From: a virus
Lineage: Duplodnaviria; Caudoviricetes
DNA: 63,203 nt
Direction: 5' to 3' (one strand)
Virus record (IMG/VR): IMGVR_UViG_3300043436_001856
Span: 1 to 63,203 of that record
Shown: positions 1 to 63,203 of the stretch, in pieces
How the letters are laid out: each line of letters opens with the position of its first letter
Position numbering within the stretch: position 1 is the stretch's first letter
The notes under the pieces: model-generated
The model's input: only the letters and a program-made list of their open reading frames with translations
Told to the model about the DNA's origin: nothing
Databases searched by the model: none
Translations under genes and position numbers: made by a program

Positions 1-115
1 GTTTCCTATCGTTGTCAGTTCTTTGACTATTTGGTTTAATGTCATTCTTTTTTTCTTTTGCCAAATAAACTTTAAGCTTATTTTGGTTTTTAATGTTTAC
101 TTGTTTACTCATATT

Positions 116-712
116 TTAGCAACAACCAATATTTCCCTGATAACGTTCTTCAAAGGTCTTTTTACTTTGTCCGTCCCAACCGTCACCACAACAACCATTG
201 TCACCCAACCACATTGAAACCGTGTAACCTTCGTTGTCAGGTTTGATTGAATCAATGCCTGAACCAAAGTTTAAATAATTAGGGTACAAAGCATTGTTTT
301 GCTTTAGGTATTTAATTAGTCTTTGTTTATAGAATTCCGCACGTGCTTGATACCTGTTGGCAATGTCAATCATATCCTGCATTGAAGGGGATTCCTGATT
401 TTCGCCTGTTTTTCTAATTAAACCCTTATTGTAAAACTGATATGATAAACCTTGCGGTAATTCAGACATAACATAATAAATCAAACAATCCACAATGTAA
501 TCATCTAATAATGTTGTCTGCAATGCAGTAAATGCGTTTGCATCAACTGCGTCCTGTAATTCGTTATAAAGCGCCGAACCTAAAGCCGGTAAAATATACA
601 TATCTTGCGCGGTTTTAATTTCCGGTAAAACCAATTTTTCGTCCACGTTCGCGTGTAACCCGGTTCTGTCCTTTATTGACTGTACTGATATAAATAACGT
701 GTTTTTGCTCAT
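116..712 (-). CDS. Putative head-tail adaptor/connector
   Basis: 198 aa directly downstream of the portal; conserved in copy B; function inferred from position. Confidence 0.55.
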   Translation of the reverse strand: MSKNTLFISVQSIKDRTGLHANVDEKLVLPEIKTAQDMYILPALGSALYNELQDAVDANAFTALQTTLLDDYIVDCLIYYVMSELPQGLSYQFYNKGLIRKTGENQESPSMQDMIDIANRYQARAEFYKQRLIKYLKQNNALYPNYLNFGSGIDSIKPDNEGYTVSMWLGDNGCCGDGWDGQSKKTFEERYQGNIGCC

Positions 713-713
713 T

Positions 714-2510
714 TTATTTTCGTGTTACTATGTTTGAAACCCATTGGTGTCTGCAACTTGGTTCGTGTTTGTCAGTTCCCGGTACTGTGTACCAACCGCC
801 ACCCCTATCCCAAACGGAATATCCTAAACGTGCGCTTATTTGCTCAATTTCAGAACGTGAATACATTTTACCCGCGTCCAATAAAGCAACACAGAACGGG
901 CGGCTTGTCTTTTTATCTGTATTATTAAATCCTTGCTTCCATTCGTAAGAATAGCGAATTAATAATTCCTTTGTTGTCGGCTGAACTTTTACCAATATTT
1001 CGTTTAATGGTTCTGTAAGCGTATGTTCAATAATTATATTTTCATCAATTCCTTCGCCAATTGCATATTCATTAATTTGAACGTAACCATTTTCAACCAA
1101 TGTTTTAATTACAGAATTGATTGTGTCAACATTTTGGTCAAGTGTTGTTGCCAATACTTCAGGCGTTATTCTTTTGTCCTTTGAAATTAAATCCAATACG
1201 TTTGCCTGTAATTGACTAACTTCTGCAAACATTTGGTATTCTGAATCGTCGTTAAAGCGTGTTTTTTGCTTCCAAACATTGAATCCGTCCTTTGCTTCAC
1301 CAAAATCATAAAAGGCGCTGAAATCGTCTGCAAATTGCGCTGACTGCACAACCGGAACTGTGTCTTCAGGTGCTTGATATTTAGACATATCAATTCCCGC
1401 CTTTTCAAGTAACCATTCTTTAGGTGCAATTTCCTTCAATAAGTTTTCTGTGAATTCAAACCCAATTGGTTCTGTTGGTATAATGCTTAATTCAGGGTTT
1501 TGTACGCCTCTAAATTTAGCCAACATATTAAATACACTTTCAAGGTGCATTTGCTTACTATTAACGTAAGTATTTTTAAATATTTCGTAACCGTCGCGCA
1601 TTTCAGAACGTGAACCTAATTTACCCGCTTCAGCAATACCAAAGATTGAAGGCGTTGTAATTTGGTGACCACTAAATATATTCGTTTGAATCAAAGAATC
1701 CACACGGTTAAAATCTTCTTTTGTAATATCTGACGCACCTAAATCGTCAATAATTGGCTTACGCGCTGAATCGTTAACGAATGCCAAAATAAACTTTTTA
1801 CCGTCTGAACCGCTAAATCTATTTGAAAAACGCTTTTCAATATTGCGCTTTTCTTCGTCTGAAGGTTCACCGTTAGGCAAAGTAATTAACTTACTTGCAC
1901 TGAATCCTGTCTGTGCGTTACCTAATACGTGTTTAGATATTTCAATATCTGATTCAATGTAATTTAACGCGCCAAAGTAACCCGGTAAACTATAAATACC
2001 CATATTAGGGCGGTATTCCTTTACATAAAGTATTTGTTTGCCAACAGGGTTTGCAGGATTAAACGCTGCATAAACCATTTGTTTTTCGTTTCTGTCACTC
2101 CAATTTTCTTTGTACCAAAATTGCGTATTGTCTTTATTTGTACGAACTTTTGTATAATCCAAATGCCAAATTTCAGCCAATTGTTTTGTAACTGACCAAA
2201 TAATTTCCAAATAATATCCACCAAACAATTCAACGTCCAAACTAACCTTCCTTGTTAGTTCGTCCAAAGATTCCATTCTGTTAACCTTTTCAATAAAAGT
2301 TTCAGCTTCAGGACTTCCCTTCCAACCGTTTGCAGTTATATAATGCACCTTGCTTTTGACAATGGCGTTATGTTTAGCCGACTTATTAAATAGGTCAACC
2401 AAATAATTAGGGTAATCATTGCGGTCGCCGTACTGAATATAACCTTCACCCTTCTTTTCTTTGAATTCAGGCTGACGTGCTTCTGCAAATGTTAATACTC
2501 GTAAATCCAT
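714..2510 (-). CDS. Portal protein with C-terminal winged-HTH-like segment and Cys/His domain
   Basis: 598 aa; N-terminal YGxxNDYP...SxxHNAI pattern and portal-like core; C-terminal SRPFC...GGG...CRHQW. Confidence 0.8.
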   Translation of the reverse strand: MDLRVLTFAEARQPEFKEKKGEGYIQYGDRNDYPNYLVDLFNKSAKHNAIVKSKVHYITANGWKGSPEAETFIEKVNRMESLDELTRKVSLDVELFGGYYLEIIWSVTKQLAEIWHLDYTKVRTNKDNTQFWYKENWSDRNEKQMVYAAFNPANPVGKQILYVKEYRPNMGIYSLPGYFGALNYIESDIEISKHVLGNAQTGFSASKLITLPNGEPSDEEKRNIEKRFSNRFSGSDGKKFILAFVNDSARKPIIDDLGASDITKEDFNRVDSLIQTNIFSGHQITTPSIFGIAEAGKLGSRSEMRDGYEIFKNTYVNSKQMHLESVFNMLAKFRGVQNPELSIIPTEPIGFEFTENLLKEIAPKEWLLEKAGIDMSKYQAPEDTVPVVQSAQFADDFSAFYDFGEAKDGFNVWKQKTRFNDDSEYQMFAEVSQLQANVLDLISKDKRITPEVLATTLDQNVDTINSVIKTLVENGYVQINEYAIGEGIDENIIIEHTLTEPLNEILVKVQPTTKELLIRYSYEWKQGFNNTDKKTSRPFCVALLDAGKMYSRSEIEQISARLGYSVWDRGGGWYTVPGTDKHEPSCRHQWVSNIVTRK

Positions 2511-2884
2511 TATTGTCTTATTTTATAAGTGTCTGTTGTTTGGTATTCCGTAAATTCAAAAGGCGTTCCAACCAATTCCATTATCCCTGATTCAACCATA
2601 TTTAAGCCGGTCGGGTTGGTGTTGCTTGTACTTGTTTGCTCGTAAATTTCATAATCATATTGACCATTTAACGCAGTTCCAAAGTTGGTATTCGTCACAA
2701 TGCTAAATTCATTGTAACGGTCTTTGTATTGGCTAATATCCGCAGCATTTAATAAAACAAACTTTACTTCTGTATTGGCACTTCTATTCGTGAAAACAAA
2801 TAAGTAATTTGGGTTTGTCAATAACTGTTTTTCAGTTAGTGTTAAAATTATGCTTTGGGTTGCACCCTTTGTTAACCTAATCAT
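2510..2884 (-). CDS. Virion structural protein (possible head closure); start reassigned to MIRLTKG
   Basis: 124 aa beta-rich protein; upstream extension differs between copies and a late-promoter motif lies just before this ATG. Confidence 0.55.
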   Translation of the reverse strand: MIRLTKGATQSIILTLTEKQLLTNPNYLFVFTNRSANTEVKFVLLNAADISQYKDRYNEFSIVTNTNFGTALNGQYDYEIYEQTSTSNTNPTGLNMVESGIMELVGTPFEFTEYQTTDTYKIRQ

Positions 2885-2891
2885 ATACGTA

Positions 2892-2919
2892 TATATAGCA
2901 GGAAATGCAATTTGTTGCA
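2892..2919 (-). promoter_or_regulatory. Candidate phage late promoter (TGCAA-N16-CTATATA)
   Basis: Same motif and spacing in front of five late genes in both copies. Confidence 0.6.
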
Positions 2920-2944
2920 TATAAAGGACAAATAAGCCTAATAT

Positions 2945-2997
2945 GTAAAGTTTTGCCTTTACTTTATGCAATTTTTAGTAAAGTTTTTGCTTTACTA
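2945..2997. repeat. Two palindromes GTAAAG-N6-CTTTAC, 33 bp apart
   Basis: 2945..2962 and 2978..2995; arms and spacing conserved at 34225..34276 while the spacers vary. Confidence 0.75.
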
Positions 2998-3005
2998 TAT
3001 AACAC

Positions 3006-3040
3006 AAAAAAAACCGCCGAACGAATTAACGAACGGCGGC
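3006..3040 (-). terminator. Intrinsic terminator after the major tail gene
   Basis: CCGCCG/CGGCGG stem followed by a T-run on the minus strand; conserved in copy B. Confidence 0.8.
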
Positions 3041-3070
3041 AAACCTATAAACCTATGAAAAACAAAGTTG

Positions 3071-3592
3071 TTAAGAACCCGGTGTTTCTAAAGCTAAAGC
3101 AACAACTGAAGAAACGCTTGGCGCTAACGCAGGTTCTGAACCTGTGAAAGTTAAAGTGAATCCGCTTCTGTCACCTTGCGCAGTACCGGTTGAAGCTGCA
3201 TTTGCAGTCATATCAATACCACGTGTTTTTCCTAAATACCAATAAATTCCATTGCTATCTTTTGCAACTGCAACCAAAGAATTCTGTGCTAACAACAACA
3301 ATTCGTTTCGTGTGTTAGTCTGTAATTTGTTAAGGATAATCTGCAATTCCTGTGCATAGAATACAGTTCCGTTTGCAACGGATGCATTCAAAGTTTGGTT
3401 AAACATTGAAGTATCTTTTACCAAAGCATATTTCCAAAAACGTTTTCCCGCAGCTTTAGTTAAAGCAGTTATTACACCACTTGCTTCAGTTGTAGTTGTT
3501 ACGTTTGCAGCTTCAGTAAAATATACCTCAACAATCCCGCCTAAACTATCGCGACAGTCTAAAGTGTAACCCTGTGTTAGTGCGCACGGCAT
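3071..3592 (-). CDS. Major tail (tube) protein
   Basis: 173 aa, MxC...CxDxxGGI start and TGTAxGDRSGFTLTFTG end, typical of tube proteins following the capsid gene in Bacteroidota siphoviruses. Confidence 0.75.
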   Translation of the reverse strand: MPCALTQGYTLDCRDSLGGIVEVYFTEAANVTTTTEASGVITALTKAAGKRFWKYALVKDTSMFNQTLNASVANGTVFYAQELQIILNKLQTNTRNELLLLAQNSLVAVAKDSNGIYWYLGKTRGIDMTANAASTGTAQGDRSGFTLTFTGSEPALAPSVSSVVALALETPGS

Positions 3593-3621
3593 ATTTTTAA
3601 ATTTTTAAATTTTACAAAATT

Positions 3622-3642
3622 GGGGGGATATTTCACCCCCCC
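3622..3642 (-). terminator. G6/C6 hairpin after the major capsid gene
   Basis: GGGGGG-TGAAATAT-CCCCCC; directly followed by a T-run in copy B (34890..34915). Confidence 0.65.
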
Positions 3643-3648
3643 TATTAA

Positions 3649-4602
3649 TTAAGCTAATACGAATCTTACCATTTCGTCAGGGAATGCGAAATTCACACCC
3701 ATTTTGAATTCAGAAACAAAACGTACTTGGTCAGCTTCTTTAGCGTAGAAAATTTCAAATTTTTCTTCTTCGTTCAATAAGTCTGTACCGATAAATAAGT
3801 TGCTCAAACGTGTAGCGTAAACTTTGTTAGTACCGTTCAAACCTGCAACTGCAATTACCTTAATCATTGTACCCGGTAAAACAAATTCACCGTCTGCTTT
3901 CGCATCAACTGAATAATGGAAACTGTTTGCGTTCTTTAAAGCAATAGTGTAAGTTCTGAACAAATCCTGACCACAGAAAATTGTCATATCGTCAGCAGCA
4001 ACAACTTTAGCAGGAATTGCAGCGTAAACACCGTCAAAAATGCTGATAACGTTAGCAGCAGTAATTGAACTTAATGGCGCACCTGAAATAAAAGTTGAAG
4101 CGTTAGCAGCAACAACACCTGAAGCAGCACCGATTAATTTTACTAAACCGTCAAACTTGTTTAAGTTAACGTTTACTGAATCTGTGTCACCTTGCCATAA
4201 AGAAGTTTCCAATTGTGCAGCAATTGTTTTCGCTTTTTTATCTGCGAATTCTTGCTCAAAAGGAATTGAATCGTACATTGAACCTGTTGGCAATGCTTTT
4301 TGTAAATACTTCGCTTCTAAATCTTTAGGACATAAAGCTTCGTTTACTTTAATTTTTCCAACAGTCACAGTTCTTTGTGTGAAAGTTGTTGAACCTGAAG
4401 CAGTAAATCCGCAGCTTCCACCGCTTTGAAATATTGCGTCTGTGTCCATAATATTAATCGTTTCAGAAGACTTTACGCCAACCATAACGTTACCTGCACT
4501 TTTAATTAAAGTTGCAGTTTTTGCACCTAATACAGAAGAAGTCACTAAAAGTGCTGCATTTTGTTCTGTATAGTTTGCTAATGCTGATACATTAAATCCC
4601 AT
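3649..4602 (-). CDS. Major capsid protein
   Basis: 317 aa after protease and scaffold; IWQGD...FDGL motif; strong codon bias. Confidence 0.85.
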   Translation of the reverse strand: MGFNVSALANYTEQNAALLVTSSVLGAKTATLIKSAGNVMVGVKSSETINIMDTDAIFQSGGSCGFTASGSTTFTQRTVTVGKIKVNEALCPKDLEAKYLQKALPTGSMYDSIPFEQEFADKKAKTIAAQLETSLWQGDTDSVNVNLNKFDGLVKLIGAASGVVAANASTFISGAPLSSITAANVISIFDGVYAAIPAKVVAADDMTIFCGQDLFRTYTIALKNANSFHYSVDAKADGEFVLPGTMIKVIAVAGLNGTNKVYATRLSNLFIGTDLLNEEEKFEIFYAKEADQVRFVSEFKMGVNFAFPDEMVRFVLA

Positions 4603-4614
4603 TGTTATCTAATT

Positions 4615-5223
4615 TTAATTGTTTAATAATGCTTGTCTATATTTGCTCAATCTTTCTTCTTTAATATCTTTGTTAGATACAAATTCAGAAAATCCGTTTG
4701 GCTTTTGAATTGGGTCTGCGCTTGGTGTATTTGAAAGCGCCTCAATTAGTTCGGCTACCTGTGCAAATCCTTGCTTAACTTTATTTTCTAATTCCAAAAC
4801 TCTTAATTCAGCCGCTTCTTTAGCTTCAACCAATTCAGCAAATTTTGCTTCAAATTGTTCAGCCATTTCAGCCATTTTTTTGTCTTCTTCTTTTGAAGCT
4901 TCAACTTCTGTGTCAACTTCCGGTAAAACTTCTTCAACTTTAGTTTCAATTGCGATAATAATACCGTTTTCGTCCAAAGTAATTTCTGTACCGTCCATTA
5001 ATTCGTGTTCGCCCATTGGTGCGGTTGTACCGTCTGCCAATGTAACTGAACCGCCAATTTCTAAAGCTGAAATTTCAACTTTAGTCCCGTCCATTAAAGA
5101 ATATTCTGCCATTTCCACCTTTGTTTCTTCAACCATTGGTGCAACTTCAGCTTCAACTTCAACAGGCGCAACATTGTCTTCAAACAATGCCTTAATTTTT
5201 AAAATCGCTTCCTGTGCGTTCAT
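4615..5223 (-). CDS. Capsid scaffolding protein
   Basis: Acidic, LxDGT repeats, APxGEHELxDG, C-terminal coiled coil; directly upstream of the capsid gene. Confidence 0.75.
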   Translation of the reverse strand: MNAQEAILKIKALFEDNVAPVEVEAEVAPMVEETKVEMAEYSLMDGTKVEISALEIGGSVTLADGTTAPMGEHELMDGTEITLDENGIIIAIETKVEEVLPEVDTEVEASKEEDKKMAEMAEQFEAKFAELVEAKEAAELRVLELENKVKQGFAQVAELIEALSNTPSADPIQKPNGFSEFVSNKDIKEERLSKYRQALLNN

Positions 5224-5234
5224 ACTTTTTTTAT

Positions 5235-5263
5235 TATATAGTTAAAAAATAAAATGTTTACCA
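5235..5263 (-). promoter_or_regulatory. Candidate phage late promoter (TGGTA-N17-CTATATA)
   Basis: Recurrent motif; copy B has the -10-like box at 36507..36513. Confidence 0.6.
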
Positions 5264-5854
5264 CTTAACCTGTGACAATATTTTTTGAATTTCCTCAACC
5301 ATTGAAGCAACTTTATTTACTTCACGTGGTTTGTAGTTAAATAATCCTTCAACGCTGAACCCGGCAATTTCGCCATTTTTAACCTTTTGCCACGCTTCTT
5401 CGTTGTCAACAATCATTGACCCGAACCAACTTCCAACAGGCGCGTCTTCAAATCCTTTCATTGGCATAATGCCACGCGAAGGGTCTGAAATAAAGCTTTC
5501 AAATAATGTAACGCCTTCAAATTGTGCGTTTGAATCGTGCATTAAATTGACGTTACTTTGAAAACCTTTCTTAAAAAACTTCTGAACAATCTTAAGAATA
5601 GTGTCTTTACTAAAAGCAACATAATAATCGCCGTATGTACTATCGCTGCGAAAAATAGGACTGTCAGCCAACATAATAGCACCACTAATAATACGACGGT
5701 CTTCATTTGCAATTTCAAATTTTTGGCTTTTATTAAATGCGTTCCAATTCTTTTGGATTGCCGGACGGTCAACCAATGCAATAAAATCAACCTGTGCGTC
5801 GTCGTTTATGTCTTCTGTAATATCCAACATAAAAATTGGTAAATCTGTATTCAT
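5258..5854 (-). CDS. Prohead maturation protease (XkdF-like serine protease)
   Basis: IALVDRPAI, NLMH, GSWF, GFSVEG motifs. Confidence 0.85.
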   Translation of the reverse strand: MNTDLPIFMLDITEDINDDAQVDFIALVDRPAIQKNWNAFNKSQKFEIANEDRRIISGAIMLADSPIFRSDSTYGDYYVAFSKDTILKIVQKFFKKGFQSNVNLMHDSNAQFEGVTLFESFISDPSRGIMPMKGFEDAPVGSWFGSMIVDNEEAWQKVKNGEIAGFSVEGLFNYKPREVNKVASMVEEIQKILSQVKW

Positions 5855-5859
5855 AACAC

Positions 5860-5887
5860 TAAATAGTTTAATTTTTAATATTTATCG
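5860..5887 (-). promoter_or_regulatory. Candidate phage late promoter (CGATA-N16-CTATTTA)
   Basis: Recurrent motif, 5 nt before the ATG; copy B box at 37132..37138. Confidence 0.6.
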
Positions 5888-5888
5888 T

Positions 5889-8225
5889 TTATTCAAATCT
5901 TGCCCTGTTTTGTATTTCGGCGTCACGGCTTTGTGCGTCTGAAATATCGCGTTCAACAACGTAAGCACGAATAGTTTGACCGCCACCACCGTCACCAATT
6001 CCACCGCCGCCACCACCTAAAGAAGGCGTCCCGCCACCGCCTAAAGAAGGCATTGCGCCACCACCACCCAAAGACGGCATTGCACCACCGCCCGTTGCAG
6101 GTGCGCCCGGTGAAGGAATATTAACAAATCCGGGTTCAGAAGAACCGCCCGGAATTTCAGGCGCTTTTACCGCTAAAATGGATTTTACGTTTTTTAAACC
6201 CGCAACAATTGCAGCCGCCGCAGCAACCGCACCCAAAACCGGACCGACAACAGGAATTCCCGCCAAAGACTTAAATGCCGCCGTTGCTGACATATAAGTA
6301 TCAATAGTTGTTGCAGCAATTGCAGCCGCCTTACCGGCAACTGTATGTTCACCAATCGCCTTTGCAGCATTTTTTAATGTCGCACTAATCTTTTGTGCAT
6401 TTTCCGCACGTGCAGCCGCTTCTTTTTTACTAATTTCAACCCTTGCGTCGCTTAATTCTTTTTCTGTTTTATTATATGCGTCCGCATCAATTTTACCTTC
6501 TTTATAAAGCTTTTTATTTAATGCCAAAGCATCATCAACACCTTGCTTCCTTGCTGCGTATGAAAGGTTTTCATTATTAATAATAGAATCTAAACGTTCC
6601 TGTTCTTTGTCGTCAGCTTCTTTTAGATATTTAGCGTCAATTTCAGCAACTTCAGCGCCATATTTTTCACGTAAAGCCGCAACCATTAAACCCTTCTGTT
6701 CTTCTGTGTAATCCGCGTTATCAAGTACCTTTTTAGTTTCAGCAACTAAAGCTTCTTCCAATGCAGTAATTTCCTTTTCTTTGCCTTCCTTTAATTTAGC
6801 AATACGCGTTTCTGATAATGTTGATTGTAATTCTTCTTCAAACTTTTTATCCTTTTCAGCGCGGTCAGCTTTTATTTTATCGTCAATCGTTTTTACTTCT
6901 AATTGATAAGCTTCTTCAGTTGCCTTTTTTAATTCGTTCTTTGTTTTTGTGTCAATATTTAAAGCGTCAATTTCAGCAACACGCGCTTTCATATTTATTT
7001 CAGCCTGTTTCTTTGCCTTTTCTTCTTCTGAAGTAATTTCAGCCAATGCCTTTTCATTTTGTAAATCCAAAAGCATTTTGTCAGCCGTCTTTTTATCTTC
7101 AATGGCTTGTTTATTTGCTTCGTCACGTTTCTTTTTTTCTTCTTGAATCGCCTCGTCACGTTTCTTTTTAGCATCTTCAGCCGCTTTTGCCGCAGCGTCA
7201 GCCGTCTTTTTATTAAATTCAGCCGTTAAAACTAATTGTTCAGTCTTTAAATTACTGAATTGTTTATATTCTTCTTCTGTTAATTTGCCTTTAGTTTTTA
7301 AACTTTCGCGTAAAACATTTAATTCGTTGTTTACACGTTGTTGGCTTAAATCGTAAATTTCCTTTTCTGACCCGCCTTGCGCCTTTAATACTTTAATACG
7401 GTTTTCAATATCTTGATTTGCCCTTGCATTTGCAACTGATAATTTGTTTAAATTACGTTCCGCTTCACTTGTAACCCCAATAAAGTCTGTAAATTGGGTT
7501 ACTAAATTACCAACACCCTTTGCCAAACTTCCCAAAGGACTGTTTTTAATCCAATTTGAAATCGCATCAAAATTATTTATAACTAATCCTAAAGCAACAA
7601 CCAAAGCACCAATACCGGTTGCCACAATAGCACCTTTTAAAACGTTAAATCCTTTTGAAGTCGTTTCAACCGATACGCCAAAAGCACGTTGCACAACCGC
7701 CGCCGTTTTAGTTGCTGCGTTATTTAATTCTTGAAATACTGTTGTACTTTTAATAACCGCACCTAATTGTCTGAATGAATCCACGCTTTCACCAACCGCC
7801 TGTAAACCTTGCGACAATGCCATTGCAGCATTCACCTTCAATAAAGCCTGTTCAACGTCTTTATTCTCATTGCCAAACAATGCCATTGCACCCTGAAGCG
7901 CACTAAATCCACCTGCAACACCTGCCAATGAAGAAGCAACCGCCTTAAATTTGGCGTCAGGATTAAACGCATCTGTCAACGCCTTCGCGTCGCCAATTCT
8001 GTCTTTTAAGTCAGCCGCACGTTTAGCCGCGTTAATAGCTTCTTTTGAAGTCGCACCAAACTTGTCAGCCATTAAAGCAACATTTGCAGTTGCTTCCCTT
8101 AATTGCGTTCTTAAACCTTTAACCGTTTGGTCAGTAGCTTCAAATGCATTATCTAATTTTTGGACGTCCTGTGTCGCCTGTGCGGTGTCTGTGGTGACCT
8201 TTATACCAATAGTTTCTTCTGCCAT
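5889..8225 (-). CDS. Tape measure protein
   Basis: 778 aa Ala-rich helical protein with hydrophobic segments, long coiled coil, Gly-rich linker and RAYVV C-terminus. Confidence 0.8.
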   Translation of the reverse strand: MAEETIGIKVTTDTAQATQDVQKLDNAFEATDQTVKGLRTQLREATANVALMADKFGATSKEAINAAKRAADLKDRIGDAKALTDAFNPDAKFKAVASSLAGVAGGFSALQGAMALFGNENKDVEQALLKVNAAMALSQGLQAVGESVDSFRQLGAVIKSTTVFQELNNAATKTAAVVQRAFGVSVETTSKGFNVLKGAIVATGIGALVVALGLVINNFDAISNWIKNSPLGSLAKGVGNLVTQFTDFIGVTSEAERNLNKLSVANARANQDIENRIKVLKAQGGSEKEIYDLSQQRVNNELNVLRESLKTKGKLTEEEYKQFSNLKTEQLVLTAEFNKKTADAAAKAAEDAKKKRDEAIQEEKKKRDEANKQAIEDKKTADKMLLDLQNEKALAEITSEEEKAKKQAEINMKARVAEIDALNIDTKTKNELKKATEEAYQLEVKTIDDKIKADRAEKDKKFEEELQSTLSETRIAKLKEGKEKEITALEEALVAETKKVLDNADYTEEQKGLMVAALREKYGAEVAEIDAKYLKEADDKEQERLDSIINNENLSYAARKQGVDDALALNKKLYKEGKIDADAYNKTEKELSDARVEISKKEAAARAENAQKISATLKNAAKAIGEHTVAGKAAAIAATTIDTYMSATAAFKSLAGIPVVGPVLGAVAAAAAIVAGLKNVKSILAVKAPEIPGGSSEPGFVNIPSPGAPATGGGAMPSLGGGGAMPSLGGGGTPSLGGGGGGIGDGGGGQTIRAYVVERDISDAQSRDAEIQNRARFE

Positions 8226-10285
8226 TAATTAGTGTTTATTACTTTTAATAAATTAACCTGTGTTGTATTATAATCCGTTGGGTCGTAAGATTCAATTTTA
8301 TTTAATCTAAATAATACGCCATTAATCCAAATATATTTGCTAAAATCCAAATTGTAAATGTCAACCGCAGTTAAATAAACGCGACAACTCAATAACTTTG
8401 ATTCCATATCTGTAATTTCCAAAATGTACGGTTTATTGTACGTATTGAATAAATTATTTGTCGGATAAATAGACGCAGGAAATTGCAATTCTTTTGGTGC
8501 GCCAAAATTCAAATCAACAGTCGGGTTTGCCGGGTCGTCTAAATGTCCCGCATAACCGTAAGTTGTTATTGTTGCCAAAGTTCCGCCGCCGTCTTCTTGT
8601 ATTTTCCAACTTGAAACACCTGTTATTTTCTTTGCCATTAAAATACGAATTACTGAATCCATAGGGTCTTCAGTTGTATTATTATTTGACAATTTATAAA
8701 TTGAACTATGGTATTTGTCTTGTCCTGAATGTAAAACAATTACAGTTGGCGCAAAAATAATCTGTGTTGAAGCCGTGTCCTTTACAAAATCAAATTCAGA
8801 ATCATAAATAAAATCGCCGTATGATTGACCGTACTTCTTTTTATAGTTTTCATTGTAATAATCCGAATCGTCTGTGTATTTATACGCATAATAACGCGCA
8901 TTCAACTGTGACATTGGTTTAATTGACATTGTTGAACCTGTGTCAATCTTTTGTGACCAATCAATTGAATTAGTTACTGCGTCAGAATAAAAGTCAATAT
9001 ATGGCGCAATATTTATTTGTTTGTCGTTTATGTTATCCTGATAAACGTACAAATTGAACATTTTACAAACTGACAAAAAGAAGTCTTTTTGGAATATACC
9101 CTTTGGTAAATTAGCATTCATTGAAACAGTACCATTATAAGCAACTGAAGTCAACTGCGCAGCCAATTGAGTAAATGTAAAGTTCGCACTTGATACGTTT
9201 ACAATATAAGTATTTGCCGTAATCGGAACGCTTAATTCAATACGCACTTGATTCGTGTTAGCAATTGCGCCTGTCCAATCAAAATTGAATGTAAAAGGAT
9301 TATTTGCTGAAAATGTATTTACTGTCAAAGTCTGAACCGCAACACCGGCAACATATAAAGTCGCAGTAATAGACGAAGCGGCGTCAGTTTGATAAATACC
9401 CGTTATTGAAGCCAATGCATTAACTGTCTTTGTGCCGTCAGTATAAGTAAAAATGCTTTTTCCTGCATTTTCTGTGAAATTAAGTAAAGTCGTAGAATCA
9501 AAAGACAAATTTGCATTTCGCGCCGTTGGTGTATTACTGTTTAAAATTGTTTTTGTTGCATTAATCGTGCCTAATATAAATCTGTCATTCGTACCCTGTA
9601 TTCCCTGACTATTGTTTGGAATTATTAGTTTCTTAAAAAAGTCTGTATTAAAGAAATCGCAATTTAAACTGTACGAAGTACCTTCAAATATCTTTTCAAT
9701 ATATTCCTTTACATATAATGCCGGTCTAAATGCTGAAACGTGGAAATCGTCCTTACCTGTTGAAACGTCGCCGTAATCAATCAATGGATAATAATAACCT
9801 GAACCATTTATTGTGTCCCAACTGTTTTGAATTGTAGTTACATTCCACGTATGGTTGTATTCGCTAAAATCCAAATCTTCTAAACGCTTATTTCCTAATT
9901 CTGTAATAAACCCACCTAATTCACCAAATACGGCGCATTGATATTCAATTACACCTTTATTCATAACAATTTCAAGGATTCTAATAACGCCCTTAAATAT
10001 CTGTATTTTGTCAATATAGACTTCGCACTTTGCCGCCTGTGACGGTGTAAAGTTTGTCGCAACGTTAGGTAAATCCATATTGTGTTCGTGCGCCATTCCT
10101 AAATCAAAAGCAAAACCCAATATTTGATTGTTCTTTGCAGTTGCAGGTATTGAAATTGTACGGCTAAAAGACGTATTACGGCTTCCAAAGTCGCGCACGT
10201 CGTCAATCGTGTACGTGAAATCCGTTCCAATATCCTTGATTAAATCAATAACGTTGTCTTCAATATAAATTTCGGTTCTAATCAT
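8225..10285 (-). CDS. Tail tip/baseplate hub-like protein
   Basis: 686 aa; SFSRTISIPATxxNN and YYYPLIDYG motifs of siphoviral tail-tip proteins. Confidence 0.65.
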   Translation of the reverse strand: MIRTEIYIEDNVIDLIKDIGTDFTYTIDDVRDFGSRNTSFSRTISIPATAKNNQILGFAFDLGMAHEHNMDLPNVATNFTPSQAAKCEVYIDKIQIFKGVIRILEIVMNKGVIEYQCAVFGELGGFITELGNKRLEDLDFSEYNHTWNVTTIQNSWDTINGSGYYYPLIDYGDVSTGKDDFHVSAFRPALYVKEYIEKIFEGTSYSLNCDFFNTDFFKKLIIPNNSQGIQGTNDRFILGTINATKTILNSNTPTARNANLSFDSTTLLNFTENAGKSIFTYTDGTKTVNALASITGIYQTDAASSITATLYVAGVAVQTLTVNTFSANNPFTFNFDWTGAIANTNQVRIELSVPITANTYIVNVSSANFTFTQLAAQLTSVAYNGTVSMNANLPKGIFQKDFFLSVCKMFNLYVYQDNINDKQINIAPYIDFYSDAVTNSIDWSQKIDTGSTMSIKPMSQLNARYYAYKYTDDSDYYNENYKKKYGQSYGDFIYDSEFDFVKDTASTQIIFAPTVIVLHSGQDKYHSSIYKLSNNNTTEDPMDSVIRILMAKKITGVSSWKIQEDGGGTLATITTYGYAGHLDDPANPTVDLNFGAPKELQFPASIYPTNNLFNTYNKPYILEITDMESKLLSCRVYLTAVDIYNLDFSKYIWINGVLFRLNKIESYDPTDYNTTQVNLLKVINTN

Positions 10286-11499
10286 TATCTGTATTGACTG
10301 TTTAAATATTTACCAATTTCAACTTCTAAATCAAAATTAAATAAGCCGTCAGAAACCTTATATTTATATTGGTAATTCGTGTTTCTAATTGTAACAGGGA
10401 AAAAAGCGCCTTGCACTTCCATATAAACAATCGGTGACGCTATTAATTGCGCCAACCACGCATAATCCATATCATTAACCCAATCGCTTGTCAACATATA
10501 ATAATCCGTATGTTCAATCGCGAAGTTGTATGTCGTTTCATTGTATTTGTTATACGCATCAATGTTAGTCATTTGACCGCCTGACAATTGGTACGGGTTT
10601 CGTCTATATGAAGCACGGTTAAATTCGCTGCGTCGCTTGTTTACCAACCTGAACGCCATTGTATCATATCCGCCCAACCTGTTAAGAAAATGAAGGTTGT
10701 ATTGTCTGTATTTAGGGTTGCAAACTTGTCTGAATTTCAGCGTCCTTGTAACCGCCGCGCCCAATGTAATATAAACGTTGTACCCGTAAGTATTTTGGGT
10801 TATAATATCTGACCCCGCCCACGCATTAATTGCCGCAGCCTGAAAATTGAACAGGTTAAATTGTCCCGCCATTGTAAGGTCACCACTAACCGCAGTCCCA
10901 AAAGTTCCGTCTTCGTTTGTAGGTTGAACCCAAAGTTTATACGAACCGCCGGTAATTTTTAAAAATGTAATAAAAAATTGGTCGCCGTATTCAATTGGAA
11001 TATCTGAATTGTCGCGGTCACTTAACCAATCGTCCGTGTAATTCTCAATTAATAAATTATCATAGTAATTTGACAATACCAAAGGAATGTCGCCGTTTTC
11101 TGTAAATATGTCACCGAACAATGGCGCGTAATAATTGTACGCTGAATAAGAACCTGAAGCCAAATTACCAATAACCGCACCACTTACTTCTTCGCCAATA
11201 CGAACCTGATAATCCACCTTTATTTTGTTATTTGAAGCCATTAAAACCGTCGTACCTGAAGGTTCAAAGTAATTGGTCACGTATGCACGAACCATTGGCG
11301 ACGCATTAAATACGCCATAACTTCCGTCGGCTGAAGGTGAAGGGAATACCTTATTTCGGCTAACCTGTGCGCCATTAATGTAAATATCGTACACGAATTT
11401 AAAGTTTGTAACCCCAACATTTGTTGAAGAAGCCACAAACCAAAGGTCGTCGTGCATACTCGGGAACGTAGCCGGTTGACTATTTATTGTTATTGCCAT
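10285..11499 (-). CDS. Distal tail-like structural protein
   Basis: 404 aa beta-rich; FLNRLGGYD...L.SDW...SP.VY motifs; coupled to the hub gene. Confidence 0.6.
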   Translation of the reverse strand: MAITINSQPATFPSMHDDLWFVASSTNVGVTNFKFVYDIYINGAQVSRNKVFPSPSADGSYGVFNASPMVRAYVTNYFEPSGTTVLMASNNKIKVDYQVRIGEEVSGAVIGNLASGSYSAYNYYAPLFGDIFTENGDIPLVLSNYYDNLLIENYTDDWLSDRDNSDIPIEYGDQFFITFLKITGGSYKLWVQPTNEDGTFGTAVSGDLTMAGQFNLFNFQAAAINAWAGSDIITQNTYGYNVYITLGAAVTRTLKFRQVCNPKYRQYNLHFLNRLGGYDTMAFRLVNKRRSEFNRASYRRNPYQLSGGQMTNIDAYNKYNETTYNFAIEHTDYYMLTSDWVNDMDYAWLAQLIASPIVYMEVQGAFFPVTIRNTNYQYKYKVSDGLFNFDLEVEIGKYLNSQYR

Positions 11500-12208
11500 T
11501 GCTTGATTCTATTTTATTTCCAATTTGTCTAATTTGTAATTGAACGTCGCCGCCAAAAGCTTCTGCCATTGTCGTAAAAAAGTCCTTATTAAATACCGTC
11601 TTAACTGCATTGTCAAAATAAGAAGTCGTTTTTAAACCGTCCCTTTTGATTGCTGAAGCGGTTGCGTATGCTAAAGCTTTTAATGAAGTCGCTTTGTTCA
11701 CCGCTTGTTTAAGTTTTTTGCTTTTCCTTTGGGTCTTGCTTAATTTCTTTGTCTGCGTTTCGTTTGTCGTCTTTGCCTTCCCTAATCTGTACCATTGCAA
11801 TATTGACGTTGCCATTTTTTTATTTGGGAATGGCGTTTTGTATTGGTATGGTGAATCTGAAGAAACTTTTTTTGGTCGTGCATTTTCGCCACCAACACCC
11901 TTAACCCCTTTATTTATATATTTGTAATAAACTGAAGCCGGGTTATTTTTGTCGTAACCCAACCACATTTCATAATCATTGCCAAATTTTGTGACCTTTG
12001 GTACAACCAAATCGCCAATTTTACCTGAAGCAATTGAACCGCTTTTATTTAGGTTTTTTTGTACTTCGTCGTTAAATTGTTTACCGTAGAAAATAAGCAT
12101 TTGTTCGGCAACAGGAAATTCAGTCGGGTCAATAACGTTATATTGGTCACCGATTGTTTTTAAAAAACCTTCCTTTAATGCTTTTGCCTGTGCTTTGGCT
12201 TCACTCAT
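11480..12208 (-). CDS. Putative tail completion/neck protein; start reassigned to MSEAKAQ
   Basis: Basic protein with ASG...YYKY(I/V)NKGV motif; conservation between copies and the promoter motif support this start. Confidence 0.55.
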   Translation of the reverse strand: MSEAKAQAKALKEGFLKTIGDQYNVIDPTEFPVAEQMLIFYGKQFNDEVQKNLNKSGSIASGKIGDLVVPKVTKFGNDYEMWLGYDKNNPASVYYKYINKGVKGVGGENARPKKVSSDSPYQYKTPFPNKKMATSILQWYRLGKAKTTNETQTKKLSKTQRKSKKLKQAVNKATSLKALAYATASAIKRDGLKTTSYFDNAVKTVFNKDFFTTMAEAFGGDVQLQIRQIGNKIESSNGNNNK

Positions 12209-12213
12209 ACCAT

Positions 12214-12241
12214 TAAATAGATAAAATGGTTCTAAATACCA
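12214..12241 (-). promoter_or_regulatory. Candidate phage late promoter (TGGTA-N16-CTATTTA)
   Basis: Recurrent motif; copy B box at 43450..43456. Confidence 0.6.
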
Positions 12242-12244
12242 CAG

Positions 12245-12270
12245 AAAAAACCCCGTGTAAAAACACAGGG
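12245..12270 (-). terminator. Intrinsic terminator after the tail chaperone genes
   Basis: CCCTGTG-TTTTTA-CACGGGG plus T6; identical at 43481..43506. Confidence 0.75.
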
Positions 12271-12306
12271 TAATTTCGCTTATTTCAATAAAAAAACACA
12301 ACTTCC

Positions 12307-12586
12307 TTATTTAATGCGCTTCGCCTGTTCCCGGTCGTAAGCATTTTTTGACTTCAGGTACGCCATTGTATTCAAAAATTCAATGGTCTTCATTTCAAAA
12401 GCTTCCGAAGTTCTAATATTTTCGTGTTCGGCAACAAGTTTGGCGGTATAATGCCACCCGTAGATTCGCATAAAAGCAACAACACCGAATCCGCTTGTTC
12501 CGTCGTCATCCCCGCCGTCGTCATTTCCGTTTTCATATAATCCCGCGTAACTTCTATCCAATTTCTGTAAACTTGATAAAAAAAAA
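12307..12586 (-). CDS. -1 frame extension of the tail assembly chaperone (gpGT-like)
   Basis: The -1 frame is open from the T9 run (12578..12586) to 12307 and has no ATG at its start; conserved in copy B. Confidence 0.7.
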
Positions 12587-13064
12587 CCAACGAATGATAA
12601 ACGTGTATAAAATTCGCTTCCTGCATATCCGCAGCGTATTCTTCGTGTTTACTTGCGTCATACTTATCGTCAATCCATTTGCCGTACCAATTTTTTTTCT
12701 GCGGGATTACCATTGACGCAGCTATTTTGTGTAAATTTCCCAACGTGTCTTTGCTAAATACCTTGCTTTCAATATAACGCGCTGACGGCATATTTTTAAT
12801 GTCGTAATTCATACGGTATCGTTTGCCATTAATTGTAATATAGTCAACCGGCTTCCCTTCAATTGGTTCGTCTAAAAAAGCCAAATCTTTTCGCAATTCT
12901 TTTAAGTCTTCAATGCCTAAACTGTCAATTTGATATTCGGTTAAACCTGTGATAATGCACAATAATTTAACTTCCTTGTCCAATTCTGTCCAATCCTTAT
13001 TCGGGTTTGTTATTATTGGCATCAATTGTTGGTATTGCCAAAGGGTCAGTTCGTTCCATTTCAT
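12390..13064 (-). CDS. Tail assembly chaperone (gpG-like)
   Basis: 224 aa, W.ELTLxQYQ start, LHxIAAxM; contains the slippery GTT TTT TTT TAT. Confidence 0.7.
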   Translation of the reverse strand: MKWNELTLWQYQQLMPIITNPNKDWTELDKEVKLLCIITGLTEYQIDSLGIEDLKELRKDLAFLDEPIEGKPVDYITINGKRYRMNYDIKNMPSARYIESKVFSKDTLGNLHKIAASMVIPQKKNWYGKWIDDKYDASKHEEYAADMQEANFIHVYHSLVFFYQVYRNWIEVTRDYMKTEMTTAGMTTEQADSVLLLLCESTGGIIPPNLLPNTKILELRKLLK

Positions 13065-13188
13065 AATTCAAAGTTAAGTCTTTTTTCTGATAAGGACAAT
13101 GCCGACAACCATTTTTGCAGCAATACCCCCTTTTTAAATGATATTCTTCTGTGAATACCTTATAACCGTTTTTTAAATAGTAATCCAT
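12997..13188 (-). CDS. Small Cys-rich protein (DUF5522-like)
   Basis: VFTEEYHLKRGYCCKNGCRHCPY motif. Confidence 0.75.
   Translation of the reverse strand: MDYYLKNGYKVFTEEYHLKRGYCCKNGCRHCPYQKKDLTLNYEMERTDPLAIPTIDANNNKPE
13069..13100 (-). promoter_or_regulatory. Possible host-sigma promoter giving a near-leaderless chaperone mRNA
   Basis: TTG-N20-TAACTTTG ending 4 nt before the ATG; conserved in copy B but lies inside a CDS. Confidence 0.4.
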
Positions 13189-13535
13189 TTTTTTAATCCG
13201 TTTGCACTTGACATAATTGCGTCAGCGCGTTGCGTTAAGCTTTCAATTTGCCCGTTTAGTTCGTCCGGGTCGTATGATATGTAATAACCGTTTGACGTCC
13301 CAATAACAGGCAATATTCCTTCTGACCTTATAAAGTTAACGATTTTACGTAAACGCGGTTCAGAAAATTGTTTAATTCCGTACCTTTCTTTTTGCCCGTT
13401 AATGGCTGCGACTATTTCCGCGCCTTTAATTGGGTTGGCTTTGCTTTTCAAGTTTAACCCCCTGATAATTACAGGCACTAAACGCTTTTCGTCAGGCGTC
13501 AATTCGCAAGTTATGTCTTCAAAGTTTTTAATCAT
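13173..13535 (-). CDS. Winged-helix DNA-binding protein
   Basis: PIKGAEI...RLRKIVNFIR...PVIGTSNGYY pattern. Confidence 0.6.
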   Translation of the reverse strand: MIKNFEDITCELTPDEKRLVPVIIRGLNLKSKANPIKGAEIVAAINGQKERYGIKQFSEPRLRKIVNFIRSEGILPVIGTSNGYYISYDPDELNGQIESLTQRADAIMSSANGLKKWITI

Positions 13536-13545
13536 TGTATAAATT

Positions 13546-13719
13546 TTAATTAACGTCTGCCATTGCTAAATTAATCATTTTTAATTGAATCCTTAAATCT
13601 TTAATTTCCTTTTCTTTTAATCCCAATTCCTTTTCAATCTTTGCAATCTTTTCAATTAAGCATTCGTTTTCAAGGCGAAGCAAATATTCCTGACCCATTA
13701 AATATTGATTTTTTGACAT
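13546..13719 (-). CDS. Small coiled-coil protein (57 aa, below the track cutoff)
   Basis: MSKNQYLMGQEYLLRLENEC...; orthologue at 45144..45320. Confidence 0.7.
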   Translation of the reverse strand: MSKNQYLMGQEYLLRLENECLIEKIAKIEKELGLKEKEIKDLRIQLKMINLAMADVN

Positions 13720-13805
13720 ACAGTTAGTTTTAAAAAGCCGCCCAAAGTTCCCTAATTACTATTTATTGTTAATTTTAAATATTTAATTCTTCAGGCGGCG
13801 TACGT

Positions 13806-13973
13806 TTAAATTCGGTTTAATTTATCCTGTTCAATTTGATTTTGTGCAGCTTCTTCAGCTTCACGTTCTTCAATGTCTTCTTCGTCTTCCCAATCGCAAT
13901 GGTCACGACATTCAGGGCAAATATCGTATTCCGTATAATTAGTGTGTGCGCCGCAGCAAGTTGAGTATGCCAT
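13806..13973 (-). CDS. Small Zn-finger/acidic protein (55 aa, below the track cutoff)
   Basis: MAYSTCCGA...ICPECRDHCDWEDEED; orthologue at 45408..45566. Confidence 0.75.
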   Translation of the reverse strand: MAYSTCCGAHTNYTEYDICPECRDHCDWEDEEDIEEREAEEAAQNQIEQDKLNRI

Positions 13974-13983
13974 ATTAAAGGTT

Positions 13984-14217
13984 TTAATCGTTACTAATAT
14001 AATTCATAAAATAATATTTACCACCGTCACAATTTGGGTCAGGGTAATTTTTAGCGTCGTTGTACGCAGTTTCTATTTCAGAACGGACTTCCTGTTGCAT
14101 TTCCATTGCCATTTGTTTTGCCCTTAATAATCCGTAATACTGAATTCCCCCTAATGTGTTTCTTCTAATTTCAGCGTCCAATTGATTAATCAATTTTTGC
14201 ATTGTTGTTATATACAT
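13984..14217 (-). CDS. Hypothetical protein, copy A only
   Basis: Open frame filling a gap that is absent in copy B; start uncertain. Confidence 0.55.
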   Translation of the reverse strand: MYITTMQKLINQLDAEIRRNTLGGIQYYGLLRAKQMAMEMQQEVRSEIETAYNDAKNYPDPNCDGGKYYFMNYISND

Positions 14218-14218
14218 A

Positions 14219-14371
14219 TTATAAGTTTTCAATTAAAGCCGTTAACAATAAAGCTACGCCCATAATAATAAAAAACCAAACTGTACCCAAAGATTCTTTT
14301 TGGTATTCTTTTTGCATTTTTGCGTAATGCTCAATTAATTTGTCTTCTTTTGTTTTTAGTCTGTTTTGCAT
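14219..14371 (-). CDS. Small membrane protein (50 aa)
   Basis: MQNRLKTKE...VWFFIIMGVALLLTALIENL; orthologue at 45568..45720. Confidence 0.7.
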   Translation of the reverse strand: MQNRLKTKEDKLIEHYAKMQKEYQKESLGTVWFFIIMGVALLLTALIENL

Positions 14372-14424
14372 TGTATAAGTTTTAAATGTGCGTTGGACAG
14401 TCGCACCCCTGCGGGGGATAATAA

Positions 14425-14658
14425 TTATGCGTTGTATGTTGTAATAATTGCGTTTTGTAAGTCTTCAACAAATATACCTTTTAATTCAGAAACTTTTAAT
14501 TCGTTCACACCGCGTAAAGTATAAGCTTTTACGTTATATAAATCGTTTACTAAAGTAACGTCAACAAATCTGTTTCTGTTGCAAACTAATTTTGTAAAGT
14601 TTGTTCCGTTAACTTGAAATTTAAAACCGATTGTCATTTGTGTTTTTAAAGTTGTCAT
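14425..14658 (-). CDS. First gene behind early promoter 1, copy A allele (MTTLKTQ...)
   Basis: ATG 20 nt after the -7 box; replaced by an unrelated gene in copy B. Confidence 0.65.
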   Translation of the reverse strand: MTTLKTQMTIGFKFQVNGTNFTKLVCNRNRFVDVTLVNDLYNVKAYTLRGVNELKVSELKGIFVEDLQNAIITTYNA

Positions 14659-14678
14659 TGTTATTTGCTTTTGTTCCA

Positions 14679-14711
14679 CAAATATAACACAGGTTTTACA
14701 CACCTTCCAAA
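14679..14711 (-). promoter_or_regulatory. Bacteroidota primary-sigma promoter (early promoter 1)
   Basis: TTTG-N21-TATATTTG matches the -33/-7 consensus; conserved at 46003..46035. Confidence 0.75.
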
Positions 14712-14768
14712 CATTTTGCAAAGTTTTTTTTATAATTGTGATGAACGGTAAATAATAAGGATAAACGG

Positions 14769-15920
14769 TTAAGCGAAGGCGTAACGACCTGAACCGCGTT
14801 TGATATTGTGATTTTGCCACGCTAAAGCCAAAGCCATAACGGTATCGTCGTGGAATCCTGACGGCGCTGAATACCTTACGCCGTGTGAAGTAAACTGATA
14901 TTCAAACACGTCTAATTCGTCCACAATAACACCTTCCGGGAATCCGATTCGTCCCTGTTGTATTGCTGAAGCCAAACCTTCCATTAATTGCTGCTTTGAT
15001 TGACTTGTAAATTTTAAACCTTCAATGTTTATCCCTTCGCGCAACAAGTCTTCTAATATTGGGTCGCCAACCCCTGTTGAATCCACCACAATTGGCGCAG
15101 GTGGCAACCTTTTAATTGTTTCTTTGGTGTTATGCCAATCCATTTGAAAGCGGTCAAAATACGCCACGTTGCCGTCCTTATCCAATCCAATTATAACTGT
15201 AAAATCCACAGACTTTGCAAGGTCAATGCCATAACAAACAATCGGTTGCGCTGAAATAGGTTTGACGCAGCGTTTAATAAATGCGTTGCCAAAAGGGTTT
15301 GCGCTATTCTCGGACGGGTTCGCCATATATTCCTGTTCAAATACAACTTCAGGTAATTGAATTCGTGCTTCGTCTATTTCGCGCGGGTTAATATGCGGAT
15401 TGTCGTATGTGCTAAATTTAAAGCTTTGCCAATCGTTTTCGCCCATTTTCATAAACAGGGAATAAAAGAAGTTTTTGCCACGTGGCGTTGAAAGGAAAAC
15501 CGCCTTCCCTTCGTAGTCGGTCAGCGTCGGGCGTATGCTATTATTCCAACCGTCTTCAAGGTCAGCAATAAACGCAGCTTCGTCAATAATAACCAAATGA
15601 AATTTACGACCGCGCAAATTATCTAAACGTTCACCTGTAAAAAATTCAATTGACCCTTCATTGGGACAATAGATTTTCAGCTTTGAAATATTGCTTTTAA
15701 ATGGTAATACTTTTGTAAGGCGTTCAAAGAATACTTGCGCCAATCCGTATGTCGGTGTTATGTATGCAACCTGTCCGCCTTTTAATGCTTCTTTGATTAT
15801 AAGTATTTGCGACAATTCAGACTTACCAAAACGACGTCCGCACATAACGACAACAAAACGCCTTTCAGCGTCCAATATCTTTTTTTGGTTTACGTGTGGC
15901 GTTGGTAATTCAATGCGCAT
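14769..15920 (-). CDS. terL: Terminase large subunit
   Basis: Walker A GRRFGKS, Walker B IIDEAAF, STPxG, nuclease GIDLA and HDDxVMALAL. Confidence 0.93.
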   Translation of the reverse strand: MRIELPTPHVNQKKILDAERRFVVVMCGRRFGKSELSQILIIKEALKGGQVAYITPTYGLAQVFFERLTKVLPFKSNISKLKIYCPNEGSIEFFTGERLDNLRGRKFHLVIIDEAAFIADLEDGWNNSIRPTLTDYEGKAVFLSTPRGKNFFYSLFMKMGENDWQSFKFSTYDNPHINPREIDEARIQLPEVVFEQEYMANPSENSANPFGNAFIKRCVKPISAQPIVCYGIDLAKSVDFTVIIGLDKDGNVAYFDRFQMDWHNTKETIKRLPPAPIVVDSTGVGDPILEDLLREGINIEGLKFTSQSKQQLMEGLASAIQQGRIGFPEGVIVDELDVFEYQFTSHGVRYSAPSGFHDDTVMALALAWQNHNIKRGSGRYAFA

Positions 15921-16301
15921 TTATAGGATTGTTTTGCCGTCAACAAATACAACTTCAATTCGTGAATCCTGTTGTACGTCAACCTGTTCTTTTGGTTTGC
16001 CATATACACGTGACAAAAGCGTGTCCATTGAATAAAGACTGCCATTATTCATTGACTTAACCATTGCTTTTGCAACTGTTAATTCAAGTACGGTCGCGGA
16101 CGGGTTCTTTGTAACGGCTTCCAATTCTTTAGGTGTCATTGACATTAACGCCTGAATTGAATCGTTTATTTCAGCTAATTTGTACCCCTGTTCTTTTAAT
16201 AGGCTGACATACTTACGCGGTCGCCCGTTCGGGTTTGCCGTTTCGCCTTTCTGAAGAACCTTTAATGTTCCACCGTGTTTCTGTTTCACTTCTTTTGCCA
16301 T
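15921..16301 (-). CDS. terS: Terminase small subunit
   Basis: KGxxxNPNGRPRK N-terminal motif, RxxGKPxxxV C-terminus, adjacent to terL. Confidence 0.75.
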   Translation of the reverse strand: MAKEVKQKHGGTLKVLQKGETANPNGRPRKYVSLLKEQGYKLAEINDSIQALMSMTPKELEAVTKNPSATVLELTVAKAMVKSMNNGSLYSMDTLLSRVYGKPKEQVDVQQDSRIEVVFVDGKTIL

Positions 16302-16316
16302 TGTAATACCTTTGTT

Positions 16317-16439
16317 TTACCTTCCCTGACCTTTGTACGCTTTTGGTCGTGGATTGTGTTTGTTATAACTCTTTTTCGCGTGTCCGCACTTTCTTTTACC
16401 GAAATTAGTCTTTTGACTGTCCCCTTTAATCTTTGCCAT
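16317..16439 (-). CDS. 40-aa basic peptide ending YKGQGR
   Basis: MAKIKGDSQKTNFGKRKCGHAKKSYNKHNPRPKAYKGQGR; same peptide at 47983..48105 with synonymous changes. Confidence 0.7.
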   Translation of the reverse strand: MAKIKGDSQKTNFGKRKCGHAKKSYNKHNPRPKAYKGQGR

Positions 16440-16683
16440 TTATTGCCTTTTTATGCTTATCTTTTAAATATTCCAAATGTGTCTTTGTGTCCCCCATAAC
16501 GACGTGACAATAACGACAAAGCGCCATTAAATTTTCAATCCTGTCCTTTTCTTTTGTCCCGCCCATTCCCCTTGCTTCAATATGGTGAATGTCAACCGCT
16601 TTTTGTCCGCATACTTCACACGGAATAAAATCTTCAATTCCGTACCCAAAGTAATCCAAATAAATTTTAGTATAATTTTTCAT
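16426..16683 (-). CDS. HNH endonuclease
   Basis: CEVC...DIHHI...NLMALCRYCH. Confidence 0.85.
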   Translation of the reverse strand: MKNYTKIYLDYFGYGIEDFIPCEVCGQKAVDIHHIEARGMGGTKEKDRIENLMALCRYCHVVMGDTKTHLEYLKDKHKKAINGKD

Positions 16684-16849
16684 CAAATAGGGTAAAACTA
16701 AATGCGACAAATATTAAGCCAATTGCAACTGAATTATGAAATTGTTTATTTTCGTCAATTGCTTCACCAATGTTTATGCCTAACAATATATTGCGCGGCA
16801 ATAAATGAATTGAAATCCTAAAGTTATAAAACTGAATAAAGTATTCCAT
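16667..16849 (-). CDS. Small hydrophobic hypothetical protein
   Basis: 60 aa, coupled to its neighbours, conserved in copy B. Confidence 0.6.
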   Translation of the reverse strand: MEYFIQFYNFRISIHLLPRNILLGINIGEAIDENKQFHNSVAIGLIFVAFSFTLFDEKLY

Positions 16850-17274
16850 TATTGGTTGTCAATTTGTTTTAATTTCCTTTGCGCCCATTCAATACCTTCA
16901 GTTCCACCCCACGCGTCCCACATTAAACCGCCGCAACCTTCTTCGTATGGTACGTCCTTATTTTGTTGGTGACGCTGAAAAGACGCCATTCGTGCAATCG
17001 TGTCACGTGAAATTGGTTCTTTGTTTGCTAATTGGTTTGCCCTTGCTTTGCCAACAGGTGTTCCGCATTCACCCCAACCGTTTGTTTCTGCATATTTTAA
17101 CGCCCTTTTTGCGTTGTTTGTTGCTGCTTCAGGATAATCTGTATATGAATCCGCAGCGTAAGCGCCTGAAGCTAATATTGCCGCCCAAACTTTGTTTGCC
17201 TTTTCTTCTGTGTCATAAACACACCCACCTGTCCCAATTCTGTATTTCCCGTTTGAACATTTAATTACCGGCAT
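16849..17274 (-). CDS. Conserved phage protein, possible minor/internal head protein
   Basis: SYxDYP...CGTPVGxARANQLA...IARMASFxRH...CG.LMW.AWGG domain; preceded by the late-promoter motif. Confidence 0.55.
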   Translation of the reverse strand: MPVIKCSNGKYRIGTGGCVYDTEEKANKVWAAILASGAYAADSYTDYPEAATNNAKRALKYAETNGWGECGTPVGKARANQLANKEPISRDTIARMASFQRHQQNKDVPYEEGCGGLMWDAWGGTEGIEWAQRKLKQIDNQ

Positions 17275-18268
17275 TGCTAATTAGTTTATTGTAAATAGCA
17301 AAACGGCGTTTGTTTACTTCGTGCAAGTTGAAGTTCTTATTGCAATAGTCATACAACGCGTTCCCGTAGCTTTTACGGGCGTCAGGGTCTTTGGTTAACA
17401 ACTTAATCCAATAATACCAATCCTTTTGACTGTTGACGTGACAAGCGGGATAAAACCCCCTGTACGGGTCAACATTGCTAACAATTGCAGGGTTCTTCTT
17501 TGCCGCAGTTTCAAGTACCTTCAAATTAGACTTCATTGAATTAAACTTTGAATCAATTAACGGTATTAATGAAATATCGGAATCGCAATAAGCCGCCATA
17601 TATGAAGTCACTTCGTTGTAATTGTATATTTTAGGGTTTAGTTTCAATCCGTTAGTAAATGCCGCAATCATTGAATCCCAAATTGGCTTTTCGCCTTCAT
17701 TGTACCCTGCAATTACAGTTTTAACCGGGAAATTGATTCGCTTCATTGGGTTACGTAATATTTCCATATCCTTCCCGTGCGTTCCCGAACCTGACCAAAA
17801 TAAACGGACAAGGTCTGATTCTGTTTTGTAATCCTTAAATTGTTCTTCGCCGTATGGAATCGCATTTGGCAATATTTCAATATTCTGATTGTATTGGTAA
17901 ACTTCTTCAGCTAATCGTTCGTGCGTAACTGTGCAAAGGTCGGCAATACGAATCCACGCCAATATTTGTTCGGTAACGTTATTTAAAACATAATGTTCGT
18001 AAAGTATATGTGAAGGTTCAAGCTTCCAAAAATCGTCGTTGTCAACTATTAATTTAAACCCGTATTTTTTGCGCCATTCAAACATTTGTTCGGGCGTTAT
18101 GTTTGCCAACATACGATTCATAACAACAATGTCATAATTCCCTTCAAAAGTTTCTTCGCTTATTGTATCGGTCATTAAACAATAATCCTTCTTCATATTT
18201 ACCAACGGCATCATAATTCTATGATAACCAACCCCACTTGTTTTGCTCGTAATTGCTAAAATGCGCAT
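17261..18268 (-). CDS. Glycosyltransferase (GT-B/GT4-like)
   Basis: GVGYHR, DxDD, NAIP, WSGSGTH, FNxxKSNLKxLE, SxVxPY motifs. Confidence 0.8.
   Translation of the reverse strand: MRILAITSKTSGVGYHRIMMPLVNMKKDYCLMTDTISEETFEGNYDIVVMNRMLANITPEQMFEWRKKYGFKLIVDNDDFWKLEPSHILYEHYVLNNVTEQILAWIRIADLCTVTHERLAEEVYQYNQNIEILPNAIPYGEEQFKDYKTESDLVRLFWSGSGTHGKDMEILRNPMKRINFPVKTVIAGYNEGEKPIWDSMIAAFTNGLKLNPKIYNYNEVTSYMAAYCDSDISLIPLIDSKFNSMKSNLKVLETAAKKNPAIVSNVDPYRGFYPACHVNSQKDWYYWIKLLTKDPDARKSYGNALYDYCNKNFNLHEVNKRRFAIYNKLISNAGN
17292..17319 (-). promoter_or_regulatory. Candidate phage late promoter (AAGTA-N16-CTATTTA) inside the 3' end of the GT gene
   Basis: Same spacing as the other four; copy B box at 48946..48952. 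Confidence 0.45.
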
Positions 18269-18945
18269 TTAATTTGTTTTTCATTATGATAAATAGGTTG
18301 GTATTTTTCCCAAACTGATTGCGCACGTGCTAAACTTTCGTCCTTCATACGTCTGTATTCTGTCCCGTTGCCAACGTCGTGTCCAATATGTTCTGACCTT
18401 AATTCGGGTAAATAGTAATTAGTAAACCCGGCAATGGTTGCACGTTCTGCGTAATCCCTGTCTTGCATTCCGTACGGGTCATATTCGGTATTATAACCGC
18501 CAATCGTATCAATTAATTCCCTTGTAAAATAGTTATTTCCAAAAGGCGTATGCGTTTTGTGTATTCCGTCAACCAATGGCGGCAATTCTTCAACGCAATG
18601 TATGCCAATAATCCCTGTTTTTGACACACGTTTTGAAAACATAACCCAATTTTTAAGCCAATTTTCGGGCAATAGTATGTCATTTGCCAATATACAAACG
18701 CCGTCGTATTCCTGTGTTATTGATAAACCAAAATTAACCCCTGCGGCAATACCCCTTTTATGAAGTGACCAATTAGCATAATGCCAATTATAATATTTTT
18801 GTATTTGTGAAAATTGTTCTTCGTCACTTCCATTGTCAATAAGAAAACAATGCGCGTCGTGACCGCTATTGTAAAAATTCTTGTCAACAACCTGCTTTGT
18901 CAGGTCTGCCCTATTTTGGGTTAATAATATTACGGCTATATTCAT
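18256..18945 (-). CDS. Glycosyltransferase family 2-like
   Basis: T.NR...IDNGS, GIAxxxN, NDI, IGGY...YGxQDxDY motifs. Confidence 0.8.
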   Translation of the reverse strand: MNIAVILLTQNRADLTKQVVDKNFYNSGHDAHCFLIDNGSDEEQFSQIQKYYNWHYANWSLHKRGIAAGVNFGLSITQEYDGVCILANDILLPENWLKNWVMFSKRVSKTGIIGIHCVEELPPLVDGIHKTHTPFGNNYFTRELIDTIGGYNTEYDPYGMQDRDYAERATIAGFTNYYLPELRSEHIGHDVGNGTEYRRMKDESLARAQSVWEKYQPIYHNEKQIKCAF

Positions 18946-19417
18946 TTATTCCAATTTTACGTGCGGGTACACCTGCATATTTTGTAAATTCTTCTGTTGC
19001 GCCTTTAATGAATGCACTTGCGCCAATCATACAACCGCGTTCAATAGTTGTAAATTGATGCAATACTGCGTTTAATCCAATATTTGAATATTGTTTTACA
19101 ATTGAATGTCCGCCAATCTTTGCGCCGCAACTTATTGTCACATTATCCTGAATTAAACAATCGTGTCCGATATGTGCGTGTTTCATAATAAAACAATTAT
19201 TCCCAATAAATGTAATATCTTTTGTCCCTGCGTCAATGGTAACCAATCCTGTTATAACATTGTTATTGCCAATATAAACTTTGCCTTTTTCTTCGTCCCA
19301 ATGCTTTTTGTGTTCAGCCGGGTCGCCTATAATACAATAAGCGCCAATGTAATTGTTGTCGCCTAAAATAACATTTTTGCCAATTATGGCGGTTGGGTGT
19401 ATAATATTATTAGCCAT
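18911..19417 (-). CDS. LpxA-like left-handed beta-helix acyl/acetyltransferase
   Basis: IHPTAII, hexapeptide repeats, HIGHDC, GGH, HQF, GVPAR. Confidence 0.85.
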   Translation of the reverse strand: MANNIIHPTAIIGKNVILGDNNYIGAYCIIGDPAEHKKHWDEEKGKVYIGNNNVITGLVTIDAGTKDITFIGNNCFIMKHAHIGHDCLIQDNVTISCGAKIGGHSIVKQYSNIGLNAVLHQFTTIERGCMIGASAFIKGATEEFTKYAGVPARKIGINEYSRNIINPK

Positions 19418-19766
19418 TGTTCTTTGGTTTACGTCCGCGTTTCTTCGGTTCAGGTTTAATTAATTCAACCCCTAATCTTTGGTCATTTTCTGAAGGTGTA
19501 TTTTCAAATACAATGTTTTCTATTGGTAAACTTTTGGGTTGTTGCTCATACCATTTATACAACCTCATAATCATTTCGTACTTACACGAACCGCACCAAA
19601 CAGACAATAAAAAATTAGGGTCTAAATATAATCTGTAAATATGTTCGTACATTTGAAGTTCGGCAAATTCAAGGTTGCGAATATAACCGTTCTTTGCGCT
19701 TTCATAATTTCCAATATTGGCTTCCAACCAATCGCGGTGTTCTGTTTTTATTTCCATAATTTCCAT
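19410..19766 (-). CDS. Hypothetical CxxC protein with a basic AT-hook-like tail
   Basis: WCGSC and KKRGRKPK; conserved in copy B. Confidence 0.6.
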   Translation of the reverse strand: MEIMEIKTEHRDWLEANIGNYESAKNGYIRNLEFAELQMYEHIYRLYLDPNFLLSVWCGSCKYEMIMRLYKWYEQQPKSLPIENIVFENTPSENDQRLGVELIKPEPKKRGRKPKNNG

Positions 19767-19987
19767 ATTAATTTTGAAACAATCGGTGCTAAAAATCCTG
19801 CAATAAAAATTGTTGACGTAATGTTTTGGATTAATTCAGGTGCGAAATAGTGTATTGGTGCAATCCACGCAGCCAAGCAACTTCCGCAATTGAAAGGCTT
19901 GAAATTGATTCGCCATTTAATTGGTAATTGGTGAATATCGTTAAAAAATAGTGATGCACAGACGGCGGTTAAAATTGATAAAATCAT
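19748..19987 (-). CDS. Small membrane protein with KPFNCxxCLxxW motif
   Basis: 79 aa, hydrophobic, conserved in copy B. Confidence 0.65.
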   Translation of the reverse strand: MILSILTAVCASLFFNDIHQLPIKWRINFKPFNCGSCLAAWIAPIHYFAPELIQNITSTIFIAGFLAPIVSKLIWKLWK

Positions 19988-20484
19988 TTTCTAATATTTG
20001 TTTTCATTAATTTTTTGGTTTTATTTATAGTTCTGACAATGGACATATAAGGAATTCCTGTTTTTCTGCTTAATTCTTTTGCGTTCTTCTTAAAGTCAAT
20101 CGCATACAGTTTCAAAATTTCCTTATTGTACCAATGTAAATCTTCTAAATTCCTTTCAAGTTTTTCAAACAATTCTGTCGGTTCTTCGTTTAGTCGCGTC
20201 AATTCCTTGTTTACTTCATTGCCAACAAATTCCGTGTAATTCCTGTAATTCTTATAAAATGTACTTCTGTCGCTTTTAATCATATTTAACATTATTCGCA
20301 CAATGTAAAATTTTAATTCGCTTCTTTGATACATTCCAACCAACTTTGATTCGTCCATTTCGCAAAGAACTAAAAAAACTTCAGCTTTCAAATCGTACTG
20401 CAATTCTTCAGGTTGCATTTTACCAAAGGCGTCGTTAACTTCCTTTGATTCCCAATATTCAGCTAAAATTTCATTTTTGACCAT
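19984..20484 (-). CDS. ECF sigma-factor-like protein (candidate late transcription factor)
   Basis: Region-2-like DLxxEVFLxL and region-4-like LxWYxKEILKLY...ELSRKTGIPYxSI HTH. Confidence 0.7.
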   Translation of the reverse strand: MVKNEILAEYWESKEVNDAFGKMQPEELQYDLKAEVFLVLCEMDESKLVGMYQRSELKFYIVRIMLNMIKSDRSTFYKNYRNYTEFVGNEVNKELTRLNEEPTELFEKLERNLEDLHWYNKEILKLYAIDFKKNAKELSRKTGIPYMSIVRTINKTKKLMKTNIRK

Positions 20485-20777
20485 TCAATTAAAGTTGGTT
20501 TATTGTCCACTTCAGTACAAATATACACAATTCCACCACATTCGTAAATATCTTTTAATCTGTCTTTTTGTTCCACGCTTAACCGGTCACCAATCTTTTT
20601 GACTTCAACCGCTACATAAACGCCGTTTTCTGTGTACCCTTGTAAATCCGCCCAACCTTTTTGAATTGTACCTTTACGCTTCCCAAATGGAATATTGTTA
20701 ACCCTGTTTAATCTGTACCCAATGTATTCAAGGTTTGATTTTGCCCACTTTGTAAGTTCGTTTGCTGATATGTCCAT
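20463..20777 (-). CDS. VRR-NUC/PD-(D/E)xK nuclease
   Basis: GWAD...AVEVK...DRLSxEQ...GG motif. Confidence 0.8.
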   Translation of the reverse strand: MDISANELTKWAKSNLEYIGYRLNRVNNIPFGKRKGTIQKGWADLQGYTENGVYVAVEVKKIGDRLSVEQKDRLKDIYECGGIVYICTEVDNKPTLIEWSKMKF

Positions 20778-20903
20778 ATTTTTTCGTAAAATTCTTTTTT
20801 AAATTTCAGCCTATTTATTTTCGGTTCAACTTCAGTATAACAACCATAAAAGTCGGTAAAATTATCGGTATAACAATATTTAATTGTTCCGTAATGCGTA
20901 TAT

Positions 20904-21647
20904 TTAATTTGATAAATTTTCAAAATATTTAACTAAAGCTAATTTTTTACATTGTGTTTCAATAAAGTCTTCATTTTTTATGTCTTTACTGAATTTTTTT
21001 GCGTCCATAGGGTGCATTTTATTCATTCTTTGTAAATTGTCTTCACGTACAACCTTAATCGTGTATAAAATTTCTTCAGGCGTAAACTTCAACTTCTTTT
21101 GTTTTAATAGGATTGCAAATACTTTGTCCGCATTGAATACCCTGTTAAAGTCCTGACGTTTACCATTTAGCCAATCGTTCTTTGTAAATTCAACAATTTC
21201 GTCGTCTGTCAATTGCGGAACAGGCGGTTCAGGTGGCGGCGGAATATTTTTACGAACTTCGTTTGCTTTGGCTTTATAGGCATTCATTATTTGGGATATG
21301 TATTTAGGTGAAAACTTTTCAAAATGGTCTGTATTACATTCAAAACGACCTTGTACTGCCATTTTAAACGCAATCCTGAATTCATTTATTGTAAAATGCG
21401 GATAAGTTGTACGAATATAGTCTTCAATAATATCCAATTCCATTTTGTCAGGCAAACGTGTTAACCCAATCAAAGTAAAAATATAAGCCAACGTACTTTT
21501 TAAATTATGCACGTCAACAACTGCTAATTTTTCGCCCTTAAAAGCTTCAACAATTGGTAAATCTTCTTTAGCTATTAACCCAATCGGAAAGTCCTTCCAT
21601 TCTTTTGCGACTTGCGGCGGTTGGGTCAGTATTTTTTGTATTTCCAT
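20904..21647 (-). CDS. Putative replication accessory protein (helicase-loader-like position)
   Basis: 247 aa overlapping the initiator gene; EFRxAF...HFxxFSxxYI; function inferred from position. Confidence 0.5.
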   Translation of the reverse strand: MEIQKILTQPPQVAKEWKDFPIGLIAKEDLPIVEAFKGEKLAVVDVHNLKSTLAYIFTLIGLTRLPDKMELDIIEDYIRTTYPHFTINEFRIAFKMAVQGRFECNTDHFEKFSPKYISQIMNAYKAKANEVRKNIPPPPEPPVPQLTDDEIVEFTKNDWLNGKRQDFNRVFNADKVFAILLKQKKLKFTPEEILYTIKVVREDNLQRMNKMHPMDAKKFSKDIKNEDFIETQCKKLALVKYFENLSN

Positions 21648-22272
21648 ATTTTATTCGGTTTTGTAACCACGTGTTAACGCGGCGTTTTACGTCAAAAAAC
21701 TTTTCTGATTCATAACGCAATTTACCACTTTTTGACGGTTCGCACCAATAGGCAATAAATTCTTCGTAAGATTCCGACAAGGTATTTTTGTAAGGTTCAA
21801 TTAAAATTAAAAAATTTGTTTGTGGGTCAACCGTAGGTTGAACAGTTATAATACTATTTACTTTACTTTCATTTACTTTACTTTTCTTTTCTTTATGGTC
21901 GTTACGAACACTTTTGTAATGCGTTACATTTTCCGCAATGTCTTGATTTTCACGCCATTGTGAAATTCTTTTAAGGTTTTTTTCTTTTTTTATCTTGTAC
22001 TTTTCACTAAAGTTTAGCAATTGTTTGTTGAAAGTTTCACCATTGTTTGATGAAATTATGTCAATACTTTCCATAAAGTTCCAACATTTATCAAGCTTTT
22101 TGCCAACCTTTAATTGCATTTTTAGCACGTCAGTATTAACAGGTTTTTCCTGTTTAGCTAATTTTTCAAGGATAGTATAAAACAATCCCAAACCCTCATA
22201 TCCGTATTTCATAAAAAGCAAAGCAACCTTTTCATCTTCAAACGCGTTGCTATCGTGCAAAAAATATTTCAT
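21568..22272 (-). CDS. Replication initiator/replisome organiser (Lin1244/DUF4373-like N-terminus)
   Basis: YFxHDSNAxxDEK...YGYEGLGLFYxILE; central KxK/SKV low-complexity linker; C-terminal FIxYW...RxxTW. Confidence 0.7.
   Translation of the reverse strand: MKYFLHDSNAFEDEKVALLFMKYGYEGLGLFYTILEKLAKQEKPVNTDVLKMQLKVGKKLDKCWNFMESIDIISSNNGETFNKQLLNFSEKYKIKKEKNLKRISQWRENQDIAENVTHYKSVRNDHKEKKSKVNESKVNSIITVQPTVDPQTNFLILIEPYKNTLSESYEEFIAYWCEPSKSGKLRYESEKFFDVKRRVNTWLQNRIKYGNTKNTDPTAASRKRMEGLSDWVNS
21857..21895. repeat. 5-bp-period (TTTAC/TTTTC) array inside the initiator gene; candidate origin
   Basis: tttactttactttcatttactttacttttcttttcttt; also present in copy B near 53479..53517. Confidence 0.5.
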
Positions 22273-22274
22273 AT

Positions 22275-22361
22275 AAAAAAAGGGTCGCGGGACGCCGGGA
22301 AATGGTACTTCCCGAAAATCCTTTGACCCAATATATTCCTAATTGCGTTGTACCATAACGC
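22275..22361 (-). ncRNA. Structured cis-RNA (two hairpins with complementary loops plus U-tract) in the initiator 5' leader
   Basis: GCGTT-ATGGTAC-AACGC and GGGTC..CGGGAA-GTACCAT-TTCCCG..GACCC-T7; compensatory change in copy B. Confidence 0.7.
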
Positions 22362-22367
22362 GTTTAT

Positions 22368-22799
22368 TTAATTCCTGTCTGCAAATATAATGCTTTTTTC
22401 AATTCTTTTTTCAAGGAATGCAATTTTATTTCTGAACCAATCCGCCGTTTCAATTAAATCCTTTGCCGAATTGATATTATACATAACCGTCGTATGGTCG
22501 CCAACCCCAATAAATTGTCGTATTTCGCTTAATGAAAGTTTGGTATGCTTACGTATTAAATACGCAGCCGCCTTCCTTGCGTCAACAATGTTTTTGGTTC
22601 GGCTTTTAATTGACATATTTGTATCAAAAATTTCCTCAACTAATAAAGCAATCTTTTTGGCTTCACTTGAAATTTCAGGGTCAATAATAACTTCGTCCTG
22701 TTTTATAAGGTTGTTTTCCTTCATTATATTATGCAGCGCCCTTAAACTTTGCCTGTGCATTTTATAAAAGTGAATCATTTCGCTTTGTAATTGTTGCAT
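22368..22799 (-). CDS. DnaA domain IV (C-terminal HTH)-like protein
   Basis: RTxxIVDARxxAxYLIR..T.LSLSEI....GxxDHTTVMY matches the DnaA signature; no AAA+ domain. Confidence 0.8.
   Translation of the reverse strand: MQQLQSEMIHFYKMHRQSLRALHNIMKENNLIKQDEVIIDPEISSEAKKIALLVEEIFDTNMSIKSRTKNIVDARKAAAYLIRKHTKLSLSEIRQFIGVGDHTTVMYNINSAKDLIETADWFRNKIAFLEKRIEKSIIFADRN
22382..22389 (-). promoter_or_regulatory. -7 box TATATTTG upstream of the structured leader
   Basis: Exact Bacteroidota -7 consensus, conserved at 54004..54011; -33 spacing imperfect. Confidence 0.55.
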
Positions 22800-22802
22800 A
22801 TT

Positions 22803-23045
22803 TTAAAATTCTAAATCGTCGTTATAAATTGGTTGGTTGTTTTGTGGCTTTACAGGCGCATTGTTGGCATCTGTTGGCGCTACGTAAGTATCTTCATATA
22901 TTTTGAAATCCGGGTGTTTTGGGTCTGTTTTGTACGAATTAAACCACATTGAATACTTTTTACCATTGATTGCAAAATTAATTACTTCACCTTTAGCCGT
23001 TTGGCGCTTCCAAGCACCCCAATTTTCTTTTTTTACTTCTGACAT
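22803..23045 (-). CDS. Small ssDNA-binding-like protein
   Basis: GAW...N.YK...HPD(F/Y) core with an acidic DDLEF tail, in the ERF cluster. Confidence 0.55.
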   Translation of the reverse strand: MSEVKKENWGAWKRQTAKGEVINFAINGKKYSMWFNSYKTDPKHPDFKIYEDTYVAPTDANNAPVKPQNNQPIYNDDLEF

Positions 23046-23046
23046 T

Positions 23047-23262
23047 TTATATTTGGTTTGTGGAATCTTCTGATTCCGGTTTAAAAAATACTGCTTTAAA
23101 ATTACATTCCTTTTCCCACTTGTTTAAAAATTTTTTTAATTCTTCGTAAGCTTCCGGTGCATACCAACAATAATGGTAAACTTCAGCTAATAACATTTGA
23201 CGTTCCATTGGAAGCAATTTTTGCATTCCGTTTTCAAGGTTTTGATAAGTTTCTTGTTTCAT
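23047..23262 (-). CDS. Hypothetical protein
   Basis: 71 aa, conserved in copy B. Confidence 0.7.
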   Translation of the reverse strand: MKQETYQNLENGMQKLLPMERQMLLAEVYHYCWYAPEAYEELKKFLNKWEKECNFKAVFFKPESEDSTNQI

Positions 23263-23263
23263 A

Positions 23264-23659
23264 TTATAGGTTTATTTTGGCTTTTTCCCAACTTAAAATT
23301 GAACGAATTGCGTCTATTTGGTGAACTGAAGAAGCGTTTATTCTGTCAAATGCGTTTTTTAAACGTGACCATTCACGCGCCTTACTTTTAACCCACATAT
23401 TTACAGTTGACGTTGCCAATTTACCTTCCATAATTTCGTGGATTTTGTCGCCAATTTCCATATCAATAACGCATTCAATTTTATATTCTGCGGCGGTTCT
23501 ATATTCGCCTGATTGTGTCATTGCAACGTTTAACGTGTCCAATCGTTTAATCAAAGCGTCGTGGTAATCCGCCGAATCATTTTTAGGCAATGGCTTCTGT
23601 AAATAGTCCAACATTTTTTCCGCCTTATTCGTTAATTCTTCAATTATATATTCGCGCAT
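23264..23659 (-). CDS. Hypothetical helical protein (possible recombination mediator)
   Basis: 131 aa coupled to erf; nearly identical in copy B. Confidence 0.6.
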   Translation of the reverse strand: MREYIIEELTNKAEKMLDYLQKPLPKNDSADYHDALIKRLDTLNVAMTQSGEYRTAAEYKIECVIDMEIGDKIHEIMEGKLATSTVNMWVKSKAREWSRLKNAFDRINASSVHQIDAIRSILSWEKAKINL

Positions 23660-24207
23660 TATTTACTAATTTGGTTTGCTTGTAATACTTTAAATGCTTT
23701 ATTGTAATCGTCTTCTTTTGTAAACGATTCAATTTTAATTGCCATTTTATTCTTTTTTTCTTCTGTGTATGGCGTATTTTCCAATAAAGTCTGTAAATAT
23801 AAACGCTTGTCGTCGCCAACTTCGTCTTTGTGTTCGTTGGTTGCGTCTGCGTCTTTGGTATCGTCAATTGCAAACAATCCATTTAATGCGTATTTACGCG
23901 CATACGAAGAAGCTGACCCGGTTATTTGCGCGGCGTCCATTCCTTTCTTTACTTCTTCTTCACGCGCCCAACCGTGCGCACTAATTGAATTGTCTTCGTC
24001 TGTTAACAATGTCGCAGTTGCTTTGACATAAATTCTGTCGCCAACTTGCACAATTTCGTCGCTAATTATTAAACAGGTTTTTTCTTTTGCCAATATTGGC
24101 TTAACCGCTTCAATAATGTCTTCGGCGCTTCTGTACCTGTAATTGCCGAACTTGTTTAATTGACCCTTTGGCGCTTTTAATTCTGCCTGAATTTTGTAAA
24201 TGTTCAT
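23659..24207 (-). CDS. erf: ERF-family single-strand annealing protein
   Basis: IQAELKAPKxQxNxFGxYxYRSAEDI and QITGSASSYARKYAL. Confidence 0.9.
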   Translation of the reverse strand: MNIYKIQAELKAPKGQLNKFGNYRYRSAEDIIEAVKPILAKEKTCLIISDEIVQVGDRIYVKATATLLTDEDNSISAHGWAREEEVKKGMDAAQITGSASSYARKYALNGLFAIDDTKDADATNEHKDEVGDDKRLYLQTLLENTPYTEEKKNKMAIKIESFTKEDDYNKAFKVLQANQISK

Positions 24208-24224
24208 AGGTTTATTTTTGGTTT

Positions 24225-24473
24225 TTAAAATTCGTATTCTTCAAATTTTTCTGTCCAATCCGACATTGGTGTAAATGGTATCGGCGGGAACGGGTTTTTT
24301 GGTTGAACTAACATTTCAGGATAATGCTTCTTTTTGAAGTTCTTTAAATTTTCTTTTGCTGAACTTAACATTTCCATACGTTTACGCGCTTCGGCTGCAT
24401 TGCTAATATCAAACAACCATTGAAAATATCGCACGTTTTCCTGAAGTTTAAAAAGTTTCAATTCTAAATTCAT
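24225..24473 (-). CDS. Hypothetical protein
   Basis: 82 aa, conserved in copy B. Confidence 0.7.
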   Translation of the reverse strand: MNLELKLFKLQENVRYFQWLFDISNAAEARKRMEMLSSAKENLKNFKKKHYPEMLVQPKNPFPPIPFTPMSDWTEKFEEYEF

Positions 24474-24679
24474 AATTGGTGTTTAATAAATACGTTTTCA
24501 ATTTCTTCTAAAGCTGAATGCGCAAGTTCTTCAATGCGTTCAATATTGTTTTCTTTTACGTAGTGTAAAATAAGATTCAAAGAACCGCGACTGAATCCCA
24601 ATGCACCGGCATAGTCTGCGGCGCGGCTTAATGGTTTGTGCATTAATTCACCGATTGTGGTTTGTGTTTCTGTATTCAT
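24470..24679 (-). CDS. Hypothetical protein, first gene behind early promoter 2
   Basis: 69 aa, conserved in copy B. Confidence 0.7.
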   Translation of the reverse strand: MNTETQTTIGELMHKPLSRAADYAGALGFSRGSLNLILHYVKENNIERIEELAHSALEEIENVFIKHQL

Positions 24680-24696
24680 TTGGTTTGTTTAGACAA

Positions 24697-24728
24697 CAAA
24701 TATACAGGTTTTGCACAACACAAACAAA
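24697..24728 (-). promoter_or_regulatory. Bacteroidota primary-sigma promoter (early promoter 2)
   Basis: TTTG-N20-TATATTTG; conserved at 56329..56360. Confidence 0.75.
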
Positions 24729-24772
24729 GCTATTTAGTGACGAACGGCAAAATAAAATGATAAACGGTAAAT

Positions 24773-25207
24773 CTAATTTATGTCTTTGTGAAAATATAAC
24801 ATTTCGTCCCCGCCGTATGCGTATTCAGGGAAATAAAACTTAAACCCGCAGGAAATTAAGTTATTTGCGGACGGGTAATTGTCCTTTGTAGTATATGTAA
24901 TTGCAACAAATGAATTTTCTTTTGCTGCTTTTAATCTTATTTTAATAAGCTTTTTATGTAATCCCAAACCCCTAAACCTTTTGTCAACCCACGCGCGGTT
25001 GAATATACAAATGCCCTGCGTATAAATAGAACCGCAATAAGCGACAATTGTTTTCTTTTTATCTAATATAACCCACCAATCCCGATTGTGTTTAAACTCG
25101 TTGCCGCAACCCTTAAAATTTGGGTTGGTACGGTCTAATTCCTGAAGCTGAATATAAGCGTCAAAGTTTAGAATTTTACCTTTACTATATATTTTTAAAA
25201 GCTTCAT
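24773..25207 (-). CDS. GNAT acetyltransferase
   Basis: VDKRFRGLGL acetyl-CoA motif, NxxSxNNLxxxGF. Confidence 0.85.
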   Translation of the reverse strand: MKLLKIYSKGKILNFDAYIQLQELDRTNPNFKGCGNEFKHNRDWWVILDKKKTIVAYCGSIYTQGICIFNRAWVDKRFRGLGLHKKLIKIRLKAAKENSFVAITYTTKDNYPSANNLISCGFKFYFPEYAYGGDEMLYFHKDIN

Positions 25208-25395
25208 TATAACCCTTTTAATTCTGCTTCGTCAGGGCGTTCAATTTCCTTGAATTCAAGCCTATTGCCACCACGAATCTTTGCTAAATTTTTGCGAATA
25301 TCCTGTTCAATGGCATATAATTCCTGAAGTTTCTTTGTAAAAAATTCGTCTTGTTGGGACAATGTCCACTTATTGAATCCTTTTGGCATTCGCAT
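25207..25395 (-). CDS. Hypothetical protein
   Basis: 62 aa, conserved in copy B. Confidence 0.65.
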   Translation of the reverse strand: MRMPKGFNKWTLSQQDEFFTKKLQELYAIEQDIRKNLAKIRGGNRLEFKEIERPDEAELKGL

Positions 25396-25576
25396 CTGTT
25401 TTTAGTTTTATAAGTTTTTTTAAATAAATTGATAAGTCCAACGCTTCTTCGTAGGCGTGTTGTAACCAATCAATTTCCGTTAGGTCTGTTCTGTCCATTG
25501 TTGTACCGTATTCCTTAATTCCTTTGTCTTCACGTGCCAACAGGTCGTCAATAATTGTATATAGGATTTTGCTCAT
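25370..25576 (-). CDS. Small all-alpha NTP-pyrophosphatase-like protein
   Basis: RxxxGxxxYGTT...WLxHAxEExxDxxxYL. Confidence 0.55.
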   Translation of the reverse strand: MSKILYTIIDDLLAREDKGIKEYGTTMDRTDLTEIDWLQHAYEEALDLSIYLKKLIKLKTDANAKRIQ

Positions 25577-26328
25577 TATTTGTCTGTTTTAGAATGAAAT
25601 TTATTGCAAACTTTACATTTGTATTGAATACGGGTTAAGCCGGTTGCGGTTACAACTGAATTATTTTTTATAAGGTCTTCAGAACCCGCGCCACATTCAG
25701 GACACGAACCCCTGTCCTGACCAAATACAACGCCATAATGCGTCTTTGGTGCAATATGATTGCCTAATAATTTGTAAACTTCTTCTAATAATGAAACGTC
25801 CTTTTTACAGTATTTAATCATTTTTTCCATTGCAACCTTGTCTTTGTTCAATAAAATATCCTTCCAAAGATTGAATTCGGTTTTAATTTTTCCGCCTAAA
25901 CCTAAAAATTCAGCAATGTAATTTAATCTGTTTGATTGAAAACGGAATTTTGAACGGGCAACCTTTAGCGTGTCAATTGTTTGATAATTTGGGAACATAT
26001 CAATCCCGTGAAACAAACAACGGGTTCTAATCCAAGCCAAATCAAATTTGTCGCCATTGTGACCAACCAATTCATTAGCAGTATTTGCAACCGCAATAAA
26101 CTGTTCCAACATTCTTTTATCATTCTGTTTGGCGTCCCATTGTAAAGCATAAACTTCTTTTTCGTCTTCCCATTTATAGCAAATGCAAATAATTGCACGT
26201 TCGCGAATAATGTTGTCTGTTGTAATATTCTTTTTGTAACCGGCTTCCCAAAATAATCCAATATTGGGTGAAGTTTCAATGTCAAAAAATAGTCTGCGGC
26301 GTTTTGTTTTTAGGTTTGTTTTTGTCAT
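25576..26328 (-). CDS. RNase H-fold 3'-5' exonuclease (YprB/PolB-exo-like) with C-terminal Zn ribbon
   Basis: FDIET, GHNGDKFD, YCKKDV; CPEC...CKVC. Confidence 0.85.
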   Translation of the reverse strand: MTKTNLKTKRRRLFFDIETSPNIGLFWEAGYKKNITTDNIIRERAIICICYKWEDEKEVYALQWDAKQNDKRMLEQFIAVANTANELVGHNGDKFDLAWIRTRCLFHGIDMFPNYQTIDTLKVARSKFRFQSNRLNYIAEFLGLGGKIKTEFNLWKDILLNKDKVAMEKMIKYCKKDVSLLEEVYKLLGNHIAPKTHYGVVFGQDRGSCPECGAGSEDLIKNNSVVTATGLTRIQYKCKVCNKFHSKTDK

Positions 26329-26335
26329 ATTAGGT

Positions 26336-26842
26336 TTAAATTAGAACGAATCCGTTTTTGTCAACTTTGTTTTGGGTGTGCAACAATTGCAGTTCTTTTA
26401 TTGACTTCCCAAATGTTTTTTGAAAGTGTGGCATATCAATAAACTTCCAATCTCCACCCCATTCGTAACCGTATCGTTTAAAAATATTGACAACTTCAAT
26501 CCAATCCGCTTTGCCGTCCTTGTCAAAATCTGTTTTTGTGTCCCAACTCGCAGTTTCAAAAGTTCCATTTTTATCTTTGTCAACTAACAAAACAATATCA
26601 ATTGCTAAACCGTAATTATGATACGATTGACCGCCTTTTGCATTTGTAACCTTTGCGCCCGGTTTTGTACGACCTTGCGCGTATAACCCGTCCTGTTCTG
26701 CAAATGTTCGTAATGTATAAGCAAAACGACAGGCTGCATAACCTGACAATGAAGAAACAATTTCGTCGTAAATTTCCAAAGCTTCGTCCCTTAATTTAGG
26801 GTGAAGTAATTTAATTCGTTCAAGTGTTTTTTCGTCCTTCAT
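26336..26842 (-). CDS. Endolysin, M15 (L-Ala-D-Glu-type) peptidase
   Basis: RTxxEQxxLYAQGR, SYHNYGLAID, WGGDW...DxPHFQ. Confidence 0.9.
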   Translation of the reverse strand: MKDEKTLERIKLLHPKLRDEALEIYDEIVSSLSGYAACRFAYTLRTFAEQDGLYAQGRTKPGAKVTNAKGGQSYHNYGLAIDIVLLVDKDKNGTFETASWDTKTDFDKDGKADWIEVVNIFKRYGYEWGGDWKFIDMPHFQKTFGKSIKELQLLHTQNKVDKNGFVLI

Positions 26843-26844
26843 TT

Positions 26845-27033
26845 TTAATCCTTTTTAAATATTTTTTCCGCCATTGTATATCCAAATGCCGCACCCGCCA
26901 AAGCGCCAACTGTATAAACCAAAGCATCTGTTGGCGTATGTATCAATTTAGCACAAAGCGCAATCGTACATAAAAACCCACAAAGGCGTTTCATACTTAA
27001 ACGGTCGCTATCTTCTGTAAAAAATTGTTTCAT
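26845..27033 (-). CDS. Holin-like two-TM protein, copy A allele
   Basis: 62 aa, SMKRL plus two hydrophobic helices, directly upstream of the endolysin. Confidence 0.55.
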   Translation of the reverse strand: MKQFFTEDSDRLSMKRLCGFLCTIALCAKLIHTPTDALVYTVGALAGAAFGYTMAEKIFKKD

Positions 27034-27034
27034 A

Positions 27035-27577
27035 TTAAAACTTTAAATAATATCCTAAAGAATATCCGTTTGTTGTTGCGTTTGCCGTTATAACGCCTTT
27101 TTTTGGCGTCTTAATTGCTATGCCAACACCAACACCCAATTGTCTGTTATCCTGTCGCATATCCCCTAAAAAGCCAAAGTAAACCGCAGTTCTGTCTTTA
27201 GGTTGTATCGTCTTTGTGACGTAAACTGTCTTTTCGCTTAATTTGGCGCTAAATCCACGTCCTAAAATTCTGTTTTGGCTTATTGTGTCCTGAACATATA
27301 CGACATTATTGGTATCAATGTTAATCGTATCTGAATACGCATAAACACGGCTATAATCGGATATTATTTTAACTGTGTCGTGTACGTAATTCTGTACGGA
27401 ATCGGTTTTAATAACATAAGAATAAATATCATTACCCTTTTTGTACTTCGTAAAAGTTTTCTGTTGGTAAACTGTATCGTGTATAAAAGTTACCGAACCT
27501 TTATTATAAACAGGTTTTGTAAATAAAAATAGAATAACCACAACCAATAAAATTGCAATTACTATATTTTTAGTCAT
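27035..27577 (-). CDS. Membrane-anchored lysis-cassette protein (spanin candidate)
   Basis: N-terminal TM, repeated D-T/S motifs, C-terminal amphipathic strands ending GYYLKF. Confidence 0.55.
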   Translation of the reverse strand: MTKNIVIAILLVVVILFLFTKPVYNKGSVTFIHDTVYQQKTFTKYKKGNDIYSYVIKTDSVQNYVHDTVKIISDYSRVYAYSDTINIDTNNVVYVQDTISQNRILGRGFSAKLSEKTVYVTKTIQPKDRTAVYFGFLGDMRQDNRQLGVGVGIAIKTPKKGVITANATTNGYSLGYYLKF

Positions 27578-27749
27578 TTTTTACCTTTTTAGTTGCGTTG
27601 TAATAATAGCGTATCGCCATAATACCCGAAACAATAGCGACCAAACCCGCTAACAATGTGACAACAGGTTGTATTGTTGTAACGCTTACAATTGCACCAA
27701 TTGTGCTAACTAATACATTCAAATCCGCTTGGTCGCTATGTTGTGCCAT
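27570..27749 (-). CDS. Holin-like protein (59 aa, below the track cutoff)
   Basis: MAQHSDQAD...VTLLAGLVAIVSGIMAIRYYYNATKK; orthologue at 59201..59380. Confidence 0.6.
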   Translation of the reverse strand: MAQHSDQADLNVLVSTIGAIVSVTTIQPVVTLLAGLVAIVSGIMAIRYYYNATKKVKND

Positions 27750-27752
27750 ATT

Positions 27753-28148
27753 TTAAAGTTCTTCTTCTGTTATAAATTCAATGCCTGTTAACCAATCCTT
27801 TAGAAAAGTAAATTCTTCTAAACCTGCGGGATTAACAACAGGAATTTTTGTAAATTCAAATTCTTTTTGTCCCAATTCTTTTAATTGAACCATAAGTTTT
27901 TTTAAACCTTCTTTACTAAACTTGTATTCCCCCTTTTCGTCTAATAATAAAACACCTTTTTCGTCTGTTGAAGCATTATCAATACGCAATTCTTCAGCTT
28001 GTTTATTATATTCTTCGTGATTCTTTTTTACTTTTTCGTAAATTTTAGCTAACTTTTTGCCAATCTTTGTTTCTTTGTCTTTAATTGTTGAAACTTTAAT
28101 TGCCGTGTTTAAATTTCCAATAAGTTCATTTAGTTTTTCGTAAGTCAT
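27753..28148 (-). CDS. Hypothetical coiled-coil protein
   Basis: 131 aa; C-terminal half conserved, N-terminus diverged in copy B. Confidence 0.65.
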   Translation of the reverse strand: MTYEKLNELIGNLNTAIKVSTIKDKETKIGKKLAKIYEKVKKNHEEYNKQAEELRIDNASTDEKGVLLLDEKGEYKFSKEGLKKLMVQLKELGQKEFEFTKIPVVNPAGLEEFTFLKDWLTGIEFITEEEL

Positions 28149-28153
28149 AAATT

Positions 28154-28561
28154 TTATTTAATTATTAATAATATTAGTAAAATTAATACTTTTATCAATG
28201 CCGAAGCATATTCAGGCTTTATTTTTATAAATTCTGCAATCTTACGAATAAATAAGTCTGTTTGCGCCGTTTGACCAACATAAAATGCCGGTCTTTTTAA
28301 AACAATAACATTGCAAAGAATATCAAAGCCAAACCAAAATGCAGTCGCAAAAAATACCATTGAAAAGAACCCATAAAGCGACCATACCAAAACATAAACT
28401 GACAAATGGTTTATACCCTTCCAAATATGCCATTTTTTATTGTGTTCGTATGCATTATGCGAATCGATTGCGTAAAGGTCGCGTTCTAAAAATTGGTGCT
28501 TTTGATATAAGACCCAACTAATTAAGTGAACTAAAAATACTATTGTTAAAAATATTGTCAT
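28154..28561 (-). CDS. Hypothetical membrane protein
   Basis: 135 aa, several hydrophobic segments, conserved in copy B. Confidence 0.65.
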   Translation of the reverse strand: MTIFLTIVFLVHLISWVLYQKHQFLERDLYAIDSHNAYEHNKKWHIWKGINHLSVYVLVWSLYGFFSMVFFATAFWFGFDILCNVIVLKRPAFYVGQTAQTDLFIRKIAEFIKIKPEYASALIKVLILLILLIIK

Positions 28562-30876
28562 TATTTAGCTTTTAAAATGTTTATTTCAGCTTTTAATTCT
28601 TGAATTGCTTTTGCTAAAATTGGCGTTAACAAAGAATAATCAACACCTTGCGATTTTATATTACCTTCTTCGTCAATATCGTCTTTTTCACCAACAACTG
28701 CGTAAGGTATTACTTCTTTTAATTCGTGAGCAAGTACACCATACATTCTTGAATTATTTAATTTCCAAGAAAAGTCATATAATTTAATATCTGATAATAA
28801 TTTTAAAGCATCAAAATCTTTTAAATCTTCTTTTAATCTATAATCTGAAGAAGTATTAAATTGTGCATTTGTTGTGTTACTTGAAATTGAACCAATAACA
28901 TTACCACCATTTCCAAGAATAACGTGACTTAACCCTGAACCGCTTCCCCTATTCATATAATATATTCCATTAATACCTATTGACGTTGCATTTGCATTAA
29001 CTGTTGCAACAGACGTTTGGTTTAAGAATATATTACCATAATTTATTTGGTTGCCGTCACTTGTTATCTTCATTCTATCTACAAAAGTAGCATTAGAATT
29101 AGCACTTCCACTTTCAGCACTTTGAAATGTAAATTCCTTGTTTACAATTTCTAATTTAGCAGCAAGTCCTGTTGAAATATATTTCCAATTCGTTCCATCA
29201 TAAAATGCATTATTGTTTATGTATAATTCAGGATTACCTGTTCTTACATATAATGATGCATTTTTAAATTGATAACCGGTATAACTTGCACCAACCCCCC
29301 AAGCGGAAGGAATAACACCAAAACCCATATTACCATTACCTTCTATTGTTAAAGCAACCGTGCCACCACCAATACCAAATTTCATATTAGTTTCTGAACG
29401 AATGCCTAAACCTAAACCGCCGCCTGTCATTAATCCATTTTGCGTTCCAATATATCCTACAACAGTAGAATTATTGTAAATTAAAGGAATATTTATGGTT
29501 GTTGCGTTAGATGTTTTAAATGTTACAGATTCAGCAGTTGTACCACTAAATGTTGCAGCACCATTACCCGCTAAAGAAAATGCAGGTGTTGTAAATGTTG
29601 AACCCCCTGAAGTTGTTGAAGGTGTAATATTAAATCCACTTCCGATATATGCAGTATCAATTTGCCAATTTGTTCCACCTGACCAACCTAATAATTGTAA
29701 TGCAGCACCTGCATTTCCTGATGCAATACCTAATTTTAATAATCCATTTGTGGTAACCTGTGAACCCGTACCCATAAAAATAGTACTACTAAATACTGCA
29801 CTTGTTCCATTTAAATTTGAACTAAAACTTTTTACACCACCAATTGATTGTGTTGTTGTTAAATCAACAAAATTTTGCGTTATTGACCCTGTTCCGCCAT
29901 TTGAAATTGACAAAGCATTTGTAAGCGTTAAACTTTTTATTGTCGTAACGCCTGTTGAACGAACAATTGACAAAGGTGTTTCAATTAATGAACCTGCGTC
30001 TGTATATGTACGAATAAACAAATCCGCACCTACATTTGAACCTGATTCTGTTCCACTTACTTCTAAATTTATTCTATTACTATTGTCTGAACGGAAACTA
30101 ATTGATTTTGCAACAGAAACGTTTGCGTCTAAATTAGCAATTAAAGCATTTGCGCCGCCGTCAATATGTATTTTTGTTGTTGGGTTTGCGATACCAATAC
30201 CAAATTCACCTGTTTGTAAAACTGAAACTAATTCGCTTGTTGTTGCTTCATTATAAATTCTAAATCTATGGTCAGACTGAACATTGCCAATTGACCATTT
30301 GTTAGTTCCCGCACTTGCAAAACCTAAAAAAGCGTTGTTTGTTGAAGTTCCGTTTAAACGTCCAATAATGCCTGAACCAAAAACGTCCAATGCAGTTGTT
30401 GGCGCATTTGTGTTAATACCCAATCTGTTATTAGTATCGTCAAAAAACAAGTTTGCATTGTCCTGACTTAATGCACCCGAAGCACCTATAAAAGGTACTG
30501 AACCCGTCGTTAATGCCGTTGTAATTGTCAAAGTTGCAACAGAACCAACCAAACTAATATTACCGTCAAACCCGTTTGCGTCACTAAATACCAATGAATT
30601 GATAATGTTTGGCGATAATTCAACGTAAGAAGTCAAACCTGTGTCCCAACGGTATAAAACGTTTGTATCTAAAGCAATGTAAATTGTGTCAGCAACACCA
30701 ACCAAAGGAAATGCCGCAACGTTTGCGTATTCTTCAACTGTACCTGTAAATAAAGACGCCATTTGTGAAAGCGTAATTTTTTTACTTATACCTGTTGACG
30801 GGTCGCCAATAATTGTCAAGTCAGACAAAGACGGCGTTAATTCGGTCGCTAATTGATTAATTTTCTTTGATTCCAT
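28561..30876 (-). CDS. Tail fibre/receptor-binding protein with S74 intramolecular chaperone
   Basis: RLGIxT/GIGIANP repeats; SDYRLK cleavage motif, GVLAHE, VDYS, AIQEL. Confidence 0.85.
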   Translation of the reverse strand: MESKKINQLATELTPSLSDLTIIGDPSTGISKKITLSQMASLFTGTVEEYANVAAFPLVGVADTIYIALDTNVLYRWDTGLTSYVELSPNIINSLVFSDANGFDGNISLVGSVATLTITTALTTGSVPFIGASGALSQDNANLFFDDTNNRLGINTNAPTTALDVFGSGIIGRLNGTSTNNAFLGFASAGTNKWSIGNVQSDHRFRIYNEATTSELVSVLQTGEFGIGIANPTTKIHIDGGANALIANLDANVSVAKSISFRSDNSNRINLEVSGTESGSNVGADLFIRTYTDAGSLIETPLSIVRSTGVTTIKSLTLTNALSISNGGTGSITQNFVDLTTTQSIGGVKSFSSNLNGTSAVFSSTIFMGTGSQVTTNGLLKLGIASGNAGAALQLLGWSGGTNWQIDTAYIGSGFNITPSTTSGGSTFTTPAFSLAGNGAATFSGTTAESVTFKTSNATTINIPLIYNNSTVVGYIGTQNGLMTGGGLGLGIRSETNMKFGIGGGTVALTIEGNGNMGFGVIPSAWGVGASYTGYQFKNASLYVRTGNPELYINNNAFYDGTNWKYISTGLAAKLEIVNKEFTFQSAESGSANSNATFVDRMKITSDGNQINYGNIFLNQTSVATVNANATSIGINGIYYMNRGSGSGLSHVILGNGGNVIGSISSNTTNAQFNTSSDYRLKEDLKDFDALKLLSDIKLYDFSWKLNNSRMYGVLAHELKEVIPYAVVGEKDDIDEEGNIKSQGVDYSLLTPILAKAIQELKAEINILKAK

Positions 30877-31325
30877 TAATAAGTATAATTTGAAGGTACT
30901 TCACACCTGTTGTTAATAAATGGCACGGTCAAAATTGCGTCTAATTTTACACCTGCTAATAAATCCGGGTCGCTTTCTGTATAAAATGTCACAGGTAAAT
31001 TTTGGTTCAATGTCCAATTCACAATTGAATAATCTGTTGGAAAACGCAACTGCGCAACAATGTCACCGGCAACCTGTGTCATATCTGATAAAACTTCAGT
31101 TTCGTTTGTTTCTTCCATTAACATTCTGTCCATAAAATAAAGACTGAACGAATAACTAATTTCCTTTGCTGCAACGTTCGCACCTGTTAAGGTCATAAAC
31201 ATTGCAGGATAAGTTACTTCGCCGTTACTTAAACGTTCCCAAACGTCACCGAAATAAACAAAATTAATTTGTTCGTGGGCGTTTCCTATCGTTGTCAGTT
31301 CTTTGACTATTTGGTTTAATGTCAT
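30876..31325 (-). CDS. Putative tail terminator protein
   Basis: 149 aa with GD...YP pattern following the adaptor; function inferred from position. Confidence 0.55.
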   Translation of the reverse strand: MTLNQIVKELTTIGNAHEQINFVYFGDVWERLSNGEVTYPAMFMTLTGANVAAKEISYSFSLYFMDRMLMEETNETEVLSDMTQVAGDIVAQLRFPTDYSIVNWTLNQNLPVTFYTESDPDLLAGVKLDAILTVPFINNRCEVPSNYTY

Positions 31326-31392
31326 TCTTTTTTTCTTTTGCCAAATAAACTTTAAGCTTATTTTGGTTTTTAATGTTTACTTGTTTACTCAT
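31264..31392 (-). CDS. 42-aa basic ORF overlapping the tail terminator start
   Basis: MSKQVNIKNQNKLKVYLAKEKKND...; ATG 3 nt after the adaptor stop; the same start is at 112. Confidence 0.5.
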   Translation of the reverse strand: MSKQVNIKNQNKLKVYLAKEKKNDIKPNSQRTDNDRKRPRTN

Positions 31393-31395
31393 ATT

Positions 31396-31992
31396 TTAGC
31401 AACAACCGATATTACCCTGATACCTTTCTTCAAAAGACTTTTTACTTTTGCCGTCCCAACCGTCACCGCAACAACCATTGTCGCCCAACCACATTGAAAC
31501 CGTGTACCCTTCGTTGTCAGGTTTAATTGAATCAATGCCTGAACCAAAGTTTAAGTAATTTGGATATGAAGCGTTGTTTTGTTTTAAGTATTTAATAAGT
31601 CTTTGTTTGTAGAATTCAGCGCGCGCGCGGTATCTATTCGCCACGTCAATCATATCCTGCATTGAAGGGGATTCCTGATTTTCGCCTGTTTTTCTTATTA
31701 ACCCTTTATTGTAAAACTGATATGATAAACCTTGCGGTAATTCAGACATAACATAATAAATCAAACAATCCACAATGTAATCGTCCAATAATGTCGTCTG
31801 TAATGCAGTAAATGCGTTTGCTTCAACTGCGTCCTGTAATTCATTGTAAAGTGCTGAACCTAAAGCCGGCAAAATATACATATCCTGCGCGGTTTTAATT
31901 TCAGGCAAAACCAATTTTTCGTCCACGTTTGCGTGTAAGCCGGTTCTGTCCTTTATTGACTGTACTGATATAAATAACGTGTTTTTGCTCAT
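31396..31992 (-). CDS. Putative head-tail adaptor (copy B)
   Basis: Orthologue of 116..712. Confidence 0.55.
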   Translation of the reverse strand: MSKNTLFISVQSIKDRTGLHANVDEKLVLPEIKTAQDMYILPALGSALYNELQDAVEANAFTALQTTLLDDYIVDCLIYYVMSELPQGLSYQFYNKGLIRKTGENQESPSMQDMIDVANRYRARAEFYKQRLIKYLKQNNASYPNYLNFGSGIDSIKPDNEGYTVSMWLGDNGCCGDGWDGKSKKSFEERYQGNIGCC

Positions 31993-31993
31993 T

Positions 31994-33790
31994 TTATTTT
32001 CGTGTTACTATGTTTGAAACCCATTGGTGTCTGCAACTTGGTTCGTGTTCGTTAGTTCCCGGCTTTGTGTACCAACCGCCACCCCTATCCCAAACAGAAT
32101 ATCCAAGTCGTGCGCTTATTTGTTCAATTTCAGAACGTGAATACATTTTATTTGCATCTAATAAAGCAACACAAAACGGGCGGCTTGTTTTTTTGTCCGT
32201 ATTATTGAACCCTTGCTTCCATTCGTAAGAATAACGAATTAATAATTCCTTTGTTGTCGGCTGAACCTTAACCAATATTTCATTCAATGGCTGCGTAAGC
32301 GTATGTTCAACAATTATGTTTTCGTCAATACCTTCGCCAATTGCGTATTCATTAACCTGAACGTAACCGTTTTCAACCAATGTTTTAATTACTAAATTGA
32401 TTGTGTCAACGTTCTGATCAAGTGTTGTCGCCAATACTTCAGGCGTTATTCTTTTGTCCTTTGCGATCAAATCCAATACGTTTGCCTGTAATTGACTTAC
32501 GTCTGCAAACATTTGGTATTCTGAATCGTCGTTAAAGCGTGTTTTTTGCTTCCAAACATTGAAGCCGTCCTTTGCTTCGCCAAACTCATAAAAGGCGCTG
32601 AAATCGTCTTTAAACTGCGCTGATTGTACAACCGGAACTGTATCTTCAGGTGCTTCGTATTTAGACATATCAATTCCCGCCTTTTCAAGTAACCATTCTT
32701 TAGGCGCAATTTCCTTCAATAAGTTTTCTGTGAACTCAAATCCAATTGGTTCTGTTGGTATAATAGTCAATTCAGGATTTTGTACGCCTCTGAATTTAGC
32801 CAACATATTAAACACCCCTTCAAGGTGCATTTGCTTACTATTTACGTAAGTATTTTTAAATATTTCGTAACCGTCGCGCATTTCAGAACGTGAACCTAAT
32901 TTTCCCGCTTCTGCAATACCGAATATTGACGGCGTTGTAATTTGGTGACCTGAAAATATATTAGTCTGAATTAAAGAATCCACGCGACCAAAGTCTTCTT
33001 TTGTAATATCTGAAGCGCCTAAATCGTCAATAATTGGTTTACGTTGGCTATCGTTTACAAATGCCAAAATAAACTTTTTACCGTCTGATCCGCTAAACCT
33101 ATTTGAAAAACGCTTTTCAATATTGCGCTTTTCTTCGTCTGAAGGTTCGCCGTTAGGTAATGTAATTAATTTAGACGCTGAAAACCCTGTTTGCGCATTT
33201 CCCAAAACGTGCTTACTAATTTCAATATCTGATTCGATATAATTTAATGCACCAAAGTAGCCGGGCAGGCTATAAATACCCATATTCGGGCGGTATTCCT
33301 TAACATATAGAATTTGCTTACCAACAGGGTTTGCAGGGTTAAATGCAGCGTAAACAGTTTGTTTTTCGTTTCTGTCCTTCCAATCTTCTTTGTACCAAAA
33401 CTGTGTATTGTCTTTATTTGTTCTAATCTTTGTGTAATCCAAATGCCAAATTTCAGCCAATTGTTTTGTAACTGACCAAATAATTTCCAAGTAATACCCA
33501 CCAAACAATTCCGCGTCCAAACTCACCTTCCTTGTAATTTCATCCAAAGATTCCATTCTGTTAACCTTCTGAATAAAGTTTTCAGCTTCAGGACTTCCCT
33601 TCCAACCGTTTGCGGTTATGTAATGCACCTTGCTTTTAACAATGGCGTTATGTTTAGCCGACTTATTGAATAAGTCAACCAAATAATTAGGGTAATCGTT
33701 GCGGTCGCCGTACTGAATATACCCTTCACCCTTCTTTTCTTTGAATTCAGGTTGACGCGCTTCTGCAAATGTTAATACTCGTAAATCCAT
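31994..33790 (-). CDS. Portal protein with C-terminal extension (copy B)
   Basis: Orthologue of 714..2510. Confidence 0.8.
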   Translation of the reverse strand: MDLRVLTFAEARQPEFKEKKGEGYIQYGDRNDYPNYLVDLFNKSAKHNAIVKSKVHYITANGWKGSPEAENFIQKVNRMESLDEITRKVSLDAELFGGYYLEIIWSVTKQLAEIWHLDYTKIRTNKDNTQFWYKEDWKDRNEKQTVYAAFNPANPVGKQILYVKEYRPNMGIYSLPGYFGALNYIESDIEISKHVLGNAQTGFSASKLITLPNGEPSDEEKRNIEKRFSNRFSGSDGKKFILAFVNDSQRKPIIDDLGASDITKEDFGRVDSLIQTNIFSGHQITTPSIFGIAEAGKLGSRSEMRDGYEIFKNTYVNSKQMHLEGVFNMLAKFRGVQNPELTIIPTEPIGFEFTENLLKEIAPKEWLLEKAGIDMSKYEAPEDTVPVVQSAQFKDDFSAFYEFGEAKDGFNVWKQKTRFNDDSEYQMFADVSQLQANVLDLIAKDKRITPEVLATTLDQNVDTINLVIKTLVENGYVQVNEYAIGEGIDENIIVEHTLTQPLNEILVKVQPTTKELLIRYSYEWKQGFNNTDKKTSRPFCVALLDANKMYSRSEIEQISARLGYSVWDRGGGWYTKPGTNEHEPSCRHQWVSNIVTRK

Positions 33791-34164
33791 TATTGTCTGA
33801 TTGTGTAAGTGTCTGTTGTTTGATATTCCGTAAATTCAAAAGGCGTTCCAACCAATTCCATTATCCCCGATTCAACCATATTTAAGCCGGTCGGGTTGGT
33901 ATTGCTTGTACTTGTTTGCTCGTAAATTTCATAATCATATTGACCATTTAACGCAGTTCCAAAGTACGTGTTCGTCACAATGCTAAATTCATTGTAACGG
34001 TCTTTGTATTGGCTTATATCCGTAGCGTTTAACTTAACAAACTTTACTTCTGTGTTCGCGCTTCTATTCGTGAAAACAAATAAGTAATTTGGGTTTGTCA
34101 ATAACTGTTTTTCAGTTAGTGTTAAAATTATGCTTTGGGTTGCGCCCTTCGTTAACCTAATCAT
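33790..34164 (-). CDS. Virion structural protein (copy B)
   Basis: Orthologue of 2510..2884. Confidence 0.55.
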   Translation of the reverse strand: MIRLTKGATQSIILTLTEKQLLTNPNYLFVFTNRSANTEVKFVKLNATDISQYKDRYNEFSIVTNTYFGTALNGQYDYEIYEQTSTSNTNPTGLNMVESGIMELVGTPFEFTEYQTTDTYTIRQ

Positions 34165-34285
34165 ATACGTATATATAGCAGGAAATGCAATTTGTTGCAT
34201 ATAGGGGACAAATAAGCCTAATATGTAAAGCTTTTACTTTACTTTATGCCAATTTTAGTAAAGTTTTGCCTTTACTTTGTGACAT

Positions 34286-34319
34286 AAAAAAACCGCCGAA
34301 CCAATTAAGGAACGGCGGC
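34286..34319 (-). terminator. Intrinsic terminator after the major tail gene (copy B)
   Basis: CCGCCG/CGGCGG stem plus T-run; inner CG/CG pair changed to CC/GG. Confidence 0.8.
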
Positions 34320-34347
34320 AAACCTATAAACCTATTGAAAAACAAAC

Positions 34348-34866
34348 CTATCCTGCGGTTGTTAAGGCGTCTGCAACAACTGAAGAAACGCTTGGTGCTA
34401 ACGCAGGTTCTGAACCTGTGAAAGTTAAAGTGAATCCGCTTCTGTCACCTTGCGCAGTACCTGTTGAAGCTGCATTTGCAGTCAAATCAATACCGCGTGT
34501 TTTTCCTAAATACCAATAGATACCGTTGCTATCTTTTACAACTGCAACTAAAGAATTTTGCGCTAACAACAACAATTCGTTGCGTGTGTTAGTCTGCATT
34601 TTGTTAAGGACAATCTGAAGTTCTTGACCGTAGAAAACAGTTCCGTTTGCAACAGAAGCGTTTAATGTTTGGTTGAACATTGAAGTATCTTTTACTAATT
34701 CGTATTTCCAAAAACGTTTGCCTGTTGCCTTAGTCAAAGCGGTAATTACACCACTTGCTTCAGTTGTAGAACTTACGTTTGCGGCTTCAGTAAAATAAAC
34801 TTCAACGATTCCGCCTAAACTGTCACGGCAATCTAAAGTATATCCTTGTGTTAAAGCACAACTCAT
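34348..34866 (-). CDS. Major tail protein (copy B)
   Basis: Orthologue of 3071..3592. Confidence 0.75.
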   Translation of the reverse strand: MSCALTQGYTLDCRDSLGGIVEVYFTEAANVSSTTEASGVITALTKATGKRFWKYELVKDTSMFNQTLNASVANGTVFYGQELQIVLNKMQTNTRNELLLLAQNSLVAVVKDSNGIYWYLGKTRGIDLTANAASTGTAQGDRSGFTLTFTGSEPALAPSVSSVVADALTTAG

Positions 34867-34921
34867 TGTTAATAATTTAAATAATTTTTAAAAAAGGGGG
34901 GATATTTCACCCCCCGAATAA

Positions 34922-35875
34922 TTAAGCCAATACGAATTTCACTACTTCGTCAGGGAATGCGATATTCACACCCATTTTGAATTCAGAAACAAAACGTACT
35001 TGGTCAGCTTCTTTAGCGTAGAAAATTTCAAACTTTTCTTCTTCGTTCAACAAGTCTGTAGCTAAGAACAAGTTGCTTAAACGAGCAGCGTAAACTTTGT
35101 TAGTTCCGTTTAATCCTGCAACTGCAATTACCTTGATCATTGTACCCGGTAAAACAAACTCACCGTCTGCCTTCGCGTCAACTGAATAATGGAAACTGTT
35201 TGCGTTCTTTAACGCGATTGTGTAAGTTCTGAAAGTGTCCTGACCACAGAAAATTGTCATATCTTCAGCAGCAACAACTTTAGCAGGAATAGCCTGATAA
35301 ACGCCGTCGAAGATTGAAATTACGTTAGCAGCAGTAATTGAACTCAATGGTGCGCCTGAAATGTAAGTTGAAGCGTTAGCAGCAACAACACCTGAAGCAG
35401 CGCCGATTAATTTCACTAAACCGTCAAACTTGTTTAAGTTAACGTTTACGCTATCTGTGTCACCTTGCCAAATAGAAGTTTCTAATTGTGCAGCGATTGT
35501 TTTTGCCTTTTTGTCTGCAAATTCTTGCTCAAAAGGAATAGAATCGTACATTGAACCGGTAGGTAATGCCTTTTGTAAATACTTTGCTTCTAAGTCTTTA
35601 GGACATAAAGCTTCGTTTACTTTGATTTTACCAACAGTCACAGTTCTTTGAGTGAAAGTAGTTGAACCTGATGCAGTAAATCCGCAGCTACCACCGCTTT
35701 GGAAAATTGCGTCTGTGTCCATAATATTGATCGTTTCAGAAGACTTTACGCCTACCATAACGTTACCCGCGCTTTTAATTAAAGAAGCGGTTTTTGCTCC
35801 TAATACAGAAGAAGTAACCAATAAGGCTGCGTTTTCTTCAGTATAGTTTGCCAATGCTGATACATTAAATCCCAT
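34922..35875 (-). CDS. Major capsid protein (copy B)
   Basis: Orthologue of 3649..4602. Confidence 0.85.
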   Translation of the reverse strand: MGFNVSALANYTEENAALLVTSSVLGAKTASLIKSAGNVMVGVKSSETINIMDTDAIFQSGGSCGFTASGSTTFTQRTVTVGKIKVNEALCPKDLEAKYLQKALPTGSMYDSIPFEQEFADKKAKTIAAQLETSIWQGDTDSVNVNLNKFDGLVKLIGAASGVVAANASTYISGAPLSSITAANVISIFDGVYQAIPAKVVAAEDMTIFCGQDTFRTYTIALKNANSFHYSVDAKADGEFVLPGTMIKVIAVAGLNGTNKVYAARLSNLFLATDLLNEEEKFEIFYAKEADQVRFVSEFKMGVNIAFPDEVVKFVLA

Positions 35876-35880
35876 TGTTA

Positions 35881-36495
35881 TTAATTTTTAGTGTTTAAAA
35901 TTGCGTTTCTATATTTGCTCAATCTTTCTTCCTTAATATCTTTGTTAGATACAAATTCAGAAAATCCGTTTGGCTTTTGAATTGGGTCTGCGCTTGGTGT
36001 ATTTGAAAGTGCTTCTATTAATTCAGCTACCTGTGCAAATCCTTGCTTAACTTTATTTTCTAATTCCAAAACTTTTAATTCAGCCGCTTCTTTAGCTTCA
36101 ACCAATTCAGCAAATTTTGCTTCAAATTGTTCTGCCATTTCAGCCAACTTTTTGTCTTCTTCTTTAGAAGCTTCAACTTCAGTGTCAACCACCGGTGTAA
36201 CTTCTTCAACTTTAGCTTCAATTTCGATAATGATACCGTTTTCGTCCAAAGTAATTTCTGTGCCGTCCATTAATTCGTGGTCGCCCGCCGGTGCATTTGT
36301 ACCGTCAGCCAACTTTACTGAACCGCCAATTTCTAAAGCTGAAATTTCAACCTTAGTACCGTCCATTAAAGAATATTCTGCCATTTCCACCTTAGTTTCT
36401 TCAACCATTGGTGCAACTTCAGCTTCAACTTCAACAGGCGCAACATTGTCTTCGAACAATGCCTTAATCTTTAAAATCGCTTCCTGTGCGTTCAT
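35881..36495 (-). CDS. Scaffolding protein (copy B)
   Basis: Orthologue of 4615..5223. Confidence 0.75.
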   Translation of the reverse strand: MNAQEAILKIKALFEDNVAPVEVEAEVAPMVEETKVEMAEYSLMDGTKVEISALEIGGSVKLADGTNAPAGDHELMDGTEITLDENGIIIEIEAKVEEVTPVVDTEVEASKEEDKKLAEMAEQFEAKFAELVEAKEAAELKVLELENKVKQGFAQVAELIEALSNTPSADPIQKPNGFSEFVSNKDIKEERLSKYRNAILNTKN

Positions 36496-36532
36496 ACTTT
36501 TTTTATTATATAGTTAAAAAATAAAATGTTTA

Positions 36533-37126
36533 TCACTTAACCTGTGACAATATTTTTTGGATCTCCTCAACCATTGAAGCAACCTTATTTACTTCACGTG
36601 GTTTGTAGTTAAATAAACCTTCAACGCTAAACCCGGCAATGTCGCCGTTTTTAACCTTTGTCCAAGCTTCTTCGTTGTCAACAATCATTGATCCGAACCA
36701 ACTTCCAACCGGTGCGTCTTCAAATCCTTTCATTGGCATAATACCACGCGAAGGGTCTGAAATAAAGCTTTCAAATAATGTAACGCCTTCAAATTGTTGG
36801 TTTGAATCGTGCATTAAATTGACGTTACTTTGAAAACCCTTCTTAAAAAACTTCTGTACAATTTTAAGAATAGTGTCCGCACTAAAAGCAACATAATAAT
36901 CGCCGTATGTGCTATCGCTGCGAAAAATAGGAGTGTCAGCCAACATAATAGCACCACTAATAATGCGACGGTCTTCATTTGCAATTTCAAATTTTTGGGT
37001 TTTATTAAATGCATTCCAATTCTTTTGGATTGCCGGACGGTCAACCAATGCAATAAAATCAACCTGTGCGTCGTCGTTTATGTCTTCTGTAATATCCAAC
37101 ATAAAAATTGGTAAATCTGTATTCAT
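36533..37126 (-). CDS. Prohead protease, XkdF-like (copy B)
   Basis: Orthologue of 5258..5854. Confidence 0.85.
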   Translation of the reverse strand: MNTDLPIFMLDITEDINDDAQVDFIALVDRPAIQKNWNAFNKTQKFEIANEDRRIISGAIMLADTPIFRSDSTYGDYYVAFSADTILKIVQKFFKKGFQSNVNLMHDSNQQFEGVTLFESFISDPSRGIMPMKGFEDAPVGSWFGSMIVDNEEAWTKVKNGDIAGFSVEGLFNYKPREVNKVASMVEEIQKILSQVK

Positions 37127-37160
37127 AGTACTAAATAGTTTAAATTTTAATATTTATCGT

Positions 37161-39443
37161 TTATTCAAATGTTGCTCTGTTCTGTATTTCCGCTTCGCGT
37201 CTTTGAGAATCTGAAATGTCGCGTTCAACAACGTATGCACGGACTGCGCCACCGCCACCGCCGCCACCTGTTGCACCACCACCGCCGCCACCGCCTAAGT
37301 CAGGCGTTCCGCCACCACCTAAAGACGGCATTGCGCCACCACCTGTTGAAGGTGCGCCCGGCGAAGGAATGTCAACAAATCCGGGTTCAGCCGATCCGCC
37401 CGGAATTTCAGGCGCTTTAACCGCTAAAATGGCTTTAACGTTCTTTAAACCCGCAGCAATCGCAGCCGCCGCAGCAACCGCACCCAAAACCGGACCGACA
37501 ATTGGAATACCAGCTAAAGACTTAAATGCCGCAGTTGCCGACATATATGTATCAATAGTCGTTGCAGCAATTGCAGCCGCTTTACCCGCAACCGTATGTT
37601 CACCAATAGCCTTTGCAGCGTTCTTTAATGTAGCGCTAATCTTTTGTGCATTTTCTGCCCTTGCCGCCGCTTCTTTTTTGCTAATTTCAACCCTTGCGTC
37701 GCTTAATTCCTTTTCAGTTTTGGTATATGCGTCGGAATCAATTTTACCTTCTTTGTATAGCTTTTTATTTAATGCTAAAGCGTCGTCAACGCCTTGTTTC
37801 CTTGCTTCGTATGAAAGGTTTTCATTATTAACAATAGAATCTAAACGCGCCTGTTCTTTTTCATCCGCTTCTTTTACATATTTAGCGTCAATTTCAGCAA
37901 CTTCAGCGCCATATTTTTCGCGTAATGCGGCAACCATTAACCCCTTCTGTTCTTCTGTATAATCCGCGTTGTCAAGTACCTTTTTTGTTTCAGCAACTAA
38001 AGCTTCGTCCAATGCGGCAACTTCCTTTTCTTTGCCTTCCTTGAATTTAGCAATACGTGCTTCTGATAATGTTTGTTGTAATTCTTCTTCAAACTTTTTA
38101 TCATTTTCAGCGCGCTTTTCTTTTATCTTATCGTCAATTTCCTTTACTTCTAATTGATAAGCTTCTTCTGTTGCCTTCTTTAATTCGTTCTTTGTTTTTG
38201 TGTCAACCTTTAAAGCGTCAATTTCAGTAATACGGGCATTCATATTTATTTCAGCCTGTTTCTTTGCTTTGTCGTCTTCAGAAGTAATTTCAGCCAATGC
38301 CTTTTCATTCTGTAAATCCAAAAGCATTTTGTCAGCCGTCTTTTTATCTTCAATGGCTTGTTTACTTGCTTCGTCGCGTTTCTTTTTAGCATCTTCAGCC
38401 GCCTTTGCCGCTGCGTCTGCGCTTTTTTTATTATAGTCAGCCGTCAAAACCAATTGTTCAGTCTTTAAATCCCTGAATTGCTTTGATTCTTCTTCTGTTA
38501 ATTTGCCTTTTGTTTTTAAGCTTTCACGTAAAGTTGACAATTCGTTTTCAACTCTTTTTTGGCTTAAATCATAAATTTCCTTTTCAGAACCGCCTTGCGC
38601 CTTTAATACTTTAATACGATTTTCAATGTCTTCGTTTGCGCGCTTATTTGCACCTGATAATTTATTTAAATTACGTTCCGCCTCACTTGTAACCCCAATA
38701 AAGTCTGTAAATTGTTCAACCAATTTGCCAACGCCATTTGCTAAAGCGCCTAAAGGACTGCTTTTAATCCATTTTGAAATGGCATCAAAGTTATTTATTA
38801 CCTCACCTAATAAAACAACCAAAGCACCAATACCGGTTGCAACAATTGCGCCTTTTAAAACCTTAAACCCTGTTGAAGTAGTTTCAACCGATACGCCAAA
38901 CGCCTTTTGAACCGCCGCCGCCGTTTTAGTTGCAGCGTTGTTTAATTCCTGAAACGTTGTTGTACTTTTAATTACCGCACCCAATTGTTTGAATGAATCC
39001 ACGCTTTCACCAACCGCCTGTAAACCCTGCGACAATGCCATTGCAGCATTCACCTTCAATAATGCCTTTTCAACGTCTTTATTCTCATTACCAAACAAAG
39101 CCATTGCACCCTGAAGCGCACTAAATCCGCCGGCAACACCTGCCAATGAAGAAGCAACCGCCTTAAACTTTGCATCCGGGTTGAATGCATCCGTCAACGC
39201 CTTCGCGTCGCCAATACGGTCTTTTAAGTCAGCCGCCTTTTTAGCCGCATTAATAGCTTCCTTTGAAGTTGCACCGAACTTGTCAGCCATTAAACCAACT
39301 TCTGCCTGTGCTTCCTTTAGTTGGGTTCTTAAACTTTTAACCGACTTGTCTGTATCCTCAAACGCCTTGTCTAATTTTTGTACGTCTGCGGTCGCCTGCG
39401 CGGTGTCTGTGGTGACCTTTATACCAATAATTTCTTCTGCCAT
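37161..39443 (-). CDS. Tape measure protein (copy B, 760 aa)
   Basis: Orthologue of 5889..8225, 18 aa shorter. Confidence 0.8.
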   Translation of the reverse strand: MAEEIIGIKVTTDTAQATADVQKLDKAFEDTDKSVKSLRTQLKEAQAEVGLMADKFGATSKEAINAAKKAADLKDRIGDAKALTDAFNPDAKFKAVASSLAGVAGGFSALQGAMALFGNENKDVEKALLKVNAAMALSQGLQAVGESVDSFKQLGAVIKSTTTFQELNNAATKTAAAVQKAFGVSVETTSTGFKVLKGAIVATGIGALVVLLGEVINNFDAISKWIKSSPLGALANGVGKLVEQFTDFIGVTSEAERNLNKLSGANKRANEDIENRIKVLKAQGGSEKEIYDLSQKRVENELSTLRESLKTKGKLTEEESKQFRDLKTEQLVLTADYNKKSADAAAKAAEDAKKKRDEASKQAIEDKKTADKMLLDLQNEKALAEITSEDDKAKKQAEINMNARITEIDALKVDTKTKNELKKATEEAYQLEVKEIDDKIKEKRAENDKKFEEELQQTLSEARIAKFKEGKEKEVAALDEALVAETKKVLDNADYTEEQKGLMVAALREKYGAEVAEIDAKYVKEADEKEQARLDSIVNNENLSYEARKQGVDDALALNKKLYKEGKIDSDAYTKTEKELSDARVEISKKEAAARAENAQKISATLKNAAKAIGEHTVAGKAAAIAATTIDTYMSATAAFKSLAGIPIVGPVLGAVAAAAAIAAGLKNVKAILAVKAPEIPGGSAEPGFVDIPSPGAPSTGGGAMPSLGGGGTPDLGGGGGGGATGGGGGGGAVRAYVVERDISDSQRREAEIQNRATFE

Positions 39444-41521
39444 TAATTAGTGTTTATTACTTTTAATAAATTTACAAGGGTTGTCCTGTAATCTGTTGGG
39501 TCGTATGAATCAATCCTGTTCAATCTAAACAATACGCCGTTAATCCAAATATATTTGCTGAAATCCAAATTGTAAATGTCAACCGCCGTTAAATAAACGC
39601 GACAGGTCAACAACTTTGATTCCATATCTGTAATTTCCAAAATGTACGGTTTATGATACGTATTGAATAAGTTATTCGTCGGGTATGTTGTCGCAGGAAA
39701 TTGTAATTCCTTTGGTGCGCCAAAATTCAAATCAATTGTTGGATTCGTTGGATCGTCCAAATGTCCCGCATATCCATAAACGTACAAATTAGCTAAATCT
39801 GAACCACCGCCCGTTGCACCTGATTTGATATGCCAAAGGTGGTCAATAGGTAATTTTTTAGCCATTAAAATACGAATAACAGAATCCATTGAATCTTCCT
39901 GTGTGTTATTATTTGACAATTTAAAAATTGTTGTATAATATTTATCTGAATGTCCGTGTCCTGTTGGTTGGTATAATACAGAAGGCGCAAAGATAATTTG
40001 CGTTGAAGCCGTATCTTTTACGAAATCAAATTCTGAATCATAAATAAAGTCGCCATAGGTTTGACCGTACTTCTTTTTATAGTTTTCATTATAATAATCT
40101 GAATCTTCTGAATATCTGTACGCATAATAACGGGCGTTCAACTGTGACATTGGTTTAATTGACATTGTTGAAGCCGTGTCAATCTTTTGTGACCAATCAA
40201 TTGAATTTGTAACCGCATCTGAATAAAAATCAATATATGGTGCAATATTAATTTGCTTTTCATTTATGTTATCCTGATAAACGTACAAATTGAACATTTT
40301 ACATACTGACAAAAAGAAGTCTTTTTGGAAAATACCCTTTGGTAAATTATTATTCATTGAAACAGTACCATTGTAAGCAACAGTTGCCAACTGTGCAGCC
40401 AATTGGGTAAATGTAAAATTCGCACTTGAAACGTTTACAATATAAGTATTCGCCGTTGCCGGAACGCTTAATTCAATACGCACTTCGTTCGTGTTTGCAA
40501 TATCCCCCGTCCAATTTATATTGAATGTGAAAGGGTTATTTGCTGAAAATGTATTTACTGTCAATGTCTGAACCGCAACACCTGCAACATATAAAGTCGC
40601 AGTAATTGATGAAGCGGCGTCGGTTTGATAAATGCCGGTTATTGTAGCCAATGCATTAACTGTCTTTGTGCCGTCAGTATAAGTAAAAATGCTTTTTCCT
40701 GCATTTTCTGTGAAATTAAGTAAAGTCGTATTATCAAAAGACAAATTTGCATTTCGCGCCGTTGGTGTATTACTGTTTAATATTGTTTTGGTTGCATTAA
40801 TCGTGCCTAAAATAAATCTGTCATTCGTTCCCTGAATTCCTTGACTATTGTTTGGAATAATTAATTTTTTAAAAAAGTCAGTATTAAAAAAGTCACAATT
40901 TAAACTGTACGAAGTACCTTCAAATATCTTTTCAATATATTCCTTTACGTATAATGCCGGTCTAAATGTATAAACGCTGAAATTATCTTTATTTGTTGAA
41001 ACATTGCCGTAATCAATTAAAGGGTAATAATAACCTGAACCGTTTATTGTGTCCCAACTATCTGTAATAGCGTCAACGTTCCAAGTATGGTTGTATTCGC
41101 TAAAATCAAGGTCTTCTAAGCGCTTATTCCCCAATTCGGTAATAAACCCTGACAACTCACCGAAAACCGCGCATTGGTATTCAATTGTACCTTTATTCAT
41201 TACAATTTCAAGGATTCTGATAACCCCCTTAAAAATCTGTATTTTATCAATATATACTTCGCACTTTGCAGCCTGTGACGGCGTAAAGTTTGTATTAACG
41301 TTGGGTAAATCCGCATTATATTCGGTTGACGTTCCCAAATCAAAAGCAAAACCCAATATTTGGTTATTCTTCGCAGTTGCAGGAATTGATATTGTACGGC
41401 TAAAAGAAGTATTGCGGCTTCCAAAATCGCGCACGTCGTCAATCGTGTACGTGAAATCCGTTCCAATATCCTTCAATAAGTCAATTGCGTTGTCTTCAAT
41501 ATAAATTTCGGTTCTAATCAT
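39443..41521 (-). CDS. Tail tip/hub-like protein (copy B)
   Basis: Orthologue of 8225..10285. Confidence 0.65.
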   Translation of the reverse strand: MIRTEIYIEDNAIDLLKDIGTDFTYTIDDVRDFGSRNTSFSRTISIPATAKNNQILGFAFDLGTSTEYNADLPNVNTNFTPSQAAKCEVYIDKIQIFKGVIRILEIVMNKGTIEYQCAVFGELSGFITELGNKRLEDLDFSEYNHTWNVDAITDSWDTINGSGYYYPLIDYGNVSTNKDNFSVYTFRPALYVKEYIEKIFEGTSYSLNCDFFNTDFFKKLIIPNNSQGIQGTNDRFILGTINATKTILNSNTPTARNANLSFDNTTLLNFTENAGKSIFTYTDGTKTVNALATITGIYQTDAASSITATLYVAGVAVQTLTVNTFSANNPFTFNINWTGDIANTNEVRIELSVPATANTYIVNVSSANFTFTQLAAQLATVAYNGTVSMNNNLPKGIFQKDFFLSVCKMFNLYVYQDNINEKQINIAPYIDFYSDAVTNSIDWSQKIDTASTMSIKPMSQLNARYYAYRYSEDSDYYNENYKKKYGQTYGDFIYDSEFDFVKDTASTQIIFAPSVLYQPTGHGHSDKYYTTIFKLSNNNTQEDSMDSVIRILMAKKLPIDHLWHIKSGATGGGSDLANLYVYGYAGHLDDPTNPTIDLNFGAPKELQFPATTYPTNNLFNTYHKPYILEITDMESKLLTCRVYLTAVDIYNLDFSKYIWINGVLFRLNRIDSYDPTDYRTTLVNLLKVINTN

Positions 41522-42735
41522 TATCTGTATTGACTGTTTAAATATTTACCAACTTCAACTTCTAAATCAAAATTAAATAAGCCGTCCGAAACCCTGTATT
41601 TGTATTGGTAATTCGTGTTTCTAATTGTAACCGGGAAATACGCGCCTTGAACTTCCATATAAACAATCGGTGACGCCATTAATTGCGCCAACCAAGCGTA
41701 ATCCTGTTCGTTTACCCAATCGCTTGTTAACATATAATAGTCAGTATGCTGAATTGCGAAGTTGTACGTCGTTTCGTTGTATTTGTTGTAAGCATCAATA
41801 TTTTTCATTTGACCGCCTGACAATTGGTACGGGTTGCGTCTATATGAAGCACGGTTAAATTCGCTGCGTCGCTTGTTTACCAATCTAAACGCCATTGAAT
41901 CATAACCGCCCAATCTGTTAAGGAAATGAAGGTTGTATTGTCTGTATTTAGGGTTGCAAACGTGTCTGAAATTCAATACCCTTGTAACCGCAGCGCCTAA
42001 CGTAATGTAAACTTTGTACCCGTAGGTATTTTGTGTAATTATATCTGATCCCGCCCACGCATTAATTGCCGCAGCCTGAAAATTGAACAGGTTAAATTGC
42101 CCGGTCATTGTAAGGTCACCGCTTACCGCAGTTCCAAAAGTTCCGTCTTCGTTTGTAGGTTGTACCCAAAGTTTATAAGCGCCGCCTGTAATCTTTAAGA
42201 ATGTAATAAAAAATTGGTCGCCGTATTCAATCGTAATATCTGAATTGTCGCGGTCGCTTAACCAATCGTCCGTGTAATTCTCAATAAGTAAATTATCGTA
42301 GTAATTAGACAATACCAAAGGTACTTCGCCGTTTTCCGTAAATATGTCACTAAATAAAGGTGCGTAATAATTGTAAGCTGAATAAGAACCTGAAGCCAAA
42401 TTAGGAATAACCGCGCCGCTTACTTCTTCGCCAATACGAACCTGATAATCAACCTTTATTTTGTCGTTTGATGCCATTAAAACGGTTGTACCTGAAGGTT
42501 CAAAATAGTTTGTCACGTATGCGCGCACCATTGGGGATGCGTTAAATACGCCGTAACTTCCTTCAGCCGACGGCGAAGGGAATACCTTATTTCGGCTTAC
42601 CTGTGCGCCATTTATGTAAATATCATATACGAATTTAAAATTTGTCACCCCAACATTTGTTGAAGAAGCCACAAACCAAAGGTCTTCGTGCATACTCGGA
42701 AACGTAGCCGGTTGACTATTTATTGTTATTGCCAT
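41521..42735 (-). CDS. Distal tail-like protein (copy B)
   Basis: Orthologue of 10285..11499. Confidence 0.6.
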   Translation of the reverse strand: MAITINSQPATFPSMHEDLWFVASSTNVGVTNFKFVYDIYINGAQVSRNKVFPSPSAEGSYGVFNASPMVRAYVTNYFEPSGTTVLMASNDKIKVDYQVRIGEEVSGAVIPNLASGSYSAYNYYAPLFSDIFTENGEVPLVLSNYYDNLLIENYTDDWLSDRDNSDITIEYGDQFFITFLKITGGAYKLWVQPTNEDGTFGTAVSGDLTMTGQFNLFNFQAAAINAWAGSDIITQNTYGYKVYITLGAAVTRVLNFRHVCNPKYRQYNLHFLNRLGGYDSMAFRLVNKRRSEFNRASYRRNPYQLSGGQMKNIDAYNKYNETTYNFAIQHTDYYMLTSDWVNEQDYAWLAQLMASPIVYMEVQGAYFPVTIRNTNYQYKYRVSDGLFNFDLEVEVGKYLNSQYR

Positions 42736-43444
42736 TACTTGATTCTATTTTATTGCCAATTTGTCTAATTTGTAATTGAACGTCGCCGCCAAAAGCTTCT
42801 GCCATTGTTGTAAAGAATTCCTTATTGAAAACCGCCTTAACTGCGTTATCAAAATACGAAGTCGTACGTAAACCGTCCCTTTTTATTGCTGAAGCGGTTG
42901 CGTAAGCCAATGTTTTTAATGAAGGCGCTTTATTTACGGTCTGTTTAAGCTTTCTGTTTTTCCTTTGTGTCGTGCTTAGTTTCTTTGTCTGTGTTTCGTT
43001 TGTCGTCTTTGCTTTACCTAATCTGTACCATTGCAATATTGACGTTGCCATTTTCTTATTTGGGAACGGCGTCTTATATTGGTAAGGTGAATCTGAAGCA
43101 ACCTTTTTTGGCTTTGCATTTGCACCGCCCGCACCACGTACCCCCTTATTAACGTACTTATAATAAACTGAAGCCGGGTTATCCTTATCGTAACCCAACC
43201 ACATTTCGTAATCATTGCCAAATTTGTTGACCTTTGGTACAACTAAGTCGCCAATTTTACCTGAAGCAATTGAACCGCTTTTTGCAAGGTTCTTCTGTAC
43301 TTCGTCGTTGAATTGTTTACCGTAGAATATAAGCATTTGTTCGGCAACAGGAAATTCAGTCGGGTCAATAAGGTTGTATTGATCACCGATTGTTTTTAAA
43401 AAACCTTCCTTTAATGCTTTTGCCTGTGCTTTGGCTTCACTCAT
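42716..43444 (-). CDS. Putative tail completion protein (copy B)
   Basis: Orthologue of 11480..12208. Confidence 0.55.
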   Translation of the reverse strand: MSEAKAQAKALKEGFLKTIGDQYNLIDPTEFPVAEQMLIFYGKQFNDEVQKNLAKSGSIASGKIGDLVVPKVNKFGNDYEMWLGYDKDNPASVYYKYVNKGVRGAGGANAKPKKVASDSPYQYKTPFPNKKMATSILQWYRLGKAKTTNETQTKKLSTTQRKNRKLKQTVNKAPSLKTLAYATASAIKRDGLRTTSYFDNAVKAVFNKEFFTTMAEAFGGDVQLQIRQIGNKIESSNGNNNK

Positions 43445-43536
43445 AACCTTAAATAGATAAAACGGTTCTAAATACCGCACAAAAAACCCCGTGTAAAAAC
43501 ACAGGGTAATTTTCGCTTATTACAATAAAACCAAAT

Positions 43537-43819
43537 CTAATATTTTATGCGCTTTGCCTGTTCGCGGTCGTAAGCGTTCTTTGACTTTAAATATGCCATT
43601 GTATTTAAAAACTCAATCGTTTTCATTTCAAAAGCTTCTGAAGTTCTAATATTTTCGTGTTCGGCAACAAGTTTGGCGGTATAATGCCATCCATAGATTC
43701 GCATAAAAGCAACAGAACCGAATCCGCTTGCTCCGTTGTCATCCCCGCCGTCGTCATTTCCGCCCTCATATAATCCCGCGAAACTTCGATCCAATTTTTG
43801 TAAACTTGATAAAAAAAAA
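43537..43819 (-). CDS. -1 frame extension of the tail chaperone (copy B)
   Basis: T9 run at 43811..43819; -1 frame open. Confidence 0.7.
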
Positions 43820-44297
43820 CCAACGAATGATAAACGTTCACAAAGTTTGCTTCCTGCATATCCGCAGCGTATTGTTCGTGCTTGCTCGCGTCGTACTTAT
43901 CGTCAACCCATTTGCCAAACCAATTCTTTTTCTGCGGTATTACCATTGAAGCCGCTATTTTATGAAGATTCGCCAAAGTTTCCTTACTGAAAACCTTGCT
44001 TTCAATGTAACGCGCCGCCGGCATATTCTTAATGTCGTAGTTTATACGGTATTGTTTGCCGTTTGTTTTAATATAGTCAACCGGTTTACCTTCAATTGGT
44101 TCGTCTAAAAATGCCAATTCTTTGCGCAGTTCTTTTAAGTCTTCAATGTTTAAACTGTCAATTTGGTATTCTGTCAACCCTGTAATAATCGTCAACAATT
44201 TAATGTCAACGTCCAATTCTGTCCAATCTTTATTCGGGTTTGTTATTATTGGCATCAATTGTTGGTATTGCCAAAGGGTCAGTTCGTTCCATTTCAT
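43623..44297 (-). CDS. Tail assembly chaperone (copy B)
   Basis: Orthologue of 12390..13064. Confidence 0.7.
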   Translation of the reverse strand: MKWNELTLWQYQQLMPIITNPNKDWTELDVDIKLLTIITGLTEYQIDSLNIEDLKELRKELAFLDEPIEGKPVDYIKTNGKQYRINYDIKNMPAARYIESKVFSKETLANLHKIAASMVIPQKKNWFGKWVDDKYDASKHEQYAADMQEANFVNVYHSLVFFYQVYKNWIEVSRDYMRAEMTTAGMTTEQADSVLLLLCESMDGIIPPNLLPNTKILELQKLLK

Positions 44298-44427
44298 AAT
44301 TCAAAGTTAAGTCTTTTTTCTGATAAGGACAATGCCGACAACCATTTTTGCAGCAATACCCCCTTTTTAAATGATATTCTTCTGTGAATACCTTAAATCC
44401 GTTTTCAATATAATAATCTTTATTCAA
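44230..44427 (-). CDS. DUF5522-like Cys-rich protein (copy B)
   Basis: YCCKNGCRHCPY. Confidence 0.75.
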   Translation of the reverse strand: MNKDYYIENGFKVFTEEYHLKRGYCCKNGCRHCPYQKKDLTLNYEMERTDPLAIPTIDANNNKPE

Positions 44428-44713
44428 ACCCGTTTTGCTTTAATAGATTATAAATTTCTTCGTCTTCTTTATAATCTTCAATTGTTATTTCGCCGTCAAC
44501 ATCAAAATTAATCCAAATTTTAGCTTCTGTAAAATCTTGACAGTTTTCAAATTGTTTATAAAATTGTTTTTCTTCCCATTCGTAAGAATCTTCAATGTTT
44601 TTAAATTTTCCTTTTAAACAAGTATTATGAACTTCCAATACCGTCCAATTGGAATATCCTGAATCCTGCGTTGCAAAATATTTGCAGTTTTGGCATTTAT
44701 TAATCATATCCAT
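44420..44713 (-). CDS. Hypothetical Cys-containing acidic protein, copy B only
   Basis: 97 aa CxxC...C...C, inserted with overlaps between the wHTH and DUF5522-like genes. Confidence 0.7.
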   Translation of the reverse strand: MDMINKCQNCKYFATQDSGYSNWTVLEVHNTCLKGKFKNIEDSYEWEEKQFYKQFENCQDFTEAKIWINFDVDGEITIEDYKEDEEIYNLLKQNGFE

Positions 44714-45060
44714 TTTTTTAATCCGTTAGCACTTGACATAATCGCGTCGGCGCGTTGTGTTAAGCTTTCAATTTGCCCGTTTAATTCGTCCGCGTCGTAT
44801 GATACATAATAACCATTTGACGTCCCAATAACCGGCAATATTCCTTCTGACCTTATAAAGTTAACGATTTTACGCAAACGCGGTTCAGAAAATTGTTTAA
44901 TTCCGTACTTTTCTTTTTGCCCGTTAATGGCTGCGACTATTTCAGCGCCTTTAATTGGGTTGGCTTTGCTTTTCAGGTTTAAACCCCTGATAATTACAGG
45001 CACTAATCTTTTTTCGTCCGGCGTTAATTCGCAGGTAATTTCTTCAAAGTTTTTAATCAT
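44704..45060 (-). CDS. Winged-helix protein (copy B)
   Basis: Orthologue of 13173..13535. Confidence 0.6.
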   Translation of the reverse strand: MIKNFEEITCELTPDEKRLVPVIIRGLNLKSKANPIKGAEIVAAINGQKEKYGIKQFSEPRLRKIVNFIRSEGILPVIGTSNGYYVSYDADELNGQIESLTQRADAIMSSANGLKKWI

Positions 45061-45143
45061 TGTATAAGCTTTTAAATATCCCCGCCCGTGACATAACTAA
45101 CACCCCTGTTAATAATTGATTGTTGAATTGGACGGGGACAGTA

Positions 45144-45320
45144 TTATTGGTTGACGTCTGCCATTGCTAAGTTAACCATTTTTAATTGAATTCTTAAATC
45201 TTTAATTTCCTTTTCCTTAAACCCCAATTCCTTTTCCAATTTCGTAATCCTTTCAATTAAGCATTCGTTTTCAAGGCGAAGCAAATATTCCTGACCCATT
45301 AAATATTGATTCTTTGACAT
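45144..45320 (-). CDS. Small coiled-coil protein (copy B)
   Basis: Orthologue of 13546..13719. Confidence 0.7.
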   Translation of the reverse strand: MSKNQYLMGQEYLLRLENECLIERITKLEKELGFKEKEIKDLRIQLKMVNLAMADVNQ

Positions 45321-45407
45321 AAGGTTTGTTTTAAAAAGCCGCCCAAAGTTCCCCAAATTACTATCTTTGTTTTTTTAATATTAAAAAATGCTTCAGGCGG
45401 CGTACGT

Positions 45408-45566
45408 TTATAATCGGTTTAATTTATCCTGTTCAATTTTATTGTCGGCTTCTTCTTCGTCTTCGTCTTCGTCTTCTTCTTCCCAATCGCAATGTTCTAA
45501 GCAATCCGGGCAAATGTCAATTTCAGGGTAATTGGTGTGCGCACCACAACAAGTTGAATATGGCAT
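45408..45566 (-). CDS. Small Zn-finger/acidic protein (copy B)
   Basis: MPYSTCCGA...ICPDCLEHCDWEEEDEDED. Confidence 0.75.
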   Translation of the reverse strand: MPYSTCCGAHTNYPEIDICPDCLEHCDWEEEDEDEDEEEADNKIEQDKLNRL

Positions 45567-45567
45567 A

Positions 45568-45720
45568 TTAAATGTTTTCAATTAAAGCGGTTAATAATAA
45601 AGCTGCGCCCATAATAATAAAGAACCAAACCATACCCAAAGAATCTTTGGTGTATTGCTTTTGCATTGCTGCATAATGTTCTAATTGTTTTTCTTCTTTG
45701 GTTTTTAGTCTGTTTGCCAT
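45568..45720 (-). CDS. Small membrane protein (copy B)
   Basis: Orthologue of 14219..14371. Confidence 0.7.
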   Translation of the reverse strand: MANRLKTKEEKQLEHYAAMQKQYTKDSLGMVWFFIIMGAALLLTALIENI

Positions 45721-45779
45721 TGTATAAGTTTTAAAATGTGCGTTGAACAGTCGCACCCCTGCGGGGGATAGGTTAATAA

Positions 45780-45983
45780 TTATTTATTTATAATTGCTAT
45801 ATCAAAAAAATCGCTTTCAGGATAAGAAGCAAAATTAAAATTCTTATTCCAATAGTTTGCGTTTTTTTGTGCGTTTTCTAATTTTACGCTGCCATTACCA
45901 TATTGAGAAAAAGAACCGTCTTTTTTAACCAATACAACTGTGTAATTGTATTTTGTTGGTTTTAATTCGTTAATTGTTTTCAT
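45780..45983 (-). CDS. First gene behind early promoter 1, copy B allele
   Basis: 67 aa, no visible similarity to 14425..14658. Confidence 0.65.
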   Translation of the reverse strand: MKTINELKPTKYNYTVVLVKKDGSFSQYGNGSVKLENAQKNANYWNKNFNFASYPESDFFDIAIINK

Positions 45984-46002
45984 TGTAATTGCTTTGTTTC
46001 CA

Positions 46003-46035
46003 CAAATATAACACAGGTTTTATACAACTTCCAAA
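46003..46035 (-). promoter_or_regulatory. Early promoter 1 (copy B)
   Basis: TTTG-N21-TATATTTG. Confidence 0.75.
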
Positions 46036-46092
46036 CATTTTGCAAAGTTTTTTCTAAAATTGTGACGAACGGTAAATAATAAGGATAAACGG

Positions 46093-47244
46093 TTAAGCGA
46101 AGGCGTAACGCCCTGAACCGCGTTTGATATTATGGTTTTGCCACGCTAAAGCCAAAGCCATTACGGTATCGTCGTGGAATCCTGAAGGCGCTGAATACCT
46201 TACGCCGTGCGAAGTAAACTGATATTCAAACACGTCCAATTCGTCCACAATAACCCCTTCAGGGAATCCGATTCGTCCCTGTTGGATCGCTGAAGCCAAA
46301 CCTTCCATTAACTGTTGTTTGGATTGACTTGTAAATTTCAAACCTTCAATATTTACCCCTTCGCGAAGTAAGTCTTCAAGTATCGGGTCGCCAACCCCTG
46401 TTGAATCCACTACAATTGGCGCAGGCGGCAACCTTTTAATTGTTTCTTTGGTGTTATGCCAATCCATTTGAAAGCGGTCAAAATACGCCACGTTGCCGTC
46501 CTTATCCAACCCAATAATAACTGTGTAATCCACAGACTTTGCAAGGTCAATGCCATAACAAACAATCGGTTGCGCTGAAATAGGTTTGACGCAGCGTTTA
46601 ATGAATGCGTTGCCAAAAGGGTTTGCGCTATTCTCGGACGGGTTCGCCATATATTCCTGTTCAAATACAACTTCAGGTAATTGAATTCGTGCTTCGTCTA
46701 TTTCGCGCGGGTTAATATGCGGGTTGTCGTACGTACTAAATTTAAAGCTTTGCCAATCGTTTTCGCCCTGTTTCATAAACAAAGAATAAAAGAAGTTTTT
46801 CCCACGTGGCGTTGAAAGGAATACCGCCTTCCCTTCGTAGTCGGTCAACGTTGGGCGTATGCTATTATTCCAACCGTCTTCAAGGTCAGCAATAAACGCG
46901 GCTTCGTCCACAATAACCAAATGAAACTTACGACCGCGCAAGTTGTCTAAACGTTCACCTGTAAAAAATTCAATTGACCCTTCGTTGGGACAATATATTT
47001 TAAGCTTTTTAATATTGCTTTTAAATGGAAGTACCTTTGACAATCGTTCAAAAAATACTTCAGCCAATCCGTATGTTGGCGTAATGTATGCAACCTGTCC
47101 GCCTTTTAATGCTTCTTTGATTATTAGTATTTGCGACAATTCAGACTTCCCAAAACGACGTCCGCACATAACAACGATATAACGCTTATCGGCGTTCAAA
47201 ATCTTTTCCTGATTCGCGTGAGGTGTTGGAAGTTCTATGCGCAT
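46093..47244 (-). CDS. terL: Terminase large subunit (copy B)
   Basis: Same motifs as copy A. Confidence 0.93.
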   Translation of the reverse strand: MRIELPTPHANQEKILNADKRYIVVMCGRRFGKSELSQILIIKEALKGGQVAYITPTYGLAEVFFERLSKVLPFKSNIKKLKIYCPNEGSIEFFTGERLDNLRGRKFHLVIVDEAAFIADLEDGWNNSIRPTLTDYEGKAVFLSTPRGKNFFYSLFMKQGENDWQSFKFSTYDNPHINPREIDEARIQLPEVVFEQEYMANPSENSANPFGNAFIKRCVKPISAQPIVCYGIDLAKSVDYTVIIGLDKDGNVAYFDRFQMDWHNTKETIKRLPPAPIVVDSTGVGDPILEDLLREGVNIEGLKFTSQSKQQLMEGLASAIQQGRIGFPEGVIVDELDVFEYQFTSHGVRYSAPSGFHDDTVMALALAWQNHNIKRGSGRYAFA

Positions 47245-47448
47245 TTATTTATTTTCCGTATCGTGTAAAGCAATAAATTGTTTAACTTCTTTTTGTTCTT
47301 CAATAAGTTTATCCCTTTTATTTATAATTTCTAAAAGTTCTTCTTTTTCTTCTTCTAATCTGTTAGTTATTTTTACAATTTCAGATTCTAAATATCTTAA
47401 TTCGTCGTGTCGTGTCGCCCATTTTAAAGCTTTAATTACGTGTTTCAT
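47245..47448 (-). CDS. Coiled-coil hypothetical protein inserted between terS and terL, copy B only
   Basis: 67 aa; terS and terL abut in copy A. Confidence 0.65.
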   Translation of the reverse strand: MKHVIKALKWATRHDELRYLESEIVKITNRLEEEKEELLEIINKRDKLIEEQKEVKQFIALHDTENK

Positions 47449-47469
47449 AGGTTTGTTTTTATAAAGATA

Positions 47470-47850
47470 CTACAAAATTGTTTTGCCGTCAACAAATACG
47501 ACTTCAATCTTCGTGTCCTGTTGAACGTCAACCTGTTCTTTTGGTTTACCATAAACGCGTGACAATAAAGTGTCCATTGAATAAAGACTTCCATTATTCA
47601 TTGACTTAATGATTGCCTTTGCAACTGTCATTTCAAGTACAGTCGCGTCAGGGTTCTTTGTAACGGCTTCCAATTCTTTTGGTGTCATTGACATAAGCGC
47701 CTGAATTGAATCGTTTATTTCGGCTAATTTGTAACCCTGTTCTTTTAATAGGCTGACATATTTACGCGGTCGCCCGTTCGGGTTTGCCGTTTCGCCTTTC
47801 TGAAGAACCTTTAATGTCCCACCGTGTTTTTGTTTAACTTCCTTTGCCAT
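47470..47850 (-). CDS. terS: Terminase small subunit (copy B)
   Basis: Orthologue of 15921..16301. Confidence 0.75.
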   Translation of the reverse strand: MAKEVKQKHGGTLKVLQKGETANPNGRPRKYVSLLKEQGYKLAEINDSIQALMSMTPKELEAVTKNPDATVLEMTVAKAIIKSMNNGSLYSMDTLLSRVYGKPKEQVDVQQDTKIEVVFVDGKTIL

Positions 47851-47982
47851 TGTAATACCTTTGTTTTTAAAGATACCATTTTTAAGGACGCCAACGATAT
47901 AAATACCTTATTTGGTTGTAAATGGTCAAACCTGTGCTTATTTTAAGATACTTGTCGTTCTTATTCACCCAACGACAAAAAT

Positions 47983-48105
47983 TTACCTTCCCTGACCTTT
48001 GTACGCCTTTGGTCGTGGATTGTGTTTGTTATAACTTTTCTTCGCGTGTCCGCACTTTCTTTTTCCGAAATTAGTCTTTTGACTGTCGCCTTTAATCTTT
48101 GCCAT
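47983..48105 (-). CDS. 40-aa basic YKGQGR peptide (copy B)
   Basis: Orthologue of 16317..16439. Confidence 0.7.
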   Translation of the reverse strand: MAKIKGDSQKTNFGKRKCGHAKKSYNKHNPRPKAYKGQGR

Positions 48106-48349
48106 TTAATGCCTTTTTATGCTTATCTTTTAAATATTCCAAATGTGTCTTTGTGTCCCCCATTACGACGTGACAATAACGGCAAAGCGCCATTAAATTT
48201 TCAATCCTGTCCTTTTCTTTAGTTCCCCCCATTCCCCTTGCTTCTATGTGGTGAATGTCAACCGCCTTGTTCCCGCATACTTCGCAGGGAATAAAATCTT
48301 CTATTCCGTACCCAAAGTAATCCAAATAAATCTTAGTATAGTTTTTCAT
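48092..48349 (-). CDS. HNH endonuclease (copy B)
   Basis: Orthologue of 16426..16683. Confidence 0.85.
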   Translation of the reverse strand: MKNYTKIYLDYFGYGIEDFIPCEVCGNKAVDIHHIEARGMGGTKEKDRIENLMALCRYCHVVMGDTKTHLEYLKDKHKKALNGKD

Positions 48350-48515
48350 CAAATAGTACAAAGGTGAAAGCAACAAATATTAAGCCAATTGCAACTGAAT
48401 TATGGAATTGTGTATTTTCGTCAACCGCTTCGCCTATGTTTATGCCGAACAATATATTGCGCGGTAATAAATGAAACGAAATCCTAAAGTTGCCAAACTG
48501 AATAAAATATTCCAT
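48333..48515 (-). CDS. Small hydrophobic protein (copy B)
   Basis: Orthologue of 16667..16849. Confidence 0.6.
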   Translation of the reverse strand: MEYFIQFGNFRISFHLLPRNILFGINIGEAVDENTQFHNSVAIGLIFVAFTFVLFDEKLY

Positions 48516-48928
48516 TATTGGTTGTCAATTTGTTTTAGTTTTCTTTGCGCCCATTCAATACCTTCGTCGCCACCCCACGCCAACCACATTAACGCACCGC
48601 AGTCTGTTTTAGGGTCACCCTTTGAATTCTGTCTATGCCTTTCAAACGACGCCATTCGTGCTATTGTGTCACGTGTTATGTTTTCGCCACTTGCTAATTG
48701 GTTTGCACGCGCCCAACCGACAGGTGTACCGCAAGTTGACTTGTTTTCGTTTCTAATATTTAACGCCTTTTGTGCGTTTAGTATTGCCGCTTTTGGGTAA
48801 TCGTTGTATGAATTGACCATTGAAACCCTAATTGCCGCCCACGCCCTTTGCGCGCTTTCTTCTGTATCATAAATACAAGCACCTGACCCAATTCTGTATT
48901 TCCCGTTTGAACATTTAATTACCGGCAT
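48515..48928 (-). CDS. Conserved phage protein, diverged allele (copy B)
   Basis: Orthologue of 16849..17274 with a much more diverged core. Confidence 0.55.
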   Translation of the reverse strand: MPVIKCSNGKYRIGSGACIYDTEESAQRAWAAIRVSMVNSYNDYPKAAILNAQKALNIRNENKSTCGTPVGWARANQLASGENITRDTIARMASFERHRQNSKGDPKTDCGALMWLAWGGDEGIEWAQRKLKQIDNQ

Positions 48929-49922
48929 TGCTAATTAGTTTATTATAAATAGCAAAACGGCGCTTGTTTACTTCGTGTAAGTTGAAGTTCTTATTGCAGT
49001 ACTCGTATAACGCATTTCCGTAGCTTTTACGGGCGTCTGCGTCTTTGGTTAACAACTTGATCCAATAATACCAATCCTTTTGGCTATTGACGTGACAGGC
49101 AGGATAAAACCCCCTGTACGGGTGAACGTTGCTAACAATTGCCGGGTTCTTCTTTGCTGCGGTTTCAAGTACCTTCAAATTAGACTTCATTGAATTAAAT
49201 TTGGAATCCGCCAAAGGTATTAACGAAATGTCCGAATCGCAATAAGCCGCCATATATGAAGTCACTTCGTTGTAATTGTATATTTTAGGGTTCAGTTTCA
49301 ACCCGTTAGTAAATGCCGCAATCATTCCGTCCCAAATTGGCTTTTCGCCTTCGTTGTACCCTGCAATAACAGTTTTAACCGGGAAATTGATTCGCTTCAT
49401 TGGGTTGCGCAGTATTTCCATATCCTTACCGTGCGTTCCCGATCCTGACCAAAACAAACGAACAATGTCTGATTCTGTTTTAAAGTCTTTAAATTGTTCT
49501 TCACCGTATGGAATCGCATTTGGTAATATTTCAACATTCTGATTGTATTGGTAAACTTCATCCGCCAATCGTTCGTGCGTAACTGTGCAAAGGTCGGCAA
49601 TCTTAATCCAATTTATGATCTGTTGCGGTACGTTATTTAGAACATATCGTTCGTAAAGTATATGCGAAGGGTCTAAATGCCAATAATCGTCGTTGTCAAC
49701 TATTAATTTAAAACCGTACTTTTTTCGCCATTCAGACATTTGTTCGGGCGTTATGTTTGCAAGCATACGATTCATAACCACAATATCATAATTACCTTCA
49801 AATGTTTCTTCGCTTACTGTATCGGTCATTAAACAATAATCCTTCTTCATATTTACCAACGGCATCATAATTCTATGATAACCAACCCCACTTGTTTTGC
49901 TCGTAATTGCTAAAATTCGCAT
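48915..49922 (-). CDS. Glycosyltransferase GT-B-like (copy B)
   Basis: Orthologue of 17261..18268. Confidence 0.8.
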   Translation of the reverse strand: MRILAITSKTSGVGYHRIMMPLVNMKKDYCLMTDTVSEETFEGNYDIVVMNRMLANITPEQMSEWRKKYGFKLIVDNDDYWHLDPSHILYERYVLNNVPQQIINWIKIADLCTVTHERLADEVYQYNQNVEILPNAIPYGEEQFKDFKTESDIVRLFWSGSGTHGKDMEILRNPMKRINFPVKTVIAGYNEGEKPIWDGMIAAFTNGLKLNPKIYNYNEVTSYMAAYCDSDISLIPLADSKFNSMKSNLKVLETAAKKNPAIVSNVHPYRGFYPACHVNSQKDWYYWIKLLTKDADARKSYGNALYEYCNKNFNLHEVNKRRFAIYNKLISNAGN

Positions 49923-50599
49923 TTAATCTTTTTTTCTTTATGATAAATTGGTTGGTATTTTTCCCAAACCGCCTGTGCGCGCATTAAACTTTCGTCCTTC
50001 ATTCTTCTGTATTCTGTGCCATTACCAACGTCGTGTCCGATATGTTCAGAACGTAATTCCGGTAAATAGTAATTAGTAAACCCGGCAATGGTTGCGCGTT
50101 CGCCGTAATCCCTGTCCTGCATTCCGTACGGGTCGTATTCTTTGTTATATCCCCCGATCGTGTCAATTAGTTCCCTTGTAAGGAAGTTATTCCCAAAAGG
50201 TGTATGCGTTTTATGTATTCCATCAACCAATGGCGGCAATTCTTCAACGCAATGTATTCCAATAATCCCTGTTTTTGACACACGTTTTGAAAACATAACC
50301 CAATTTTTAAGCCAATTGTCAGGAAGTAGTATGTCATTTGCCAATATACAAACGCCGTCGTATTCCTGCGTAATGGCTAAACCTAAATTAACACCTGCGG
50401 CAATCCCCCTTTTATGTAGTGACCAACTTGCAAAATGCCAATTGTAATATGATTGTATTTCAGAAAACTGTTCGTCGTCGCTTCCATTGTCAATAAGATA
50501 ACAATGCGCGTCGTGACCGCTATTGTAAAAATTCTTGTCAATAACCTGTTTCGTCAGGTCTGCCCTATTTTGGGTTAATAATATTACGGCTATATTCAT
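49910..50599 (-). CDS. GT2-like glycosyltransferase (copy B)
   Basis: Orthologue of 18256..18945. Confidence 0.8.
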   Translation of the reverse strand: MNIAVILLTQNRADLTKQVIDKNFYNSGHDAHCYLIDNGSDDEQFSEIQSYYNWHFASWSLHKRGIAAGVNLGLAITQEYDGVCILANDILLPDNWLKNWVMFSKRVSKTGIIGIHCVEELPPLVDGIHKTHTPFGNNFLTRELIDTIGGYNKEYDPYGMQDRDYGERATIAGFTNYYLPELRSEHIGHDVGNGTEYRRMKDESLMRAQAVWEKYQPIYHKEKKIKCEF

Positions 50600-51068
50600 T
50601 TATTCCAATTTTACGTGCGGGAACTCCTGCGTATTTAGTAAATTCTTCTGTTTCACCTTTTATAAATGCACTTGCGCCAATCATACAACCGCGTTCAATT
50701 CTCGTAAATTGATGCAATACTGCGTTTAATCCAATGTTTGAATATTCATTAATAATTGAATGTCCGCCTATTTTAGCGCCGCAACTTATTGTCACATTAT
50801 TCATAATAAAACAATCGTGACCAATATGCGCGTGCTTCATAATAAAACAATTATTTAGAATTGTCGTATTGTCTTCTGTACCTGCATCAATTGTAACCAA
50901 TCCTGTAATAATATTATTGTAACCAATATAAACTTTGCCTTTTGGCTTGTCCCAATGCTTTTTGTGTTCAGCCGGGTCACCAATAATGCAATAAGCGCCA
51001 ATGTAATTATTGTCGCCTAAAATAACGTTGTCGCCAATTATGGCGGTTGGGTGTATAAAATTTGCCAT
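50565..51068 (-). CDS. LpxA-like acyl/acetyltransferase (copy B)
   Basis: Orthologue of 18911..19417. Confidence 0.85.
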   Translation of the reverse strand: MANFIHPTAIIGDNVILGDNNYIGAYCIIGDPAEHKKHWDKPKGKVYIGYNNIITGLVTIDAGTEDNTTILNNCFIMKHAHIGHDCFIMNNVTISCGAKIGGHSIINEYSNIGLNAVLHQFTRIERGCMIGASAFIKGETEEFTKYAGVPARKIGINEYSRNIINPK

Positions 51069-51388
51069 TATTTTTTTGGTTTACGTCCACGTTTTTTTGG
51101 TTCTTCAACTATAAAAGTAATAATTACTTCTTCGTTGTTTTCTATTGGTAAACTTTTTGGTTGTTGCTCGTACCATTTGTACAAACGCATAATCATTTCG
51201 TACTTACAAGCGCCGCACCAAACAGACAATAAAAAATTAGGGTCTAAATACAATCTGTAAATGTGTTCGTACATTTGAAGTTCTGACAATTCAAGGTTTC
51301 TAATAAACCCGTTCTTTGCAGTTTCATAATTACCAATATTGGCTTCCAACCAATTGCGGTGTTCTTCTTTTATTTCCATAAATTCCAA
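51068..51388 (-). CDS. CxxC hypothetical protein (copy B)
   Basis: Orthologue of 19410..19766. Confidence 0.6.
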   Translation of the reverse strand: MEFMEIKEEHRNWLEANIGNYETAKNGFIRNLELSELQMYEHIYRLYLDPNFLLSVWCGACKYEMIMRLYKWYEQQPKSLPIENNEEVIITFIVEEPKKRGRKPKK

Positions 51389-51609
51389 ATTAATTTTGAT
51401 AAAATTGGCGCTAAAAATCCGGCAATAAACATTGTTGAAGTAATGTTTTGGATTAATTCAGGTGCGAAATAGTGTATTGGTGCAAGCCACGCAGCCAAGC
51501 AACTTCCGCAATTAAATGGCTTGAAATTTGCCTTCCATTTAAAGGGAAGGTTATGTATATCGTTAATAAATAGTGATGCACAGACGGCGGTTATAATTGA
51601 TAAAATCAT
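51370..51609 (-). CDS. Small CxxC membrane protein (copy B)
   Basis: Orthologue of 19748..19987. Confidence 0.65.
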   Translation of the reverse strand: MILSIITAVCASLFINDIHNLPFKWKANFKPFNCGSCLAAWLAPIHYFAPELIQNITSTMFIAGFLAPILSKLIWNLWK

Positions 51610-52106
51610 TTGCGTATGTTTGTTTTCATTAATTTTTTGGTTTTATTTATAGTCCTTACGATTGACATATACGGAATGCCTGTTTTACGGCTTAATTCTT
51701 TAGCGTTCTTCTTAAAGTCAATCGCATAAAGCTTCAATATTTCCTTATTATACCAATGTAAATCATCTAAATTCCTTTCAAGTTTTTCAAACAATTCTGT
51801 CGGTTCTTCATTTAATCGTGTCAACTCCCTGTTTACTTCGTTACCTACAAACTCCGTGTAATTCCTGTAATTTTTAAAAAATGTACTTCTGTCGCTTTTG
51901 ATCATATTTAACATAGTTCGCACAATGTAAAATTTTAATTCGTTTCGTTCGTACATTCCAACCAACTTTGATTCGTCCATTTCACAAAGAACTAAAAAAA
52001 CTTCAGCTTTCAAATCGTACTGCAATTCTTCAGGTTGCATTTTTCCAAAGGCGTCGTTTACTTCCTTTGAATCCCAATATTCCGCTAAAATTTCATTTTT
52101 GACCAT
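51606..52106 (-). CDS. Sigma-factor-like protein (copy B)
   Basis: Orthologue of 19984..20484. Confidence 0.7.
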   Translation of the reverse strand: MVKNEILAEYWDSKEVNDAFGKMQPEELQYDLKAEVFLVLCEMDESKLVGMYERNELKFYIVRTMLNMIKSDRSTFFKNYRNYTEFVGNEVNRELTRLNEEPTELFEKLERNLDDLHWYNKEILKLYAIDFKKNAKELSRKTGIPYMSIVRTINKTKKLMKTNIRK

Positions 52107-52399
52107 TCAATTAAAGTTGGTTTATTATCCACTTCAGTACAAATATACACTATTCCGCCACATTCGTAAATATCTTTTAACCTTTCTTTTTGTTCGACGC
52201 TTAAACGATCGCCAATCTTTTTAACTTCAACCGCTACATAAACGCCGTTTTCTGTGTATCCTTGTAAGTCCGCCCAACCTTTTTGAATCGTCCCTTTACG
52301 TTTACCAAATGGAATATTGTTTACCCTGTTCAACCTGTACCCGATACATTCAAGGTTTGTTTTTGCCCATTTTGTAAGATCGTTTGCTGATATGTCCAT
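52085..52399 (-). CDS. VRR-NUC nuclease (copy B)
   Basis: Orthologue of 20463..20777. Confidence 0.8.
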   Translation of the reverse strand: MDISANDLTKWAKTNLECIGYRLNRVNNIPFGKRKGTIQKGWADLQGYTENGVYVAVEVKKIGDRLSVEQKERLKDIYECGGIVYICTEVDNKPTLIEWSKMKF

Positions 52400-52525
52400 A
52401 CTTTTTGGTAAAATTCTTTTTTTAATTCGAGCCTGTTTTGCCTTGTTTGCACTTCAGGATAATTTGCATAAAAGTCGGTAAAATTATCGGTATAACAATA
52501 TTTTACAGTACCAAAGTGAGTATAT

Positions 52526-53269
52526 TTAATTTGATAAGTTTTCAAAATATTTAACTAAAGCTAATTTTTTACATTGTGTTTCAATAAAATCTTCGTTTTT
52601 TATGCTTTTGCTGAACTGTTTTGCATCCAACGGGTGCATCTTATTAAGCCTTTGCAAATTGTCTTCGCGCACTACCTTAATTGTGTACAAAATTTCTTCA
52701 GGCGTAAAGTTTAACTTCTTCTGTTTCAATAAGATAGCAAAAACCTTATCCGCATTAAATACCTTGTTAAAATCCTCACGCTTACCATTTAACCATTCGT
52801 TCTTTGTAAACTCAACAATCTGATCGTCTGTTAATTGCGGAACGGGCGGTTCATGCGGCGGTGGAATATTTTTACGTACTTCGTTTGCTTTAGCTTTATA
52901 GGCATTCATTATTTGGGATATGTATTTAGGTGAAAACTTTTCAAAATGGTCTGTATTGCAATCAAAACGACCTTGTACTGCCATTTTAAACGCAATCCTG
53001 AATTCATTTATTGTAAAATGCGGGTAAGTTGTACGAATATAGTCTTCGATAATATCCAATTCCATTTTGTCCGGCAACCTTGTTAATCCAATCAAAGTGA
53101 AAATATATGCCAATGTGCTTTTCAAATTATGCACGTCAACAACTGCTAATTTTTCGCCTTTAAATGCTTCAACAATTGGTAAATCTTCTTTAGCTATTAA
53201 CCCAATCGGATAGTCCTTCCATTCGTTTGCGGCTTGCGGCAGTTGGGTCAGTATTTTTTGTATTTCCAT
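52526..53269 (-). CDS. Replication accessory protein (copy B)
   Basis: Orthologue of 20904..21647. Confidence 0.5.
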   Translation of the reverse strand: MEIQKILTQLPQAANEWKDYPIGLIAKEDLPIVEAFKGEKLAVVDVHNLKSTLAYIFTLIGLTRLPDKMELDIIEDYIRTTYPHFTINEFRIAFKMAVQGRFDCNTDHFEKFSPKYISQIMNAYKAKANEVRKNIPPPHEPPVPQLTDDQIVEFTKNEWLNGKREDFNKVFNADKVFAILLKQKKLNFTPEEILYTIKVVREDNLQRLNKMHPLDAKQFSKSIKNEDFIETQCKKLALVKYFENLSN

Positions 53270-53894
53270 ATTTTATGCGATTTTGTAACCACGTATTCAC
53301 GCGGCGTTTAATATCAAAAAACTTTTCTAATTCATAACGCAATTTACCACTTTTTGACGGTTCGCACCAATAGGCAATAAATTCTTCGTAAGATTCAGCT
53401 AAAGTATTTTTATAAGGTTCAATTAAAATTAAAAAGTTTGTTTGTGGGTCAACCGTAGGTTGAACAGTTATAATACTATTTACTTTACTTTCTTTTACTT
53501 TACTTTTCTTTTCTTTATGGTCGTTACGAACACTTTTGTAATGCGTTACATTTTCCGCAATGTCCTGATTTTCACGCCATTGTGAAATTCTTTTAAGGTT
53601 TTTTTCTTTTTTTATCTTGTACTTTTCACTAAAGTTTAGCAATTGTTTGTTGAAAGTTTCACCATTGTTTGACGAAATTATGTCAATACTTTCCATAAAG
53701 TTCCAACATTTTTCAAGTTTTTTGCCAACCTTTAATTGCATTTTTAGCACTTCAGTATTAACAGGTTTTTCCTGTTTAGCTAACTTTTCAAGGATCGTAT
53801 AGAACAATCCTAAACCTTCATATCCGTACTTCATAAAAAGCAAAGCAACCTTTTCGTCTTCAAATGCATTGCTATCGTGTAAAAAATATTTCAT
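53190..53894 (-). CDS. Replication initiator (copy B)
   Basis: Orthologue of 21568..22272. Confidence 0.7.
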   Translation of the reverse strand: MKYFLHDSNAFEDEKVALLFMKYGYEGLGLFYTILEKLAKQEKPVNTEVLKMQLKVGKKLEKCWNFMESIDIISSNNGETFNKQLLNFSEKYKIKKEKNLKRISQWRENQDIAENVTHYKSVRNDHKEKKSKVKESKVNSIITVQPTVDPQTNFLILIEPYKNTLAESYEEFIAYWCEPSKSGKLRYELEKFFDIKRRVNTWLQNRIKYGNTKNTDPTAASRKRMEGLSDWVNS

Positions 53895-53897
53895 AAT

Positions 53898-53983
53898 AAA
53901 AAAGGGTCGCGGGACGCCGGCAAATGGTACTTGCCGAAAATCCGTTGACCCAATATATTCCTAACTGCGTTGTACCATAACGC
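53898..53983 (-). ncRNA. Structured kissing-loop leader RNA (copy B)
   Basis: Same architecture as 22275..22361 with a CGGCAA/TTGCCG stem. Confidence 0.7.
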
Positions 53984-53989
53984 TTTTAA

Positions 53990-54421
53990 TTATTTCCTGT
54001 CTGCAAATATAATGCTTTTTTCAATTCTTTTTTCAAGGAATGCAATTTTATTTCTGAACCAATCTGCGGTGTCAATTAAATCCTTTGCTGAATTGATATT
54101 GTACATTACTGTCGTATGATCGCCAACCCCAATGTATTGCCTTATTTCGCTTAATGACAAAGTCGTGTATTTTCTGATTAAATACGCAGCCGCCTTCCTT
54201 GCGTCAACAATATTTTTGGTTCGGCTTCTTACTGACATATTAACGTCAAAAATTTCCTCAACAATCAAAGATATTTTCTTTGCTTCATTTGACAATTCAG
54301 GGTCAATAATAACTTCTTCCTGTTTTATTAAATTGTTTGCCTTCATTATATTGTGCAACAGTCTTAAACTTTGTCTGTGCGACTTATAAAAGTCTAAAAT
54401 TTCGCTTTGTAATGTTTGCAT
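53990..54421 (-). CDS. DnaA domain IV-like protein (copy B)
   Basis: DHTTVMY signature. Confidence 0.8.
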   Translation of the reverse strand: MQTLQSEILDFYKSHRQSLRLLHNIMKANNLIKQEEVIIDPELSNEAKKISLIVEEIFDVNMSVRSRTKNIVDARKAAAYLIRKYTTLSLSEIRQYIGVGDHTTVMYNINSAKDLIDTADWFRNKIAFLEKRIEKSIIFADRK

Positions 54422-54424
54422 AAT

Positions 54425-54673
54425 CTAAAATTCTAAATCGTCGTTATAAGGTTTGAATCCGGTTGTTTCGTTATTTACAGGCTTATTTTGCGCATCTGTC
54501 GGCGCAACGTAAGTATCTTCATAAATTTTGTAATCAGGGTGTTTTGCCTCTGTTTTGTACGAATTAACCCACATATTGTAACGTTTACCGTTAATTGCGA
54601 AATTAATTACTTCTTTCCCATCTTTTGTGGTCTTTTTCCAAGCACCCCAATTTTCTTTTTTTACTTCTGACAT
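54425..54673 (-). CDS. Small SSB-like protein (copy B)
   Basis: Orthologue of 22803..23045. Confidence 0.55.
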   Translation of the reverse strand: MSEVKKENWGAWKKTTKDGKEVINFAINGKRYNMWVNSYKTEAKHPDYKIYEDTYVAPTDAQNKPVNNETTGFKPYNDDLEF

Positions 54674-54678
54674 TATGT

Positions 54679-54888
54679 TTAGTTTGTGGAATCTTCTGAT
54701 TCCGGTTTAAAAAATACGGCTTTAAAATTACATTCTTTTTCCCATTTATTTAAGAATGTTCTTAATTCGCTATAAGCTTCGTGCGAATACCAACAATAAT
54801 GGTAAACTTCAGCTAATAACATTTGACGTTCCATTGGAAGCAATTTTTGCATTCCGTTTTCTAAGTCTTGATAAGTTTCTTGTTTCAT
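54679..54888 (-). CDS. Hypothetical protein (copy B)
   Basis: Orthologue of 23047..23262. Confidence 0.7.
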   Translation of the reverse strand: MKQETYQDLENGMQKLLPMERQMLLAEVYHYCWYSHEAYSELRTFLNKWEKECNFKAVFFKPESEDSTN

Positions 54889-54889
54889 A

Positions 54890-55285
54890 TTATAGGTTTA
54901 TTTTGGCTTTTTCCCAACTAAGGATTGAACGAATTGCGTCTATTTGGTGAACTGAAGAAGCGTTTATCCTGTCAAATGCGTTTTTTAAACGTGACCATTC
55001 ACGCGCCTTACTTTTAACCCACATATTTACAGTTGACGTTGCCAATTTGCCTTCCATTATTTCGTGTATTTTGTCGCCAATTTCCATATCAATAACGCAT
55101 TCAATTTTATATTCTGCGGCGGTTCTATATTCGCCTGATTGTGTCATTGCAACGTTTAGCGTGTCCAATCGTTTTATCAATGCGTCGTGGTAATCCGCCG
55201 AATCATTTTTAGGTAATGGCTTCTGTAAAAAGTCCAACATTTTTTCCGCCTTATTCGTTAATTCTTCAATTGTATATTCGCGCAT
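54890..55285 (-). CDS. Hypothetical helical protein (copy B)
   Basis: Orthologue of 23264..23659. Confidence 0.6.
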   Translation of the reverse strand: MREYTIEELTNKAEKMLDFLQKPLPKNDSADYHDALIKRLDTLNVAMTQSGEYRTAAEYKIECVIDMEIGDKIHEIMEGKLATSTVNMWVKSKAREWSRLKNAFDRINASSVHQIDAIRSILSWEKAKINL

Positions 55286-55836
55286 TATTTACTAATTTGG
55301 TTGTTTTGTAATACTTTCAAAGCTTTGTTGTAATCGTCTTCTTTTGTAAACGATTCAATTTTGATCGCCATTTTATTCTTTTTGTCTTCTGTGAATGGCG
55401 TATTCTCTAATAAAGTTTGCAAATATAAACGTTTATCGTCACCAACTTCGTCTTTGTGTTCGTTGGTTGCGTCTGCGTCTTTTGTATCGTCGATCGCAAA
55501 CAGTCCGTTTAATGCAGATTTGCGGGCGTATGAAGAAGCTGACCCGGTTATTTGTGCGGCGTCCATTCCTTTCTTTACTTCTTCTTCGCGTGCATAACCT
55601 GAAGTACGAACAATTACTTCGTTTTGCTCATTTACTAACGCAGCAACCGCCTTTACATAAAATCGGTCGTCGTAATGTTCAATCGCGTCTGAAATAACTA
55701 AATAATAACCGTACTTCGCAATAATAGGTTTAACGGCTTCAATAATGTCTTCGGCGCTTCTGTACCTGTAATTGCCGAACTTATTTACTTGACCCTTTGG
55801 CGCTTTTAATTCTGCCTGAATTTTTACAATACTCAT
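55285..55836 (-). CDS. erf: ERF single-strand annealing protein (copy B)
   Basis: Same motifs; central segment diverged. Confidence 0.9.
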   Translation of the reverse strand: MSIVKIQAELKAPKGQVNKFGNYRYRSAEDIIEAVKPIIAKYGYYLVISDAIEHYDDRFYVKAVAALVNEQNEVIVRTSGYAREEEVKKGMDAAQITGSASSYARKSALNGLFAIDDTKDADATNEHKDEVGDDKRLYLQTLLENTPFTEDKKNKMAIKIESFTKEDDYNKALKVLQNNQISK

Positions 55837-55853
55837 ATAGGTTTTTTTTGGTT

Positions 55854-56102
55854 TTAAAATTCGTATTCTTCAAATTTTTCTGACCATTCCGACATTGGCG
55901 TAAATGGTTCTTTTGGGAAATTGTTTTTTGGTTGCTCCAATAGTTGTGGGTAATGTTTCTTTTTAAAGTTCTTCAAATTTTCTTTTGCTGAATTTAACAT
56001 TTCCATACGTTTTCGCGCATCTGTCGCGTTGCTAATATCAAATAACCATTGGAAATAACGTACGTTTTCCTGAAGTTTAAAAAGCTTTAATTCTAAATTC
56101 AT
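55854..56102 (-). CDS. Hypothetical protein (copy B)
   Basis: Orthologue of 24225..24473. Confidence 0.7.
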   Translation of the reverse strand: MNLELKLFKLQENVRYFQWLFDISNATDARKRMEMLNSAKENLKNFKKKHYPQLLEQPKNNFPKEPFTPMSEWSEKFEEYEF

Positions 56103-56311
56103 TGTACTTGGTGTTTAATAAATACGTCTTCAATATGTTCTAAAGCTGAATGCGCAAGTTCTTCAATTCGTTCAATATTGTTTTCTTTTACATAATGTAA
56201 AATAAGATTCAAAGAACCGCGACTGAATCCCAATGCGCCTGCATAGTCTGCGGCGCGGCTTAATGGCTTATGCATTAATTCACCGATTGTTGTTTGTGTT
56301 TCTGTATTCAT
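56099..56311 (-). CDS. Hypothetical protein (copy B)
   Basis: Orthologue of 24470..24679. Confidence 0.7.
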   Translation of the reverse strand: MNTETQTTIGELMHKPLSRAADYAGALGFSRGSLNLILHYVKENNIERIEELAHSALEHIEDVFIKHQVQ

Positions 56312-56328
56312 TTGGTTTGTTTAGACAA

Positions 56329-56360
56329 CAAATATACAGGTTTTACACAATGTAAACAAA
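56329..56360 (-). promoter_or_regulatory. Early promoter 2 (copy B)
   Basis: TTTG-N20-TATATTTG. Confidence 0.75.
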
Positions 56361-56404
56361 GTTATTTAGTGACGAACGGTAAAATAAACTGATGAATGGT
56401 AAAA

Positions 56405-56839
56405 TTAACCCAAATTTTTGTGGAAATACAACATTTCGTCCCCGCCGTAAGCGTATTCAGGGAAATAAAACTTAAATCCGCAGGCAATTAGATTGTTTGC
56501 CGACGGGTAATTGTCCTTTGTAGTGTATGTAATTGCAATATAGCAGCTTTCTTTAGCCGCTTTCAATCTTATTTTAATAAGCTTCTTTTGTATTCCTAAA
56601 CCCCTAAACCTTTTGTCAACCCACGCGCGGTTGAATATGCAAATTCCCTGCGTATAAATAGAACCGCAATAAGCAACAATTGTTTTCTTTTTATCTAATA
56701 TAACCCACCAATCCCGGTTCTGTTTAAACTCGTTACCGCAACCCTTGAAATTTGGGTTGGTACGATCTAATTCCTGAAGCTGAATATAAGCGTCAAAGTT
56801 TAGAATTTTGCCTTTGCTATATATTTTTAAAAGTTTCAT
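56405..56839 (-). CDS. GNAT acetyltransferase (copy B)
   Basis: Orthologue of 24773..25207. Confidence 0.85.
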   Translation of the reverse strand: MKLLKIYSKGKILNFDAYIQLQELDRTNPNFKGCGNEFKQNRDWWVILDKKKTIVAYCGSIYTQGICIFNRAWVDKRFRGLGIQKKLIKIRLKAAKESCYIAITYTTKDNYPSANNLIACGFKFYFPEYAYGGDEMLYFHKNLG

Positions 56840-57027
56840 TATAAACCTTTTAACTCCGCTTCGTCCGGGCGTTCTATTTCCTTGAATTCAATTCTGTTTC
56901 CGCCGCGAATCTTTGCCAAATTGCGCCTAATATCCTGTTCAATTGCGTATAATTCCTGAAGCTTCTTTGTGAAAAATTCGTCTTGTTGGGACAAAGTCCA
57001 TTTATTAAATCCCTTTGGCATTCGCAT
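56839..57027 (-). CDS. Hypothetical protein (copy B)
   Basis: Orthologue of 25207..25395. Confidence 0.65.
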   Translation of the reverse strand: MRMPKGFNKWTLSQQDEFFTKKLQELYAIEQDIRRNLAKIRGGNRIEFKEIERPDEAELKGL

Positions 57028-57208
57028 CTTTTTTTAGTTTTATAAGTTTTTTCAAATATATTGATAAGTCCAAAGCTTCTTCGTAAGCGTGTTGCAACCA
57101 ATCAATTTCCGTTAGGTCTGTTCTGTCCATTGTTGTACCGTATTCCTTAATCCCTTTGTCTTCACGTGCCAACAAGTCGTCAATAATTGTATATAGGATT
57201 TTGCTCAT
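57005..57208 (-). CDS. NTP-pyrophosphatase-like small protein (copy B)
   Basis: Orthologue of 25370..25576. Confidence 0.55.
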   Translation of the reverse strand: MSKILYTIIDDLLAREDKGIKEYGTTMDRTDLTEIDWLQHAYEEALDLSIYLKKLIKLKKDANAKGI

Positions 57209-57960
57209 TATTTGTCTGTTTTTGTATGAAATTTATTACAAACTTTACATTGATATTGTATTTTAACAACACCTGTTGCAGTTGTACGTGACATATTTTT
57301 TATTAAGTTTTCAGAATCCGCGCCACATTCCGGGCAACTTCCCCTGTCTTGACCAAATACAACTCCGTAATGCGTCTTTGGCGCGATATGGTTGCCTAAT
57401 AACTTGTAAACTTCTTCTAATAATGAAACGTCCTTTTTACAGTACTTAATCATTTTTTCCATTGCAACCTTATCTTTGTTCAATAGAATATCCTTCCAAA
57501 GATTAAATTCGGTTTTAATTTTACCGCCTAAGCCTAAAAATTCAGCAATGTAATTTAACCTGTTTGATTGAAAACGGAATTTAGAACGGGCAACCTTTAG
57601 CGTATCAATTGTTTGATAATTTGGAAACATATCGATACCGTGAAATAAACAACGGGTTCTGATCCAAGCCAAATCAAATTTGTCGCCATTGTGACCAACC
57701 AATTCGTTAGCAGTATTTGCAACCTTAACAAACTGTTCCAACATTCTTTTGTCATTCTGTTTGGCGTCCCATTGTAAAGCATAAACTTCTTTTTCGTCTT
57801 CCCATTTATAACAAATGCAAATAATTGCACGTTCCCGAATAATGTTATCTGTTGTAATATTCTTTTTGTAGCCGGCTTCCCAAAATAATCCTATGTTTGG
57901 CGAAGTTTCAATATCAAAGAATAGTCTGCGGCGTTTTGTTTTTAGGTTTGTTTTTGTCAT
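57208..57960 (-). CDS. RNase H-fold exonuclease with Zn ribbon (copy B)
   Basis: Orthologue of 25576..26328. Confidence 0.85.
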   Translation of the reverse strand: MTKTNLKTKRRRLFFDIETSPNIGLFWEAGYKKNITTDNIIRERAIICICYKWEDEKEVYALQWDAKQNDKRMLEQFVKVANTANELVGHNGDKFDLAWIRTRCLFHGIDMFPNYQTIDTLKVARSKFRFQSNRLNYIAEFLGLGGKIKTEFNLWKDILLNKDKVAMEKMIKYCKKDVSLLEEVYKLLGNHIAPKTHYGVVFGQDRGSCPECGADSENLIKNMSRTTATGVVKIQYQCKVCNKFHTKTDK

Positions 57961-57967
57961 ATTAGGT

Positions 57968-58474
57968 TTAAATTAGAACGAATCCGTTTTTGTCAACTTT
58001 GTTTTGGGTGTGCAACAATTGCAGTTCTTTTATTGATTTTCCAAACGTTTTTTGGAAATGCGGCATATCTATAAACCGCCAATCGCCACCCCATTCGTAA
58101 CCGTATCGTTTAAAAATATTGACAACTTCAATCCAATCCGCTTTGCCGTCTTTGTCAAAATCTGTTTTTGTGTCCCAACTTGCAGTTTCAAAAGTTCCGT
58201 TTTTATCTTTGTCAACCAATAAAACAATGTCAATTGCTAAACCGTAATTATGATATGATTGACCGCCCTTTGCATTTGTAACCTTTGCGCCCGGCTTTGA
58301 CCGCCCTTGCGCATATAACGCGTCCTGTTCTGCGAAGGTTCTTAAAGTGTACGCAAAACGACAGGCTGCATAACCTGACAATGCCGAAACAATGTCGTCG
58401 TACATTTCCAAAGCTTCGTCCCTTAATTTAGGGTGCAATAGCTTAATTCGTTCAATTGTTTTTTGATCCTTCAT
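57968..58474 (-). CDS. M15 peptidase endolysin (copy B; start MKDQK)
   Basis: Orthologue of 26336..26842. Confidence 0.9.
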   Translation of the reverse strand: MKDQKTIERIKLLHPKLRDEALEMYDDIVSALSGYAACRFAYTLRTFAEQDALYAQGRSKPGAKVTNAKGGQSYHNYGLAIDIVLLVDKDKNGTFETASWDTKTDFDKDGKADWIEVVNIFKRYGYEWGGDWRFIDMPHFQKTFGKSIKELQLLHTQNKVDKNGFVLI

Positions 58475-58664
58475 TTTCTGCGCTAAAAAAGTTTGATAAA
58501 AATTTTGCCACAAACGTCGTTACCAATGTAATATATGCAAATAATTTGTAATCCGACATAAAAGAATAAGCCGAAATTGCCAAAGACGCAGCGCTTAAAG
58601 CGTCCGCGAATTTCCTAATATTCTTAGGCGTAGGCTTCCAATATTGTTTCCAACCAAATGCCAT
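58452..58664 (-). CDS. Holin-like two-TM protein, copy B allele (non-homologous replacement)
   Basis: 70 aa, WKPTPKxxRK plus two hydrophobic helices in the same slot as 26845..27033. Confidence 0.55.
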   Translation of the reverse strand: MAFGWKQYWKPTPKNIRKFADALSAASLAISAYSFMSDYKLFAYITLVTTFVAKFLSNFFSAENEGSKNN

Positions 58665-58665
58665 A

Positions 58666-59208
58666 TTAAAATTTTAAATAATATCCTAACGAATATCCGT
58701 TTGTTGTCGCGTTTGCCGTTACAATCCCTTTTTTAGCCGTTTTAAATGCGCCACCAATACCAACACCCAATTGTCTGTTATCCTGTCTTAAATCAAACAT
58801 AAAGCCGAAATAAAGCGCACTTTTGTCTTTGGGTATTATTGTTTCTTTGACTAAAATTGTCTTTTCGCTTATTTTAGCCGTAAAACCCCTGCCAACAATC
58901 TTATTTTGGCTTATTGTGTCCTGAACATATACGTAATTATTCGTATCTATCCGTAAACTATCCGAATACGCTTTTACTTCAAAATAACGCTTCAGTATTT
59001 CAGCCGTGTCAACCTTTTGCGCCTCAACCCTAAACGTGTCAATTACCTTGTATGGTATTGAATCGCCTTTGTACCATTTTTTAATTACAGTATCTTTGTA
59101 AAGCGTGTCCGTTACAATCGTAATACTTGCGCCTTTGTATTGCGGTTGCGTTGTTAAAAATAAAACGACAATTGCCAATAAAACAACTATCAAAATATTT
59201 TTAATCAT
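58666..59208 (-). CDS. Spanin-candidate membrane protein (copy B)
   Basis: Diverged orthologue of 27035..27577. Confidence 0.55.
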   Translation of the reverse strand: MIKNILIVVLLAIVVLFLTTQPQYKGASITIVTDTLYKDTVIKKWYKGDSIPYKVIDTFRVEAQKVDTAEILKRYFEVKAYSDSLRIDTNNYVYVQDTISQNKIVGRGFTAKISEKTILVKETIIPKDKSALYFGFMFDLRQDNRQLGVGIGGAFKTAKKGIVTANATTNGYSLGYYLKF

Positions 59209-59380
59209 TCTTTACTTTTTTCGTGGCATTGTAATAATAGCGAATCGCCATAATACCGGAAACAATAGCGACCAAACCCGCTATTAATGTGACAACAGGT
59301 TGTATTGTTGTAACGCTTACAATCGCACCGATCGTGCTAACTAATACACCAAAATCCGCTTGGTCGCTATGTTGTGCCAT
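59201..59380 (-). CDS. Holin-like protein (copy B)
   Basis: Orthologue of 27570..27749. Confidence 0.6.
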   Translation of the reverse strand: MAQHSDQADFGVLVSTIGAIVSVTTIQPVVTLIAGLVAIVSGIMAIRYYYNATKKVKND

Positions 59381-59383
59381 ATT

Positions 59384-59779
59384 TTAAAGTTCTTCTTCTG
59401 TTATAAATTCAACGCCTGTTAACCAATCCTTTAGAAAAGTAAATTCTTCTAAACCTGCGGGATTAACAACGTTTATTGGTTCGTATTTAAATTCCTTTTC
59501 AGTTAATTCTTTGACTTGCTTCATTACTTTTTTCAACCCTTCTTTGCTAAACTTATACCCGCCTTTTTCTTCTTTTAAAATTACCCCTTTGTCGTCTGTT
59601 GAAGCGTTATCAATTCTTATTTCCTCAACTTGTTCATTGTATTCGTTAATATATTTTTCAAGTTTTTTAGCAACTTTCCCAAGTTTTTGCGAAATTTTAG
59701 TATCCTGTCCTTTTACTTGTTGGTTTACAACTTCATTGTTCAAGTTGTTTACTAATTCCAATAGGTTTTTGTAAGTCAT
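59384..59779 (-). CDS. Hypothetical coiled-coil protein (copy B)
   Basis: Orthologue of 27753..28148. Confidence 0.65.
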   Translation of the reverse strand: MTYKNLLELVNNLNNEVVNQQVKGQDTKISQKLGKVAKKLEKYINEYNEQVEEIRIDNASTDDKGVILKEEKGGYKFSKEGLKKVMKQVKELTEKEFKYEPINVVNPAGLEEFTFLKDWLTGVEFITEEEL

Positions 59780-59784
59780 AAATT

Positions 59785-60192
59785 TTATTTAATAATTAAT
59801 AATATTAGTAAAATTAATACTTTTATCAATGCCGAAGCATATTCAGGCTTTATTTTTATAAATTCTGCAACCTTACGAATAAATAAATCTGTTTGCGCCG
59901 TTTGACCAACATAAAATGCCGGTCTTTTTAGAACAATAATATTGCAAAGAATGTCAAAACCAAACCAAAATGCAGTCGCAAAAAATACCATTGAAAAGAA
60001 GCCATAAAGCGACCAAACTAATACGTAAACTGACAAATGGTTTATTCCCTTCCAAATATGCCATTTTTTATTCTCAATATATGATTCTTCTTTGCTTATT
60101 GCATAATAATCACGTTCATTAAATTGGTGCTTTTGGTATAAAACCCAACTAATTAAGTGAACTAAAAATACTATTGATAAAAATATTGTCAT
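59785..60192 (-). CDS. Hypothetical membrane protein (copy B)
   Basis: Orthologue of 28154..28561. Confidence 0.65.
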   Translation of the reverse strand: MTIFLSIVFLVHLISWVLYQKHQFNERDYYAISKEESYIENKKWHIWKGINHLSVYVLVWSLYGFFSMVFFATAFWFGFDILCNIIVLKRPAFYVGQTAQTDLFIRKVAEFIKIKPEYASALIKVLILLILLIIK

Positions 60193-60446
60193 TATTCTGC
60201 TATTAATTCTAAATTTAATTTTTTAGCCGCCCAATTCCAAGCATATTCATCTGTTTTCCAATCTTGATAATCTTTGCCTTCCATAAATAAGTTTCCTTCA
60301 TTCAATTTAATATTATCATCTGAAAATAAAGCAAAATAAAAAATTGCTGAAGTTTTTAAATTAACATTAATAGCCTGTAATTGAAATTGTGTTGCTTCAA
60401 TTAATTTACCATTATCCCAAATTTGTATTGATTTTATTTTTTTCAT
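60192..60446 (-). CDS. Fibre-associated small protein, copy B only
   Basis: 84 aa, GNL.M.G.DY..W...YAWNW.A.KLNL, directly after the fibre gene. Confidence 0.65.
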   Translation of the reverse strand: MKKIKSIQIWDNGKLIEATQFQLQAINVNLKTSAIFYFALFSDDNIKLNEGNLFMEGKDYQDWKTDEYAWNWAAKKLNLELIAE

Positions 60447-60447
60447 T

Positions 60448-62709
60448 TTATTTATTTATTAATGCTTTTAATTCTTCAATTTGTTTTTGTTGTTCTTGTA
60501 CTGATTTTACTAATGCTGCAATAATTGGTCTATCTTGCAAACCTATAAACTTATTATTATCATCACCACTTTCAACATATGCTTGAGGAATAAAATGTTT
60601 AACTTCTTGCGCAATAAATCCTAATTGCTTTTGCATAGATTCATCATCATTTTTCATTCTATACAAAGTAGGTTTTAAATTTAAAATTTCGTTTAATCCA
60701 ATTGTAGATTCTTCAAAATCTTTCTTTTTATTAATATCAGATAATGCAGTATAAACACCTGTTGTTGCACTTATTTCAGCTAAAAAAGCAGGTGTGCCAT
60801 CATTATACAAACGTAAACCTGCATTATAACCAATCCATAAATAATTAAATGACCCTTCTCTATTTTGAGTACCTAAAGCTGCACTTGTACCTAATGCAAA
60901 AAGCACACCTGTAACACTTGCAAAACCATTAACTTGCAATTTATAACCATTGTCTGTTGTAGAATTTATTAATAAATTTCCTGAACTTGTCATTAACATT
61001 TTAGTTACAGGTGTACCACTTGCACCACTATTTGAAGTGTACCATTCAAAACCGTGATATGCATTAAATCTCATTCTATCACCAAAAGGTGCATTGATTG
61101 CACCAAAAGTGTCTGAAGCAGTTGTACCAAGTCCTATAAAAGGATTATCCCCTGTTGTATATCCACCGGCTGCACCAAAAATAGTATGTCCTATTCTATT
61201 TGTTAAAGTATTTATTAATGTAGTAGCGCCAAGATAATTTAATATTAATGCATCTGTTAAAGTATTTGTAGAACTTGAAACTTGAACAGTTAAACCACCT
61301 CTTTCTCCGTCAAAATTATTTGTTTTTAAAGCATAATATCCTAATCCTGAAGCCGGAAAAGAAGAATTTGCTCTACCATAAATTAAACCATTTACTACTA
61401 AACTGCTTGAAAAAACACCAACACCTGCGCTGCTTAAAGTAAATTTAGGTGCTGATAAATCAAAATTTGATGAAAAATATAAAGTTCCGTCACTTGGCTT
61501 TGTACCAATTGCCCACCTATCCGCAACACCATTTTCAGTAAATGAAATAACACCATTTCTTGTTGAAGTATGTCTAATATTTGCTTCAATTTGTGTACTT
61601 CCATTATCTCTAATTAAGACAGACCCATTTGTTAAAGAAACTGTTAAAATATTTGTAAAAGTTTTAGCACCACCAATTGATTGTGTTGTTGTTAAGTCAA
61701 CAAAATTTTGCGTTGTTGAACCCGTACCACCATTTGCAATTGACAAAGCATTTGTAAGCGTTAAACTTTTTAATGTCGTAACACCTGTTGAACGAACTAT
61801 TGAAAAAGGTGTTTCTAATAAAGAACCTGCATCTGTGTATGTTCTTAAAAAAAAGTTAGCACCTGCATTTGAACCTGATTCTGTACCTGAAACTTCTAAG
61901 TTAATTCTATTACTATTGTCTGAACGGAAACTAATTGATTTTGCAACAGAAACGTTTGCGTCTAAGTTAGCAATCAAAGCACTTGAACCGCCGTCAATAT
62001 GAAGTTTTGTTGTTGGGTTTGCAATACCAATTCCAAATTCGCCTGTTTGTAAAACTGAAACTAATTCGCTTGTTGTTGCTTCATTATAAATTCTAAATCT
62101 ATGGTCTGACTGAACATTACCAACTGACCATTTATTAGTTCCTGCGCTTGCAAAACCAATAAATGCGTTGTTTGTTGAAGTACCGTTTACGCGCGTAATA
62201 ATTCCTGACCCAAAAGTATCAATTGCAGTTGTTGGCGCGTTTGTACCAATACCCAATCTGTTGTTTGAATCGTCCCAAAATAAGTTTGCGTTATCCTGTA
62301 ATAAAGCGCCTGAAGCACCAATAAAACCAATTGAACCTGTCGTTAATGCGGTTGTAATTGTAAGCGTTGCAACTGAACCAACTAAACTAATAGTTCCGTC
62401 AAATCCGTTTGCGTCGTTAAATACCAATGAATTGATAATGTTAGGTGACAATTCAACGTAAGAAGTTAAACCCGTGTCCCAACGATATAAAACGTTTGTA
62501 TCTAAAGCAATATAAATAGTGTCAGCCGCACCAACCAAAGGAAACGAAGCAAGGTTTGCGTATTCCTCAACAGTACCCGTAAATAAAGACGCCATTTGTG
62601 AAAGCGTAATTTTTTTACTTATTCCTGTTGTCGGGTCGCCTATAATTGTCAAGTCTGACAACGCCGGCGTAAGTTCTGTCGCTAATTGGTTTATTTTCTT
62701 TGATTCCAT
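60448..62709 (-). CDS. Tail fibre with S74 chaperone (copy B; different distal half)
   Basis: N-terminal ~345 aa orthologous to copy A; SDxxxKK, GFIAQEV, LVKSVQE. Confidence 0.85.
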   Translation of the reverse strand: MESKKINQLATELTPALSDLTIIGDPTTGISKKITLSQMASLFTGTVEEYANLASFPLVGAADTIYIALDTNVLYRWDTGLTSYVELSPNIINSLVFNDANGFDGTISLVGSVATLTITTALTTGSIGFIGASGALLQDNANLFWDDSNNRLGIGTNAPTTAIDTFGSGIITRVNGTSTNNAFIGFASAGTNKWSVGNVQSDHRFRIYNEATTSELVSVLQTGEFGIGIANPTTKLHIDGGSSALIANLDANVSVAKSISFRSDNSNRINLEVSGTESGSNAGANFFLRTYTDAGSLLETPFSIVRSTGVTTLKSLTLTNALSIANGGTGSTTQNFVDLTTTQSIGGAKTFTNILTVSLTNGSVLIRDNGSTQIEANIRHTSTRNGVISFTENGVADRWAIGTKPSDGTLYFSSNFDLSAPKFTLSSAGVGVFSSSLVVNGLIYGRANSSFPASGLGYYALKTNNFDGERGGLTVQVSSSTNTLTDALILNYLGATTLINTLTNRIGHTIFGAAGGYTTGDNPFIGLGTTASDTFGAINAPFGDRMRFNAYHGFEWYTSNSGASGTPVTKMLMTSSGNLLINSTTDNGYKLQVNGFASVTGVLFALGTSAALGTQNREGSFNYLWIGYNAGLRLYNDGTPAFLAEISATTGVYTALSDINKKKDFEESTIGLNEILNLKPTLYRMKNDDESMQKQLGFIAQEVKHFIPQAYVESGDDNNKFIGLQDRPIIAALVKSVQEQQKQIEELKALINK

Positions 62710-63158
62710 TAATAAGTATAATTTGAAGGTACTTCGCACCTGTTGTTAATAAATGGTACTGTCAAAATCGCATCTAATTTAACGCCCGCTAATAAATCCG
62801 GGTCGCTTTCTGTATAAAATGTCACAGGTAAATTTTGGTTCAATGTCCAAGTAACCTTTTGGTAATCCATTGGAAACCTTAATTGCGCAACAATGTCGCC
62901 TGCAACCTGTGTCATATCTGATAATACTTCAGTTTCGTTTGTTTCTTCCATTAACATACGATCCATAAAGTAAAGACTAAACGAATAACTAATTTCCTTT
63001 GCAGCAACATTCGCACCGGTTAAGGTAAAAAACATTGCAGGATAAGTTACTTCGCCGTTACTTAAACGTTCCCAAACGTCCCCAAAATAAACAAAATTAA
63101 TTTGTTCGTGGGCGTTTCCTATCGTTGTCAGTTCTTTGACTATTTGGTTTAATGTCAT
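62709..63158 (-). CDS. Putative tail terminator (copy B)
   Basis: Orthologue of 30876..31325. Confidence 0.55.
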   Translation of the reverse strand: MTLNQIVKELTTIGNAHEQINFVYFGDVWERLSNGEVTYPAMFFTLTGANVAAKEISYSFSLYFMDRMLMEETNETEVLSDMTQVAGDIVAQLRFPMDYQKVTWTLNQNLPVTFYTESDPDLLAGVKLDAILTVPFINNRCEVPSNYTY

Positions 63159-63203
63159 TCTTTTTTTCTTTTGCCAAATAAACTTTAAGCTTATTTTGGT
63201 TTT
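63114..63203. repeat. 90-bp terminal direct repeat, identical to 1..90 and 31281..31370
   Basis: gtttcctatcgttgtcag...ttattttggtttt is read at all three positions; typical circular-contig overlap. Confidence 0.95.

What the first reader, a model, noticed from the sequence alone, without database searches (positions are those of the whole stretch)
22275..22389. Covarying kissing-loop/attenuator RNA in the leader of the replication initiator
Seen (minus strand): a TATATTTG -7 box, then hairpin 1 GCGUU-[AUGGUAC]-AACGC, then a long hairpin GGGUC..GGA..CGGGAA-[GUACCAU]-UUCCCG..UCC..GACCC, then U7, with the initiator AUG 2 nt later. The two 7-nt loops are perfectly complementary. In copy B (53898..53983) the inner pair is flipped on both sides (+ strand G22299/C22311 becomes C53921/G53933), a true compensatory change, and both loops are invariant. 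Known: pseudoknot- and attenuator-based control of Rep synthesis occurs in plasmids (IncI/IncB repZ, pT181-type attenuation). Inference: an RNA switch that gates initiator expression in a phage with no visible repressor or integrase, possibly setting replication timing or a plasmid-like state. I do not recognise it as a named RNA family.
Basis: partly seen in the sequence, partly recalled or inferred. Interest (0 to 1): 0.8.

Follow-up and report, generated by a model that had tools for sequence, protein, structure and literature searches.

The report
Kissing-loop leader RNA before phage initiator
Just upstream of this lake phage's replication-initiator gene lies a short transcribed leader whose two hairpin loops pair with each other; this pairing is kept through many sequence changes in related phages, so it is a real and apparently undescribed RNA control element.

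Summary
The parts are a Bacteroidota -7 promoter box (22389-22382), hairpin 1 (22361-22345, loop AUGGUAC) and a three-tier hairpin 2 (22329-22282, apical loop GUACCAU). U7 follows, and the initiator AUG (22272) lies 2 nt after it. Copy B (+31622) is the same, with one G-C to C-G flip in the apical stem.

In 46 distinct homologous leaders the 7-bp loop-loop helix is paired in 100% of cells, and 6 of 7 pairs change on both sides. A search that left the hairpin-2 loop free found 76 of 76 hits with an exact complement in an upstream hairpin loop. At least 16 different complementary loop pairs occur across four architectural classes.

The same promoter-leader cassette precedes at least five different replication-initiator families. 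So it belongs to the initiator slot, not to one protein. No Rfam family matches, and my literature searches found no description.

Best reading: a sense-strand leader RNA that controls read-through or translation of the initiator through a kissing contact with a terminator-like hairpin. The pairing is shown; the regulatory effect is inferred. It resembles P4 CI, P1 c4 and plasmid Rep attenuators but is a member of none.

The parts
22382..22389 (-). Bacteroidota sigma-A -7 promoter box TATATTTG. Predicted transcription start about 22377 (5 nt after the G).
   Evidence: Sequence. The consensus TANNTTTG/TAHHTTTG at -12 to -5 comes from passages of PMC6847099 and PMC9723704. A box precedes hairpin 1 in 76 of 79 distinct class Ia leaders, at a fixed spacing of 8-10 or 21-26 nt. 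One box alone is weak evidence: 95 occur in the window on both strands.
22345..22361 (-). Hairpin 1: 5-bp stem (22361-22357 with 22349-22345) and 7-nt loop X, AUGGUAC (22356-22350).
   Evidence: The stem covaries in relatives: all 5 pairs change on both sides (the 88.7% paired figure is lowered by MAFFT gaps in the 3' arm).
22330..22344 (-). A/U-rich 15-nt single-stranded linker.
   Evidence: By my count, linker length is about 14-16 nt across class Ia; one search gives 28-30 nt from loop X to the search pattern in hairpin 2.
22282..22329 (-). Hairpin 2, three tiers. Basal stem GGGUC/GACCC (22329-22325 with 22286-22282), middle GGA/UCC (22321-22319 with 22292-22290), apical CGGGAA/UUCCCG (22314-22309 with 22301-22296). 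Apical 7-nt loop X' is GUACCAU (22308-22302).
   Evidence: Apical stem is 100% paired with 5 of 6 pairs covarying; basal stem is 93.5% paired with 4 of 5 covarying; X-X' helix is 100% paired with 6 of 7 covarying.
22275..22281 (-). U7 tract directly after hairpin 2 (intrinsic-terminator anatomy). It also forms the U-rich region just 5' of the start codon.
   Evidence: A T-run follows hairpin 2 in all class Ia, Ib and Ic leaders seen.
21568..22272 (-). Replication initiator/organiser gene (234 aa). Its AUG lies 2 nt after U7.
   Evidence: PF14297 Lin1244_N E 3.2e-07 and phrog_2562 'replication initiation protein' E 2e-09. The N-terminus MKY.LHD is invariant in 13 homologues.
22368..22799 (-). 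Upstream gene with a DnaA C-terminal HTH domain. Its 3' end holds the leader's promoter.
   Evidence: PF08299 E 9.1e-15.
53892..54011 (-). Copy B of the whole element (offset +31622): -7 box 54011-54004, hairpin 1 53983-53967, hairpin 2 53951-53904, U6AUU, AUG 53894-53892.
   Evidence: 82.9 bits. Loops are identical to copy A. The apical-stem pair is flipped G-C to C-G.

Best explanation
This is a promoter-proximal leader RNA of the phage's replication-initiator gene, read from the minus strand. Transcription starts about 5 nt after the TATATTTG box. The RNA forms a small 5' hairpin. After a 15-nt A/U-rich linker it forms a long three-tier hairpin that ends in a GC clamp plus U7, the anatomy of an intrinsic terminator, with its foot 9 nt before the initiator AUG.

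The 7-nt loop of the 5' hairpin base-pairs with the 7-nt apical loop of the terminator-like hairpin (a kissing complex). This pairing is shown by covariation.

No promoter fits between U7 and the AUG, so the initiator can only be made from RNA polymerases that read through this hairpin. Ribosomes must load at its U-rich 3' foot, in a phylum that does not use Shine-Dalgarno sequences and where structure at the start site lowers initiation.

Inferred: the loop-loop contact sets how much initiator is made, by changing how the terminator/start-site hairpin folds. My preferred logic is that the cis kissing contact favours expression and its loss favours termination or start-site occlusion. Transcripts that stop at U7 would be an RNA of about 100 nt carrying both loops.
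For: 1. Anatomy is as described.

2. Loop-loop pairing is kept through change.
- In 16 distinct class Ia leaders the helix is 100% paired and 5 of 7 pairs change on both sides. For the whole structure, 3' partners slid by 1-3 columns give 29-45% paired.
- In 46 distinct leaders the helix is 100% paired and 6 of 7 pairs covary. One pair shows UA 19, CG 15, GC 12. The whole structure is 95.9% paired against 72.6% in shuffles (0 of 500 reach it).

3. An unbiased test. A pattern that fixed only hairpin-2 flanks and left the 7 loop bases free gave 76 hits (61 unique). All 76 have the exact complement in an upstream hairpin loop 28-30 nt away, in four loop variants. As a control, 2 of 109 unrelated hairpins matching a similar pattern had a 7-nt complement upstream, and neither lay in a hairpin loop.

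4. Other architectures keep the same rule with other loop sequences. Class Ib has GUGAGAG, GUAGGAGU, GUCGGAGU, GUCAGAGU and GUGGUAG. Class Ic has GUCGAGA. Class II is described below.

5. The cassette precedes different initiator families: Lin1244_N, DUF1376/primosomal, DnaD-like replisome organiser, HTH_36/DnaD_N, and one weakly O-like family. In 7 of 75 cases it precedes a homing endonuclease inserted ahead of such a gene. The same loop sequence occurs with different initiator families.

6. A -7 box precedes hairpin 1 in 76 of 79 leaders.

7. G-U pairs occur on the sense strand, for example basal pair UG in 22 sequences.

8. In Bacteroidota, structure at the start region tunes initiation (PMC6847099, passages).
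Against: No transcript data. The four lake metatranscriptome runs hold only low-depth contigs on neighbouring coding sequence and none on the leader. Start, stop and read-through are therefore unobserved.

Folding energy is not exceptional (z -1.65).

A kissing contact at the apex of a long hairpin need not affect its basal stem, so an effect on termination is not implied by geometry. I could not model the 3D fit of the 15-nt linker.

29 of 74 distinct leaders of homologous initiator genes have no such element, and 6 more were ambiguous. The element is therefore dispensable for this protein family.

The direction of regulation (kissing = on or off) rests on analogy only.
Confidence: 0.6

Rival explanations
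1. The leader works mainly in trans. Transcripts ending at U7 accumulate as a small RNA of about 100 nt with two mutually complementary loops. This RNA kisses the loops of nascent or full-length leaders from other genome copies ('hand in hand'). That would give gene-dosage feedback on initiator synthesis, or immunity against superinfecting relatives with the same loops. Loop variants would define specificity groups. This overlaps with the best explanation rather than excluding it.
For: Within one subtype (22 distinct leaders) the only variable columns of hairpin 2 are two central loop positions and two unpaired bases. All 13 stem pairs are invariant, yet four matched loop haplotypes exist. So the loops change faster than the stems.

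Several variants occur in contigs that share the same IMG sample number.

Class II relatives carry a third copy of X at the start codon, which is a natural trans target.

P4 CI works this way on replication genes (PMC4825925, passage).
Against: No RNA evidence for an abundant short transcript. In cis the two loops would mask each other. Other copies of X or X' in 716 kb of related loci do not covary with the leader loops, so there is no outside target. The faster loop change rests on few independent events.
Confidence: 0.22
2. No switching is involved. Hairpin 2 plus U7 is a leaky terminator that lowers initiator dosage relative to upstream early genes. The 5' hairpin and kissing contact only compact and stabilise the RNA.
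For: The terminator anatomy is conserved. In several subtypes hairpin 1 starts at +1 or +2 of the predicted transcript, where 5' hairpins commonly protect RNA (the protective role is established knowledge, recalled).
Against: A purely structural contact does not explain why loop identity diversifies while the stems stay fixed. It also does not explain the third copy of X at the start codon in class II.
Confidence: 0.12
3. A pT181/pIP501-type system. An antisense RNA from the plus strand binds the leader and induces the terminator.
For: The terminator lies just 5' of the rep start. On the plus strand the complement of hairpin 1 is followed by TTTATTTAAT, which scores as terminator-like. pIP501/pT181 attenuation is described in PMC5703833 (passages).
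Against: No TAnnTTTG lies on the plus strand in 22000-22420, and an antisense box is absent in 78 of 79 leaders. A cis-antisense RNA does not explain why two loops of the same strand complement each other. The T-run after the hairpin-1 complement is not conserved: by eye it is absent in L025 and weak in L021.
Confidence: 0.04
4. A DNA-level element: inverted protein-binding sites (iterons or operators) or a single-strand priming or origin signal next to the initiator gene.
For: It lies between a DnaA-HTH protein gene and the initiator gene, where origins often sit. It is an inverted repeat in DNA.
Against: The same X occurs with different initiator families. Three different base pairs occupy one position with perfect complementarity in 46 of 46 sequences. 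The repeats always sit in hairpin loops whose stems covary. G-U pairs occur on the sense strand only. The U-run and promoter are on the sense strand. The leader holds no iteron-like direct repeats.
Confidence: 0.02

Closest known systems
Satellite phage P4 CI RNA immunity (seqA / seqB / seqC)
   Same: An untranslated leader on the sense strand carries a sequence complementary to other sequences of the same transcript. The pairing controls premature termination ahead of replication genes (PMC4825925, passage read). Class II relatives here have the same X ... X' ... X order.
   Different: The window's element has only two partners, both in hairpin loops, and X' is the apical loop of the terminator-like hairpin itself. 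There is no sequence or Rfam match. Processing is unknown. The host phylum is Bacteroidota, not Enterobacteria.
P1/P7 c4 antisense RNA (a1 b1 / a' b' / a2 b2)
   Same: Recalled, not read here. Regulator and targets lie on one transcript and one strand. Loop sequences pair with a site at a ribosome-binding region. P1 and P7 differ by matched changes that set heteroimmunity.
   Different: c4 controls an antirepressor, not an initiator. Its targets are linear sites. No terminator loop is involved. No Rfam match.
pT181 / pIP501 antisense-RNA transcription attenuation of Rep
   Same: A terminator-like hairpin in the rep leader just before the start codon lowers Rep synthesis (PMC5703833, passages).
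   Different: Those systems need a countertranscript from the opposite strand and alternative leader folds. Here no antisense promoter is conserved, and complementarity is confined to two loops of the same strand.
IncI-alpha / IncB repZ-repA pseudoknot activator
   Same: Recalled. A hairpin loop pairs at long range with a sequence next to the rep start site, and this pairing controls Rep translation.
   Different: Those systems need a leader peptide (repY) with translational coupling and an antisense Inc RNA. By eye no leader ORF is conserved (5 codons in the window, read-through in L021, none in L031; not scanned systematically), and there is no antisense promoter.
   Same: Recalled. ColE1 has 7-nt loops in which every base pairs. 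phi29 pRNA has two mutually complementary loops on one RNA that covary between relatives.
   Different: The ColE1 partners are sense and antisense transcripts that control primer formation. pRNA is a packaging-motor component. Neither is a leader with a terminator before an initiator gene.

Membership tests
Intrinsic (factor-independent) terminator | GC-rich stem directly followed by a U-tract on the transcribed strand | tested here: met
   GACCC then U7. The basal stem covaries (4 of 5 pairs). The simple scan missed it because the stem has internal loops.
Intrinsic (factor-independent) terminator | RNA 3' ends at the U-tract | not testable with these tools
   Only contigs of RNA runs were available, and none covers the leader.
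pT181/pIP501-type antisense attenuation | Countertranscript promoter on the opposite strand inside the leader | tested here: not met
   No TAnnTTTG on the plus strand in 22000-22420; absent in 78 of 79 leaders. Only this one promoter consensus was tested.
pT181/pIP501-type antisense attenuation | Mutually exclusive leader folds (pre-emptor against terminator) | tested here: not met
   Complementarity ends at the loop edges (U/U and A/A). The MFE and centroid structures show only the two hairpins.
IncI-alpha/IncB pseudoknot control | Leader peptide translationally coupled to rep | tested here: not met
   By eye on the sequences: a 5-codon ORF in the window's hairpin 1, a read-through ORF in L021, none in L031. 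No systematic ORF scan was run.
IncI-alpha/IncB pseudoknot control | Hairpin loop pairs with sequence at the rep start region | tested here: inconclusive
   In the window the partner is the apical loop of the hairpin whose foot lies 9 nt from the AUG. In class II relatives a copy of X abuts the AUG.
P4 CI / P1 c4 (Rfam C4-type RNAs) | Sequence and structure match to the curated family | tested here: not met
   No Rfam hit at gathering score in the window or in 14 related loci. The best sub-threshold hit is an unrelated sRNA at 19.5 bits against a cutoff of 155.
P4 CI / P1 c4 (Rfam C4-type RNAs) | Regulator flanked by two target copies on the same transcript | tested here: not met
   The window has one X and one X'. 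Three-copy forms occur only in class II relatives: L029, L032, L040, L235/L241.
Loop-loop (kissing) RNA complex | Watson-Crick complementarity confined to two hairpin loops and maintained by compensatory change | tested here: met
   7 of 7 pairs, 100% of cells paired in 46 distinct sequences, 6 of 7 pairs covary. 76 of 76 in the free-loop search.

The most novel reading that the evidence does not exclude
The leader is a 'sense countertranscript'. The phage would thereby count its own genomes, or exclude relatives with the same loops, without any antisense gene or repressor protein. The rapidly changing central loop bases would define heteroimmune specificity groups among co-occurring lake phages. 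The cassette moves as a module between unrelated initiator genes.
Probability: 0.2. Interest if true: 0.88.

Novelty: new variant of a known kind. Interest (0 to 1): 0.75.

Why it matters
RNA control of replication-initiator synthesis is a classic theme in plasmids and in P4. The known cases use an antisense gene or a processed RNA with linear targets, and all come from Proteobacteria or Firmicutes.

Here a compact, self-contained cassette does the job: promoter, 5' hairpin, and terminator-like hairpin whose apical loop kisses the 5' hairpin. It recurs in front of at least five unrelated initiator families in uncultured Bacteroidota phages, with at least 16 matched loop pairs.

It gives a directly testable model for three things:
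- how phages of an SD-less phylum dose their initiator;
- a natural set of orthogonal kissing pairs;
- a possible RNA-only basis for copy control or heteroimmunity.

It also supplies a new candidate RNA family for annotating phage replication modules.

Tried and rejected
- Rfam. Gathering-score scans of the window and of 14 related loci gave 0 hits. A permissive scan of 22230-22430 gave only chance-level hits.

- Expression. Of 24 runs listed, 6 RNA runs held small shares. I laid X15-X18 (4 of those 6). They gave six low-depth contig pieces on 21785-22246 and 22719-22900 and nothing on the leader. This is uninformative about an sRNA, a start or a stop.

- Cultured phages and plasmids. No blastn or tblastn match.

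- Metagenome scan with the window-type hairpin-2 flanks. It was useful only as a negative control. No window-type leader with different loops was found.

- Third, outside target. Other ATGGTAC/GTACCAT copies in the window are not in hairpin loops, apart from a weak one at about 61039 in copy B only. In 716 kb of related loci, 18 of 102 other X/X' copies lie in hairpin-like context. The three recurrent contexts I followed up keep their sequence when the leader loops differ, so I take them as chance.

- Antisense promoter: none.

- Iterons in the leader: none.

- The A/T-rich linker pattern for class II returned mostly unrelated DNA. 6 of 45 distinct contexts passed the T-run plus -7 box filter, and one of these (L249) lacks the third copy of X.

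- Literature. (full-text searches on kissing / terminator / leader / phage, P4 CI, Bacteroidetes phage replication, DUF4373, kissing loop / replication initiator) found no description of this element. Sabbattini 1995 (PMC176756) is not held. Supplementary files were not consulted.

- The search of earlier findings: nothing for this genome.

Full report
CONTEXT

The window is a complete IMG/VR virus record with direct terminal repeats. It consists of two copies, about 89% identical, of a phage genome of about 31.6 kb joined head to tail (1-31280 and 31281-63113, plus a 90-bp terminal repeat).

All ORFs I take as real genes lie on the minus strand. Recognised genes:
- portal, terminase, tape measure, tail fibre and endolysin;
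- a recombination/replication block with an Erf-like annealing protein, a polymerase exonuclease subunit, a VRR-NUC nuclease, a DnaA-C-terminal-HTH protein and a Lin1244_N 'replication initiation' protein.

DNA runs that hold the region are labelled lake or freshwater metagenomes. Relatives of the initiator occur in contigs labelled Bacteroidales, Chitinophagaceae, Paludibacter, Hymenobacter and Spirosoma. The host phylum is therefore most likely Bacteroidota.

OBSERVATION

- TATATTTG at 22389-22382;
- hairpin 1 GCGUU[AUGGUAC]AACGC at 22361-22345;
- a 15-nt A/U-rich linker;
- hairpin 2 at 22329-22282, with three stem tiers and the apical loop GUACCAU;
- U7 at 22281-22275;
- the initiator AUG at 22272, 2 nt later.

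The loops are exact reverse complements, and the complementarity stops at the loop edges. This 95-nt gap is the only intergenic gap of this size in the stretch of the minus-strand gene block that I examined, 18000-26000.

Copy B (+31622) has the same loops and a G-C to C-G flip in the apical stem, as stated.

RNAfold returns both hairpins, but the energy is unremarkable (z -1.65 and -1.66). The case therefore rests on comparison with relatives.

COVARIATION

I collected leaders of homologous initiator genes: 43 loci with the protein, 80 with an N-terminal alignment and 10 from genomes. This gave 74 distinct leaders.

By inspection:
- 39 carry a promoter box, a 5' hairpin and a U-tract hairpin whose loop complements the 5' hairpin loop (19 class Ia like the window, 10 class Ib, 6 class Ic, 4 class II);
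- 6 are ambiguous;
- 29 have no such element.

On 16 distinct class Ia leaders the loop-loop helix is 100% paired, with 5 of 7 pairs changed on both sides. For the whole structure, sliding the 3' partners by 1-3 columns drops pairing to 29-45%.

I then searched IMG/VR with a pattern that fixed only the flanks of hairpin 2 of one subtype and left the seven loop bases free. All 76 hits (61 unique) have the exact complement in an upstream hairpin loop 28-30 nt away. The four loop variants are GUCGGAU, GUCGCAU, GUCGUAU and GUCGUUU, and the hairpin-1 stems differ.

A looser pattern run on metagenome contigs returned almost only unrelated hairpins. That gives a control: 2 of 109 had a 7-nt complement upstream, and neither lay in a hairpin loop.

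On 46 distinct class Ia leaders (alignment A3) the figures are:
- kissing helix 100% paired, 6 of 7 pairs covarying, one pair showing UA 19, CG 15, GC 12;
- apical stem 100% paired (5 of 6 covary);
- basal stem 93.5% paired (4 of 5 covary);
- whole structure 95.9% paired against 72.6% in shuffles (0 of 500 reach it).

The sequences are related, so cells are not independent events. I count about six independent loop variants in class Ia and at least 16 over all classes.

OTHER CLASSES

- Class Ib has a long 5' hairpin, a small middle hairpin and a GCCAG...CUGGC terminator. It shows GUGAGAG/CUCUCAC, GUAGGAGU/ACUCCUAC, GUCGGAGU/ACUCCGAC, GUCAGAGU/ACUCUGAC and GUGGUAG/CUACCAC. In one search, 14 of 123 unique pattern hits belong to this class. 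Of the 109 others, 4 reach 7 nt in hairpin-like context.
- Class Ic keeps GUCGAGA/UCUCGAC.
- Class II adds a third copy of X at the start codon, in L029 and L032 as the loop of a third hairpin. The triples are AACACAC/GUGUGUU/AACACAC (L029), CAGCAC/GUGCUG/CAGCAC (L032, and L235/L241 before a different gene) and CUGUGACG/CGUCACAG/CUGUGACG (L040).
- The window and L031 carry near-identical loop sequences in swapped positions (GUACCAU in hairpin 2 against GUACCAG in hairpin 1). What is conserved is the pairing, not a recognised sequence.

WHAT THE CASSETTE IS ATTACHED TO

Among the 75 hits that have a start codon, the downstream genes are:
- Lin1244_N initiators: 35;
- DUF1376/primosomal-type proteins: 18;
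- a protein with a weak O-like match: 8;
- HTH_36/DnaD_N-type: 5;
- DnaD-like replisome organiser: 2;
- a GIY-YIG or HNH homing endonuclease: 7.

In the two endonuclease loci I checked (one GIY-YIG, one HNH), the next gene is the weakly O-like one.

The same loop sequence is found with different initiator families. This argues against the 7-mers being binding sites of the initiator. It shows that the cassette belongs to the 'initiator slot' of the replication module.

PROMOTER AND STRAND

The Bacteroidota sigma-A -7 element is TANNTTTG (refined to TAHHTTTG) at -12 to -5 (PMC6847099 and PMC9723704, passages). A box precedes hairpin 1 in 76 of 79 distinct class Ia leaders, at one of two fixed spacings. 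In several subtypes this puts hairpin 1 at +1 or +2 of the RNA. In the window the start is near 22377.

No such box lies on the opposite strand in 78 of 79 leaders or in 22000-22420 of the window. G-U pairs are seen on the sense strand. The functional molecule is therefore the sense RNA.

MECHANISM

Shown: two hairpins and a loop-loop helix under selection; a U-tract after hairpin 2; a promoter box before hairpin 1; linkage to initiator genes.

Inferred, step by step:
- With 2 nt between U7 and the AUG there is no room for a promoter of the form described. The initiator therefore depends on read-through of a hairpin with terminator anatomy.
- Its start region is U-rich. It lacks the favoured A at -3, and positions -11 to -15 are paired in the basal stem. 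In a phylum where start-site structure tunes initiation, this predicts low, tunable translation.
- I propose that the kissing contact modulates folding of this hairpin and thereby read-through or ribosome access. I think the cis contact more likely favours expression, by analogy with the IncI/IncB activator pseudoknot (recalled). The direction is open.

Transcripts ending at U7 would be an RNA of about 100 nt with both loops. Within one subtype the only variable positions of hairpin 2 are the two central loop bases and two unpaired bases, while 13 stem pairs are invariant and four matched loop haplotypes exist. This pattern is what specificity determinants look like, and it keeps a trans-acting, dosage-sensing or immunity role open.

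I found no outside target. Other copies of X or X' do not covary with the leader.

COMPARISON WITH KNOWN SYSTEMS

It works most like P4 CI RNA, a sense-strand leader RNA that pairs with sites of its own transcript and causes premature termination before replication genes (PMC4825925, passage). It also resembles P1/P7 c4 (recalled). It shares the 'terminator just before rep' layout with pT181/pIP501 (PMC5703833, passages), and the fully paired 7-nt loops with ColE1 RNA I/II (recalled).

It is not a member of any of these:
- no Rfam match;
- no antisense promoter;
- no alternative fold;
- no conserved leader peptide seen by eye (not scanned systematically);
- in the window, only two partners.

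My five literature searches found no description of it. Subscription papers and supplementary files were not searchable.

VERDICT

The RNA kissing interaction is real, with confidence of about 0.9. Its role as a control element of initiator expression is likely but untested (about 0.6). The element is a new variant of RNA-based initiator control, and it is widespread and modular in uncultured Bacteroidota phages.

Noticed in passing
window 1-63203: The record is two diverged copies (about 89% identity, with several non-homologous stretches such as 28575-29823) of a phage genome of about 31.6 kb in tandem, plus a 90-bp terminal repeat. It is classed as a complete DTR genome. It may be a chimeric concatemer of two strain variants rather than one 63-kb genome.
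   Followed up: partly
L151:5110-5466 (-), L186:9619-10041 (+): In 7 of 75 related leaders, a GIY-YIG (6) or HNH (1) homing-endonuclease ORF sits between the leader cassette and the initiator-slot gene. This suggests a homing site right at the leader/initiator junction.
   Followed up: partly
window 22009-22052 and 21853-21893: Two tandem 22-bp repeats (82% alike) and a TTTAC-rich repeat lie inside the initiator coding sequence. These are candidate iterons or origin, as in other replisome-organiser genes. Conservation was not tested.
   Followed up: no
window about 61033-61052 (copy B only): A hairpin-like site TTTGAA[GTGTACCA]TTCAAA has a loop holding 6 of the 7 bases of the leader loop motif. 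It has no counterpart in copy A. Probably chance.
   Followed up: no
window 22356-22339 (minus strand): The hairpin-1 loop starts a 5-codon mini-ORF (AUG GUA CAA CGC AAU UAG). In L021-type leaders an ORF starting in hairpin 1 appears, by my reading, to run through the leader to a UGA overlapping the initiator AUG. L031 has none. Not conserved, so I take it as not functional.
   Followed up: partly
L040 leader (about 140 nt before L040:1501): A 15-nt direct repeat (AACACUGUGACGUUA) occurs at the 5' end of the leader and again abutting the initiator AUG. The 5' copy is followed by its own AUG and a 7-codon ORF, so it looks like a decoy start region.
   Followed up: no
window 21785-22246 and 22719-22900: Low-depth contigs from four lake metatranscriptome runs match the initiator gene and genes upstream at 95-100% identity. 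Relatives of this phage thus appear in RNA libraries, though DNA carry-over is not excluded.
   Followed up: no
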